In this document: positions 1 through 64,000 of the stretch, one piece after another
How the letters are laid out: every line of letters begins with the position of its first letter
How positions within the stretch are numbered: position 1 is the first letter of the stretch
Assembly: GCA_016748015.1 (NCBI GenBank)
Contig: JAAOMT010000303.1
Span: forward strand, 248,001 to 312,000
Length of the DNA: 64,000 nt
Direction of reading: 5' to 3'
DNA from: Geosiphon pyriformis uo1
Lineage: Eukaryota; Fungi; Glomeromycota
Notes under the pieces: model-generated
Databases searched by the model: none
What the model saw: the letters and a program-made list of their open reading frames with translations, nothing else
Told to the model about the DNA's origin: nothing
Translations under genes and position numbers: made by a program

Positions 1-119
1 TACTCATGAAGAATATAGAAGGCATTTTGAATGTTTTGATCCAAAAAATAATTGTTCATGTTAATTAAAAATACCTCTGTTTTGGGAATGGTGCATTTAT
101 TTATACTTGATTTTTGCTG

Positions 120-1414
120 ATTATTTGAATTAGTATTACCAAAATAGGCAGCCAATCAGGTCATTTATGATATTTTTTAAGTCGTGTACTGTGAACAGGA
201 CAATTATTGAAGATTGTTCCAGATTGATCTTGAAGAATATAAGAATCATTGTTTAAAACTTTGTTGACTATAAAGGGTTCTTTCTATTAGCTAAAGAATT
301 TATTACCATAAATATTGTCTTTATCTGAATGGTATTTCAATACCAAGTCACCAACACTTAAAGAAAATATTTTATAGGTTTTCTTTTTCTTAAACTTTTT
401 TTGGAACTGTTTTATCTTTTCAAAAGCAATTATTCGTGCTTCTACCAAGGAGTCAAGAATGATACCAAGTCTTTTTTGTAAAATGTCTTTGTAATTTCCT
501 ATTGTGATCTCTTTAAAGAGTATTGTTTCAATATCAGTTTCTATTGGTAGTGTTGCCATGTGTTTATAGAGCAGATAAAAAGATTCATAACTTGTTATGT
601 CATGATTTACAGTTCTATAAGCAAACAAAGCTGAAGACAGTACTTTGTCCCATAAGTTTGTTTCTTTACTGGTTTTGGCTAGGGTTTTACATAATGTTCT
701 ATTAAAATGTTCTACTAGGCCATTTGTTTGGAGGTAATAAGAGAAAGAAAGTTTATGACGTATTCTCATTTTTCTACAAAGTTCTTCAACCAGTGTACTG
801 AGAAAAGCTCTTTTTCTATCAGATAAAAGTTCTTTGAAACAGCCATAACAGTAAATAATATCTTCATAAATGAAATTGGTTATTAAGACTGCTGTTTGGT
901 CTGGGGTGGCTCTTGCTTCTACTCACTTTGTAAGATAGTTGGTAGTTGTAATAATATATCTGTTGCTATCAAGAGTGATTGTTAAAGATCCAACAACATC
1001 TATACCAATTCTGTCAAAGAGTTGACCAACAGAGATTGGTTGGATGTTTTCTTTGTGATTGGGTTTGCCTCTTCTTTGGCAGATGTTATAGGTTTTAATG
1101 TATTCAGCAATGTCTTTTCTTAAGATAGGCCAATAATAACAAACTAAAGTTTTCTGAATTGTTTTTGTTTTTCTAAAGTGTTCAGCTAATGGGTCAGTGT
1201 GCATGTTATATATTACAATTTCTTTTTCTTCAAATCTGATGACTCTTTGGAAGCAGTCAAAATCTTTTCTGTTTCTTTTATATAATTGGTTCTAGTGGAT
1301 CAAATAGAAATTTGATTGTTTGTGTAAATGTTTTCTTTGCTGTCAAGTGTATTCTGATGGGTGTTGTCCTTTACCCAAAAATTCTATTAAAGCAGAGTAA
1401 TTGTCCAAGTCCAT
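120..1414 (-). pseudogene. Integrase ORF of family A element, with own ATG at 1414 (MDLDNYSAL...)
   Basis: HHCC remnant, DDE core (IGIDVVG; QTNGLVEHFNRTL), many premature stops. The 3' end is approximate. Confidence 0.85.
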
Positions 1415-1480
1415 TATTGTGTTTGTTTTTATAAAGGAATTACTAATAATTAAGTTGGTTTGGTTTGAGAGGTTGTACTG

Positions 1481-4400
1481 TCACTGAATAGTAAGTCTAA
1501 ATAAAATGTTAGTGTTTTGATAATTTGCTCCTTTGTGGTGTTGAATATTATAGTCAAATTCATCTAAGTGGAGTATTCAGCGAGTTATTTATTTGTGTTT
1601 CAGCTTCTTTTTCTTGCACAGCCAAACCAAGGCTTGATGATCTGTTACCACTAAGAATTTTGTACCAAGAAGATATTGATTCCAGTAGTTAGTAGCCCAA
1701 ACTACTGCTACGCATTTCTGTTCTGTAACTGAATAGTTTTTTTTTGCTGGTGTGAAGAATTTACTGGCATATGCTATGGCATGTTCTCTGCCATTTTCAT
1801 TTTTCTGTGAAAGGACAGCACCAAGTCCATAGCCAGATGTATCAGTGTGGAGAATAAAAGATTGGTCCAGATCAGGTTGTTTGAGAATTGGTTCAGTAAC
1901 AAGTTTTTTCTTCAGAAATTCAAAAGCTTTTTGTTGATGAGTGCCTTAGTGATAATTGACATTTTTTCTGAGTAGCTGATTAAGAAGAAAGGCGATTTTG
2001 GAGAAATTCTTGATAAATTTGTGATAGTAAGAGACCAAACCAAAAAAAGAGCATAGTTCAAGAACATTTATTGGTTGTTTAATGTTTTGAACTTTTTCAA
2101 CTTTAGCTGGATCAGGGAAGATTCCATCTTTTGTAATAAGATGACCAAGAAACTGAGTGGATTGGTGTTCAAAGAAAGATTTGATTGGGTTGATCTTAAG
2201 GCCAGCATTTTAGAGCAGGTCAAAAACCTTTTGTAAATGTTCAAGGTGTTTATTCCAGGTTTTTGAATAGATCATTATGTCATCCAAGTAAACCAGAACA
2301 AAGTTTTTTTTTACTGATTCAAACACTTTATTCATTAGGCATTGAAAGATAAGAGGAGCATTGGTAAGACCAAAAAACATAACTGTGAATTCATAAGTGT
2401 CATACTTGGTGATAAAGGCAGTTTTTTTTTTGCTTTCTGAATTCATCTTTACTTGTCAAAATTCAGCAGTTAAGTCAATGGTTGAGAAAAAAGCAGCACC
2501 ATTGAATTTATCTAGCATTGCATTAATTTTGGGAAGTAGGTATATGTCTCTTATAGTGATGGCATTTAGTTGGCAGTAGTCAACACAAAAGCATAGAGTT
2601 CCACTTTTCTTGAATACCACTACAACTGGAAAAGCCCATTCACTTTTGGTTTCTTGTATGAATTCAAGATCTTTTATCCAGTTTATCTCTTTCTTGATAA
2701 ATTCATCATTGTGTTGATTGGATTGATAAGGCTTCAAATGGATGGAGTGAGTTTCTTTGGTGATAATAATGTGTTGTATTACATGGGTTCATCCAGAGGT
2801 GTCACCTTCTTTTGAGATAACTGGGCTATTTCTAGCCAACAGATTTTCAATATCTATTTTTCTTTCTTCAGAGAAAGGTTCTTTTTGTTTTACAACTAGT
2901 GATTGGATTTTAGGTAGTTCATTTTCAAAGAACTTTTGTACTTCTTTAAGTTCTTCTCGAGGTATCAAGCTAATTGGTTTCCAATTTTTGTAATAGATTA
3001 GACAGAATTTGTATTCATCATTTGGTAAATACAAAGGTTTATTAGCACTGTGCACAAGAGCCATACCACCAATAACTGTATTTTGCTTTCTTGCTAGGTT
3101 TTCTGTCAAAGGTTCTTTTAAGGATATTATAGTAGGACCAGCAGATCAGCTTGTTATTTACCATGATTCCTTTTTTGTCAGCTTTAACATTGTCCAGTGG
3201 CTTGCCATTGCTGGTGAAGATGATATAAGCAAGTTTAGCAGTTTCTTCTGGTTCTTCTTAATCTTCTTCATCATCACTCTTATTATTATCTAATTCATCT
3301 GATTGTTCTTCTTCTTGGTTTTGCTTGAGTACTGGAGGAGTTGTCCAATGTTGGCATTTAACCACAATGGGTCTCTCATCACATCTGATGGTTAGCTCAC
3401 AAAGTTCATAGTTAAGTAGTGCTTTGGCTTTCTTAAGCCATTTATTACCAACAATGATGGTATACTCTTTTGCTTCAGATACTTCCATATCTGTTTCAAT
3501 GCTGATATCATTAATGTGAACAGGAATAGCTTTGGCTATGCCTAGGCCTTTCTTCTTGTCACTATGTATATTAGTCATTGGTCTTGTGGAAGGCTCATCA
3601 ATTTTTCTGCCAATTGCTTTAAAAAAATGTTTGGCAATTACACTAACAGATGATCCACTGTTTAGGATCAGATTAATAAAGTAACCAGGCACTTGGGCTT
3701 TACAAATCAGAAGGGTGAAATTGCTGTTATCAGCAAGTTCAGCTTGGTGAGAGTGTTTGTTGGTTTTTGGTGTCTTCTTTTTTGGTATCAATGATTTGCA
3801 AAGATCTTTTCTGAACTGTGGATGGGCCATTAGTTGGCCAAATGTAATGTGTACTGGGGTTTCCATGAGATTTTTAACAACAGAATAGGATCCAGATTTT
3901 TGTACAATTTTTGAGAGTTCCAACTTTGGAGGATTTTTAAAAACCTTAGTCTTTGGTGGCTCATTGTTATCAGCAGATAATTTGGATGCTTTGTTTGGGT
4001 CCAAGATGAAATTAACCTTGGCTTTCTTCTTTTTTTTGGTTGATTCAGAGGTGTTGATTGCTAGTTCATCCATATCATAATTATTATTAGTTAAGTTAAA
4101 AGCATAAAAAAAGTTTTCTTCTAATTGGCTTGCACTCTCACCCTTTGAAAGTACACTTATTAGTTTAAAGGCTGATAAACAGTGGCTTCAACTAGGGGAT
4201 CCTTTCCAAAGAAATTGATGTTGGCATGATTGGTTCTTTGGTTGGGAATATTATTGTTAATAGTTCTGTTGTTTTGATTGTTATTGTTTCTAAAAGCTGG
4301 AGAGAGCAATGGAAGATTGTTGCAGTCTCTTAAGAAGTGTTCAGTTAGTCCACAATGATAGCACACAGATGGGCCACAATTTTGCTGTTTTTGATATAGT

Positions 4401-5758
4401 GGTTGTTGAGGCTGATTGAAACGGGTTTCAAATTTGGATTTTTGGAGTTGTTGATTCTCTCTAACTGTTTGGGCCAATGGTTCTAATAGCCAGGCAAAAT
4501 TAGCTGTAAATCTATCTATTAACTGTTCATTTGGGTTTTGAGTTTGGGCAGCAAAAGAGATAGCAGCTATTTGGGGAGCAGGAGCCATAACAAGAGCAAG
4601 AGCAAAAACTAGAAGTGTAGATCCTAAGTGTATTCTTTGATTATCTTCTATTTTCTGAGCAAGTTCAATGGCCATATCTATTATGGGATTATCTTTCAAG
4701 GCCAGAAAGGGCCAAAGAGCATATGATAGATCACTTTTCAGTCCTTTTATAAAGGAATGTATTTTCTGCTTTTCTGTCCAATTTCTTCCAGAGTCTACCT
4801 ATTTAATGAGTTTTCTTATTGCTTTGGTATATTCTGTCACAACCTCATCAGGGCCTTGAGTTCTTTTTTCTAATTCCATACACCATTTTGAAATTAAGAT
4901 GGGAATTCTAAATTTAGTTTTAAACTGGCTAGTGAAAGAGGTGTTGTCTTCTCCAGCATTTGCCAGTGTCCATCTAATAATTTTTTGCTGAGCATTGGCA
5001 TTGGTTTCTTGTAAGAACCAAGTAGCAGGAGAGCCTTAGAGGTAGCCACCAACGATTTGGAACTTGTATTTATTATCATATTGGTTTGCTATGGCAGCTC
5101 TTTCAAAATCATCCAACCATTCAATTGAATCTTGGGCATCATCTTTGAATAATAATAATGAGGTGTTGTTTCTTCATCCTAAAGCAGTCTGTATACTTTG
5201 GAGGGCAATCAGAATGTTTTGTTGCAGAGGGTCTTGAGCCATTGGTTCAGGTGTAACTGTTTGTGTGGAGTGTTCTGATTCACTTGAAAAGAGATCAAAA
5301 ACAGAAGTGGTTTAATAGTTTTTTTCTTCTGTTTCAAGAGGAGTTTCTGTTGATTGATAAGCAGCAATTTAAATGTGAATTTAATGATTCAGATATTCGA
5401 AATCAGGAGGCTGTTGTTCAAAGGTTGTAGAATATAAGAGCTGATTAATACTGTTGTTTCTTTTTTCAAAGTCATCTTCAAAATAAGCTTGGTCAAAATA
5501 ATAAGTTGTATAAGTTGTATAGGTTTCAGCTGAATACTCATTCAGGAACCAGTTCCAAAAGTCTTGGAATTGTCTGCTGAATTTTTCTTCAATGAGAAAG
5601 CAAATCAAGCAGAAGGGCAAAAGATTAAGTTCAATAAAGTCTAGATTGTTTTTGTTGTATGTTTTTAAGTGTTTTTTTGATTGTTGTGACAGGTATGAAT
5701 AATCACCTATACAAATAGAAAACAAAGTGAATTTTGACAACCTCACAGGGAGCACCAC
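1481..5758 (-). pseudogene. gag-protease-RT-RNaseH of family A element (no dUTPase)
   Basis: ORF track fragments 5381-5758, 4160-4699, 3258-4073, 2456-2737 and 2210-2446. RNase H ends NILFRLTIQ* at TGA 1483-1481. Confidence 0.9.
5739..5757 (-). promoter_or_regulatory. tRNA primer-binding site (TGGTGCTCCCTGTGAGGTT)
   Basis: The plus strand reads AACCTCACAGGGAGCACCA, a tRNA 3' end with CCA, 6 nt from the LTR end. Confidence 0.9.
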
Positions 5759-5763
5759 TTTTA

Positions 5764-6396
5764 TGTTACAGGTTGGAGTAACAAGCTAATAGATAGCAAG
5801 GGAGAATAGGATTGTAGGATGATGGAAATAATCAAAGGGAATTTAACTTCAAAGAGTGAATTGAATAAGTATGAATTCAATATGCGAAATTAGTCTCATA
5901 AAATATCTCAGTTGCTATACTTTTCAAAGATAACCAGGGAATCTGAAGGTAGAGAAATAGTCTGTACTGTCAACAATTAATCATGCCTGGTATAATTCTA
6001 TGCCTCACATCAGCACTCTTAAAATTCAATATTAGGTATCAAATGTACTCTTTAGTCACGTTTTATTCAATAATCTTCAAATGCTACAATTATATGTTTC
6101 AGGAAAAGGGTAAAGAATAACCAACAAGTAATCTTTTATCTTTAAGATGTTCAGATACTTGAAAGTAGGGAAAGGGAAATTAGTAATAAGAAAAGAATTG
6201 AGATGAAGTTGTTATTTTATTTTTTTATTTCTTTTTGATTCTTACATGCTTTTCTACAGCTAAGAGATTCATTGCTTATATAGCTGTCAATGATTAGGTC
6301 AATGATCATTTACTAAAAATAGAGTGGCTAATTTATATGACATCAATAGTTAATATATGTGATAATTAATAAAAAGTATAAGTTTCAACCATAACA
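5764..6396 (-). repeat. 5' LTR of family A element
   Basis: TGTTA...TAACA termini; homologous to 43693-44367 and 62435-63183. Confidence 0.9.
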
Positions 6397-8452
6397 ATAC
6401 TTTAATATTAAGTTTTAATCAAAAACAATTGGCTTTTTAAAGCCAATATAAACTTAGATTAAAAAACCCAAGAATTAAAAATTTTATACCAAGAATAAAA
6501 TACTAAAGTATTTGTTATTTATAGTATCTTTAACAAATAATTTAGTTTTAAATTCAAAGATAAAAAAAAATTAATTACCAAAACTTACATAATACTTAAT
6601 TTTTGGTTAAATTAAGCTAAAAAAACACAACAGTTATTTGAAATATCTATACTTTAATTAACATTATTATGGCTTAAAAATACTAATTAACAGTTAATAT
6701 TAATAAATAAATAAACTAATAATTAATATATTTCTTATTCAAAATCATAACTACAAAAACAACCAGCCTATATTTTACTTAAATATAAGAATTATAATAA
6801 AAAGCTTTTATCTATAAAAACTTATATATTATCAAAAAAAAATAGAAAAATTGTATTTGCTATTATTGTAAAACTTATTACAAAGAACAATTTGGCAGTC
6901 TTAAATATAGCAAAAAATAAAATAAAATATCTTATTTTATATATAAAAAATTGTTATTAGAAAAATACAATTGAATTGATATTACAATAATAAAAAAAGT
7001 TTGCAATTAAATCTGTCAATATGTTTTCTTTATTTCTAAGAAAATAAAACAAGAAATACTATTTACAACAATCTATTATAATGTTTTTAATAAATTCTAT
7101 TATTATCTATACAATGCTAAAATAATTTATAAACTTAAAATAGTCTTGATCAACAAAGAAACCCAAACAAATACTTACCAAATAAAAAAACAGAATATAT
7201 TAAATACATTATAAAATTAGCAGAATTCAATTATAAAAATAAAGTAAAATTCTACTACTTAACTTTTAGTTATGTTTATTTTTTCAAAAAAACCCAAATT
7301 TAACAATTGGAACAAATAAACATTTAACTGTATAAAAAATACATTATATTTTGTGATAATATATAGTGTCTTAAATTTTATGTTTTCAATATATTATTAC
7401 TTACTAAAAATAACCAAAAAAAATTAAATTTAAAACACAAAAAATGCAATCAAAAATCTTAATAATTTCAATTTATCTTGTTAAAAACTAAACTGTTTTA
7501 TAATTCAAATACTTTAACAACAATAGACAAAAAATCAAGCCAGAAAAAGTCCATAAAATTAATACAAAATACAATTTTTAATATTTAGAAAAAAATATTC
7601 TTATTTTAAAACTAAAATTACTTACAAAAATCAACCTCAAAATTGCTCTTAAAATTTTATTAAAAGCAATAATACAAATTGTTTTTCACTTATTATTAGC
7701 AAGCAAAAAAATTAATGTTAGAAAAAAAATAATTAATGTAAAATATACTAAAGATATTATAATAATGTTTCAAAATAAAACCAAAAAACTTTTCAAAATT
7801 GAACATATTAAAAAAATTATTCAAGCTATTTATTTACTTTTAATCAACAATTCGAGTCTATAATTAATTAAAAATAGAAATGAATTAGGCAAAAGTAAAA
7901 AAAAATTCAAAATTTGAATCAATTAAACAATTTACAGTTCTAATAAATATAATTTTTAATATACAAAATAAATTTTACTAAATTCTTAGATTACCAAGAA
8001 CAATTACTATTCTATTTTTTGAATAAGTTTGTAAAGCATACATTTATTTAATACTTATTATTATTCAACAAATTTTGAATTTAATAAAAAAATTTGCAAA
8101 AAATATGGAATTTAATTTCAAATATTTATTTGTCTAAAAAAATCAAGGAATTTAACATTACATTTTACAACTCCAATAATTATTTTATTATATTAAATAA
8201 CCATTTTAAATCAAAATTATTTACAATAATATCTTTTAACAAGAATTATTACAGAAAGTTTCAAATTTACAGAAATAATTAAATATTTTTTTCCAAAATT
8301 TAACTCAATTTTTATTACCAAAAACTATTATATTATTATTAAAAAATTATTTCAAATTAATATACAGACATATTAACAAAAAATAACAATAATCTTGAAA
8401 AACTAATTTGGTTTAATACTAAATTTATACAAAAAATATCAAACCAAAATGC
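6397..8452 (+). mobile_element. Left part of an older, heavily eroded Gypsy element (end of PR, Cys-rich region, dUTPase, start of RT)
   Basis: Translates to relics such as NNWL..ANINLD (PR) and KINLKIALKILLKAIIQI...KIIQAIYL (dUTPase, ~7540-7930). The frame YTKNIKPKC|QQTYQ continues at 18672 once the inserted element is removed. Confidence 0.8.
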
Positions 8453-9312
8453 TGTTATTCATAGAAAAATGGGTATAAGAAAAGTAGTAGAAAAAACTAT
8501 ATAAGAAAATAGACCAATAGAAGATTAGTATTTAACATGTAAACACATTGCTTAGCAATATGGAACAATGTCAGAAATCATGCCATATTGCTTAGCAATA
8601 TGGAGCAAGATGAAGCAATGTTGAAAATTAGGACACATTGCTTAGCAATGTGAAACATTGTCAGAAAACACAGCACATTGCTCAAAAAATTATAGCACAT
8701 CACTCAGAAATGTAAGCAATCTTATAGAACCCAAATTATATATATATAGTGATAATATTAGAAGCAGAAAAGACAGACTTCTGAAGTTTAAATTTGATCT
8801 AAGCAATCTTCTAACATAACAATTATCTAATAAATCATTATTTTCTATCTCAATTTATGCTCCACTATCAACATCTTATGTTAATAGTAATTGATACTTA
8901 ACCACACTGAAATAATAGCTCTTGATCACAGCTATTGACAGGATACTAATTTGTCTATTACCTTGGTTTATTTTTTTATTTTATTTTATTTTCTTGATTT
9001 TTATTACTAATTCTATTGAGAATTAATATGCAGGGTACTAACGTCAGGATATAGCACTGGTAAAAGACCCAAGAATAAGGGTAGGACACTTGATTGAGAA
9101 TAGCTTACTAGGAGGAATACCAGCCATCAAGCTGAGAAAAAAATTGACAAAACTGCGGTTTCGAGAAGCTATGGATAAAACTATTACAACTGAATCTCTG
9201 TCCATTATACAAAAGACTCAACCAAAACCTTCAGATTTCTATCATTGACAACTTTGAGCACCAAGTTATGGGTTTGTTATTTCTTTACACACCCAACAAA
9301 TCACCTGTAACA
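8453..9312 (+). repeat. 5' LTR (family B)
   Basis: TGTTA...TAACA; aligns with 17765-18667; contains CCAAT and TATA-like TATATATAG. Confidence 0.95.
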
Positions 9313-9314
9313 TT

Positions 9315-9331
9315 TGGTGCTTTCTGTAAAG
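9315..9331 (+). promoter_or_regulatory. Primer-binding site (mutated TGGTGCTCCCTGTGAGG)
   Basis: TGGTGCTTTCTGTAAAG, 2 nt after the LTR. Confidence 0.85.
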
Positions 9332-12300
9332 TATAATTTTACAAAGAACCAGTACCAACAACCATCATCCAAAAGTGGCAGAATCAGAAATTATAGGAGC
9401 AAACCATTTAGAATTTGCCAAAGCCTTGTTTCAGCAGTACAGCCAACAATTAAGATTAAACAACAACCATTATCCAACAAAATCTGCTTTCAACTTCTAC
9501 ATCAATGATAAAATCACAGACTGCTTAGGAAGAACAGTTAACATTGAATCCACAAGAAAAAATTTCTATACAGAATTATTTCAACATACCAGCTTACTAA
9601 GAAATTACAGTTTTGCACCAATCATCAAGGAAATCAATCAAACTATTGAAAGATACACACAACAACAATTCCCAATCACCTATGCAGACAAAAGAAAGGG
9701 AAAACTACAAACCCCAACAGTGATACCAAAGGAGATCCAACCACTTATTTGGAAGAAACACAGAGTTGAATCATCTACAAACCCATTATATCATTATATT
9801 TCTGGAAGTGCCATCAATATTGCATTAGCAGATGCATCTACATCAAACATGACATCAACATTTGGATAATTTCTATTTCAAAGTAAACAAAGGAAAACAA
9901 AACTATTAGAATCATATGACAAATATTTTGAAGAATTTAAATTGCAATTGCCAATGCCATCAGGAATCTGATTACCACTACCTCCACCAGATTTCAGAAT
10001 AGCCAATTCATAGGAACCAACCGAATCAGAAAAAGAACAAGAAAAAGAAAAAAAAGAAGAAGAAGAAGAAGAATCTGAAGATCAAGAATTCACTTACCAG
10101 AACCTGATTACTAAAAACCCAGATATTAAAACTCTGGAATTTTAGGCTTAGCAAGATCAAAATCTAGAAAATCCAGGAATCAAAACTCCATCAAAACAGA
10201 ATGACTGAAACCCCAACTTAATTAATCAACAAAAATTACCTCTGAATATTGTTATCAATTAGCCACCAACTGAACCAATTATTGAACTGATTCAACAGCA
10301 GCAAATACTTCTTCAACAGCCACCACTATAGCCAATTATCTAGCAACCAGTTTAGCAGCCACAACAACAGCTTTAACCACCAGTACAACAACAATAATCA
10401 ATCACACTAATGGCTTTTGCACCAATTACAAAACTTGAAAAGTTTACCAGTGAAGAGGACAATGCCTAGGCATGAATCAATAACATTGCCAAAGCCATCA
10501 CCACAAATAATTGAGATGATACAAAAACAATACAAGTTATCCCATATTTTCTAAAAGATACCACTAATTCATAGTATTATAGCTTGGCCCAAAAACCTTA
10601 AAATTTTAATGCATTTAAAATAGAATTCCTAAGATATTTCAGTAATAATAACAACATTAACTGCCTGGCAAGTACTTTCACCACCATAAAACAAAGGGAC
10701 ATAGAAGCAGTCACCACTTACTTGGAATGCTTCTACAGAAATCTGTGCCAAATTCAAGCTATCCAAGCTGACTATTTTACAGCATCACAAATCTTAAATC
10801 AGTTCATCAGAGGCTTATATAGTAGCATCCTCTAACAAGTATGTCCAATGCATCTGGTAGACCTTCCTACTGCAGTCACTCATGCTAGAAATTTTGAAGC
10901 TGCTAAGTTAGAAGCCAACCACACCCAAGCTGTAAATTTAGTAATGAATAGATCATCTAACTTGAATTCCAATTAAAACAAATCAGTAATTCCATCAATC
11001 AAAAAATTGAGGGATACTTAGCTAATACTAATCAGCCCATTTATCAACCTCTACAATGATGCAATAATCAAGAAAACACCAATCATTTCCAAAATTAATC
11101 ATGTCTCTCCACATCCTCCAATTAGTCATGACAGCCAGAGATGCATGTCTGCCACAACTGTGGTAAACAAAATTACTTTAGAGCTGACTGCCAAGTTTCT
11201 AATAACCAATGATTAAGAAATCAATATCGAAGCCCCAATCGAAGATTTCAAACTCCAAACAATTACACCTATCAGGATCAATATCAATCCACTTACCTGC
11301 ACATATCAACTGCCAATATATCAACCAACTGTCTATCAACCACAACCAGCAACAATTTATCAGCCACAGCCCCAAGCAATTTATCAATCACAGCTGCAAA
11401 TAATTTATCAAACAGCCACAGTTTCAACACCACCACCAAACTCCACTCAGGTGATACCAAGAAACCCCAGATTCAGACTCACTTAAAACTAGAGATTGGT
11501 GATAATAGTCCACCAACCAATCTCCAGTTCATCAAACCCACAATTAGGATCTTGTTAACAAAATTTGGAAACTGGGTACACACCAAACCCGAATTCCCAA
11601 TACTATTTAAGTCTCTTGGTTACTTCAGAAAACACTGCCTCCTACAACCTGGAACCCAATAAAACCCAAAGGCTTACCAACAACATTCCACTAGCAACTA
11701 TCTCCAACAATGAATTATTAGCCGCAATTTTCCCATTTGAACTTGAAGAGCCATTAGTAACCCCTCTATTTAGTGGAGCTGCCCTTGAAGAGAAACCCAT
11801 CACTGCCATGTACACTAATGCCAAAGTTGATGGTCAGTCCATCAAACTAATCTTAGATAGTAGATCAGCTGGCAGCATTATCACAAGACAACTTATGGAC
11901 CAATTAGGTTGCCAGGTTAATCAAACTGCCAGCGCATGCATTATCACAGTTGATGGAGTGACCAAAACTCCAATTGATGAAATTGATAACTTTCCGATTG
12001 AGATCAATGGCATTACAATACTCATCAAAGTTTTTGTGATAGAAGCCACTTAGTACCAAGCTCTCGTTGGTAATAATTGGCTGTTCAAAACAAATGCCAT
12101 ACTTGATTAGACAATGCAGGAACTCCAATTGAGCCAGAATAGTCAACATACTCAGATACCAGCAGTATGTGGCTACTTTAAGCCAAACAATTCACAATTA
12201 CTAATCAAATTCAAGGAAGAAACAAAGAAACCTATCTGAGAAGCTTATTAAGTTTTCTGGGCCGATGCCGACCACAACAAACTACCACTAATACTCTTCT

Positions 12301-15300
12301 GGAATGATGAAAGGAAAAAAAAACAAAGAGAAAAACATACCTGGAGAACCACCATTGATGCATGGACTGATAATAACCAAAGCAAGTTATCACTGATAAT
12401 AAGCTGAGAGAAAAAAGAAAAAGGAAAAGAAAAAGAGGAAGAAAACAGCTCTAAAGAAGCCACCACCAAAAAAATCAATAGTGGCTGGACAAGTTCATAC
12501 TCCATTCACCAGTCATTGCCACAACCACTCTATATTTCACTTAAATACAAAGACTGTGAGAAAAAACTCTCTTCTATGGAAGCATAGATTGCGCCAGACA
12601 AGAACCACTGGACATGAACACATTATTACTGCAAACCATGCCATCATGAACGCTATAGATATTCAAAGTGCCAAGGAAAGTGGGACAATAAACCATGTCT
12701 TGCTTGTGGCAAACAATTGCTCAATAAAGGAATATGGAATGACATTCCTGGTCGAGAAAGAATGTGCGATGCTTTATGCTAGTACACGATCCTTATTAGC
12801 AACTGGATAAGTTGTGGTACGCCCATAACAGCAGCCTGACACTAAGCACTTGATCACTTAGATGGTTACTCACATGACAAAGATGAGATCTGGCAGATGG
12901 CAAATGCCAAAGTTAAAGGAACCACGCCTAGTGAAATACTGAAAATTAAGAACAATCCCTCTGAACTAGTCAATATTATTTGCATTCCCAACTCAGATGC
13001 TTTCATGGATAAGAAAACAGATCCAGAAGACTTCCACAAATATTACCAAAATTTGGCACCAATAAGAGAGGAGCAAGAGCAGTGGTTAGAGCAACTAAAT
13101 ACCTGATTATGTGATCACTGTTTGATTCCATGTGACTTTCAGTATTGTAATGAGTGTGACCTCATTTACAATCTACCAATCCGCATGATCTACACAATCT
13201 CAGAGGAAAAAAAACCAATCAGCAACTGTGCATCAGAATCAGAATCAATTTTTGATCCCAACTCAAACTCCGACAACAATGATAACAAAAACACTAGTTC
13301 TAGCTCCATTCAATATGGAAATAGCGATTTGAACTCAAATTCAAACCCCGAAACATTTATAGTACTCTCTGATCTCACCAAAAAGCAAGAGTTAAAGTGG
13401 TTCAGTGACAATAATGAAGGTATCATGTCAGAACATGCACATAATACTGATGCAGAGTTTGATCTAAGATATCCTGGAAAAGATGCCATCAAATTGAAAC
13501 CACATTTGCACACTTGCATAGATCTGAAAATTGTCATGAAAATACTGGCAACTATAATGGTTCAATTAGCTTCTAGAAATAGTTTAGTGAAAAAGAGAAT
13601 CCACATTAAAGGAGAAATAATTGATGCAGAATATGTAGGAAATATCATTGCTATGCTACAAAATGATTTAAAAAAGACTTATATCATAGAACCAAATAAA
13701 AAGATAGCACAGGCAATATTCCTGCCTTTGGTCAAAATATTTCAGTTAGTGTCAGTAGAAAACAGGGAAGAATTAAGGATGACAGCAAGAGGGATATAGG
13801 GATTTGAATCAATGAGTAGAATAGAGATACCAGTTAATATGGCCAAAAAAGAAGTTATTGACAAGGGAGAAATTATCTTCACCTGTCAATCAATTTCTAT
13901 TCTACCATATGACTAGTATATAGTAGTAATAAAAAGGAAAATGAAAGATTAGAACCAGATTTTTGAAGCAGAAGCAGCACTTTGTAAATCAGGAGAAATT
14001 GGACTCATCAATCTATACATACCAGCCAAGAACTATAGCCACATCAAAATTCCCATCTACAACAACACCAGAAAGATTGTAGAAATACCAAAAGAAATCA
14101 TCATAGGACATTTAATTACTGAAATAGAAGACCAACCACCAAACCCCATTCCAGATTTTTCACAGCTTTGTGGATATGTTGACATTATATCACAAACAAT
14201 ATATAGACAAAATGAGTGCTATTTGCTCCAACCCAAACAATTGGAACAAATAAACATAAGGAATTTAGACCCACTCCAATGCATACAGTTGAAGATGTTG
14301 CTCAATAAGTTTAATGACATTTTTGCCAGTGAGAATGAATTTGGCAGAACTAACATCATCCAGCATTAGATCAAAACTGGAGATGCTATGCCAATAAAAC
14401 AACAAACATACAGAGTACCACCCACCAGCCATGAGATTATTCATCAAGAAATCAACCAGATGCTCGACAACAGGCTAATTCAGCCATCAATGAGCCCATG
14501 GTCATTATCAGTAGTACTTGTCCATAAAAAGAATGGAAAGATCCGATTTTATGTAGACTACTGGAAACTCAATAGAGTAACTCGTGGAGACAGTTATCCA
14601 ATTCTATGGATCCAGGAATTATTTGACACTTTTGGTGAAAAGAAATAGTTCTCAACATTAGACTTAGACAGTGATTATTGGCAAGTAGCCATGGATCCAG
14701 AAGATAAAGAAAAGACAGCTTTTATGACAAGAGAAGAGAATTTTGAATTTAAAGTTATGCCATTTAATTTGACCAATGCACCAGCAACGTTTCAATGGCT
14801 AATGAAAATAGTATACATAAGCTTACTATGGAAATCAGTAGTAGTCTATTTGGATGACACCAACATATTTTTAAAAACATTTGATGATCATCTCTATCAT
14901 CTACAGCAAGTGTTCGAAAGACTCAAATGAGTAGGATTGAAACTAAATGCTACTAAGTGTTACTTTGGCAAGACAGAGCTAAAATTCTTGGGACATGTAG
15001 TCAGCCAAGATAGAATCAAAATGGATCCAGAAAAGATAGAAATAGTCAAGAACTTTTTAGTATTAACCAATGTGATGGAGTTAAAATCATTCTTGAGATT
15101 TGCAGACTATTATCGACACTTTATCAAAAACTTTTTTAAGATAGCCCAACCACTCAATCATCTTCAAACCAAGAATGTGAAATATGAATAAATAGAAACA
15201 CAACAAAAAGCATTTGATATTCTAAGAAGAAAGCTTATACAAGCTCCAGTATTAATTTATCCAGATCACAACAAACCATTCATTATTACCACCAATGCAT

Positions 15301-15650
15301 CAGGCCAAGCATTAGGAACAGTACTATTACAGAAAAGACTGGATGGAAGAGAACATCCAGTCACATATGCCAGCCAAGATTTAACTCCAGCTGAAAGAAA
15401 TTATAGAACACCAGAATTAGAACACTTGGCAATTTATTGGGCAATCATAAAATAGAGTGAATACTTGAGCCAGAAGTTTGATGTATACATAGATCATAAG
15501 GGATTAACAGCACTTCATAAACAGGAATTTGAAGACAGAAGACAGTCAAGATGAAAAATGGCACTATCACCATATACTTATACTATACATTATAAAAAGG
15601 AAAAAGACAACGGAAATGCCAATAGTTTGTTACGAATGAGACAAATCTAA
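9330..15650 (+). pseudogene. Gag-protease-Cys-rich-dUTPase-RT-RNaseH polyprotein, interrupted by stops
   Basis: ORF-track fragments at 9375, 11565, 12897, 13122, 14388, 14691 and 14937 are all in one frame. Motifs: CHNCGK knuckle, LILDSRS, FNLTNAPATFQ, VYLDDT. Ends LLRMRQI*. Confidence 0.92.
13390..13820 (+). pseudogene. dut: Trimeric dUTPase domain within Gypsy pol
   Basis: DAEFDL / ASRNSL / GEIIDAEYVG / KIAQ / RGI*GFESMS correspond to dUTPase motifs I-V. Confidence 0.9.
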
Positions 15651-15680
15651 AAACATTTCAACCCAAAAATATAACAAAAC

Positions 15681-17063
15681 ATGAATATACAAAAATACTA
15701 ACAACTTTAACATTATATAAATACTCAATTGTTCAAGGAGAAATTATCTCAAAAAGAACAAAACAATATAAAACAGCAGTCAAAACATTTTATCAATCAC
15801 CAAAACATACTATACTGAAAAAACAGAAAAAATCTAGATCAACCAACCAAAGTAATTACAGAACCAGAAAAGGAGACAATATTGTTTAACATGCATTCAG
15901 ATCCAACAGCAGGACATTTTTATAAAGAAGCAACAATGAAAAGAACCAAAAAAAGATACTATTGGCCATCAATGTATCTAGATATTATTCAATATATTTA
16001 AAATTGTGATGCTTGTCAAAGAAGAGGAGAAACAAAACCCAGTGAACCATTAAAACCAATCAAAGTGAAACAACTATTCAATCACATTAGAATTGACTTA
16101 GTCAGACCATTAACAATCACAAGTAGAGGCAACAGATATATTGCAGTAGCCATGGATTATCTTACAAAATGGCCAGAAGCAAAAGCCATTCAAAGAGCAA
16201 ATGCAGAATCCATTGCCAAATTTGTTCATCAAGATTTGATCTGCTAATATGGATGTCTAAAAAAACTATTATCAGATCAAGGAACTCACTTTGTGAATAG
16301 AACATTGGCAGAATTAAGTCAAAAATTTGGGATAAAAAGACCATTATTATCACCATACCATCTACAAACAAATGGATTAATTGAAAGATTTAACAGAACA
16401 TTGTGTAAAGCCATTGCCAAAATCAGCCAAGAAAACCAAAACAAATGGGACTTGATTATACCATTAGTATTATTTGCTTATTGAACAATAAAATAAGACA
16501 CTACACAAGCAACACCATTTGAATTGGTATATGGTAGAACAACAATATTACCAGTTGAGATAGAAGTCAACACATATCTAACTGAACCAATAACTAAAAA
16601 AAATTTCTAAGAAACATTGTTAAGAAGAACATATGACTTAATAGAAACTCTAGAAAACAAATGGCAAAAAGCAGCTGACAATATTCAGAAGTCACAAGAG
16701 AAACAAAAAGAAAAGCATGATAACCAACTACCAAAGAAACCAGTAGAATTCAGGATTGGAGACAAAGTACTTCTATATTGTACCAAAGCAGAAAAACAAT
16801 GGAGTAAAAAATTTGACCCCAAATAGGATGGACCATTTCACATAGAAGAAATTATGAGAAATAGAGCTTATAAATTAAGATTGAACAACAAAATCTTGAC
16901 AAAAGCAGCACATGGAGATTGACTAAAACCATATTACAATATAGCATCATTACCCACCAGTAATATTCCACAATTAGAAGTACAAAGAATACTAGTCCAA
17001 TTAGATGAGATTCTATGAGATTTAGAACCAATTATACTCATTAAAACAAATACGTCAACCTGA
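15681..17063 (+). pseudogene. Integrase ORF (HHCC-DDE-GPF), separately initiated
   Basis: ATG at 15681; MHSDPTAGHF...CDACQ; IDLV; SDQGTHF; QTNGLIERFNRTL; DGPF; 461 codons to TGA; no chromodomain seen. Confidence 0.9.
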
Positions 17064-17116
17064 CCTACTGAAAAACTATATAAGAAACCAAAGTATGCAA
17101 CAAAGACAACAGAAAA

Positions 17117-17752
17117 ATGGAAATTCCAGACCACATTTATCAACTTGCTCAACAATTATTTCAAGCTGTAAATTAACAACAGCTAAACATGGAAATTGTT
17201 ATTAACCACCAAACAATTTGTTATTGAAACACTAAGAAAAAGACAAAAAATATGCCATATCAATGACTACCAAAGAATAACAAAAACTGGTCAGACAAAA
17301 TTGTTAAAAAAGTAAAACACACTTTTAAAAAGATATTCATCACAGATCCAACAGAACAATTAACAAAAGAAAATTAGAAACAATAGACAGAACAACTTCC
17401 AATAGCATACTATTACTATCAGTTGGGTCAAAAAGTAAATATTCAGAAGTTGTATCTTAACAAATCCAAGAGAATATTTAACCAAAACATCATACAACAA
17501 ATCAAAGAATTTATCAGAAAGAAGACAAATGCAACATTACACATTAGAACAATTTACTAACTACATGCCATATTTCAGAATTACTCCGAAATACTGTTAC
17601 ACTTCAACATGGAGACAATAACTATCAACCAATGGGGAAGAATAAACAACACACAAGTCAAAAACATGCAAGCCAAAATTGAACAAACAGTACTTGAAAA
17701 AGAAGTCTTAGACTTAATTCAAAATGAAAATTTTAATAGAGCTCAATATTAA
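17117..17752 (+). pseudogene. Third ORF (unknown function) between integrase and PPT
   Basis: MEIPDHIYQLAQQLFQ...ENFNRAQY*; homologous to 39054-39701; ATG-to-stop distance is a whole number of codons. Confidence 0.75.
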
Positions 17753-17764
17753 AGGAAAAAATAA

Positions 17765-18667
17765 TGTTACTCATAAAAAATGGGTATAAAAAAAGTAGTA
17801 AAAAAACCATATAAGAAAATAAACCAATAAGAGATTAGTATTTAACACATGAGCACATTGCTTAGCAATGTGAAGCAATGTTAGAAATCATGGCACATTG
17901 CTTAGCAATGTGGAGCAAGATAGAGCAATGTCAGAAATTAGGACACATTGCTTAGCAATGTGAAGCATTGTCAGAAAACACGGCATATTGTTCAGCAATG
18001 TGAGCATTGTTCAAGAAATCATAGCACATTGCTCAGAAATGTGAGTGATCTCATAGAACCCAAATTATGTATATATAGTGATAATGTTAAAAGTAAAAAA
18101 GACAGACCTCTGAAGTTTAGATTTGATCTAAGCAATCTTCCAACATAACAATCATCTAATAAATCATTATTTTCTATCTCAATTTATGTCCCACTATCAA
18201 TATCTCATGTTGATAGTAATTAATACTTAACTATACTGGAACAATAGCTCTTGATCACGGCTATTGACAGGATACTAACTTGTCTATTGCCTTGGCTTAT
18301 TTCTTTATTTTATTTTATTTTATTTTATTTTCTTAATTTTTATTACTAACTCTATTGAGAATTAATGCACAGAGTACTGATGTCAGAATATAGCACTGGT
18401 AAAAGACCCAAGAATAAGAATAGAACACTTGATTGAGAATAGCTTACTAAAAGGAATACCAGCCATCAAACTGAAAAAAAAATTGACAAAACTGTGGTTT
18501 TGAGAAGCTATGGATAAAACTATTACAACTGAATTTCTATCCATTATACAAAAGATTCAACCAAAACCTTTAGATAAACACACCTTCAGATTTCCATCAT
18601 CGACAACTTTGAGCACCAAGTTATGGATTTGTTATTCTCTTATAAACCCAACAAATCATCTGTAACA
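17765..18667 (+). repeat. 3' LTR (family B)
   Basis: TGTTA...TAACA, preceded by a purine tract and followed by TSD ATGC. Confidence 0.95.
17854..18043. repeat. Five copies of palindrome CACATTGCT-N-AGCAATGTG at 40-50 bp spacing in LTR U3
   Basis: Copies start at 17854, 17894, 17944, 17984 and 18025; an equivalent array lies at ~8544-8720. Confidence 0.9.
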
Positions 18668-18671
18668 ATGC

Positions 18672-21300
18672 CAACAAACTTACCAAGTTTTATTTAAAAA
18701 CCACCAATTTATTTAAAAAAAAGTTTGATACATATTTAACAATAAGCTTATTTAACTATTAATAAGTCTATGAGCTTTATTAGTGGTTAAAAAAAATAGA
18801 AAAATCTGTTTTTGTATTAATTATTGTTAATTAAACAGTATTATAATTAAAGATGTTTATTTTTTATCCAAAATTAATAATATGCTAGATGTTTTTAACA
18901 AATCAAAATACTTTTTAATATTAAATCTAGAAAATGAATATTATTAAATTGTTATGAATTTCAAAGACTGTTCAAAAACAACTTTTACTATCCAAAAAAA
19001 ATTATAAGTTCAATATAATGTTTTTTGAATTATGTAATATACCAGTAATATTTTAAAAACTTATAAATATTACCTATGTTGAATTTTTTTAGCAGTTAAT
19101 AATTGTTTATCTTGATAATATTAATGTCTATTTATCATTATTTAAAGCTTATTTAGTTTACTATAAGAAGTTTTTTAATAATTATAAAAAGCAAAATTAA
19201 AGTTTAACATCAAAAAATATTATTTTAGAAAGATTAACTTGGTCTTTTACAGTTATATTGTCAATAGAAAAGAAGTTAAATTTGATTCAGAAAAAATTGG
19301 TGTGATTAAAAATTTTAAAATCTTTTAAAATACTACCAAATTAAAAAAATTTACAAAATTAATATATTATTATCAAAAATTTATTAAAAAATTTTCTAAA
19401 ATTGCTAAATCACTAAATTACTTAACTAATAAAAATATAGAATATAAATAGACTTTGAAATAGCAAAAAGTCTTTGATATCTTCAAAAAAAACTAATAAT
19501 AACTTCAATTTTAGCTTACTCTGATTTTAGCAAAAGATTTTAACTGGTTATAAATACTTTATACACAGTTTTTAGTGCTATTTTATTTTAATTAAATAAT
19601 AATAACAAAAAATAAATAATCATTTGTGTTAATAAAACATTAAAACCAACAGAAAAAAATTATTTAGTTACTAAATTAAAAACAACAAAAGTAATTTGGA
19701 TTTTTTATTATTTTAATCTATATTTTAAATTTAGAGAAATTAATAATATTATTAATAATATTAAATTTAAATGGCTATAAAACAAAAATTCCAAATTAAA
19801 TACCAAACAAACTTATTAAAATAAATTTTAGCAAACTACAAATATGTTGTATATGATAAATTAAAAAAATTACACACAATATTAATTGTTTCTCTAAAAT
19901 AAAACAAGATTAAAAATTACAATTACTATTTAATTCAATTAACAATAAATTCTAAAAATTATAACAATCTTAAACAATACTTAAAAATACTTATTATACC
20001 AGAAATTTGGTCTTTTAGTAAAAAAACATTAATTATAATACCAAATAAAACAATGTTTCTTATATAACAATTTTATTTATTACTAAAATTACAAAATTTA
20101 AACAATTTATTTAGAGTAATTTAAAAACATAAAAAAAACAATTTTATATAACATGTATTTAAATTTCTTATTAGCACATTTTAAAAAAGATAGTAAAATC
20201 CAAAAAACATTAAAATACTATTTTTGATCTTAAATAAAAAGAAATATTTATTAATATATTAAATTTTATAATAGTTATCAAAAAAAACACATTTTATAAA
20301 GCTCTTAAATTCAATTAAAGTTGGACAACTTTTTGATTAAGTTAGTATTAATTTAATAAAACCATTATTTATCACAAATCAAGAAAACCAATATATTGTA
20401 ATTATAGTAAATTATTTGACAAATGGCCCAAAGTCAAAATAATTTAATAAAATAATATAAAATCAATAAAAAATTTTATCTATAAAGATATTATTTGTAA
20501 ATATAAATGCTTAATTGAATTTTTATTTGATTAGAAAACATATTTTATAAACAACTTAATACAAAAAATTTGTAAATAATTTAATATCAAAAAACTTTTA
20601 TCTTTATTTTACTATTTACAAATAAATAATTTGTAAAATGTTTTAATAAAACACTTTATAAATCATTAACCAAGATTTTAACAGATTTTGAGCAAGAATA
20701 AAATCTTTTTATTCTATTAACTAGTATATAAAACACTAAAACAAGATATAATAAAACATATATTATTTAACCTAATTTATAATAAAACAGTAATATTACT
20801 AATTAATTTTACAATAAAACTCTATTTAGTTTAATTAATTACAGAAAACAATTTTCAAAAAACACTATAAATAAAAAATTATATATTTTTTAATATACTA
20901 AAAAATAATAATAAATTACAGTTAATTATATAAAATATTCTTAAACTTAAAAAAAAAACAATAAAATGAAAAATTTGATTATAAATAGAACAAATTATTT
21001 TATATATACAAAATTCTAAAAAATAGATTATACAAGTTAAAACTTGATAATAAGGTTTTAAAAAAAATTGTACATAATAACAGACTTAAACATTATTATT
21101 TCAAAACCAATCATGAACTCTTAATTTTACAATTTGATATACAATTTTTCTTGGTTAATTTTGAAGATATTCTTTAAAACTTAAAACCAATAGTTATTAT
21201 TAAACAATTTCTAAATCTGAATATTTAAAATTATTTTATTTTATTTTACACTTATTTAATCAAAACAATTCTACCAAAAATATTTAAAAATTACATAAAA
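18672..21300 (+). mobile_element. Right part of the older eroded Gypsy (RT, RH, IN relics)
   Basis: Relics: KICFCINYC*LN, VYLDNIN, FSKIKQD*, YLTNGP-like IN segments; extremely AT-rich. Right end approximate. Confidence 0.8.
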
Positions 21301-21848
21301 AAACAAAAACAAAAATAATATAAAAACTTATATATCAAAAATAATTTTTATTTTATTTATTTTTTAGTTAGTTATTATAATTATTTCTCAAAATATTCAA
21401 TAATTATTTCAAAATTTAATGTTAACTTTAAAAATACTATTCAAATTATTTATAATTATTATTAAAAAACATATTAATTATATTTAAACAAAATCTGTTA
21501 CAATTTTAATCACAAATTTACAAAATTACCATTTTTATAAAAAAAATAAAAAAAATTATTCTGAAATTTACTTATCAGAACTTTTAAAACAAGCTTTAAA
21601 AAAATTTAATATTTATATCTATTAATATTCTACCAAATATTACAATTTAACAAAAACCTTAACAGTATCTTAATAAATAAAACAACAATATCTTTTAATT
21701 TATAGATATTTTTATATTAAAAAAACATTATAATTAAATAATAAAAACTCTTTCATTGATCTCCTGGCCACAATAAGAGCTAAAAATAATTAAAAGAAAT
21801 ACACTTTTTTTTTCTTTCTCTCTAGTTTTTATAGTTATTTCTTTTAAC

Positions 21849-23822
21849 ATGATCCCTTTTGTTGCTATGGATTTAGTAGGCTTTTCTGTTGGTGGTTCTG
21901 GTTCTGTTTTGGCTGGATTGAGAACCCAATTTGGCACTAAAAAAAAAGTGTGCATAGAAAGTATATACTTTTGTGGTCCCTCATACAAAAAATCTAAGAA
22001 ATCTAATGTTGCTGGTAGTATGATAAACTTGTCAGCTGAACTTTTACCTGTTGATGTCTTACAAGCTGTCTATGGTAAATGCAAAGTGTCTTGGAGTAGT
22101 AAAGTGAAAAACAAAAAGACTAGTGTTAGTGAAATATCTAATGTTGAGAACATAAACAACATGATAGCTGAGAAAATGAATTACATAGATTCAAATGCTT
22201 CTGAAACTGATAATATAGTAGATAATGCAACTTCAAAAAAGATGCATACAAGAATGTTTGTTTTGAGTAAGCTGCTAAAAATGCTTTTTTTTAAGAATTT
22301 AAGTAACAATAATGCTAAAATAGTGTTGCTTGTGTCTAAGTTTCTTGAATCTCATAATCTATTATTGGCTGAATCATGGAATAAGAAAGTTAGAAATTTT
22401 AATTTTGCTAAATCATTTGCATTAGATATAGAGCTATTGGCAATATCTAGAAAGACTAATAGTAATAAATTATTTGTAATCAAGAAAATTTTCTATTGAA
22501 TTGATGGTTTTGGAGGGGCTTTCACTCTCTCAAAATTTCTAAGAATCATTAAGTTATCTTTTACATCTGAATTTAGTTTGAATAAGACAAAGAGTTTGGT
22601 TATCAGTGAAAAAATCTTGGTTAATAGTGACATAAAGAAAGTAAACAGCTGTTTAAATTGGGAATTAATTATCAAAAAAATCCCAGTAAATTTTCCCAAA
22701 TCAGCTGTGAAATCTGTGTTTTCCAAATTTGGCAAGATTATCTCTATCAAAATGCAACTAATTGGTCTATGGCAAAAGACTTTGGTAGAATTTAAGTCTT
22801 TAGATATGACTAACTCAGTTGCTTTTAAATAGTTGGTTTTCATGGAAAAGAATTTGGTGTGTATAGCCTTGGCAGTTAATAATAAAAAATCATGAATGGT
22901 AAGAGATTGTCATCAGGCTTTGTTGTATACTCTTCTAGTTGGGACTACAGCTCATAATTTGTCTGATTTATTGAAATTATATGGTAGAAAAACTTGTTTT
23001 ATTGGCTGTAATCTTATTTTATATGTGTATAATAGATGTGCAATAGTGTGTTTTGTTGATGAAACATTTAAGTTGGCTGTTATTGATTCTATTCTGGTGT
23101 TTAAGAGTGTGAATTTGTATTGGACTGGTCTCTCTTTAGTCTGTTGTGTCTATTGCAAACAATTTAGTCATGTTTTTGTTGATTGCTTAATAGGTAGAAA
23201 TTTCAGTAATCATAATAAGCAGATAGTGTTTTCTCAGAATTAGATTTGTTTGGCCAATATTTATAAGAAAAAACAGGTGTTTATCTCTCATCTGGTTTTT
23301 TTCAATGACAAAACTTGGGCTTAGATTGCTGGTAGTGCCTCTTTTTATGTAGTTTCATTGGTTTTTTTTGGTGTTGATTTATCTTCAGGTGCAAAACCCA
23401 TTTTAATTGTTTTTGGTCTTCTAGGTGTTTTTTGTTTGACCAACTGTTTGGATTTTTTGAAGTGCTCTTTAGAGCTTTTGACTAATCAGATGTTTGGAAT
23501 TTTGAAAAAATTGAGTTTTGTTGAATTGATACTCTTGGTATTCTCTTTTTATGTCTTTTCTCCAGTCACTTCTGTGTCTTTGGTTTCTGATTTTGATTCG
23601 AATATGATTCTGAATAATGTGTTAGCATTATCTGCTTCTTCTTTTTCAGTTGTTGTTGATGTGGTTGCAGACTTCAGCTCAAGTAGTTTTAAAGTTCTGA
23701 CCACCAAGATGGGTAATTTGGAGTTGAAAATAGTAGCTTTGAAAGTATCAATTGGTTTAGTTTTAAAAAAGTTGGATTGTTTGTGTTTTGGTTTGGGTTT
23801 GTCAACTCTCTTTTTATCTTAA
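21849..23822 (+). pseudogene. LINE ORF1 (RRM-like, zinc knuckle, C-terminal coiled-coil-like)
   Basis: In-frame ORF fragments at 21849, 22578, 22896 and 23358. Confidence 0.8.
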
Positions 23823-24899
23823 TAAGTAAATTGGTTTGGAAAATTGTTATGTATAATGTTTGAGGTATTAATATCTCTGCCAAGCAGAAGGATGTTGTTC
23901 ATTGATATGTAAGTTCAGGTAATTTGGTATTTTTTGTTATGGAAACTAAGTTGTGATTAAGTGTCAAATCATAGATTTCTAATAAGTTTGAGAATATATA
24001 TATCTTTATATTTGGGTTGGAAAAGGGTTTTTTTGGTGCTGAAGTAGTAATTATTATGAACAATTCTTTGGCTCATCATGTTTCTAAGATGGAGAAGATT
24101 CCTGGTCGAGTTATTTTGGTATGGCTTCTGTTCAAAGGCAAGCTCTCAGTTATGGTTCTGGGTGTGTATGCTGGTGTTTCATCTGAGACTAGATTTAAAC
24201 AGACTTTAGCAGTAAACTTTTTTATTGCTAAGGCTGTTAACTCCAGTACTTTTGTGGTTTTGGGTGGTGATTTTAATGAGAGTAGATTTGGGAAGAGTGC
24301 GAGTTTTAGGTTCTGTTTGAATTTGGATTTGGTTAATTCGTTTTCTGATCATTATTTAGCCAATGCTTCTATATGGAGCAATTCAAGAGAGGTTAAGAGA
24401 ACTATTGATTACATTTTTGTTAGTAAAAATTTGTCTTCAGCTGTTATTGGTCATAAGCTTGGCTCTGTTGCTGGTTTCTTTAACACTGATTATAAAGCTG
24501 TTATAGTATTTATTGGCTTGAGTAGACTTTTGGATGTTCATCTGAATAGCTTGTGCAAGTAGACTAACAAGAACCATTAGAAGTTTAAAATTAAGAATGT
24601 GGATAACACCAAATAGACAGAATTTAGAGAGTGCTTTATGGCTAAGTTGTTAGTAATGAAAGATAAGTTCTTAGTGGCAGCAGCTTGTAATTTGAATACA
24701 ATGTAAAAGTTATTAAAGGGAGTAATAGTAGAATTAGCTAATAAAACATTTTCTAAATATTGGTTTAGTGTCTGTTAAAGTGTGGGAAACAAATGTTTTT
24801 CAAAATTTTTTGGGTTAAAATTGTTAGTTGTCAAGATTATTAAGAGATTAGGCTTGAATAATATGCTTAGTTTTAAGTGTTTCATTAAGAAATAGTTAA

Positions 24900-25899
24900 T
24901 GTTATGGGTAAACTTGGTGGAATATGGTGGTAATGTTTGGTGCTTTAATTTAATGTTCTAAGATTATATGTTTTTTACAGAGTTAATGTTTATCAGTCTC
25001 TGAAAGTCTTTTCTGAATGTGAATTTATCCATTGAGTTCTTTGGTTATAAGACACAAAGTTTTGGTTTTTACTAATTGCAACTTTTTATAAAAGTAAGTT
25101 TTCTTCTCTGAGCTAATAAGTACAGTCATTAGAGTTTGGCATTGTCTTTTCACTCTTCTGATAAGCTAACAAGATAATGTTAATATTCAAAACTTAAGGG
25201 AAGTCTCCTTCTTTTATCAGACTATCATGAAATCTATTTTTAAACAGTCAATTTTTCTATATTGCCACTTCACAAAAGAAAAATAAAAAAGAAAAAAAAA
25301 ATAAAAGAAAATAAAAGAAAATAAATAAATAAATAAAATAAAATAAGAAATAAGTATCTTGTTAATTGTCATGATTAAGAGCTATTGTGCCAGCAGGTTA
25401 AATAGTAGATAATAACATAGATTTGAAGAATTGAAGAGATATTTTATTGATATAATTCCATTTCAGTTAATAGCAACTATTCTTGAAAAAAGGAGTATTT
25501 AATAATTATAACCTGCAAGTCTAATTAACACTGAGAGTCCAATTGATTTTGAAAGTCTAATTTTTTCTTTCAATGTCTTTCTAACTTCTACAGCTATTCA
25601 TTTTATACATTTTTTTTATTTTACAGGATTGCTTCTAATTGTTTTATTATTGCTAACTATTGTTTTGCTATTTCTGTAATTGCTTCATTTTTCTATATTA
25701 TTACTAGTTATCCTATATTATAATACATTATCTGGTGTTATTACATATTATTCTGTGTTATCTTATGTTATAATGTGTTATCCTGTGTTATTCTAAGTTA
25801 TAATGTATTATCTAATATTATTGCGTGCTATTCTGTGTTATGTCACATTTTGGTCACATTTTTTCATAACTTTGGATTGGTTTTTCTATTTGGATAATA
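24900..25899 (-). repeat. Solo LTR (family C) inserted in LINE 1 ORF2
   Basis: Reverse complement of LTR 40668-41679. Flanks are TTAA/TTGA (a 4-bp TSD with one transition), and the LINE frame resumes after it. Confidence 0.85.
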
Positions 25900-28887
25900 T
25901 TGACTTTAAATTCTAATAAGATTTACAAAGTTATAGACATGATTTAAAATTGTAAAAAGTCAATGGATATTCTTAAACACTTGTTAATAGTCCAGAAAAA
26001 GTACAGGAAGTCCAAGCTTTATGAGTTGAAATTGGCTGAGGAGGTGTCTATTAGGAAGGCAATTGACAGGTGCATGGAAAACTTTTGTTCGAATAAAGAG
26101 AGCATAATTAAGAATATTTTGGATAAGCCTTTTTGTAAGGTGGTTTTGGATTATTTAGTGGTAAATAATGAGTTGGTTTTGAAGCCAAAAGAGATGAAAT
26201 ACAATGTGAATAGAATTATGAAAAGTTAGACAAGAGAGCGGAAGGTGTCTTTGGTAATACCAGATCTCTGGGTCTGACAATATGTGCTATTAAATCATGT
26301 AAAAAATAGTGCTTTTTCTGGTGTGATGTGTTTTATTAATTTGAGTAATTTGCTCTTGGTTGTTAATGGTTTACCTGATGACAAAGCTATTGGCTTGTTT
26401 AACATTCTTAATAAACTGTAAAAACATGGTAGTAATGGAGTTTTGAAGTGGCTTTTAATGTTGTTAAATGTGTGTTTGGCTGTTGGTAGTGTTTCTACTT
26501 TGTGAAGAAAAACATAGGTTTTGATAATTCCTAAACTTTATGACTGGGATGGGGTTCTTATGAATACTTGGCCCATAGTTTTAATTGAGACTGTTAGAAA
26601 AATTTTCTTTAAGGTTCTGTTTGATTGTATTTTGTTTGCATGTAGCAAGTTTGGTGTTCTCTATGGCAATAGCTTTTCAGTATTAAAAAATACATCTACA
26701 CAGTCCTCTGTGTTTGTTGTTAGATCAGTAATTGAGGATGCTCTTGAGAAGAATAGAGAACTTTGGTTAGTTTTACAAGACATATGTAAAGTGTACAATT
26801 CTGTTGAATGTTTTTACTTAAAAGCTAACTTACAGAGGATCAAGATGTATAACAGGTTTATAAGATTTTTTGGCAGTATACATGAAGATAGGATTAACAG
26901 AATAATAACTAATTTCAGCTTGTTAGATGGCTATAGGGTGCATGATAGTTTGAATTAAGGTGAAGTTTTTTTGTCTTTTTTTTGGAGGATCTTCTACAAT
27001 TCACTTTTATATAAGATTAAAAGACATAAACAGTTGTATGGGTACTGAATCAATACTAAGTTTGTTTCAAAAATATGCAAAGTTAAAGGTAATGATGAGA
27101 TAACTTCTTATTTTGCTGCTAGTACATTTGTTGATAATACAATCTGAGTTAAAAACTGCTGCTATTTAGTATGCTTTGAACATTGCCAGTAAGTTTTTTG
27201 ATATCAATAATATTTCTATTAACAATGAAAAGATGGTGGCTATTTCCATTAATCAGGGAGTTAGGGTTGCTTCTTTGAATATTAGTGGTCAGCCAATTTT
27301 GATTGCTGCAAAAAGCAAAGCACATTGTTATCTAGAAATTTTTTTGTCTGTCAAAGAATTATTCAAGCCAAGTGTGTCCAAAGCTCACTCTGATGTTTGG
27401 TTCTTTGTTAATGTTGTTTTTAAGAAAACTATTATGAATAAATAATTTTCATATTTGGTATCAGCTGTCTTGTAATCTATTGTCAGTTACCAGACTTAGT
27501 TTAGTTTTGTCTTAGTTAACATGTATTGCAAATAAGATGCCATAATTAGAAAAAGTCTTAAACTTAAGATGCATCTGTTCCATAATTTTTTTGATACAGC
27601 TCTATATCATTTCTTTTTATATAATCTAAAATTTTTTGAGCAGGTGCAATCTAAAAGAAAGATGGCTTCTTTGGTGCCCTTTTCTAATGCCTTAGGCATT
27701 TTTGGATGACTATTTAATCATGAATTCTTGGACTTGCAGGTTTTAGGATGGGCTCCTTTGGATCTTTTGCAATTTTCTGTAAAGTTATATGTTAATCTGG
27801 CGAACAATTTTTTGGCTAGAATGGTTAAGATTTTTTTAGTAAACAATCTTTCTAATGCTTTTTATAGTTCTGGTTAATTTTCAATATCATCAATTCTTGA
27901 AAAGGCTTTGTATTTTGATTCTGTTCATTTTCTGAAATGTTTTGGGGTTGTTTTTGGTGATTAGCTTATTAATAAAAAGAGCAGTATATTGGATTGGAAG
28001 ACTTTTCATTGTTGGAAAAAACTGGATCTATGAGGTCCTGTTCCTTATTGGTTTGGAGTTGTATCTAAGTTTTTGTTGAATAAAGTTTTGTCTCCATCTG
28101 GCTGTGCTAACTTTGCTTAGTTATATGGTCTAAATATTTTAAAGTCTAATAGACTGTCTGCTGTGAGAAATAGTCTGCACAAGGTTTGGTCTGAATTTTT
28201 TGAAGTATATACAGATGGTTCATTAAAAGGTGTTGGCTTTGCCAATATTGCTAGTGGTGCAGCTGCATATTTTTCAGTTCTGGATATAAGTGTTGGTGTT
28301 GCTGTTCATGGTCTTTTGTCTTTTACTATGGCCAAGTTGCAAGTTGTTGCTTTGTTCTTGAAATGTGTTCTATTTTCTAGTACAGTAATATTGTATCTTA
28401 ACAGCCAAGCTGCTATTAATATGTGTGTGTTAAAATTATTATCTGATGTGCCTAATTTTTATAACCAGTATTGAATTAAAAGATGGCATATTTTCAATTT
28501 AATTAGGAATAAGGATTTTATTGTGAATTGGGTTAAGATTAAAGACTATTCTAAGATTGCTGATAATATAAAGGCTGATTTTGCAGTGGAGGTAACTGCA
28601 CAGTCTTCTTTTTTTTTGTTAGCTGGTATGTGGAAGCATTTTTTGGTGGCTAATAGCACAGTTGTGTTTGGTAATGTCTGTTATTTTGTCAAAAATATAT
28701 TTTGGTTTATCTGTTATGCTTGTTGAAAAGCTGATTCTGGCTGTAATGTGGTTCCAGATATGTTTATCAAGTGTGTAGACTGGATTTCCACCTTAAAAGT
28801 GTGACATCCTGATTCTAATATGCTTATTAGATTTACTAACCATAAGTCTTCTAACTTGTGCACATATTTAATAAAAGCCATGCACAG

Positions 28888-29674
28888 TGTTACTCATAAA
28901 AGGAAAAACAGATATAAAAAAATAGTAGACCAATAGGAGAGTAATAGTTAGCACATGAGCATATTACTCAGCAATATGGAGTGATATTAGAAAATTAGGA
29001 CACATTGTTCAAAAAATCATAGCATGTTGCTCGGAAATATAAGCAATCTTATAGAATCTTAATTATGTATATATAACAATAACATTAGAAGAAAAAAAGA
29101 CAGATCTCTCAGTTTAGATTTGATTTAAGGAACCTTCTATATCACAAATATCAATAAATAACTATTCACTATCTCAAAATTACTCCACTATCAATACTTC
29201 ATGTTAATAGTAATTGATACTTAACCACACTAGAACAATAGCTTTTGATCATGGCTATTGATGGGATACTAATATTTATTGTCTTGGCTTGTTTTGTTAT
29301 TTTCTTTTTATTTTTTTTTGTTATTTCTTTTGTTTTACTAATTGATTAAAGAGAAAAACACTGAATTATTGACATCAAAGATAGCCTGGTAAAAGACCCC
29401 AAAGAAAAGATATAACATTGAGAATTTAAGGATAGCTTACCAGAAGGGCATCTCTGCCAGATTATTGGTCACCACACTGAAAAAAAAATTCAATGGAATT
29501 GTAATTCTGAGAGGCTATTAAGAAGACAACAATTAAATTTCTGTTCATTATACAAAAAATTCCACCAACACCTTCAAATTCATAACATCTTCAGAAACAA
29601 CACTATTATAGCAATTGAACACCAAGTTACAGATTTGTTATTTGCCTTGAGATCCCAAATAATCATCTGTAACA
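28888..29674 (+). repeat. Solo LTR (family B-related) inserted in LINE 1 ORF2
   Basis: TGTTA...TAACA with perfect TSD ACAG. Confidence 0.93.
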
Positions 29675-30403
29675 ACAGACAATTGTCAGTAATGGTCAAA
29701 AAAAAATTATATAATAAGAGCTAGCCTAATGTGCTGTATTTGTTGTGTGATAAGATGGAGTTTTTGGATCATGCTTTTACTTGTGCTCAGAATATTGTTA
29801 TTTGTAATAAAATTTTGGTTGAGGCTTCTACATAGTAGACTGCTTTGGCTGGTGTTTGTAATGTGTCTTTTTTTGTTATTTTGTGGGTCTTTTTTTAATG
29901 TTTTTTGGACATTGACTTGTATATTGTGGTGTGTAAAAAATTTGTATTAAAAAAGTGGTACAAGAAGGCTTTTGGTATTTTTGAGAATGGAAAGGTGGTT
30001 GTTGTTAGAGTTGTAGAATTTGTGAGATTTGTTGTGGATTTACATTGTGCTAAGGCTTGGTTAGTAAGATCTGAGCACAAAGTAAAGATAGAAAAGATTG
30101 GTTTGACTTATGATAATAGTGTGATTTCTGGGCTGTCTCATGGTATGTACTTGGAGTTGTCTGATGGAGTAGTCAGATTACTTGGTATTGTTGAATTTTT
30201 TGCTGTTAGCTTTGGCTGTTATAAGCTGTGTCATTTTTTTTCTGGTTTGAATGGTAATATTAGTGTTAATATAGGTGTCTAGTGTTGTCTTGTCTGGCTT
30301 AAGTAGCTAGTTATATGTAGTAAGTACATAAGTCACATTTAGTTTGGGTCACTTAGTTTGGCTCTTTGTACTAAATAGTAGTTGGATTTTACTCATTAAA
30401 TGC

Positions 30404-31274
30404 TGTTACTCATAGAATATAAAAAATATATTAGCACATGAAATAGCCAATCAGAGGTAGCCATAGTAAATGTGGAATCTCAAGATTCCTCTCAAGAGAA
30501 ATTGCAGGATTTCAAGAATTTCAGGATTCTCCATGCAAGGAATCGCAGGATTCCAAAATTCCAGGATTCCTCTCAAAAGGAATTGCAGAATTCCAGGAAT
30601 TCCAAGACTCCTGAAGTAAAGAATTGAGAAATCTCAATTATGTATATATAGCAGTAGTGTTAGAAGTAGAAAAGGCAGAATTCTCAGTTAGAAAACCTCT
30701 CCATTTAGATTTTATCTAAGCAACTTTCCAAATCACAAATATTAATAAATAATTATTTACTATCTCAATCCACTCTTTACTATCAACACTTTATGTTGAT
30801 AATAATTGATACTTAACCATACTGGAACAATAGCTCTTGATTATGGCTATTGACAGGATACTAACTTGCAATTGCTTTTTGTTATTTTCTTTAATTTCTT
30901 TTCTTTTCTTTTCTTTTTTTTGTTATTTCTTTGGGTTTTGCTAAAAAATTGATTAAGGATTAAGTGCTGAGATACAAACATCATAAAGACTGGTAAAAGA
31001 CCCGTGAAAAAAAGGGTAGAACACTCATAGATTTGAGGATAGCTTACCAGGAGGATTACCAACCACCACGCTGAGAAAGAAATTTGACGAAACTGCAGTT
31101 TCAGGAAGCTACAGATAAAACCATCAATTAAATCTCTGTTCATTATACAAAGGACTCAACTCAAAAGCCTTTAAATACAATCAATGTACCAGTGTCACCA
31201 GCCTTGTCAAGATATTGAGCACCAAGTTACGGATTTGTTATTTGATTTGAGACCCCAAATAATCATCAGTAATA
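30404..31274 (+). repeat. 5' LTR with GGAATTCCA/GCAGGATTC tandem array
   Basis: Aligns with 39716-40593; CCAAT box near 30448; TATATATAG near 30643. Confidence 0.95.
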
Positions 31275-31276
31275 TT

Positions 31277-31293
31277 TGGTGCTCCCTATGAGG
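31277..31293 (+). promoter_or_regulatory. Primer-binding site TGGTGCTCCCTATGAGG
   Basis: 2 nt after the LTR; one mismatch to the family A PBS. Confidence 0.9.
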
Positions 31294-34200
31294 TATAATC
31301 CTACAGAGAACCAGTACCAACAACTAATTAACAGTGGCAGAATCAGAAAGTATAGGAGCAAACCATTTAGGATTCGCAAAATCCTTATTTTAATACTACT
31401 GTCAACATTTGGAATTAAATCACAATCATATATCAGCAGAATCAGCCTTCAATTTTTACGTCAATGAGAGAATTGCCTATTTGTTAAGGACACCAGTAAA
31501 CACTAAATTAGTGAGAGAAACTTTTTACCATGAATTAATACAAAACACCAGCTTACTAACAAATCATAATTTTACATCCATTATCACTGAGATTAACAAA
31601 GAAATTGAACATCATGCACAACAAAGATACCCAATCACCTACTTAAGTAAAGGCAAAGAAAAACTACAAACACCAGCAGTAACACCTCAACAGATCCAAC
31701 CACTCACTTGGAAGAAACACAGAGTTGAATTATCTACAAATCCATCATATCATTATACTCCGAAAAACACCATTCATATCACATCACCAAATGCATCCAC
31801 ATCAAATGTGACATTACTATTTGGACAATTTTTATTCCAAAGTAAACAAAGAAAAACAGAATTACTAGGCCCATATGACAAATATTTTGAAGGATTTTAT
31901 TCACAAACACCAATGCCATCAGGAATTTGATTACCACCACCTCCACCAGATTTTAGAATAGCTGATCTATTAGAAGCATTAGAATCAGAAGAAGAAAGAA
32001 AATCTGAGGATCAAGAATTTACTTACCAGAATTCAATTCCAGAAAACCTGGAAGTTGAAACCCTAAATGTTCAAACTCCGAAAAATTCAAATCAAGAAAA
32101 TCTGAAAACCGAAACTCTGAATATTTGAACACCATGGAATCAGAATATTCTAAACCCCAATTCAATCAATCAACCAAACTTACCTCCAAATATTGTCATT
32201 GATTACCCACCAATTAACCCAATAGCACAACCATTACTTCAACAACCAAATCAGCAAATTCAACAGCTGCAACAACAACTTCAACCATCTGTTCAACAGC
32301 AACAACCAAATGTAGACCCAATAGCATATGCACCAATTGCAAAACTTGACAATTTCACTGGTGAAGAGGACAATGCCCAAGTATGGCTAAATGATGTTGA
32401 GAAAGCCATTACTGCAAATGGATGGAATAATGCCAGAGCTCTTCAAGCAATCCCATACTTTCTTAAGAACACTGCCAATTCCTGATATCAGAGCCTGATC
32501 AATAAACCCCAGGACTTTAATGTATTTAAACTAGAGTTTCTAAAATATTTTAGTAACAATAATAGTATCAACCAATTGACAAACACCTTCACCATTATCA
32601 AACAAAGAGACATAGAAGCAGTTACCACTTACTTGGGATGCTTCCATCAAAATCTATGCCAAATTTAAGCAATTGACGCCAACTATTTCACAGTGCCACA
32701 AATCCTAAACCAATTTATTAGAGGTCTGTGCAGTAGTATCCTCCAATGTGTATGTCCAATGCATCCAGCAGACCTTCAAGCTGCAGTTACCAATGCCAGA
32801 GATTTTGAAGCAGCTGAACTCGAAGCTAATCATGCTCAAGCTGTTAATCTAGTGATGAATGGATCATCTGAATTGGATTCCAAATTGAAACAATTCAGTG
32901 ACTCCATTAACCAGAAGCTTAAAAAGTACTTAGCTGACAATCACGCAATTTATCAGCCATCTCAACAATGCAATAATTTAGGAATCACAAATCGCTCAGA
33001 AAATCAGTCGCATTCCTCATCATCTGCTAATCAGCCATGGCAACAAGAGACGTGTATCTGCCACTATTGTGGTAAACAAGGACATTTGAGAATTGATTGT
33101 CAGTTAAAGATAGAAAATCAACGATCAGGAAATCAATATTGAAATCCTGATCACTAGTTCTCAACTCCGAGATATCAATCAAATACAGAAATATATTAAC
33201 CAAATTACATACTTATGATACAGCCACAAATTTATCAGCTGCCAATTTATCAGCCAACAGCACCCATCATTTATTATCTGCAGCCCCAACCCATTTATCA
33301 GCCATAGCCTTAGGTAATCTACTAGCCGTAACAAATTCAAACACCACTGCAGAACTTACCTTAAAACAGAACTCAAAGGCCAAGATTAACACAGCAAAGC
33401 TGGAGATCATCGATGGTAGTCCATCAACCAATCCCCAGTTCTACAGCACAATCATCAAGTTCTCAACAATGGAATTCAGGTACCAGTTCCACCCAAAATC
33501 CGAATTCCCAACACTATTTAAGTCTCTTGGTTACTCCCGAAGATGTCACTTTTTACAACTCAGAATCTAATTAACAACCAGTACTTACTAGCAATATACT
33601 TCTGGCCACCATTACCAATGACAAAACATTGGCTGCCATATTCTTTTTTGAACTCGAAAAAACCACAATGATACCACTATTCAGTAGAGCCACCTTAGAG
33701 GAAAAACTCATCACGGCAATGTACACTAATGTGAAAGTTAATGGCCACTTCATCAAACTGATCCTAAACAGTGGATCAGCTGGCAGCATAATTACCAAAC
33801 AACTTATGGACCAATTAGGTCACTGAGTTGATTGCACCACCAGTACCAAGATCATAACTGCCAATAGAGCAACCAAAACTCCCATTGGTAAAATCAATGA
33901 TTTTCCTTTTGAAGTCAATGGCATTATTACTCCCATCAACGTCCTAGTTATGGAAACAACCCAATATCAAGCATTAGTAGGCAACAATTGGTTATCCAAA
34001 ACTAATGCCATACTCGATTGAACCACTCAAGAATTACAATTCAGTCAAAACGGTTGACACACACATATACCAGCCACATATGGCCATTTCAAGACTACCA
34101 ACTCAACAACCCCACTTATCAAGTTTAAGGAAGAAGAAAGGAAACCAACATGGAAAGCATATCAAGTCTCATGGGCTGATGAAGACCACAATGAGCTGCT

Positions 34201-37200
34201 GCCAATACTATCATGGGATAACAATGGAAAGGGAAAACAAAAAGAAGAGCTTACCTGGAAGACTGACAATTTGACCTGGACCGACAATGACGAAAACAAG
34301 CCAACACCAAACTGGGAATAAAAAGAAGAAAACAATAAAAGAAAGGGAAAAGAGAAAGAAGAAGAAACAACAACCACCAACACCACTTCTTCTAACTCCT
34401 ACATTTACCCTACACCACCACAATCTATTTATTGTTGACCAAAACTTATATGCATTGATTGTGGCAAGAAATTGTCATCAATAGGCGCATGCTGTAGCAA
34501 CGATGAGGAATATGCAATGGCAACCAAATTCTACTGCCATGCATGTGTCATAGAAAAGTTTGGATGATCAAAGAAGCAAGGAAAATGGAACAACCAACCT
34601 TGTTTCGCTTGTGAAGAAACTCTCTTGGATGAAGGAATGTGGAATGACATTTTAGAGTGAGAAGGAACATGTGACAAATTATGCCAATACACAATTCTAA
34701 TTAGCGACTGGGTAAGGAAAGGAACACCAATAAAAGCAGCCTGGAGAAGAGCAGTACAATGATTGGACAGTTGTCTATACAATAACAATAAGATTTAGCA
34801 AATGGCACTCACAAAAATAGAAAGAGCATTACCTGAGAAGATCAGAGAAATTAAAAACAACCCACCAGAACCAATAAAACTTGACTGGAATTCAGAACCA
34901 GTCATAAACCTATTGGAATTGAAAGAATTTCACAAATATTACCAATGTTTGGCACTTACCAGAGAAGAGCAAGAACAACAGCTAGAACAATTAAATGCCA
35001 GATTGTGCCACCATTGTTTAATTTCCAGTAATTTTGAATATTGTAATAAGTGTGATTTCATTTACAATCCACTACTACACATAATCTACATGATCCTGGA
35101 AAAAAAAAAACCAATCAGTAGCTGTACATCGGAATCAAAATTAGTTTTTGATCCCAATTCAAATCCCAACAACAACGACAACAAAAACACCAGTTCCAGC
35201 TCTGCTCAAAATGGCAACAAAAATATCAGCAATTCAAACTCCAATTCAAACCCTGAAATATATATTGCACTTTTTGATCTATCTAAGAAGCAGGAACTCA
35301 AATAGTATAGCAACAATAATGAAAGTATCATACTAGAACACATGCATAATACCAATGTAGGGTTTGATCTGAGATATCTGGGAAAAAAAGCCATCAAATT
35401 GGAACCAAATTTTCGCACTTGTATTGATTTCAAAATAGCTCTGGAAATTTCAGCAACAACCATGATCTAATTAGCATCTAGAAGTAGTTTAGTGAAAAAA
35501 AGAATCAACATCAGAGGAGGAATAATTGATGTGAGATACATAGAAAATATCATCACTATGCTACAAAATGACTCTGAAAAAACCTATATCATAGAGCCAA
35601 ACAAAAAGATAGCACAAGCAATATTTCTACCTTTGGTAAAAATAGCCCAATTAATGTTAGTGGGAAACAGAAAAAAATTAAGGATTACTGCTAGAGGGAT
35701 ACAGAAATTCAGATCAACAGATAGAATAGACATATTAATTAATATGGTGGAGGAAAAGATTATTGACAAAGAAGAAATTATCTCAACCCATCAATCAATT
35801 TCCATTTTGCCATATGACCAGTATATATTAGCCATAAAAAGGGAAGTAAGGGATCAAGCTCAATTGTTTAAAGCAGAAGCCACCATTTGTGAATTAGGAG
35901 AAATTGGACTTACTAATCTATACATATCAGCCAAAAGCCCCAAAAATATTAAAATTCCCATCTACAACACAACCAGAAGTGTTATTGAAATACCAAAAGA
36001 AACCATCATTAGATATTTAACCACCAAAGTTGAGGATCAACCACCAAACCACATTCCAGATTTTTCACAGCTTTGTGGATATGTGGATATTACATCACAA
36101 ACTATCTATGGAAAAGGTAAATGTTATCTGTTCCAGCCAGAACAATTGGAACAAATAAACATGGGGAATCTAGATCCACTTTAACAGATGCAACTCAAGA
36201 TGTTACTCAACAATTTCAATGACATCTTTGCCAGTGAAAACAAATTTGGCCAAACCAATATCATTCAGCATCAGATCAAGACTGGAGATGCAATGCCAAT
36301 AAAACAAAAAGCATACAAAGTATCACCAGCTAGCCATGAGATCATTTGTCAAGAAATTAACTGAATGCTTGACAACGGGCTAATTCAGTCATCAATGAGT
36401 CTATGGTCATCACCAGTGGTACTAGTCCAGAAGAAAAATGGGAAAATCCACTTTTGTGTAGACTACCAGAAACTAAATAGAGTAACAAAAGGTGATAGCT
36501 ATCCAACTCCAAAGATCCAAGAGCTATTCAACGCTTTTGGAAGAAATAAATGGTTCTCAACACTGGACTTAGATAGTGGTTACTGGCAAGTAGCCATGGA
36601 TCCAACTGACAAAGAAAAAACAGCATTCACCACAAGAGAAAAAAATTTGAGTTTGAAGTCATGCCATTTGGCTTGATGAATGCTCCAACAACATTCCAAT
36701 AGCTTATGGAAATTGTCTATACTAGATTACTATGGAAATCAGTAGTTGTATATTTGGATGACACCAATGTGTTCTTAAAAACATTTGATGATTATTTGCA
36801 TTATTTCCAACAAGTATTTAAAAGATTAAGAAGAGCTGGATTGAAGCTAAATGCAACCAAATGCTTCTTTGGAAAAACTGAACTCAAGTTTTTGGGACAT
36901 GTAGTGAGCAAAGATGGAATCAAAACAGATCCAGACAAGATTGAAGTAGTTAAGAACTTTCCAGTACCAACCAACTTGCCAGAACTAAGAACATTTTTGG
37001 GATTCGCAGGTTACTATCACCACATCATTAAGAACTTTTCTAAACTAGCTTAGTCACTTTATTATCTACAAACCAAGAATGTGAAGTATAAATGGACTGA
37101 AGCTTAACAAAAAGCATTCGACACATTGAGGAGAAAGCTTATTCAAGCTCTAGTATTGATGTATCCAGATTACAACAAACCATTCATCATTATTACTGAT

Positions 37201-37554
37201 GCATCAGGTCAAGCATTGGGAGCAATATTATCACAGAAAGGACCTGATGGAAGAGAGCATCCAGTAGCTTATGCCAGTAGAAGTTTAAGCCCAGTGGAAA
37301 AAAACTATGGAACTCCAGCACTAGAACACTTAGCAATCTATTGGGCTGTTATCAAATGGAGAGAATACTTGAGCCAAAAATTTGAAATATATATGGATCA
37401 CAAAGAATTGACTTCAATTCAGAAACAAGAATTTGCAGACGATTGCGATGCCAGATGGAAAATAGAACTTTGACCATTCAACTATACAATACATTACAAA
37501 AAGAGAAAAAACAATGAAAATGCTGATGGTTTGTTGTAAATAAGACAAATATAA
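31292..37554 (+). pseudogene. Gag-protease-Cys-rich-dUTPase-RT-RNaseH polyprotein, interrupted
   Basis: Fragments at 31409, 32693, 33629, 34802, 35492 and 36365 share a frame, with one homopolymer frameshift near 36640. Motifs: CHYCGKQGHLRIDC, LDLDSGYWQ, VYLDDT, TDASG. Ends ADGLL*IRQI*. Confidence 0.92.
35295..35722 (+). pseudogene. dut: Trimeric dUTPase domain within Gypsy pol
   Basis: NVGFDL / ASRSSL / GGIIDVRYIE / KIAQ / RGIQKFRSTD. Confidence 0.9.
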
Positions 37555-37615
37555 AAACATTTCAACCCAAAAATATAACAAAATTAAACCAAACCCAATA
37601 AAAATATAACAAAAG

Positions 37616-38992
37616 ATGAATACACAAAAATACTAACAGCTTCAACACTATATAAATACCCAACAGTTCAAGGAAAAGTTATCTCAAAAGAAACAAAATA
37701 ACATTAAGCAACAATTAAAATATTTTATCAATTATCAAAATATACTTTACCAGAAGAATAGACAAAATTCAGATCAACCAACCAGAGTAATTACAGAGCC
37801 AGAGAAAGAAACAATACTGTTTAACATGCACTCAGATCCAACAGCAGGACATTTTCACAAAAAAGCAACCATGGAAAGAACCAAAAAAAGATACTATTGG
37901 CCATTAATGTATCCAAACATTATCTAATATGTTCAAAATTGTGATGCTTGTTAAAGAAGAGGAGGAACAAAACCCAGTAAGTCATTAAGACCAATCAAAG
38001 TAGGACAACCATTTGATCATATTGGAATTGATTTAGTCAGACCATTAACAATTACCAGCAGAGGAAATAGATATATTGCAGTAGCCATGGACTAGTTCAC
38101 TAAATGGCCAGAAACAAAAGCAATTTAAAGAGTGGATGCAAAATCTGTTGCCGAATTCATTCATCAAGACTTGATTTGTTGACATAGATGTCCAAAAGAA
38201 TTATTATCAGACCAAAGAACTCACTTTGTGAACAGAACACTAACAGAATTGAGCCAAAGATTCGGAATTAAAAGGCCACTATTATCACTATATCATCCAC
38301 AAACAAATGGTTTAGTTAAAAGATTTAATAGAACATTGTGTGAAGCAATCACCAAACTTAGTCAAGAAAACCAGAACAAATGAGATTTGTTCATACCATC
38401 AGTACTATTTGCTTATTGGACAATGAAGCAAAATACTATACAAGCAACACCATTTGAATTAGTATATGATAGAACAGCAATAATACCAGTTGAGATAGAA
38501 GTCAACACATATCTAATTAAACCAATAACAGAAGAGAATTTTCAGGAAACATTGTTGAAAAAGACATATGACTTAATAGAAACACTGGAAAACAAATGAA
38601 AAAAAGCAGCTAATAATATTCAAAAGTTACAAGAAAAACAGAAAGAAAGACATAATAGTCAACTATCAGACAAACCAGTTGAATTCAAGATTAGAGACAA
38701 AGTACTCTTACATCATACCAAAGCGGAAAAACAATGGAATGGAAAATTTGACCCCAAATGGGACAGACCATTTTACATAAAAGAAATTCTAGGAAATGGA
38801 GCTTATAAATTAAGATTGGACAGCAAAATTTTGACAAAAGCAGCACATGAAGATCGACTGAAACCATACCACAATATAGTGTTACCATTTATTAGTAACA
38901 TTCCACAATTGGAAGTACAGAGACTATTAGTTAGACCAGATGAGATTCCATGAGATTTAGAACCAATCATTGTTATCAACACAAACACATAA
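37616..38992 (+). pseudogene. Integrase ORF, separately initiated
   Basis: ATG at 37616, out of frame with RT-RH. MHSDPTAGHFH, CDAC, HIGIDLV, YHPQTNGLV; 459 codons to TAA. Confidence 0.9.
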
Positions 38993-39053
38993 AAGTGATC
39001 AACCAAAAAGAATATATAAAGACATGGTAGATGCAACAAAAGATATCAGAAAA

Positions 39054-39701
39054 ATGGAGATTACTGATAACATCCACTTACTAGCACAACAACTATTCCA
39101 ACTGATTCAACAACAGAATATAGAAATTACTATCAATCAACAAACCATTTGATACTGAGATACCAGAAAGATATCCAAATATGAAAGTAAAAAAAAAACA
39201 GAAAACACCATCGACAAAATGGTTCTAAAAATAAAATTAGCAATTAAGGAACCAACAAGTGTTACCACATATTAAGAGTTGACCAAAGAAACATAAAAAT
39301 AGTGGATACACGAATTTCCAAGAAACTTCTGTTACTTTCACTTGGGATGACACTTGAATATTCAAAACTTATACATGGATAAAACAAAACAATTATTCAA
39401 CACAGCAATACTGCAACAACTAGAACAATTTGTGGGAAAGAACAATCTGACCACACAAGCAAGAGCCATCTATTGGCTACATATGGGATTTCAAAACAGA
39501 CTGGAAATCTTACTCAATCTGGAATTGGACTTCATTACAATTAACCAAATAGAAAAAATGACCAACACCCAATTTGAAGAATTGCAGAACCAGATAACTC
39601 AAATAATTCTTGAAAGAGAAGTTCAAGAAATACTCAATGACAAAGAATTAGAGTTAGGAGATTTAAGAGATTTGAGAAATTTTGATGGAGCTCAATATTA
39701 A
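39054..39701 (+). pseudogene. Third ORF (unknown function) between integrase and PPT
   Basis: ORF-track fragments 38970-39152 and 39354-39701 are in frame: MEITDNIHLLAQQLFQ...RNFDGAQY*. Confidence 0.8.
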
Positions 39702-39715
39702 AAAAAAGGAAATAA

Positions 39716-40593
39716 TGTTACTCTAGAATATAAAAAATATATTAGCACATGAAATAGCCAATCAGAAGTAGCCATAGTAAATATGGAATCCCAGAATTCC
39801 TCTCAAAAAGAATTGCAGGATTCCAGGAATTTCAGGATTTTCTGTGTGAGAAATCGCAGGATTCTAGAATTCCAGGATTCCTCTCAAAAGGAATTGTAGA
39901 ATTCCAGGAATTCCAGGACTCTTGAGGTGAAGAATTGAGGAATTAAGAAATCTCAATTATGTATATATAGCAGTAGTATTAGAAGTAGAAAAGGCAGAAT
40001 CTTCAGTTAAAAAACCTCTACATTTAGATTTTATTTAAGCAACTTTCCAAATCACAAATATTAATAAATAATTATTTACTATCTCAATCCACTCTTTACT
40101 ATCAACACTTCATGTTGATAATAATTAATACTTAACCACACTGGAACAATAGTTCTTGATCATGGCTATTGACGGAATACTAACTTGCAATTGCTTTTTG
40201 TTATTTTCTTTAATTTCTTTTTTTTTCTTTTATTTTTTTTGTTATTTCTTTGGGTTTTGCTAAAAAATTGATTAAGAATTAAGCACTGAGATACAGACGT
40301 CATAGAGACTAGTAAAAGACCCATGAAAAAAAGGATAGAACACTCATAGATTTGAGAATAGCTTACCAGGAGGATTACTGGCCACCATGCTGAAAAAAAA
40401 ATTTGACAAAACTGCAGTTTCAGGAAGCTACGGATAAAACCATTAATTAAATCTCTGTTCATTATACAAAAAACTCAACTTGAAAGTCTTTAGATACAAT
40501 CAACGTACCAGTGTCACCAGCCTTGTCAAAATATTGAGCACCAAGTTATGGATTTGTTATTTGATTTGAGACCCCAAATAATTATCAGTAACA
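39716..40593 (+). repeat. 3' LTR
   Basis: TGTTA...TAACA followed by ATGC. Confidence 0.95.
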
Positions 40594-40667
40594 ATGCATA
40601 AATAAATAAAAAATAAAAAACCATTTTATGAAAAAAAAACTGAACCTTAAAACAACAAATCTTATAT

Positions 40668-43600
40668 AGTTACCCAAGTAGAAAAACCAATCCAAAAGCT
40701 ATTGAAAAAACGTAATTAAAACATAATTAAAATATAATAATATAAAAAAACATAATAACACAAAATAATATATAATAATACATAATAATTTAAGATAATA
40801 CAAAATAATATGAAATAACACAAAATAACTAGTCATAATATAAAATAATTATTTATAGCATAAAAAACAAAGCAATAATTAATAATAACAAATAATTAAA
40901 AACAATTTTATAAAATTAGAAAATATGTATAAAAACAAATAGTTTTAGCAAATAAAAAAAAACAAACAAAAGCCAAGAACTTATTTTCTTAAAAATATTT
41001 TATCTTTAACTTGATAAAACTTTTTTATCTTATTTTTTTTATATTTTTATATTTATTATTTAATAAAATATTATTTAATCTACTTGTATATAATACTAAA
41101 ATTTGTGTTATTAAAATCAAATTAATTGTTTCTTTTATTCTTGTTTTAGACCAAATGCTATTAACATAAAACAGCTTTGAAATTCTAACAACTTAAACCA
41201 ATTGTTCTTAATTACAACAATTGATAATATTAAAATTTTTTTTTTCTTATTTTTTTTTTCAATTTTTTTTCTTAATTTTTTTTCTTTCTTTTGATAAAGC
41301 AGCAACATTAAAAAAATTGACTGTCTGAGAATAAACTTTATAATAGCCTAGTAAAAAAAGAAAGCTTTTAAGTTTGAATATTTATTTTATCTTATTAGCT
41401 TATTAAAAGAGTAAAAAAATTAACATTAGATCTTAACAATTGTGTTTAATTAGCTTAAAAAAAATAGCTTATATATATTAAACTGCAAACAAACAAACCA
41501 TATTTTTGTGCCTTATAACCAAAGAACTCCATATGTAAATTTATATCTATTAAAAATTTTTAAAAACTAATAACTCTAATCTGTCTTTTATATCAAACAA
41601 AAAAAGCTTCTTAAGCTTTCTTATCCAAATATAAAGCATCAAACATTATTATTATATTTTATTAAGTTTACCTATAATATTTAGTGCTTTTTATAAAATT
41701 ATAAATCTACAAAAACAAAATACTTCAGAAATTTACAAAAGTAATAACTATTGAGACTATAAAAAAAAATTATTTGCTATTTAGAAAAGTATTATATTAC
41801 TATTTTAGAAAAAACTTAAAAATACCAATAGAAACTGTTACTATTGAAAGTAATTTTATTTATTATGTACATATTAAAATTAACTATCTGTTAGATTAAA
41901 TAACAGATATAGTGTTATTTATAAAAATTAAAAATTATAATAATAAATAAAATAACCAATCAAAAATAGGCATAGTAAAAGAAAAAATTCAGAATTTTTT
42001 TTGAGAAATTGCAGTATTCCAGAATTCTAGGATTTTTCTTAAGAAATTTCAGGATTCCAGAATTCCAGAATTTTTCTTAAAGAATTACAGGATTTCAAAA
42101 AATCTTATATAACACAAATTATATATATATAACAAAAGTATTAGAAGCAAAAAAGCATTTATTTGACTCAAACAGAACAATAGTTAGCAATAATTACTTA
42201 TTTTATATTTCTCTTTTTAAAAAATAGTTTTTTATGACTTAAAATAGAAACCCATCAAAATTAATAAAATATATAATTATCATCTAATTTATATTATTAT
42301 TGCTTGATTAAGAATACTAAATTATTTTTCTATTATTAACAATTCATGTTAATAGAATTCAATACTTAACTATATTAAACCAATAGCTCTTGATTATAGC
42401 TATTAATGAAATACTAATTTTTTATTTTTTTTATTTTTTTATTTTGCTTATTTGTAATTAATTAAAGAAATTAAGTACTAAGTATTTAATATCAAAAATA
42501 GTCTGGTAAAAGACCTGAAAACAAGAGTAGAAATTTAAAAATAACTTACCAGAAAGACACAACTAACAGAATAAATTGGCTACCATGCTAAAGAAAAAAA
42601 TTTACAAAAGAAACCATTAATTGAATTTCTGTTCATTATACAAAGAACTCAATCAAAATTTTTAGACTCCAAAACCTTCAAAAATTATCAACATTTTCAG
42701 CTATTAAGTACTAAGTTACAAGTTTGTTATTTGTTTTAACATTCCAAATAATTATTTATAACAATAAAAAAACTTAAAAAGCAAATTTACCAAAAATTAT
42801 TGGCCTATTTTACTTCATTTATTATAAGAATCATAGCTAAAATATTTTTTTTAGTTGACAAAAAAATTAAAGTATATACCCAAAAGCAGTATTCTTAATT
42901 AAAAGAAAAACAAACATTAAAATTTAACTTTAAAAAATTTAAGTTTAACTTTAATAATAATTCACAAATTATACAAAAATAAATTTTACTTATAATTAAT
43001 AAAAAATTGATATTTATTTTACCAACAATTTCCTTATATTATTAGACCTTAAAAAGCAGAATCTTACTCAATCAATTTACTAAATCACAATTAAAAACTT
43101 TGAAAACTCTTGAAAATCTGTATTCTTAGAACTTTAACTAAAACTTTTAAACTAAATCCTTAAAAAAATACAGATTTTTTTTTAAAAATCTTACTCCAAC
43201 AATAAATAACTTAAACAAAAGCACTTTCTCACAAACATTATTCTTAATCCAATTACTAATTAAATTAACAACTATTTTCTTAAGAAGAATATTTATATTG
43301 TAAACTATTAAAACAATTAATAAAAGAAAACAACTAGTTTTAAGATTAACAAACAACCAAACATACTTCTGTTGATATTTTTTTTATTTATACTTAAACA
43401 AATTTTTATTACTTAAATTATGAGTTACAAAGATATTGCTAGACTGAAAAAAATTTTTGAAAAAAAAATAATACATATACATAGATTACAAAAGCTAAAA
43501 AAGTAATTAGAGCCAATAATTGAAATAAAACCAAAACAATTTAAGTCTTATTCTTCTTTTTAACTAAAATTACAAACTCATAATACTAAAATCTTTATGA

Positions 43601-43692
43601 GAAACCAACTAATTTTGATCTTTAAACTTGTCTTTTTACAGTATTTTTATAACTCAAATATGCTTGTTAACTATAAAATTAATTTAACATAA
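40668..43692 (+). mobile_element. Eroded 5' part of a family C Gypsy: LTR 40668-41679, PBS ~41682, gag
   Basis: The LTR is homologous to 24900-25899. TAGTGCTTTTTATAAA is a transition-eroded PBS. Gag relics (MSYKDIARLKK..., KVIRANN) lie at ~43420-43670. Confidence 0.8.
41913..42763 (+). repeat. Solo LTR (family B-related) inserted in family C gag
   Basis: TGTTA...TAACA with flanks ATAG/ATAA; GAATTCCAG array. Confidence 0.88.
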
Positions 43693-44700
43693 TATTATAA
43701 GTTAAAGTAATAAGTTAATAGATAGCAAAAGAAAACAGAATTATAGAGTAATAAAATTAATTAAAGAGAATTCAATTTTAAGAAGCAAATTAAATAAGTA
43801 TGAATTCAATATGCAAGATTAATTTTATAAAATATTTTAATTACTATTTTTTTTAAAAGATAACCAAAGAATCTAAAGATAGAAAAATAGTTTATACTGT
43901 TAATAAATAATAATACATTAATATAATTTTATGTTTTATATTAGTGCTCTTTGAATTTAATATCAGATATAAGATATACTTTTCAATCATGTTTTATTTA
44001 ATAATCTTTAAATATTACAATTATACAAGTTAAGAAAAAAGTAGATAAATGCTAACAAATAATTTTTTATTCCAAAATATTTAAATACTAAAAGATAAGA
44101 AAAAGAGAATAAGTTATAAGAAAAAAATTAAGATAATAGTTGTTATTTTATTTATTTTTGATCAATTATTATATACTTTTCTATAACTAAAAGACTCATC
44201 ACTTATATAGTTATTAAAAATAGTTAATAATTAGTTTAATAATCAGATTATTAGTCAGATTATTGATTAGATCAATAATTTTATCTAAAAATAAAGTGGC
44301 TAATTATATAACATTAATAACTAATATATATAATAACTAATAAAAACTGTGGTTTTTAATCATAATATTATCTTTTTTAAAGAGATAAGCTTTGGCAAAA
44401 TCAAGTTATTTATAAGATAATTTAAGTGAAAAGTTTTGTTTAATTTAAAACTAATTAGTTTGTTGAAGTTTTTTGTAAATAAGATATATAATATTTGAGA
44501 TAAAATAAATATTGTGTTCAAAAAACCAAATTTTTGTATAAAAGTCTTGGCTCTTTTGGTAATAGTCAAACCTTTTGGGATATTTAATCATATAATGTCC
44601 AAAATTTCTATTTTTATTTCTAAAGTTGTTTTTTTATAAGTTTTATGTCTTCTATAATTTTATCAAAATGACTATAGAATTCTAATTGTCTTTTATATAA
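43693..44700 (-). mobile_element. 3' LTR (43693-44367), PPT and internal 3' remnant of a family A element
   Basis: Eroded homologue of LTR 5764-6396, with a minus-strand purine tract (AAAAAAGATAA) directly upstream of the LTR. The internal boundary is approximate. Confidence 0.7.
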
Positions 44701-45420
44701 CAAGTTTTTGTTTATAAATAAGATTTTTTTAATTGTTTTTCTAATTGTGATGAAAAATAATAATATGTTTGCTATTATGCTTTTAAGCATATATTTATCT
44801 ATGGATTTTTTTTTAGCATAATAGCCAGTTTATTTTAATAATTATGTTTTTCTGATAAGTTATTCTTAAATTTTTACTCTTATTCTTGAGTTTTTTACCA
44901 AGCTATTCTTAATGTCAATTACTCAGTGCTTAATTTTTTAATCAATTAGTAAACAACAAAAAAATAAAATAAAATAAAATAAAATAAAAATAAAAAATTA
45001 GTATTTTGTCAATAATTATAATTAAAAATTATTGGTTCAGTATAGTTAAATATTAAATTCTATTAACATAAAGTGTTAATAATATGAAATGGATTAATAT
45101 TTTTTTAATTAAGTAATAATAGCATAAATTTAAGTAATAATAAATGTTTTATTAATATAAGTATAATTCTATTTCAAGTTATAGAAAACTATTTTTTAAA
45201 GAGAAAAATATTGTTGTTTTGAATTAAATTGTCTTTTTTGTTTTTAATACTCTTATTATATATATATAATTCATGTTATATGAGATTTTTAATTTTTTTG
45301 CAAAAAATTCTGAAATTCTGCAATTTTTCGAGAAAAATTCTGGAATTTTTTTATTATTATACTTATTTCTAATTGGCTATTTTATCTACTTATTATAATT
45401 CTTAATTTCTATAAGTAACA
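44700..45420 (-). repeat. LTR of family B-related type, reverse orientation, U5 end unclear
   Basis: Reverse-complement match to 41913-42763 modules; ends TAACA at 45420. Confidence 0.75.
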
Positions 45421-46205
45421 ATGTTTTCTAAAGTTTTGTTTTTTTTAACTGGTATGTTTAAGAACTTTGTTAATTTTAAAACTAATATTGAATTTAATAA
45501 TATGGATAATAATAATTTAAATATTATTAAAGCTTGTATATTAAATAAAAAAACATGTAATTATATGTTTATTTTATAATAAATGTGTAATTTTGAAGTT
45601 AAAAATAGTATTAAAAAAACTAGATTGTTTTTAAGTGAGTTTATTTTTGATTCTAAAAATTTAAATAATATTATTAAAAGATTTAATAAGCAAAATTTAT
45701 TTCTAGCTTTTTCTAATTTAATTTAATTAGTACTTTAACTAATTTAAATAATTAATTATATATAAAAAATACATAATTAAAATTTAATTTAAATTATTTA
45801 ATTTGGTATATTATATTAGATAGTTTTTAAATACACTTTATTAAAACATTAAAATATATATATATATAATTATATAAGATTATTTTTAGAACTAATATAA
45901 ATAAATTTGATTTTATATATAATAATAGTTTAATATTTTTGTAAATTATTAACTGTTTTATTAATTAATATAATCTAATTATTTAATTTAGTTAAAACTT
46001 TTAATGTAAGTTTTAATTTGTATAAATTTTGTTTGTTTTATTTAAGTTTAAATAATAAAATTATAATAAAAATAAATATATTATATAGTCTTAATTAATC
46101 TAAGTAGCTATATATATATATAATAAAAATATAAATTATGTTTAATTTAAAATACATAATTATTGTATTATATTAGATAGCAATTGAATATTACTTAATT
46201 AAAAT
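45421..46205 (+). mobile_element. Highly eroded LINE 3' end
   Basis: CTAAGTAGCTA...TAGATAGCAATTG matches the 3' UTRs at 30280-30395 and 53526-53640. Confidence 0.6.
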
Positions 46206-47027
46206 ATTAATTATATAGTTTTATATTTATTTTAGTAAAAATATATTAATAAGTAAAAATAAATTTATGTAAATTTAAAACAAATTTATAATTACAAATA
46301 TTAATAATTTTAAAAATTATATATAATTTTAAAAAAAACAATAAATAATTTTATTAAAAACACAATACAAATTTTTTTTAAATTTATATTATTATTTAAT
46401 ATTAAAACATTTTAAAAATACAGATTTGAATTTAACTTATCAATTTTTTTATTATTTAAATTATTACAATTTTATTAAACTTTAAATTAATAAATAATTA
46501 AAAAACAATTAACAAAAAAACAAAAAATTAAAAAAAGTATAAAAAATACAAATTTAAATTTAGTAATAATTTTTAAAATAATTAAATAATTTATAATTTA
46601 TTATATTAAACTTATTAATTTAAATCTTATTAAACTAGTATTTAAAGTATTAATTTTAATAACTCTAATAAACTTATTAATAATTTTGATTATTAAAACC
46701 TATATTTTATTTATAATTTTAATAATATTTATATTTATTATAAAATTAAAAAAATTTACTAAAAAAAACTATATAAAAAAGCAATATAAGTAATCTTATA
46801 CTTTTTTTAAAACATAATCAATTTATAATATTAAAAAGCCAGCAAATTTTATTGTATTTAAAACCATTTAAAAAAAAACTTCTTTCTTTCTTTTGTTCAA
46901 ATTTTTTAAAAAGCAATTTTTTAAAAAAGAAGTTTTTTTGTTTTATCTTTCTGATTTTATTTTTCTCAATATTTCTTAAGCTAATAATTTTTTTGTGATA
47001 GACTTAGAGACTGCTTTGAATAGCAGT

Positions 47028-48871
47028 ATGTCTAAAAAGAAGACTCCTAAAAGTGTTCTTTATAATCTTGTTGATAGTACTTTCTCTTAAAAAAAAAAGA
47101 TTTCTGTTGACAATATAAAGCATTCTGATAATAAAAAAGAAATTTCTCTGGTTAAATCTGGTGTTAATAAAGACATATATTCAGATATGAAGAGCAAGTT
47201 CAATGACAGTAAAATTGGTAGTTTTGTAATGAGCTTAAGTAGTGGTTTTCTTTTTGGCTTAGCTGTATTAACCTCCAAAGCTAAAAAAACAATACTGGTT
47301 TAATTGATGGTTTTCTTGTTGGTATTATCAACTTTGAAATAAATAAAAATATGGATTTTCTCTTTTTTTTTCTCAATATTTCTCTTGACAAAAAGTGGGT
47401 TAATTCCAAAATAGTAAAAATTTAAGTTAAAGTATCAGTTAAAAAATTCTATGCTTTGAACATTAATTTCTTAACTGTAAAAAGAAAATTGACAATAGTG
47501 AAGACTCAATTCATTAGAAATTTTTTTTCATCTGTCATTGATTTTGGGAGAATCATTATTCCCTTAAAATTTGAAGAGATCATTTGATTGATATTTACTT
47601 TAAAGAAAAGCATAGAGAAAGCCACATTATTGGCTAAAAAAAGGAGGATTATTGTAAACATTAATCTTAAAAAACAAGAAATTCATTTAAATTGGACTAT
47701 AGTAATTAAAAAAATTCTCATAAATATGTCTAAAAAAATAATTATTACTGCAGTTGCCAAGTTTGGTCAGATTGTGTCAATCAAGATTCAACTAATTAAA
47801 ATGTGACAAAAGACTGGTAGAATTTGCCAAATTGAGTCAGACTAATCTGTTGGCTGTGAGATAGTTATTCTTAATCAAGAAAGATTCTGTGTATATAGCC
47901 AAAACCATAAGAGATCATAATATCTGAACATCAAGAAATTGGTTTAAGGCATTTTTGTTTACTTTGCTGGTAAAAACAATTGCACATAATCTTGGAATGC
48001 TTTTGGAAAAGGCTGGTAGAAAAACATGTATTATTAATTGATTATTTGAAACTGGTAATAGAATCTATTGTACTGTAATTGGTTTTAATATTAAAAATGA
48101 TCTGAAATTTGTTTTTTATATAAAGCCAATTCTTGGTGGTGTAAAACTATTATGGGCTAGAATAAATTTGGTTTGGTGTGAGAAATATGAATGTTTTGGA
48201 CATTTAGCTTTTGAGTGTAATATATTAAATACATTAGTTATGTCTCTTTCTAAGTTTTATAAAAAGTTTGTTTTAAAGAAAAACTGTTTTTAGCTTGCAA
48301 AGTTGTATACAAAAAAAAGTGTTCCAATTTCCCAACTTGCTGTCTTTGGTGGCAAATCTTGGGCACATGTGGTCTTTTTTGATTCTTTTTTTAGTGATTC
48401 TTATTTCCATTCTGGTTTTGGTTTTTTTCTTTTAATGCTGTATATAATAAAAAAAGCACACTAGTTGTTCAAGATGACTTCTCAATTGATGATTATTTGG
48501 TTTTCTTGGAATATTTCTTGAAGCTCTTAGCTAATCAGATATCAAGTATTATAAGAAAGCTGAACATAATTGATCTGATGTTTCTGGCATCTATTTTCCA
48601 ACTTTTTTTTCTTACTGTAATTGTGCTTCTGAGTTTGAATTCAAATTCAAACATAATTTTAAATATTTTACAAGTGTCTCTTACTATCTCTCTTTCAGTT
48701 GCATTGGATATGACTTTGGCTTTTGATTTGAGTAATTCAAAGATCCTTATCACTAAGATAAGCAGTTTAGAATCAAAATTGGTGGCTCTTAAGATCTTTG
48801 TTGATTCTGTTTTGTTGAAGTTAGATTATTTGTATGCTAATTCAGGTTTTTTGGCACATTTTTTTTCTTAA
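47028..48871 (+). pseudogene. LINE 2 ORF1
   Basis: Homologous to LINE 1 ORF1 (KFGQIVSIKIQLI; KISSLESKLVAL). Start approximate. Confidence 0.78.
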
Positions 48872-51800
48872 TGACAGATCTAATTTGGAAATTTGCTATA
48901 TGTAATATTCAGAGTACCAATGTCTCTGCAAAACAAGAAAACATTGTTCAATAACATAAAAATTCAGATAATATAGTTTCAATTATTACTAAGATAAAAT
49001 TAAGATCTAACATTAGGCCATAAATCATGAATAAGTTTAATAAAGTTCAAATTTTTACTTTTGGTTTGGATATGAGTTTTCTTAATACTAGAGTTGCCAT
49101 AATTATAAACAATTTTTTGACTTAACATGTTTTTAAGATAGATGAAATTCCAGGTTGGTTGATTTTTGTATGTTTTTTGTTCAAAAACAAGCTTTCAGTT
49201 ATAATATTGAGTTTGTATGCTGGTAAATTTATTGGTATGCATTTTGGCCAAGCTTCTGATATCAATATTATGATCTCTAAAGCAATCAATTTTAGCTCTT
49301 TTATAGTGTTGAATGGTGACTTTAATGAGAATAGTTCCAAAAAAAGTGCAAGTTTCAAGTTCTGCCTAAATTTAAGTCTGGTTATTATTTTTAGTAGATA
49401 TTTATTGGCCAACATATCTACTTGGAGATATTCTAAGAGTGTTAAGAAAATGCTGAATTTTATTTTTGTAAGTAGAAACCTGATATCTACAATTATATAT
49501 CATAAAGTCAATTATGTGTCAGAGTTTTTTGATATAAATTACAAAATAGTTTTAATTATGATCAGTTTAGGTGGACTTCTAAACACTTATCTTAACAACA
49601 TTTGCAAACAGGCCAATTGAAACTGGTAGAAATTCAAGTTAAAAAATACAGATAAAACCCAATAACTACATTTTAGAGAACAATTCTTTACTGAGTTGTT
49701 AGCAAAATTAAATATATTTGCAAATATAAATGATGCTAAAAGATGCTACAGTATAAGCTGCTAATGTAGTGTTCTTTAAACATTAGTATAATGAATTTAA
49801 TTATTTAAAAAACAAACAATCTTTGAAATTTTTTAAATTAGAATTGCTTGTTATAAAAGTTGTAAGGGGTTAGAATTCTGAAAATTTTTTAGATTTTGAC
49901 TATTTTGTTGGGATTTGATTGGCTATTAATAGAGTTGAAATATTTAAGGTTGCTAACATAGTTTTGAAGAGTGTAAGTTTGATGAGTTTGGTCAAATATT
50001 TATCTATGATAAGAAAAATGTATCAAAGATCTAAGTATTATAAATCTAAAACATCTAAAGATACAGCTATAGAAAAGTGATTAATTGTCATATAGAAGAT
50101 TTTTGTTCTAACAAGAGACAAATAATAAAAAGTATTTTAAAATATCTATTTTGCAAGATTGTTTTGAATTACTTAGTAGTAGAAGATGAGTTGGTAATCA
50201 AGTCTAATAAAGTAAAGCTTAAAGTAGATAAAATCATAAAAAAATGAATGAGAAAGTGGTCAGTGCTCCCAAAGATGTCTGATTTTTGGGCTTGTTAGTA
50301 CATGTCTTTAAATTATGTTAAAGATGATGATTTTCTGGTGTAATAAAAAGAATTAGTATGAATAAACTGTTTTTAGTTGTTAATAATTTGCCAAATAATA
50401 AAACTGTTAGGTTGTTAGAGATACTTAATGAACTTTGAAAACATTATAGTGGAAAGATATTGGTTTGTCTTTTAAAGCTCTTGAATTTATGTTTGACTTT
50501 AAATATGGTTTTAATTCCTTAAAAAAGAGCATAGGTTTTGATAATCCCAAAATCTTATAAATAAAATAGTGTTTTAATAAATATTAGGTCTATTGCACTA
50601 ATTAAAACAGCCTGAAAGATCTTATCTAAGATTTTTTTTGATTGAATATTAGCAGCATACAGCAAATTTAACATTTTTTATGGTGATAATTTTTTGGTAT
50701 TAAAGAATACTTCAACTTAGTCTTTTATTTTTGCCATTAAATTAGTTGTTGAAGATGCTTTAGAAAAAAATAAAAAACTTTGGTTAGCGTTACAAAACAT
50801 GTGCAAAGCTTATAATTTAGTAGACTGGTATTATTTAAGAGCTAGTTTGCTTTACATTAAAATGTGCAGCAGGTTTATCAAGTTTTTTGGCAGTATTCAT
50901 AAAAATTGGATTAACAGAGTAATAACAGATTTTGGATTTTCAAATGGTTATAGAGTACATAATGGTTTAAACCAAAATAAAATTTTCTTTCTACTTTTTT
51001 GGAAGATTTTTTATGATCTGTTTTTGTGTAAAGTAAAGAAACATAAACATTTGTGTGATTACCACATTAATACTAAGTTTGTAACAAAGAGTAGTAAGAT
51101 TGAGACTATTAGAGTGAGGACTTTTTTTTTAGCTGCTGGTGTCTTTGTTAATAATACAATTTGAATTGGAAGCTGTTAAGCTTCTATACAATATATTTTG
51201 AATATTGCCAGTAAGTTTTTTAATATCAATGATATTTTGATTAATAATAACAAAACAGTAATTATCCCCATTAATCAAGGTGTTAAGTCTGCCTTATTAT
51301 TAATTAATGGCTCACTAATTTCAATTGCTAAAAGGGATGAATCATACAGATACTTGGACATTTTTTTATCTACTAAAAGTTTTTCTAAGTTTATTTTGGT
51401 TCAGACTTATATAGATGTTAGATTCTTTTCTAATGTGATGCTGAAGAAAACAATTACAGATAGACAGTTTTCTTACTTGGTTTCAGCTGTTCTACAGCCC
51501 ATTATTAGTTATTGGATGCAGTATAGTTTTGTTTTATTAAGTGTGTATTGTAAGTAAAATGTTATAATTAAAAAGAATCTTAAGATGAAGACTAGTTTAC
51601 TATATAATTTTTTCAATAAAATTTTGCATTATTCTTCTTTGTATGATTTAAAATTTTTTGAGCAAGTGCAGTCTAAAAAGAAATTGGCTTTACTGGTTTT
51701 CTTTTTTAATGCTCATGGCATTTTTGGGTATTTATTTGAACATAGATTTTTGGATTTGTAAGTTCTGAAGTGGTTTTCTTTGACTTTTTTACAATTTCCT

Positions 51801-53528
51801 ATCAAGTTGCATGTTAATTTGGTGAATAATTTTTTGGCCAGTATGGTAAAAATCTTTTTGAAAAATGAGTTATCTTTGATAAACAATTTACCCAATATAT
51901 TTTGAGGATCTGATAGTTTTTTGATGTTTGACATCTTGTGACAACTCTTATATTACAATTCTGTTCTTTTTTTGAAATATTTGGTATTGTATTTGATAAC
52001 AAACTTCTGGACAAGAGAAAAAAATTAATGAACTGAAAAACATTTTAGCAGTGGAAAAGATTGGACCCAAAAGACTCTGTATCCTACTGGTTTATACTGG
52101 CATCCAAGTTTATAAGCAAAAATGTTTCTTTGGGAGTTGAGTCTGCTGTTGTTTCTGAATTGTCTGTGCTGAATGTTTTGGAATCTAAAAATTCTCTAAA
52201 ATACATGGTAATTTGTTGGAAATTTCATTTAACTGTATCGAAGTCTACACAGATAATTTTTTAAAGAGTGTTGGTTCTGTTGAGGTGACAAGTAAAACAG
52301 CTGCTTATTTTCCAGCTGTGAATGTGAATATTGAGATTAGAATAGATAGACTTTTGTCTTCTACTTTGACAGAATTACAGACTGTTATCTTGGCTTTGGA
52401 ATATGTTTTATCTTTATGTATAGTGGTTTTGTATTTAAACAGCCAATCTGTAATTGATGCTTGTGTGTCTAAGACTTTGTGTGCTGTGTCTGATTTCTGC
52501 AATTATTGTTGGATAGAGAGATTATATATAGTCAATTTTATTAAAGATAAAGACATTTCTATTAAGTAGATAAAAGTTAAAAGACATTCAAAGATTCTGA
52601 GCAATATAAAAGCTGATATGTTGACTAATAAGACCACTTCATCTTTTTGTTCTTTGTCTTTGGGGTTTAGGAATGGTTTTTGGTGGCTAAAAACACAGCT
52701 GTATTTGATAATACTTGTTATTTTGTTTGTAATCTATACTAATCAATTTGTCATGCTCATTAAGAAACTGGTCTTGGTTATAATATGATTCTAAGTGCTA
52801 TGATTGGAAAAATAAATTGGATTGCTACTACAAAAGTCTGACATTCTGATTCTTATATGCTTTCTGGTTTTACTAATAAGACTTTAGCTAATTTGTATAC
52901 ATATTTGATGAAAGCAGTACATAAATGGTTGTCAATAGTCATTAGAAAAAAATTGTATAATAAGAATTATTCTGGAGTACTGTATTTACTATACAGTAAA
53001 ATTAAGCTGTTTGATCATGTTTTTATTTGTGCTGGTAATATTGGTCTTTGTAAAAACATTTTGGTTAAGGCTGCTAAGAAATAAGTATTATAGGCTAGTT
53101 ATTCTTGTTTATCTGCTTCTGTTATTTTACATTTACTGTTAATGTGTTCTTTGAATATAGGTTTATACACTGCAATTTGCAAAAATTTTGTGTTAAGAAA
53201 TTGGTTTGTTAAGACTGTTTTGGTTTTTGATAGGAAGAGGAAAACTGTTCCAACTTTTATTAAATATGTTAAGTTTGTAATAGAGTTGTATTGCACTAAG
53301 ATGTGGCTTGTTCAGTCCAAACACAGAGTGAATATAGAGAAAGCTGGATTGGTCAGAGATGATAATGTGATTTTGGGCTTGTTTTGCTGCTTAGTGTCTA
53401 TTTTATTAGATAGGATGATTTATATGCTTAGTGTTGTAAAATCTTTTATTGTTAGCTTTGATAAATGCAAATTGTGTTATTTTTTTTCTGGTTTAGGTGG
53501 TAATGTATTTGTTGGTATAGATATGTAG
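48871..53528 (+). pseudogene. LINE 2 ORF2 (APE-RT-RNaseH)
   Basis: ATG overlaps the ORF1 stop (TAATG); fragments at 49159, 50799, 51198, 52213, 52857 and 53142. Confidence 0.88.
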
Positions 53529-53664
53529 TGTTGTCTTGTTTGGTCTAAGTAGCTAGTTATATATAGTAAGAATATAAGCTGTATTTAGTCTGAACTACTT
53601 AGTTTGAGTTTATATACTAGATAGCAATTAGACTTTACTTGTAAAATAAATAATAAAACCATTT

Positions 53665-54160
53665 TTTTAATAATTTAAATAGTATTATTTAACTACAAAT
53701 TAATTCAATATTATTAAATAAAAAGATAAAAAACTGTTATTACTTATTTAAAATATTTTAATCAAAACTTTAAACAAATTTAAGCTATTATATTAAATTA
53801 TTATATAATATTTTAAATTTTAAATTAGTTTATAAAAAAGTTAAAAAATAGTATTTTTTTATAAATATGTTTAATATATCTTAGTAATTTTTAAAAAGTT
53901 ATTATATTAATTAAAATTTTAGAATTAGTTAAAAACAAACTACATTTAAGCTATAAACTTAATAATAAATAAAATATCTGATTTAAATACTAAATTAAAA
54001 CAATTTAGTAAATTTATTACACAAAAAGTTAAAGAATACTTAGCAAATAACCAAAACATGTATTAACTGTTTTAATAAAGAAACAATAACTAAAATAATA
54101 TACATCAACAAAACCCAATTATTATTACTATTATGGCTGAAAAAAATCTAAATAAAAATT
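53665..54160 (+). mobile_element. Eroded Gypsy gag remnant (continuation of sequence left of LINE 2)
   Basis: SDLNTKLKQFSKFITQKVKEYLANNQ resembles the family B gag segment ELDSKLKQFSDSINQKLKKYLADNH. Confidence 0.7.
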
Positions 54161-54275
54161 AATAGTTAGTATATAATAAGCTTTAATCTAAATAGGCTAG
54201 ACGCGTCACAACGTACAAATAAACCTTTCCATCTTTAACTCCTCTGAAGTTTAACATCACTGTCGGGGATTTTGA

Positions 54276-55654
54276 ATGGAAAGAAAAATTTTAAACCAGC
54301 CGAAATCCCTTTTCGGCTTTGCATTTATCGCTCGATTACTCAAAGTTTGCTCTAAACTTAAATGTGAAGCACCAGAATTTTGGACTTTGCGTGACCTTTT
54401 TTATCTATTTTCACGGAGAAATACGCCGCTTTTGGTATTTTTTAATCCACAAGCTTCTGAAAATCCCTTCTATTTATTCATAATTCTTTTTTATTGGTTG
54501 GGTCATAAAATCTCGTAAACAGGCTGAAAGTCTCTCACACTGTCAAAGCGTGGTTGAGAACTTGGTGAAGAAAAGATTTCTAGAAACTAGCTCTTTTTAT
54601 ACAGATGACGGTGATCAAATACTGGTTTATTCGATAAACCCCATAATATGGAAGCCAATTGAGAGATTATGTCACAAGCAGGCTCTAAAGGAAACCTCAC
54701 AGCCCGAGCAGGTAAATTTGTGAAATAATTAAATCGATATACCTGTCATATTTAACCTAATATGTTAAATTGACCTCGAAACTCAGTCAACTCAACAAAG
54801 CTTTATCTCAGGCACGAATAAAGAGCCAGGAACTAAAAGAAAATTGTTGAAATTTGAAAATGCCGCTGTGGCTATTGATTCAACCAAACCTATTTCTTCA
54901 TCAGATTTATTACCTTTCCATTCTAATAATACTATTGATTCTTCTAAAACCCTAGTCTCATCAAGAAGAGCTACATTTTCAAAAAAATCGCTCTCGCGTC
55001 CCTTTCGTCCTCCATTTAAAAAACAAGAGTCCTTGAATTCTCCATCTTCAATATCGTTGAGAACATCAAAGTTTCAATCTCCATTGAATCTACTAGAAAG
55101 ATACCCTGAAGTGAAAGTTTTAACCAACCAAAAAACGAAAATAGAACAGGACATAGGCAATGTGGAAGATACAATTCGAAAGATTAGAACGGTTTTAAAA
55201 TATAAAGAAAAGGTAAAATTGAGCTTAAATTTGGAATAAATATCTGTTCCCAAGGCTTATCGGGATTGGCTTCTTTAAAAAGGACGAAGATTTCATCCTG
55301 GACGAGTTGATAATTAAATGGCGTCATGCGAGCCAACAAGCCGCTGAGTTTCTTTTTTCGAAATTTCGAGAACACCAGACTTCACTTCAGCACCAGACAA
55401 GTTATTCAAGTGCTTGGGGACTAAATAATAATTGGGGTTGGGATGATAACAGTGAAGAAAACTCTCAAAATTTTCTTGATTATGATGACCATGACGATCG
55501 TAATTGCCACTCTAGGGATGTAGATGAGGAAAGTGATACAACAAAGAAAGATGATGAAAGTTTCCAAAATGTGACGATGAAATCAATGCTTACCCGTTTA
55601 GGAGTGGACCTGGCATTGATCAGTTGGGACGAAGATGAAGAATGTTTTCATTGA
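54276..55654 (+). CDS. SFR1: Swi5-dependent recombination protein Sfr1/Mei5 homologue; exons 54276-54434, 54523-54711, 54787-55212, 55283-55654 (~381 aa)
   Basis: Three phase-0 GT-AG introns give an open frame. Mei5/Sfr1-type motifs: RPFRPPF, LIIKWRHASQQAAEFLF, WGW, TMKSMLTRLGVDLALISWD. CpGs are retained. Confidence 0.82.
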
Positions 55655-55942
55655 TGAAGTCGACATAACTGGGATGTTTTACTTTTTCTTACAGATGTGA
55701 TTTATTTACAATGAGATTAGAAATTACTCTTAAATATCCAAAAATATTTAAAATTGAAAGAATTTCTACAATGTTTATACGCAAATGTAAAATACTATAA
55801 ATTACAAACTCGAAATACACTGCTCCACAAAATATCTATCATTTATATCACACATGAAATGTTCAAAAGATCAGGAACGCTATACCAAAAAAAATTAAAG
55901 TGGTTCCGCTATAAGTATCATTCAGATACCTGCCTCACCAAG

Positions 55943-56956
55943 CTATTTCCCTTCTTGATCAGGAATCTCTTCTATGTTGCTTGGAATATTGGTTTTCCAT
56001 TTTGCTTTTTTATCTTCATCTTCGTTTGATAATCCCAATAGAACTTGCATACCAGAAGTACAAATGGGAATATATTTGGGTTCCCCTGGACCTTCGCACT
56101 CGATTCTGAGTTTCTCACTACCATCTGGCACCCGATTGGCAAAAACAACTCGAATATACTTGTAAAGATAGAGCTTCTTTTTCGCGGGCGAACAAAATTG
56201 CAAATGAATGGCATATCTTAAAGTTGGTCTTGTAGATTGACGAAATTCCTCTGGGATGGTATACGACTTTTGCCGAAGAAAAGTTTTACTTCCAGCAGGC
56301 ATATCAGCGAAATCATAAGGAATTAAGAAAAATTTGACGGCTGTTTTGTTGGGATTTTTGATAATAACTTGCAGTTGACCTTTCATTGGCAAACGATATC
56401 CACCCGGGAATTTTTTATACGGCTCACCGATCAATCTATTTTCTAGATCTACATTCCCAACATAAGGGGTTGGACTGTCTTCCTCCACCAAATCATAGAA
56501 ATAAGCAGGAAAAACCAAATTAATGTGAGGGGGGCATTTGAGGGAGGATTTACATTTTCCTTTGCCTAATACTCCGATCTGTGCAATGAAGGTAATAGGC
56601 TTAGAGGGAGCCGTCGACATTCGACCGTTCAGAATAGATTCCTTTAAAATCCAAGTCATTTTAAGCGATTAGAATTTATTGGTAAAAAAAAGGAAAAATA
56701 TTTTTACCTCGTAACTGCCTACAAGGCTCCCAAACAAATCATTGTTTTGGGTAATTAAGGAATTTCGCCGCATCGACCTTAAACTGGGTGATGCTGGTGA
56801 AGAAGTACAAGAACCATAGCTGCCGTGCGTTCGATGGTAATTATGAGGGGAACAATTTAATGAATGATGGGGTTGCCGGCTCAAGTAATATACGTTGGGC
56901 CTTCTGGGATTTATATTAATTGGCAAGGTTCCTTGGGGAGATTCTGAAGGAATCAT
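55943..56956 (-). CDS. Atos/FAM214 family protein (DUF4210 + chromosome-segregation domain); exons 56956-56708 and 56641-55943; further 5' exons possible
   Basis: A GT-AG intron (56707-56642) joins GSLVGSYE|ESILNGRMS. Also CPPH, PYVG, GQLQVIIKNPNKTAVK, TFLRQK and LRYAIHL motifs. Confidence 0.88.
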
Positions 56957-59061
56957 AATGCTGTTTGTATTAATTAAGGGGATCTAGACACTATTCTGTT
57001 AAGTTTTAGTTTTATTATCCGTTTGATCTAAATAACCCTCGCTGCAGAGCGTTTTAGGGGCTTCACTAATAGTGGTTTGTAAATTTTGGTAATATTGACA
57101 ATTCCGGATTTCCCTTTAATGAAAAAGAAGAGATGATATGTAAATGTGCAATCCAATAATATCGCACGGCGGTTAGGAAAGCTAATCTTATTAGAAAAGT
57201 GATTTATAATGTAAATCTATTATCTTACAACTGAAAAAAAATTAGGTTTCAGAAATATTATTTTTTTATTGAATAACTTACATTAGATAATTACAATTTG
57301 GCAAATTAAAATTACATTTAAATTAAACATTCCAAAAATATTGAAAATTAAATTTAAACAATTAAAAAATATTCGATGCCGTAATATTATAGAATTTAAG
57401 GAGCAATTATAATTTTTTATTCAATATAATTAAAATATATTTTAAAATAACTTAATCGACAATAAGAATTTTTAAAGCAAAATAAAAAAATAAGAATAAT
57501 TAATTTTATAATTTATAAATACTTAACAACAATATAATTCAAAAATAACAACTATTTTTTATTAAAATGTTTTTTAATTTTTAATACTTTTTAAAATCAA
57601 ATTAATTAAAAAATACAAGTAAATTGAATAAATATTATTATTACTTTTAATTTTAATTAATGTATTAGCCATTTTTTTTTATATTTTATATTATAATATA
57701 ATATTTTTTTTAATGTTTTTATTAAATATGATTTTACTACTAACTATATACATAATATTAATATATTTTATAATAGATACAATTTAAATTTGTTTGCATA
57801 TAACCAGTTATTTAAACTTATATTAAAAATTATTATTACTTTTTTAAACCAAAAAAGACTTATGAATTCTATTTTACTTAAATAATTTTTTAATATTTGT
57901 TATAAACATGCTTAAATATTCAATTTTTGGTTTTTTTTATAAAACTTTACATTATTTTTTTATATATTTTATATTTAATATAATTTATCAAATTTAATAC
58001 AATTAATTAATTATCTATATTATAAATATCTAAATAAAATTTATTTCTATTTTTAAACTAAACAGAGCTTTTAAACAAATTAATAATTAAACTAAATACA
58101 CTTGATTTGAGTTTTTACAAAAATAAAATGAATTTTTATATTTATAACAGAATTTATATTAGTAGCAAAAAAACAATTAGATTTATTTCAAATTTAATTT
58201 TTTCAAACATAAATTTTATTATATAAGACAAATCTTATAACTTAAATTCTAATAAACATAATTTAAATTTAAAAGTTTTATTAAAAATTTAAATTAAAAG
58301 CAATAAAAAAAGCTTTAAACTTAATATAAAACATTAAATTATTTAATTAATTAACAAAACTTTAATAATTTTAACAAACTAAAATAAAAATTAATAATCA
58401 TATAATTCAAATTTTAATATTAATAACAAGATTAATATTTAAAAGTTTTTTGCTAAATATAACTTTTTTTAAAATACCAGTTTTAATAATTATAATATTA
58501 AAAAAAATTTTAAACTTGAAAATAATAATAGCTTATTTTTAATAGTAAATAAATTTAAATATTTAAAAAATAAAACAAGTTTAATTATAAACTTAAAGAA
58601 TTATATTACTAATTTCAAAAACAATACAACCAAAAAAAATTAATTTGGTTTTAAATATATTATAAAAAATAATACTATTAATTAAAAAAAATTAAAACAT
58701 AATTTTTTTTATCAAAATTAACTAAATAATAACAGTTTTTAAAATTTTAAAAGACTTAAAATTAACAATTATATATTATTACAAACAATAAATTTTAATA
58801 ATAATATTTAAAAAGTCTAAAAAATAGGTTTATACAAAAAAAATTAATATTATTTATAATTATTTTTAAAACTAAAACATAATTTTAATATAAATTAATT
58901 TTGTTTCATAATAATACCAAATAACAAAATAAAATTATTTATTTAAACTTTTTTAATAATTAATACTTGTTTTTTAAATATTACTAAAACCAATAATATT
59001 TTTAAAAAATAAAATTTTATTTTATTAGCTTAATTTTGAAATTAAATAATCTAATAATATA

Positions 59062-59063
<2 letters not shown>

Positions 59064-59096
<33 letters not shown>
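59064..59096. repeat. (TTA)11 microsatellite at the 5' flank of LINE 3
   Basis: Direct reading. Confidence 0.9.
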
Positions 59097-59097
<1 letters not shown>

Positions 59098-59098
<1 letters not shown>

Positions 59099-62000
59099 AA
59101 AAAAACTTTTTTTTTCTTATGTTCCAAATTTTCCAAAAATCACATTTTTAAAAAAGAAGTTTTTTGTTTTTTTTTTGTTTTTTTATTCAATATTTTTTAA
59201 CTTAATAATTCTTTTGTTGTAAACTTAAAAGCTGCTTTAAGTGATAGTATGTTTAAGAAAAAAATGTCCAAAAACACTTTTTATGATTCTATTAATGGTT
59301 CTTTTACTCAGAAAAAAAAGTTAGTTCTTGATAACATTAAATACTTTGGTGATAAAAAGAATATATTTTAGTTAGATTTGGTTCTAATAGTGTTTACTCA
59401 GATTTAAACAGTCAGTCTAGTGGTAATAAAGACAGTAATATTATAGAAAACATTAATAGTAAATCTTTTTTAGGTTTAGTTGTAATTACTCTCAAAACCA
59501 AAAAAGTAATTAGTAATATAGATTGTGACTTTTTCTTAGATTTTCTTAAATTTGATATAAAAAAGGAAGTTAGTTCTCTTTTATTTTCTCTTAATATTTC
59601 TTTGGACAAAAAATAGATTGACTTTAAAATAGTGAAGACTCCAATTGAAATAATTATTAAAAAATTTTTTGCTTTGGATATTAATTTATTAACAATAAAA
59701 AGCAAATTAGCAACAGTTAAAATACAAACAATTAAAAAGTTATTTTTATTAATCAATAGTTTTAAAAAAACCACTACTCTTTCAAAATTTGAAGAAATTA
59801 TTTAATTAACATTTATATTAGAAAAAAGTATAAAAAAAACCACATTATTGGCTAAAAAAAAAGAAATCAAAATAAACAGTAATCTTAAAAAACAAAAAAT
59901 TAGATCAGATTAAACTGTGATAATAAAAAAAATGATCATTATTATAGTATTAAAATTTGGTCAAATTATAACTTATTGGGCTGTAACAAAAAACTGTGGT
60001 AGGATTTGCTAAATTGGTTCAAGCAAATTAGTTGACAGCAAAGTAGTTATTCTTAATTGAGAAAAATTCAGTGTATATAGCCAAAGTCATAAAAGATTGT
60101 AATATTTGGATGTTAAAAGATTAGTTTAGAGTACTTTTATTTACTTTGCCAATAAGAACAACTGCTTATAATCTAAGTGCTTTATTGAAAAAAGCTGGTA
60201 AAAAAAACTTGTATTATTAACCAATCATTTGATATTGGCAATAAAATTTATTGTACTATAGTTGGTTTTAAAACAAATAAAAAACTTAAAGCTGTTTTTT
60301 GTATAAAGCCAATTTTTAGTAATATAAAACTTTTTTGGACTAAATTAAATTTGGTTTGTTGTGAGAAATGTAAGTGTTTTAGATATTTGGTTTTAAAATA
60401 TAATATATTAAGCACATCTATTTTATCTTCTAATAAAATTTATAAAAAAATTGCTTTGGAAGAGAATCATCTTCAGTTGGCTAGATTGTATGCTAAGAAA
60501 AGTATTCTTATTTTCTGTTCTGTCACATTCAGCAGCAAATTTTGGATTCAAGTAGTTTTGCTTGCTGTTTTTTTTAATAATATTTATTCTGATTCTGGTT
60601 TTGGATTCTTTTTTTTTGGTACATTATGTATTAAAAAAAGTCTTCTAGTTGTTTAAAATAATTCATTTATTAATGCCTATTTGACATTTTTAGAGCACTC
60701 TTTAGAGCTTTTGGCAAATTAAATGTTTAATATTATGTAACAATTAAGCTTTGTAGATCTGGTATTCCTGGTGCCCATTTTTTAATCTTTTTTTTTATTG
60801 TATTTGTATTATTAAATTCAAATTTGGATTTGGATATGGTTTTAAATAATCTACTTGTGTTATCTGTTTTTCTTCTTTCAGTCATAAATAAAAAAATTTC
60901 AGATTTTGGGTTTGAGTAGATTAAAAATTTTAATCATCAAAATAAGCAGCTTGGAATCAAAAATAGTGGTCTTTAAAGTTTTAGTTAGTTCAGTATTAAA
61001 AAAGTTAAAACAGTTGTGTGCTAACTTAAGTTTTTTTGTGGTTGTCTCAACTTAATAACTGATTTGATTTAAAAAATTGCTATGTGTAATGTTTATAGTA
61101 TTAATATCCTTGCTAAACAAAAAAACATTGTTTATTAATATACAGAATCAAGTAATATGATCTCTATTATTATAAAAACAAAATTAAGATCTAATATTAA
61201 GTTATGAATTGCTAGTAGGTTTAATAAGATAAAAATTTTCATATTTGGTTTAAACAAAAGCTTTTTTGATACTGGAGTAACAATTATTATAAACAATTTT
61301 CTGGCTTGTTATGTCTTAAAAATAAAAAAAATCTTTGGTTAAATCATTTCAATATAACTTTTGTTTAAGAATAAATTATTAGTTACAATTTTGGGTTTAT
61401 ATGCAAGTGTTTTTGCTGAAGCTAGATTTGGTCAAACATTAGAAGTCAACTTTTTTATTGTTAAAACTATTAACTCCAGTATTTTTACAGTATTAGATAA
61501 AAATTTCAATAAAAACAGTTCAAAAAAAAGTGCAAGTTTTAGGTTTTGTGTGAATTTAAGCTTAATTAACTTATTTAGTAGACATTTATTAGTCAAGACT
61601 CTTATTTGGAGTAATTTTAAAAGTGTTAAGAAAGTTATTAATTTCATTTTTGTAAATTAAGATTTGGTGTCTATAGTTACTGATTATGGAGTTGATAATG
61701 TGTTTGAATTATTTAATACTAATCACAAGGCAGTTTTAGTTACAGTTAGCTTGGATGGTCTTTTGAATGTTTGCCTTAATAATAATCATAAACAAACTAA
61801 TAAAAATAGATAGAAGTTCAAAATTAAAAATGCTAAGATCAGTAAGTAATTACAGTTTAAGAAGTATTTATTGAACAAATTCTTGAAAAAAGCGGATAAA
61901 TTTAATAGTATAAGAAGTTGTAATAATCTAGACACTATATAGAAAATTCTAAAAAAAATGGTGGTGAACTTTGCTGATAAAATGTTTTTTAGACTTTGGT

Positions 62001-62434
62001 TTAGTAAGTTTAAATGTTCAAAAAATAAGCAATTATTTAAATTTTTTAAGTTGGAGTTGTTGATGGCCAAAATCATAAAGGATTTGGGTTCAAATCAAGA
62101 TTTAAAAACAAATTACTTTATTAATACCTGGATTAACATTGATGAAAAAAAACCTTCAGATTGTGCATTATAATTAATAATAGTGAAAGTTTAAAGAAAA
62201 TTATATATTATCTGTTGAAAATTAAAAAAAAATACTGTAAATTTAAATATTATGAATTCAAAATTGTCTGGAATGATTTCATCAAAAAAATTATTAATAG
62301 GCATATAAAATTTTTTTGTTCTGATAAAAAAAGAATAATCAAGAGTGTTTTGGGTTAGCCATTTCAAAAAATAGTACTCAATTATCGAGTAATTAATAAT
62401 AATTTAATTCTAGAACCATGTAAATTAAGTTTAT
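59098..62434 (+). mobile_element. LINE copy 3 (ORF1 ~59220-61055 and 5' part of ORF2), interrupted by family A Gypsy
   Basis: The 5' end matches LINE 2; CEKCKCF knuckle; APE relic (NFIFVN); breaks at the LTR. Confidence 0.88.
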
Positions 62435-64000
62435 TGTTATGGTTAAAACTTATACTTTTTATTAGTTATTATATGTATTAGCCACTGATGTCACATAATT
62501 AGCCACCCTATTTTTAGATAATAATCATTGACTTGATTAATGACCTGACCATTAATTTAATTATTGACTTAATTATTGACCTAATCAATAATCTAATCAT
62601 TAATTTGATTATTAACCTAACTATTGACCTAGTCATTGACTACTTTTAATAACTATATAAATGATGAGTTTTTTAGTTATAAAAAAACATAATCAAAGTA
62701 ACAAAATAAAACCCACTATCAATTACTTTCTCTTATATTGCTTATTTACTTTTTTCTATCTTTAAGTATCTAAACATCTTGAAATAAAAGATTACTTGTT
62801 GGCATTTAAATACTTTATTTTTTCCCCTTCTTAATTTGTATTTGTTAGAATTAGCCTGAAAAGTAATTGCTTGCTCTTGTGATTTATTGAATAAAAAAAT
62901 AATTGAAAAGCACAATAATATCTGTTATTAATTCTAAGAATTGCCAAATAAGACATAAAATAATAGCAATAATATTATTTTGTTAATAATCACGAACTAT
63001 TCTTTTATCTTCAGATTTCCAAAAAAGATTCACAACTGTAATTTTTATAAGACTGATCACATACATTGAATTTTTACTTATTTAATTTACTCTCTTATTG
63101 TAATTTTCTCTTTGATTATTTCCATTATCTTACAATATTGTTTTCTCTTGCTATTTGTTAGCTTGTTATTCTAATCTGTAACATAAAAGTGATGTTTTCT
63201 GTAAGACTATCAAATTCTACTTTGTTTTTTATTGTATGAGTTATTATTCATACTTGCCACAACAATTATAAGAACATTTTAAAACACACAACAAAAATGA
63301 TCTAGACTTTATTGAATTCAATATTTTGTCTTCCTGATTGATTTGCTTCCCTATTGAAAAACAATCCAGTAGACAATTTCAAGACTTTTAGAACTGGTTC
63401 TTAAATAAGCATTCAGCTGAAATTTACACAGTTTATACAATCTATTACTTTGACCAAGCTTATTTTGAAGACAACTTTAAAAAAAGAAACAACAGCATTA
63501 ATCAGCTTTTATATTCCACAATTTTTGAACAACAGCCCTCTGATTTCGAATATCTGAATTACCAAATTCACATTTGGATTGCTGTTCATTAGCTAGTTAA
63601 AACTCTCTTTGAAACAGAAGAAAAAAGCTATCAAACTGCTTCTGTTTTTAATTCCTTTTTAAATAAATCAAAATATTTCATACAAACAGTTACTTCTGAA
63701 TCAATGGCTAATAATCTTATGCAACAAAACATTCTGGCCACCCTCCAAGACATACAAACTGCTTTAGGGCAAAGAAACAATATCCCATTATTTTTATTCA
63801 AAAGTAATACACAAAACCCAATTGAATAGTTAAATGATTTTGAAAAAGCAACCACTGTCAATTAATATGATGCTAAGTATAAGTTTCAAATTGTTGGTGG
63901 CTATCTCCAAAGCTCTCCTGCTATCTGGTTCTTACAAGAAACTAATGCTGGTGCTCACTAAAAAATCATTAGATAGATATCAACAAATGCTAAAGAAGAA
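62435..64000 (+). mobile_element. Family A Gypsy element, 5' portion (LTR 62435-63183, eroded PBS ~63190, gag start)
   Basis: Reverse-complement homologue of 5000-6396; gag KHFKTHNKNDLDFIEFN matches ORF 5381-5758. Confidence 0.92.
62525..62642. repeat. About ten copies of a 12-bp unit (TGACCTAATCAT-like) in LTR U3
   Basis: Direct reading; fewer copies at ~6285-6305 and ~44220-44280. Confidence 0.8.

What the first reader, a model, noticed from the sequence alone, without database searches (positions are those of the whole stretch)
13390..13820. Complete five-motif dUTPase between protease and RT in three Gypsy copies
Copies lie at 13390-13820, 35295-35722 and (eroded) ~7540-7930. Reverting transitions gives DAGFDL / RSSL / GGIIDAGYVG / KIAQ / RGIQGFGSTG, i.e. 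motifs I-V of trimeric dUTPases. Established: retroviral dUTPases sit before PR (betaretroviruses), between RH and IN (non-primate lentiviruses) or after IN (ERV-L). A PR-dUTPase-RT position in a fungal LTR retrotransposon is atypical and suggests independent capture. It may limit uracil incorporation during reverse transcription in dUTP-rich dormant cytoplasm (inference).
Basis: partly seen in the sequence, partly recalled or inferred. Interest (0 to 1): 0.8.

Follow-up and report, generated by a model that had tools for sequence, protein, structure and literature searches.

The report
Dead fungal retrotransposon with doubled dUTPase
Three mutation-wrecked copies of a fungal jumping gene carry a dUTPase domain between protease and reverse transcriptase, a layout already published for other fungi, rotifers and flatworms, and directly behind it lies a second, motif-less domain predicted to have the same fold, which is likely an older relic shared with many animal retrotransposons.

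Summary
Copies 1 and 2 hit PF00692 (E 4e-14, 2e-15), in frame between PR and RT of full-length Gypsy elements. Copy 3 belongs to another subfamily and is split by copy 1's insertion. No copy is complete: the five motifs appear only as column majorities of 240 Geosiphon pyriformis relatives, and 0 of 172 fully covered ones keep all 23 key residues. The position is not atypical: it is published for Postia, rotifer and planarian elements. The domain belongs to a wider lineage with intact metagenomic members and was under purifying selection. It lacks the motifs, is predicted to have the dUTPase fold and resembles a PR-RT spacer in 62 of 107 dUTPase-less Gypsy polyproteins. Best reading: an active dUTPase captured once beside an older dead one. 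This scan found the same layout before on other DNA, once with the second fold. No activity or trimer was tested.

The parts
8453..18667 (+). Element 1, full-length decayed Gypsy LTR retrotransposon, target-site duplication ATGC
   Evidence: LTR ends and flanks; domains
8453..9312 (+). 5' LTR of element 1 (85% identical to the 3' LTR)
9315..9331 (+). Putative primer-binding site beginning TGG, 2 nt after the LTR (primer tRNA not tested)
10401..10901 (+). Gag capsid region
   Evidence: PF03732 E 1.6e-6
11799..12155 (+). Aspartic protease
   Evidence: PF13975 E 6e-7
12540..13166 (+). Cys-rich region of unknown fold between PR and dUTPase
   Evidence: no Pfam hit; shared with P0296 and L002; transversion pN/pS 0.31
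13392..13820 (+). dUTPase domain, copy 1 (motif III Asp kept, stop in motif V)
   Evidence: PF00692 E 4.1e-14
13842..14141 (+). Second, motif-less domain, predicted dUTPase fold, copy 1
   Evidence: spacer profile E 2e-8; 66% identical to copy 2 over the region
14250..15650 (+). RT and RNase H, same frame as Gag, PR and dUTPase; stop after RNase H
   Evidence: PF00078, PF17917, PF17919
15702..17000 (+). Integrase (H2C2, core, SH3-like); no chromodomain hit
17051..17746 (+). Decayed extra ORF of unknown function
   Evidence: 43% identical to the ORF of element 2; no Pfam hit at cut-off
17765..18667 (+). 3' LTR of element 1
30404..40593 (+). Element 2, full-length decayed copy of the same family (LTRs 30404-31274 and 39716-40593, 91% identical), target-site duplication ATGC
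35297..35725 (+). dUTPase domain, copy 2 (motif III Asp kept, two stops)
   Evidence: PF00692 E 1.7e-15
35747..36043 (+). Second, motif-less domain, copy 2 (the sequence that was folded)
   Evidence: AF2 pLDDT 86; fold searches
7471..7908 (+). dUTPase domain, copy 3, heavily eroded, other subfamily
7913..8210 (+). Remains of the second domain of element 3
   Evidence: tblastn with same-subfamily P0396
6406..8452 (+). Left part of element 3: weak PR remnant, Cys-rich region, dUTPase, second domain, start of RT
18668..21156 (+). Right part of element 3 (RT, RNase H, integrase), resuming after element 1

Best explanation
These are dead copies of a fungal Gypsy retrotransposon family whose Gag-Pol frame carries a dUTPase domain between protease and RT that likely destroyed dUTP during reverse transcription while the family was active, followed by a motif-less domain predicted to share the dUTPase fold and likely older than the enzyme beside it. 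Shown: the domain order Gag-PR-Cys-rich-dUTPase-second domain-RT-RNase H in one frame; all five motifs in the family's column majorities and in intact relatives; purifying selection on both domains before decay; strand-symmetric, transition-dominated decay after integration. Inferred from retroviral dUTPases: the protease releases the domain, three copies form the enzyme inside the particle, and dUTP is turned into dUMP and pyrophosphate, keeping uracil out of the cDNA. Because the domain shares the Gag frame, it would be made at about Gag levels. Inferred history: an old dUTPase lost its catalytic residues and stayed as a PR-RT spacer in many Gypsy lineages. One RT clade, likely of soil fungi, then captured a new working dUTPase just upstream, and its descendants kept both, one or neither.
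For: PF00692 hits and E. coli dUTPase alignment over all five motifs. Intact relative P0296 has the same order with all five motifs and no stop; 5 of 9 PR/dUT-RT relatives match all five patterns and 9 of 9 keep the motif III Asp. L002 has Gag to RNase H in one 2018-aa ORF. Transversion pN/pS between elements 1 and 2: dUTPase 0.13 (p 4e-6), second domain 0.23 (p 0.002), PR 0.09, RT 0.18. Changes not explained by C>T/G>A: 23 of 5030 cells in motif columns against 567 of 25174 elsewhere. LTR differences: 85 of 88 and 66 of 69 are transitions, on both strands. Second domain: profile A3 hits only dUTPases or dCTP deaminase among the named PDB hits (29 hits at E<=10, best 1.8e-6); the top 22 VIA-align rows are dUTPase-fold proteins, Z 10.3-6.5, next 5.5. 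It is far closer to animal-type spacers (96%) than to dUTPases, including its neighbour (3%). All 16 PR-dUT-RT rows lie in one 51-row RT clade (SH-aLRT 96) with spacer-only elements outside it. P0405 carries the spacer before RT and an unrelated dUTPase after RNase H.
Against: No activity, expression or oligomer was measured. The lineage's own second domains alone barely match dUTPase profiles (probability 3% and 0.6%, scores 19.3 and 14.7 against shuffle maxima 16.5 and 14.3). The fold call therefore rests on the link through animal-type spacers, which make up 42 of the 47 rows used for folding. 32 proteins of the same RT clade with both PR and RT lack both domains, so neither is essential. 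The dUTPase monophyly is 92/92, below the starred level, and biased by how rows were collected. The RT tree is a quick tree rooted at the midpoint. The cells counted are not independent.
Confidence: 0.68

Rival explanations
1. The second domain arose by tandem duplication of the family's own dUTPase and then lost its motifs, as in herpesvirus two-domain dUTPases (recalled); the animal-type spacers are separate relics.
For: The two domains are adjacent and in frame in all three copies and in P0296, and both have the dUTPase fold.
Against: The second domain matches animal-type spacers at 96% (E 1.8e-9) but the dUTPase alignment, which holds its own neighbour, at 3%. Spacer-only elements lie outside and around the dUTPase-bearing clade. 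P0419 in the same clade has the spacer without a dUTPase.
Confidence: 0.14
2. The active dUTPase was captured several times, or swapped as a module, among related fungal elements, so the Geosiphon family holds its own capture.
For: The label needs 5 changes on the RT tree. PMC2864245 says fungal elements seem to have gained dUTPase independently from different sources. P0405 shows a separate capture.
Against: The 35 element dUTPases form one side of a branch (92/92; 94% of bootstrap trees). Starred RT branches force only 1 change. No nearer cellular or viral donor turned up: PDB scores are flat at 66-46 bits and phage matches reach at most 44% identity among the 25 of 1009 listed.
Confidence: 0.12
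3. The first domain was never an active dUTPase in this family: either a dCTP deaminase-like protein or a structural module that merely kept the motifs.
For: Weak PF22769 (DCD) hits. Non-enzymatic dUTPase-related proteins exist in retroviruses (BIV; PMC4531489).
Against: DCD scores are below cut-off for the window copies, 15.6-18 against 27, while PF00692 gives 49-57 against 22. Motif V and the motif III Asp are kept in intact relatives, and motif columns are the most constrained.
Confidence: 0.06

Closest known systems
PosPlaTy3-5 of Postia placenta; dUTPase-bearing elements of Phanerochaete chrysosporium and Tuber melanosporum Tmt1 (PMC2864245, passages read; the Tmt1 and Phanerochaete papers seen only as citations)
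   Same: Fungal Gypsy element with a dUTPase; in PosPlaTy3-5 it lies between PR and RT.
   Different: That paper surveys chromodomain-bearing elements; no chromodomain hit was found here. Here the host is likely a glomeromycete, a Cys-rich region precedes the dUTPase, a second dUTPase-fold domain follows it and the integrase seems to be a separate ORF. Shared ancestry of the dUTPases was not tested.
Juno, Vesta and TelKA LTR retrotransposons of bdelloid rotifers (PMC5408684, passages read)
   Same: dUTPase between PR and RT as a lineage trait; extra third ORF; an extra Zn-binding motif nearby in Juno.
   Different: Animal host; in Juno the Zn knuckle follows the dUTPase, whereas here the Cys-rich region precedes it; no second fold is mentioned in the passages read.
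Burro/GYPSM1 of planarians (PMC6431247, section 7 read) and the PNMA-family ancestral metavirus (PMC11011659, passages read)
   Same: A 'dUTPase-like' (Burro: between PR and RT) or 'dUTPase' domain found by profile or structure methods in animal Gypsy elements.
   Different: Reported for single lineages, with no statement in the passages read on whether the motifs are intact. These may already be examples of the dead spacer fold described here; not tested.
Retroviral dUTPases of betaretroviruses and non-primate lentiviruses (PMC4531489, passages read)
   Same: Polyprotein-embedded homotrimeric dUTPase with five motifs; loss impairs replication in non-dividing cells and raises G-to-A changes.
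   Different: Different position in the polyprotein; EIAV and FIV enzymes score no better than bacterial or yeast ones against this lineage.
Herpesvirus dUTPase-fold proteins without activity (HCMV pp71, gammaherpesvirus ORF10; rows, loss of activity recalled)
   Same: dUTPase fold kept after loss of the catalytic motifs.
   Different: Large stand-alone viral proteins; here a 100-residue module inside a retrotransposon polyprotein.

Membership tests
Homotrimeric dUTPase (PF00692), first domain | Pfam match above the curated cut-off | tested here: met
   Copies 1 and 2: 52.9 and 57.4 bits against 22. Copy 3: 14.3, below cut-off.
Homotrimeric dUTPase (PF00692), first domain | Five motifs in order in the family's parental state | tested here: met
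   Column majorities of 240 relatives; all five patterns in 5 of 9 intact relatives.
Homotrimeric dUTPase (PF00692), first domain | Five motifs intact in the window's own copies | tested here: not met
   17 of 23, 17 of 21 and 4 of 15 key residues; stops in all three.
Homotrimeric dUTPase (PF00692), first domain | Catalytic Asp of motif III | tested here: met
   Present in copies 1 and 2, in 201 of 240 relatives and 9 of 9 intact relatives; Asn in copy 3.
Homotrimeric dUTPase (PF00692), first domain | Trimer formation and dUTP hydrolysis | not testable with these tools
   Needs an enzyme assay; no complex was predicted.
dUTPase-fold superfamily, second domain | dUTPase beta-fold | tested here: met
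   AF2 pLDDT 86; Foldseek top rows all dUTPases, TM 0.61-0.72; VIA Z 10.3, rmsd 4.8 over 95 and Z 10.0, rmsd 3.4 over 93. The alignment was 42 of 47 animal-type spacers.
Active dUTPase, second domain | Motifs I-V | tested here: not met
   No PF00692 hit for the window's second domain. The only invariant column is an Asn outside the motifs. The PDB match spans about 80 residues and stops before motif V.
dCTP deaminase (PF22769) | Pfam match above cut-off and better than dUTPase | tested here: not met
   15.6-18 bits against cut-off 27 for copy 1, none for copy 2; in intact relatives PF00692 always scores higher.
Ty3/Gypsy LTR retrotransposon (Metaviridae) | TG...CA LTRs, target-site duplication, Gag, order PR-RT-RNase H-IN | tested here: met
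   the 5' LTR of element 2 ends TA, one transition from CA.
Chromovirus clade | Chromodomain after the integrase; RT placement | tested here: inconclusive
   No chromodomain hit in decayed element 1; RT lies apart from plant and algal rows, but no named fungal chromovirus was in the tree.

The most novel reading that the evidence does not exclude
A catalytically dead dUTPase fold is a standard, unannotated module between protease and RT across a large branch of Gypsy retrotransposons (sponge, coral, pseudoscorpion, frog and this fungal family), kept under purifying selection for a structural job such as trimerising or spacing Pol. Working dUTPases in this slot are later recaptures, and this family preserves both layers side by side.
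Probability: 0.45. Interest if true: 0.65.

Novelty: new variant of a known kind. Interest (0 to 1): 0.38.

Why it matters
The claimed novelty, a dUTPase between PR and RT, is already in print, so on its own this is a new member in a new fungal group. What matters more is the second domain. If the PR-RT spacer of many Gypsy elements is a dead dUTPase, dUTPase was present early in that branch rather than being a rare late capture. An overlooked conserved Pol module with a testable structural role would then exist in elements from fungi to frogs. The intact metagenomic relatives give natural sequences with which to test the uracil-exclusion role, which PMC2864245 calls unclear for retrotransposons.

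Tried and rejected
No whole genome is held for the window, so genome-wide copy number and the host's own dUTPase were not examined. Donor search failed: viral contigs gave no relative with the decayed profile or L002 and two non-element hits with A2; prokaryote genomes gave none and the A2 scan could not run. Uracil-driven G-to-A hypermutation during reverse transcription is rejected as the cause of decay: LTR pairs, identical at insertion (established), differ by A/G and C/T alike (47:38 and 41:25), with CpG hit hardest (16 of 22, 18 of 28). My first iterative spacer profile drifted into real dUTPases and was discarded; one search excludes proteins with a dUTPase hit. A two-domain AF2 model from lineage-only sequences was uninformative (pLDDT 46). 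A homotrimer prediction for the second domain was never run because the queue was full. One planned alignment of intact dUTPase domains was not made, so no PDB profile search of them exists. ESM Atlas gave only unnamed clusters for the second domain (best 0.90) and nothing above 0.82 for the Cys-rich region. No RNA holder was listed. Rfam gave no match in the window. Paper searches found nothing for Geosiphon plus dUTPase or 'inactivated dUTPase' plus retrotransposons; searches listed no title on a dead spacer fold. The dUTPase tree in the supplement of PMC2864245 is an unreadable .DOC and bears on the origin question.

Full report
Observation. Read with stops as X, window 13392-13820 and 35297-35722 match Pfam PF00692 at E 4.1e-14 and 1.7e-15, above the curated cut-off; 7540-7932 gives E 0.035, below it. 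Copies 1 and 2 lie in frame between an aspartic protease and RT in two full-length elements, 8453-18667 and 30404-40593, each with LTRs and the same 4-base target duplication ATGC. Copy 3 is real: it scores E 6e-38 on a lineage profile and groups with another subfamily. Its RT resumes at 18668, right after element 1, which inserted into the RT N-terminus. No copy is complete: 17 of 23, 17 of 21 and 4 of 15 key residues survive, and all have stops.

Family and host. A search with copy 1 returned 209 proteins and a profile search of longer proteins 421; the 120 listed in each are all Geosiphon pyriformis hypothetical proteins. The window is therefore likely from that fungus or a close relative; I did not match it exactly. 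PMC11952901 (passages) gives 41.2% of that genome as LTR sequence. LTR pairs differ almost only by transitions (85 of 88, 66 of 69), on both strands and most at CpG. The decay is therefore post-integration; cytosine deamination is my inference.

Selection. Using transversions only, which decay hardly produces, elements 1 and 2 give pN/pS 0.13 for the dUTPase (p 4e-6), 0.09 for PR, 0.18 for RT and 0.06 for integrase. The enzyme was maintained while the family replicated.

Wider lineage. The 50%-cluster search found further subfamilies and undecayed relatives. P0296, from an unnamed metagenome record, has PR, Cys-rich region, dUTPase with all five motifs, second domain and RT in one ORF. Eight more polyproteins have the dUTPase directly upstream of RT, and 12 of 28 metagenome loci are of this kind; L002 runs from Gag to RNase H in 2018 codons. 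Their dUTPases and the window's form one side of a branch (35 against 13 rows, 92/92; collection was biased towards this). All 16 PR-dUT-RT rows lie in one RT clade of 51 (SH-aLRT 96) that also holds a Rhizophagus irregularis protein (two long rows dropped, P0395 and element 3's RT). In that clade 32 proteins with both PR and RT have neither domain. No donor was found.

Literature. A dUTPase between PR and RT is reported for PosPlaTy3-5 of Postia placenta, with Phanerochaete and Tuber elements cited as earlier dUTPase carriers (PMC2864245, passages). It is also reported for all Juno, Vesta and TelKA families of rotifers (PMC5408684, passages) and for planarian Burro (PMC6431247, section 7). 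PMC2774666 and PMC11011659 (passages) mention dUTPase in fungal chromoviruses and in one vertebrate metavirus. Function by analogy comes from PMC4531489 (passages): five motifs, catalytic Asp in motif III, essential C-terminal motif, need in non-dividing cells.

Second domain. The 100 residues after the dUTPase have no Pfam hit but are conserved (pN/pS 0.23). A profile seeded with five lineage copies found, after iteration, a PR-RT spacer in 62 of 107 polyproteins that lack a dUTPase hit; the best reversed-sequence control was E 0.7. The spacer ends 17-78 residues before the RT hit, and named carriers are Ephydatia, Acropora, Cordylochernes and Pseudophryne, while 0 of 11 Tanacetum, Chara and Haematococcus rows have it. 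The 47-row alignment A3 (window copy 2, 4 lineage domains, 42 of the 55 distinct full-length spacers) hits 29 PDB sequences at E<=10, best 1.8e-6. Of these, 27 are named dUTPases or dCTP deaminase or are the FIV dUTPase chain, and two carry uninformative names. The AF2 model of the window's domain has pLDDT 86. Foldseek's listed rows are all dUTPases, and VIA-align's top 22 are dUTPase-fold proteins (Z 10.3-6.5, next 5.5). Against this, lineage domains alone match dUTPase profiles at only 3% and 0.6%; the link runs through the spacers (96%, then 93-95%), and a lineage-only model failed. The domain lacks the catalytic motifs.

How it most likely worked. Shown: one frame from Gag to RNase H, both domains under selection, motifs intact in the parental state. 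Inferred: the protease frees the dUTPase, it trimerises in the particle and removes dUTP so that RT inserts less uracil; sharing the Gag frame would make it abundant. The second domain is probably an older dUTPase that had already lost activity. It resembles spacers of distant elements far more than its neighbour, and spacer-only elements surround the dUTPase-bearing clade. P0405 shows the same pattern independently, with the spacer before RT and an unrelated dUTPase after RNase H. Its job is unknown; a structural or trimerising role is my guess and was not tested.

Novelty and verdict. The finding as posed is a known layout in a new host group, seen only as dead copies. The tandem of an active-type and a dead fold, and the breadth of the dead spacer, did not appear in my paper searches. 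However, most subscription papers are not searched, and the 'dUTPase-like' domain of Burro may be this very module. Earlier notes of this scan reached the same verdict on other DNA, and one already saw the second fold; my reading was formed before that look-up. Class: new variant of a known kind; interest 0.38.

Noticed in passing
window:8449-8452, 18668-18671, 30400-30403, 40594-40597: Both full-length elements have the same 4-base target-site duplication ATGC (2 of 2), hinting at a sequence-specific integrase.
   Followed up: partly
window:15650-15702; 37550-37637; L002:8478-8488: The reading frame stops after RNase H and the integrase appears to start as its own ORF; in L002 its ATG overlaps the stop. 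Agrees with note e1-7557141.
   Followed up: partly
window:17051-17746 and 38949-39680: Extra ORF between integrase and 3' LTR, 43% identical between the two elements, no Pfam family at cut-off, not alignable to the extra ORF of L002.
   Followed up: partly
window:12540-13166, 34448-35068, 6843-7390: Cys-rich region with several CxxC pairs between PR and dUTPase, shared with P0296, L002 and P0385, conserved (pN/pS 0.31), no Pfam or atlas match; likely binds zinc (inference).
   Followed up: partly
window:9315-9331 and 31277-31293: Primer-binding site starts TGGTGCT. From memory it fits the 3' end of elongator tRNA-Met (untested). A 9-base complement also lies inside the LTR about 55 bases before its end, so self-priming or a U5 hairpin is possible.
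   Followed up: no
window LTR pairs 8453-9312/17765-18667 and 30404-31274/39716-40593: About 96% of LTR differences are transitions, and non-CpG cytosines are also heavily hit; CpG observed/expected 0.13-0.17. Suggests strong methylation-linked or RIP-like decay in this fungus.
   Followed up: partly
window:230-4200 (minus strand): Another Gypsy element with PR, RT, RNase H and integrase but no dUTPase or spacer hit.
   Followed up: partly
window:~28900-29674, 42331-42780, 44850-45420, 25284-25407: Solo or fragmentary LTRs of the same family, two of them on the minus strand.
   Followed up: no
P0405 (metagenome protein): Gypsy Pol with the dead spacer before RT and an unrelated, motif-bearing dUTPase after RNase H.
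   Followed up: partly

Follow-up and report, generated by a model that had tools for sequence, protein, structure and literature searches.

The elements described here are Ty3/Gypsy-type LTR retrotransposons in which the integrase (IN) is a gene of its own. In the window, a stretch of 64 kb on contig JAAOMT010000303.1 of Geosiphon pyriformis, two related copies carry Gag, protease (PR), a Cys-rich region, dUTPase, reverse transcriptase (RT) and RNase H (RH), followed by a stop, an AUG-led IN and a third open reading frame (ORF3), and we are almost certain that this architecture is real. Direct LTRs, TG...CA ends, a 4-bp target site duplication (TSD), a primer binding site (PBS), a polypurine tract (PPT) and the PR-RT-RH-IN order seen with Pfam all agree with Ty3/Gypsy, and the solved structure closest to RT-RH is that of Ty3 (237 bits, E 3e-69; 149 for caulimovirus and 96 for foamy virus). 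Pfam recognizes Gag, protease, dUTPase, RT and RNase H (RT_RNaseH_2) in the first frame of both copies and matches H2C2, rve and SH3 in the second ORF, which stands apart from it, in keeping with an IN made up of HHCC finger, DDE core and GPY/F-type SH3 C-terminus. A chromodomain was not detected (no Chromo match at E 0.1); past the SH3 match, only about 42 aa of IN remain. Gypsy-type elements normally package integrase as part of Gag-Pol. Since the integrase here is not made as the C-terminus of Pol, we file the elements as a Ty3/Gypsy variant and not as canonical members.

Element 2 (30404-40593, forward strand) has the ends TGTTA...TAACA and is flanked by the TSD ATGC at 30400-30403 and 40594-40597. 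Its 5' LTR (30404-31274) is followed after 2 nt by the PBS (31277-31293), for which elongator Met tRNA may be the primer and whose core is also present in element 1, in the window's third element and in the intact locus L007. ORF1 (31334-37554, closed by TAA at 37552-37554) starts with an N-terminal extension and continues with capsid (around 32450-32730), zinc knuckle (around 33060), PR (33710-34069), the Cys-rich region (around 34440-35080), dUTPase (35309-35746), RT (36239-36957) and RH (37078-37551). The Cys-rich region matches no Pfam family, and its CxxC pairs suggest metal binding. The Pol stop with an A/C-rich spacer occupies 37552-37615 and leads to ORF2, the decayed integrase gene of 458 codons (37616-38992), and to ORF3 (39054-39701; 215 codons, or 225 from an in-frame ATG at 39024), whose stop directly adjoins the PPT (39702-39715), with the 3' LTR (39716-40593) next. 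Element 1 (8453-18667, forward strand), with the same TSD at 8449-8452 and 18668-18671, repeats this layout with 5' LTR (8453-9312), decayed ORF1 of identical domain order (9372-15650, TAA at 15648-15650), IN (15681-17063, 460 codons), ORF3 (17117-17752, 211 codons) and 3' LTR (17765-18667); only 30 nt, with a second TAA among them, separate its Pol stop from IN. The lengths of about 460 codons for an AUG-led integrase and about 215 for an ORF running up to the PPT, as given in the initial annotation, thus hold for both copies. A third element, a distant member of this clade, lies on the reverse strand (134-5149) and encodes Gag, PR, RT, RH, a stop and a Met-led IN (1414-134). Contigs of one DNA run map densely to 37200-39800 (28,026 of 2,090,870 records), which indicates high abundance; LTR sequence reportedly makes up 41.2% of the G. 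pyriformis genome (PMC11952901).

Both copies are dead. The LTR pairs are 92.2% (element 2) and 90.0% (element 1) identical, with differences that are nearly all transitions (66:2 and 84:2, respectively), which shows decay by C-to-T/G-to-A change after insertion. Element 2 has no open frame (longest stop-free stretch 237 codons), contains 32 internal stops in ORF1, nine in IN and six in ORF3 and has lost 1 nt near 36645, while element 1 bears two mutually cancelling deletions of 1 nt (10970) and 2 nt (11305). The single frame of about 2100 codons from Gag through RH that had been proposed is therefore right in its domain order but not as an open frame: it is interrupted by transition-made stops, its 2,070-2,090 codons are a read-through reconstruction, and in both copies it opens with GTG and not with ATG. 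A TGA at 31928, common to both copies, was likewise attributed to decay, as a Gln is aligned there in another copy. In 11 of 11 coding segments, the two elements differ least at the second codon position and most at the third (0.43/0.26/0.55 for ORF3), whereas divergence by the same three positions is flat in the LTR (0.29/0.35/0.29), so that the reading frames are more than chance and ORF3 has been under selection. A Gag-Pol frameshift may exist in this family: codon bias favours a single frame, but is flat over 33360-33479.

Shared stops do arise by decay, since eight of the 47 stops inside element 2 recur in element 1, and two copies alone cannot prove the stop between RH and IN. It might thus be a CAA turned into TAA in a common dead ancestor, with ORF3 as a chance frame. 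We consider this scarcely credible, and it is already largely refuted by L007, which combines an open Gag-Pol (1479 codons), IN (418) and ORF3 (147) with PPT, LTR and PBS. Five further relatives with fully open ORFs (L005, L008, L009, L012, L016) are split in the same way, and ORF3 has its codon-position bias, stop-free homologues and profile homology to the ORF3 of relatives. Altogether, the RH-IN junction is split in all 13 clade elements in which it is readable, with gaps from -8 to 727 nt and stop-start overlaps in L022 and L026; nine junctions change the reading frame, with both alternative frames represented, and the stop is therefore genuine. In other Gypsy loci, RH and IN are fused in 21 of 26 cases. 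A Met stands in the alignment column of the window IN start in 103 of the 120 best IN homologues, a search that took only proteins of 253-807 aa and excluded fused forms by design, and 18 of 21 IN starts have a purine at -3. The separate, AUG-led integrase is thus ancestral and not a product of decay.

The split could still be only apparent if IN were made as an RT-RH-IN fusion via stop readthrough or frameshifting. Four of the 13 junctions are in frame, the Pol stop of the third element is a TGA-C with the frame open to IN, and a stop of the readthrough type occurs at another place in relatives: three of them have retained, between PR and RT, an in-frame TGA-CTA, which is new as a predicted UGA-CUA readthrough stop. 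However, the nine out-of-frame junctions, the two in-frame TAA codons of element 1 and the conserved Met at the IN start make a fusion improbable. Since only one of 13 Pol stops is TGA-C and TGA-CTA is found elsewhere, the IN junction seems unlike a readthrough site.

A different origin would be the capture of a Ginger-like DNA-transposon module, IN plus ORF3, by recombination onto an RT-bearing element. The free IN gene and an N-terminus that by eye resembles the YPYY motif of Ginger1 and some Gypsy integrases (PMC2836005) would fit, but TIRs are absent around IN, which lies inside RT-bearing LTR elements and is not a TIR-flanked lone transposase without RT, and PMC2836005 reports Ginger1 from animals only. 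Furthermore, in both the RT-RH and the IN tree the split elements fall together on the same side of a branch, and identical sister pairs in both (L001 and L022, L009 and L020, elements 1 and 2) indicate long co-descent of RT-RH and IN, which leaves a capture very improbable. The trees comprised only the loci of this study and Rhizophagus proteins; of 39 junction elements, 12 with too little RT were left out of the RT-RH tree and one with too little IN was left out of the IN tree, and support for monophyly of the split elements is weak (73/84 for RT-RH, 48/36 for IN). Viral contigs yielded no noteworthy relatives of IN.

With the integrase as a separate gene behind a stop, it is likely made by restarting ribosomes and not cleaved from a polyprotein. 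We give about even chances to initiation on the full-length genomic RNA, by reinitiation or internal entry. An LTR-to-LTR transcript would first yield the Gag-PR-dUTPase-RT-RH product, and ribosomes would then restart past the Pol stop, or land internally at the spacer, and use the integrase AUG, with a cis signal at the junction holding or recruiting the 40S subunit. Candidate signals are a conserved 33-nt A/C-rich stretch in elements 1 and 2, a 38-nt RNA in one subclade and stop-start overlap in others. Reinitiation after long ORFs with cis or trans aids is known from viruses (PMC5972666). Besides the split junctions, the Met column, the -3 purine and the stop-start overlaps, short ATG-poor spacers argue for this route: 11 spacers of 30-190 nt contain one ATG where 10.05 are expected (P 5e-4), although this shortage misses significance over all 13 (20 against 28.5, P 0.06). 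In the window, stop and spacer form 33 nt that are identical at 32 positions between copies with 73% overall identity, and the remainder of the element 2 spacer is a 31-nt insertion in this copy only; the A-rich composition, with few mutable C and G, helps such identity to persist.

In eight relatives of one subclade, a covarying 38-nt RNA structure, a three-way junction, lies 3-16 nt upstream of the integrase AUG. All 96 cells are paired, and five of 12 pairs have changed on both sides. The motif model picked up L032, outside its training set, with 53.9 bits, against at most 32.2 bits on 80 phage loci selected by the core pattern; in the 64-kb window the motif is absent (best score 9.5 bits). 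With no Rfam match at E 1 or E 10, and no paper on it in a literature search with most subscription papers outside its scope, the structure appears to be new. Each of the eight copies closes with GTGAY-NNN-YAG, in which the A is bulged; to our eyes this resembles a branch point plus 3' splice site, and it brings in an appreciable, if not probable, alternative: IN and ORF3 could come from subgenomic mRNAs, spliced from the LTR leader or internally started, with the junction as splice acceptor or promoter. Drosophila gypsy env is made from such an mRNA. ORF3s of LTR elements typically stem from spliced messages (PMC5408684) and foamy virus pol is spliced (PMC7828637). The longest spacers, L001 (365 nt) and L016 (727 nt), contain seven and 12 ATGs, which is chance level and which scanning reinitiation cannot cross, so that they need a bypass. 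On the other hand, the spacers of element 1, L012 and L021 have no AG (an acceptor inside RH is possible), the pairs with compensatory changes would hide the putative acceptor within a stem, and stop-start overlaps bring no advantage under splicing.

ORF3 is, as modelled, a soluble helical family common to many, but not all, relatives; it is missing from one subclade (L001, L014, L017, L022, L023). All 94 protein matches are named Geosiphon pyriformis, stop-free homologues included. A profile comparison with the ORF3 of relatives gave 2.4% at first and 83.6% (E 8e-6, 74 columns) after divergent members had been added; single-sequence HMMs exceeded all 100 shuffles for only four of 12 proteins in one direction and three of 12 in the other, so that this homology is remote. 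The third ORF is ancestral and does not encode an Env, as signal peptide, TM helix and size of an Env are not found: among 18 ORF3 proteins of 119-234 aa, the largest 19-residue hydropathy is 1.29, and structure models are all-helical and soluble. There was no Pfam family at useful score, no PDB sequence match below E 0.17, no PHROG match better than E 0.006, no phage match, no usable ESM Atlas match for the Geosiphon protein and no Foldseek match at E 0.001 (best Z in fold searches 5.0 and 5.3), which does not make the fold a new one. For the ORF3 of a relative, a closterovirus coat came up at 0.94 and a phage translation repressor at 0.92, with fewer than 170 shared features and hence as leads only. 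ORF3 might act in trans as an accessory for integrase expression or loading, yet this tentative role is the weakest step of our proposal. Split elements without ORF3 exist, including L001 with its long spacer.

The dUTPase, with Pfam matches in both copies (E 5e-15 and 2e-14, positions 5-125 of 129) and to PDB and PHROG entries, keeps the five motifs of trimeric dUTPases recognizable in spite of decay; the predicted activity would likely keep uracil out of the cDNA. It is absent from 83 loci examined and from the third element of the window, and is a local add-on. Since fungal Gypsy elements with a dUTPase in this position, between PR and RT, have been described before (PMC2864245), it is not lineage-defining. 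The initial annotation had let dUTPase, split IN and ORF3 jointly define a lineage with its own expression strategy; this definition is not borne out, with a split IN that is broader and an ORF3 that is patchy, while the unusual expression route implied by split IN and ORF3 remains.

A clade with separate integrase faces two problems anew: translation start after an ORF of 1,500-2,000 codons and loading of a free enzyme into the particle, for which IN would need its own way in, likely RNA binding as in foamy virus Pol. Papers on Troyka, lokiretrovirus and Odin elements, as well as PMC3248453, place IN within Pol, and a search that left most subscription papers, Repbase and GyDB outside its scope turned up none that describes a Gypsy integrase encoded on its own. 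Junction RNA and short spacers could yield compact cassettes for gene co-expression. In G. pyriformis, many proteins annotated as 'hypothetical' are fragments of ORF3 (94 matches), and the 'DDE-type integrase' genes that stand alone in Rhizophagus probably belong to such LTR elements and not to DNA transposons. More speculatively, and rather unlikely as a whole, mycorrhizal fungi may harbour a large Ty3/Gypsy clade with a polycistronic, virus-like programme (RT by readthrough, a free IN launched by the 38-nt structured RNA, a TAV-like or loading ORF3 of new fold); if true, the free integrase gene of YPYY type would represent an intermediate such as connects Gypsy integrases with Ginger1 transposases.

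Compared with known systems, the elements share LTR ends, TSD, PBS, PPT and the Gag-PR-RT-RH-IN order with Ty3/Gypsy elements such as yeast Ty3, but differ in the separate AUG-led IN followed by a third, non-env ORF. PosPlaTy3-5 of Postia and elements of Phanerochaete and Tuber also have dUTPase between PR and RT; the elements of this source include chromodomain-bearing ones, unlike those here, and its available text does not mention a split IN (PMC2864245). Bdelloid rotifer LTR elements likewise combine a dUTPase in pol with an accessory ORF3, but their ORF3s are env-like or GDSL or DEDDy enzymes, and their IN is in pol (PMC5408684). Foamy viruses (Spumaretrovirinae) also make enzyme apart from Gag and package it via RNA binding (PMC7828637); there, however, the entire Pol is separate and spliced, whereas here it is IN alone, and Env and tether RNase H are lacking. 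Caulimoviruses, with TAV/P6 of CaMV, are similar, by analogy only, in a polycistronic RNA with a last ORF: the transactivator TAV allows reinitiation across gaps of a few to 700 nt, comparable to the -8 to 727 nt here (PMC5972666), although these viruses have neither integrase nor LTR and our searches found ORF3 similar to no viral protein, in sequence or in fold. Ginger1, compared by description only, differs by its TIRs and lack of RT, but the YPYY integrases to which it belongs together with Athila/Tat, Cer1, Gypsy-1-I_RO and DGLT-A1 have a Tyr/Pro segment of about 40-60 aa before the H2C2 finger, which the IN N-terminus here resembles by eye, and, as here, a GPY/F-type C-terminus, a 4-bp TSD and TGT termini (PMC2836005).

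The two Ty3/Gypsy-type copies in the window, element 1 (8453-18667) and element 2 (30404-40593), are 73% identical, and both show TGTTA...TAACA LTRs, an ATGC target duplication (8449-8452 and 30400-30403, respectively), a PPT and a PBS two bases past the 5' LTR. Since their LTR pairs diverge by 8-10%, almost exclusively through transitions, both are old and dead. The LTR-pair decay is almost all C-to-T/G-to-A, goes beyond CpG and is led by CA and CT contexts (not frequency-normalised), which suggests a RIP-like process or widespread methylation of cytosines; the window as a whole is AT-rich, CpG-poor (observed/expected 0.17) and crowded with decayed repeats. The single Gag-through-RNase H frame of the initial annotation stands for its domains, as Gag, protease, dUTPase, RT and RNase H are all matched by Pfam in ORF1 (translated with X at stops), and integrase (IN) domains in ORF2. 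As an open frame, it is a reconstruction: in element 2 it has to be read through 32 internal stops and past one deletion, and element 1 has two mutually cancelling deletions. Two blocks are conserved between the copies past coding need, namely 31334-31370 (36/37), at the GTG where ORF1 seems to begin, and 33497-33540 (40/44), between zinc knuckle and protease; they are possibly a non-AUG start and Gag/Pol regulatory signals.

Because element 1 shares 8 of the 47 internal stops of element 2, the two copies alone leave the stop between RNase H and IN unsettled. It is the relatives that bear out the proposal of a separate, AUG-led IN. The 120 best IN homologues, from metagenomes and Rhizophagus (390-453 aa, 41-48% identity), come from a search that could return no fused forms, and in 103 of them the initial Met aligns with that of the window IN. 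Among 80 metagenome loci and the window's three elements, the RNase H-IN junction is visible in 39: the window's clade contributes 13 of these, every one split, with IN in a different frame from Pol in 9 and gaps ranging from -8 to 727 nt, and the 26 outside it comprise 21 fused and 5 split ones. One relative, L007, is intact, with an open Gag-PR-RT-RH frame of 1479 codons, 62 nt, IN, 129 nt, ORF3, PPT, LTR and PBS. Four of the outside splits (L037, L047, L055, L059) group with fused relatives in the trees and appear to be private lesions, and the placement of the fifth (L035) is ambiguous. Split elements lie on one side of a branch in the RT-RH tree (73/84) and the IN tree (48/36), and a single origin would be allowed. 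Within the window, the stop and the spacer downstream are 32/33 identical between the copies, whereas identity is 75% in the preceding stretch of RNase H and 68% in the spacer between IN and ORF3. This contrast suggests a cis signal. Besides, Pol carries C-terminal extensions behind RNase H in L007 (3505-4441, ~310 aa) and L016 (4944-6705, ~585 aa), neither with a Pfam match above cut-off.

For the expression of the free IN, we consider it an even call that the genomic RNA serves as the message, with translation beginning at the AUG of IN itself via reinitiation or internal entry, possibly aided by junction signals that would differ per subclade. This reading draws on the conserved Met and on the purine that occupies -3 at 18 of 21 IN starts. 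In addition, 11 short spacers are depleted in ATG (1 vs 10.05 expected), stop and start codons overlap in L022 and L026, and the conserved spacer and an RNA structure in relatives fit the reading too. However, two long spacers are ATG-rich, and over all 13 spacers the deficit is not significant. The structure is a 38-nt covarying three-way junction before the IN AUG (L007:4464-4501, L004:586-623, L006:186-223, L011:491-528, L018:176-213, L024:9-46, L028:493-530, L032:20-57). In seven loci it ends 3-16 nt 5' of the AUG, and a model trained on these recovered L032 as the eighth (53.9 bits) and a weak ninth candidate at the same position in L003 (17.8 bits) among 81 sources searched. All 96 cells are paired, with both-side changes in 5 of 12 pairs, and as the structure was derived from the same sequences, the slide control is biased towards the motif. 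Among phage loci picked because they show the core pattern, no score exceeds 32.2 bits, and Rfam gave no match. Motif-bearing INs cluster with Rhizophagus proteins in a single subclade (support 93); the motif was not found in the window. Its 3' end resembles a branch point plus acceptor, as would suit the main rival, IN from a subgenomic mRNA, but AG is absent from three spacers, and we regard this route as the less probable of the two.

Readthrough into IN is very improbable, given that the junction frames are mixed and that the IN junction lacks the leaky stop context seen at another site in relatives. This context is an in-frame TGA-CTA between PR and RT in two subclades (L001:870-875, L016:3358-3363, L022:1585-1590), where CTA follows only 5 of 372 TGA triplets of these loci. 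In RNA viruses, UGA-CUA serves as a readthrough signal, and the site is likely to act in programmed readthrough here. Other Gag/Pol layouts are a gag/pol overlap in a different frame (L009) and a single ORF (L007).

The conserved third ORF was upheld in part. ORF3 is under coding selection, with stop-free copies in Geosiphon and in metagenome relatives, and its end usually lies in or at the PPT. It has no Pfam match, and its 94 matches (best 81% identity) are all named Geosiphon pyriformis, so that this fungus or one closely related to it is the likely source of the window. Profile-profile comparison with the ORF3 located 3' of IN in 11 loci (83.6%, E 8e-6) argues for remote homology, which is weak in single-sequence tests. 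ORF3 as Env is out: no membrane segment was found, and two confident AlphaFold models (pLDDT 79 and 86) are helical and gave no clear match in structure searches. However, ORF3 is absent from five split loci (L001, L014, L017, L022, L023), in which the PPT follows IN with no ORF3 between; therefore, the split does not need ORF3.

The dUTPase is genuine and under selection in the window elements. As part of a lineage-defining set it had to be given up, since it was found in none of the fetched loci, nor in the window's third element (134-5149, minus strand), and a dUTPase between PR and RT is already described in fungal Gypsy elements, according to an excerpt of PMC2864245. It is an add-on of the family of elements 1 and 2 and no clade marker. 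The third element, a distant member of the clade running past the window edge, has a split IN and shares the PBS core. A second dUTPase-bearing family is present as an older, far more decayed plus-strand element (6406-7887 and 18672-21129; PR, dUTPase, then RT and IN; dUTPase remnant at 7516-7887), with element 1 inserted in its middle. The family of elements 1 and 2 is very abundant, as 28,026 contig records of one DNA run fall on one 2.6-kb stretch, a record depth that is no copy number. Two solo LTRs, at 28888-29674 and 41913-42763, are accompanied by the 4-bp target duplications ACAG (28884-28887) and ATAG/ATAA (41909-41912), and the four duplications in total make an insertion-target preference possible. 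Further decayed repeat families occupy 21700-30400 and 46800-62000, including the copy pairs 26074-28878/50092-52915 and 46871-49647/59098-61831; one of these families hosts element 2 and a solo LTR as insertions.

Our literature search, with Repbase and GyDB outside its scope, turned up no account of a Gypsy clade with a split IN. The dUTPase part is ordinary, while it is the free IN, the RNA at its junction and the ORF3 family that merit tests. A free IN would need packaging of its own, for which foamy virus, whose Pol is packaged separately through RNA according to a portion of PMC7828637, may offer a parallel. ORF3 may be a trans-acting helper, by analogy to the TAV of CaMV (PMC5972666, in part), although L001 has a 365-nt spacer without ORF3. 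By their RT, IN and LTR features the elements belong among Ty3/Gypsy and would work alike, and the N-terminus of IN is similar, by eye, to the YPYY motif that an extract of PMC2836005 gives for Ginger1 and certain Gypsy integrases. In contrast to the canonical organisation, in which IN is fused to Pol, the window elements carry it as an ORF of its own.
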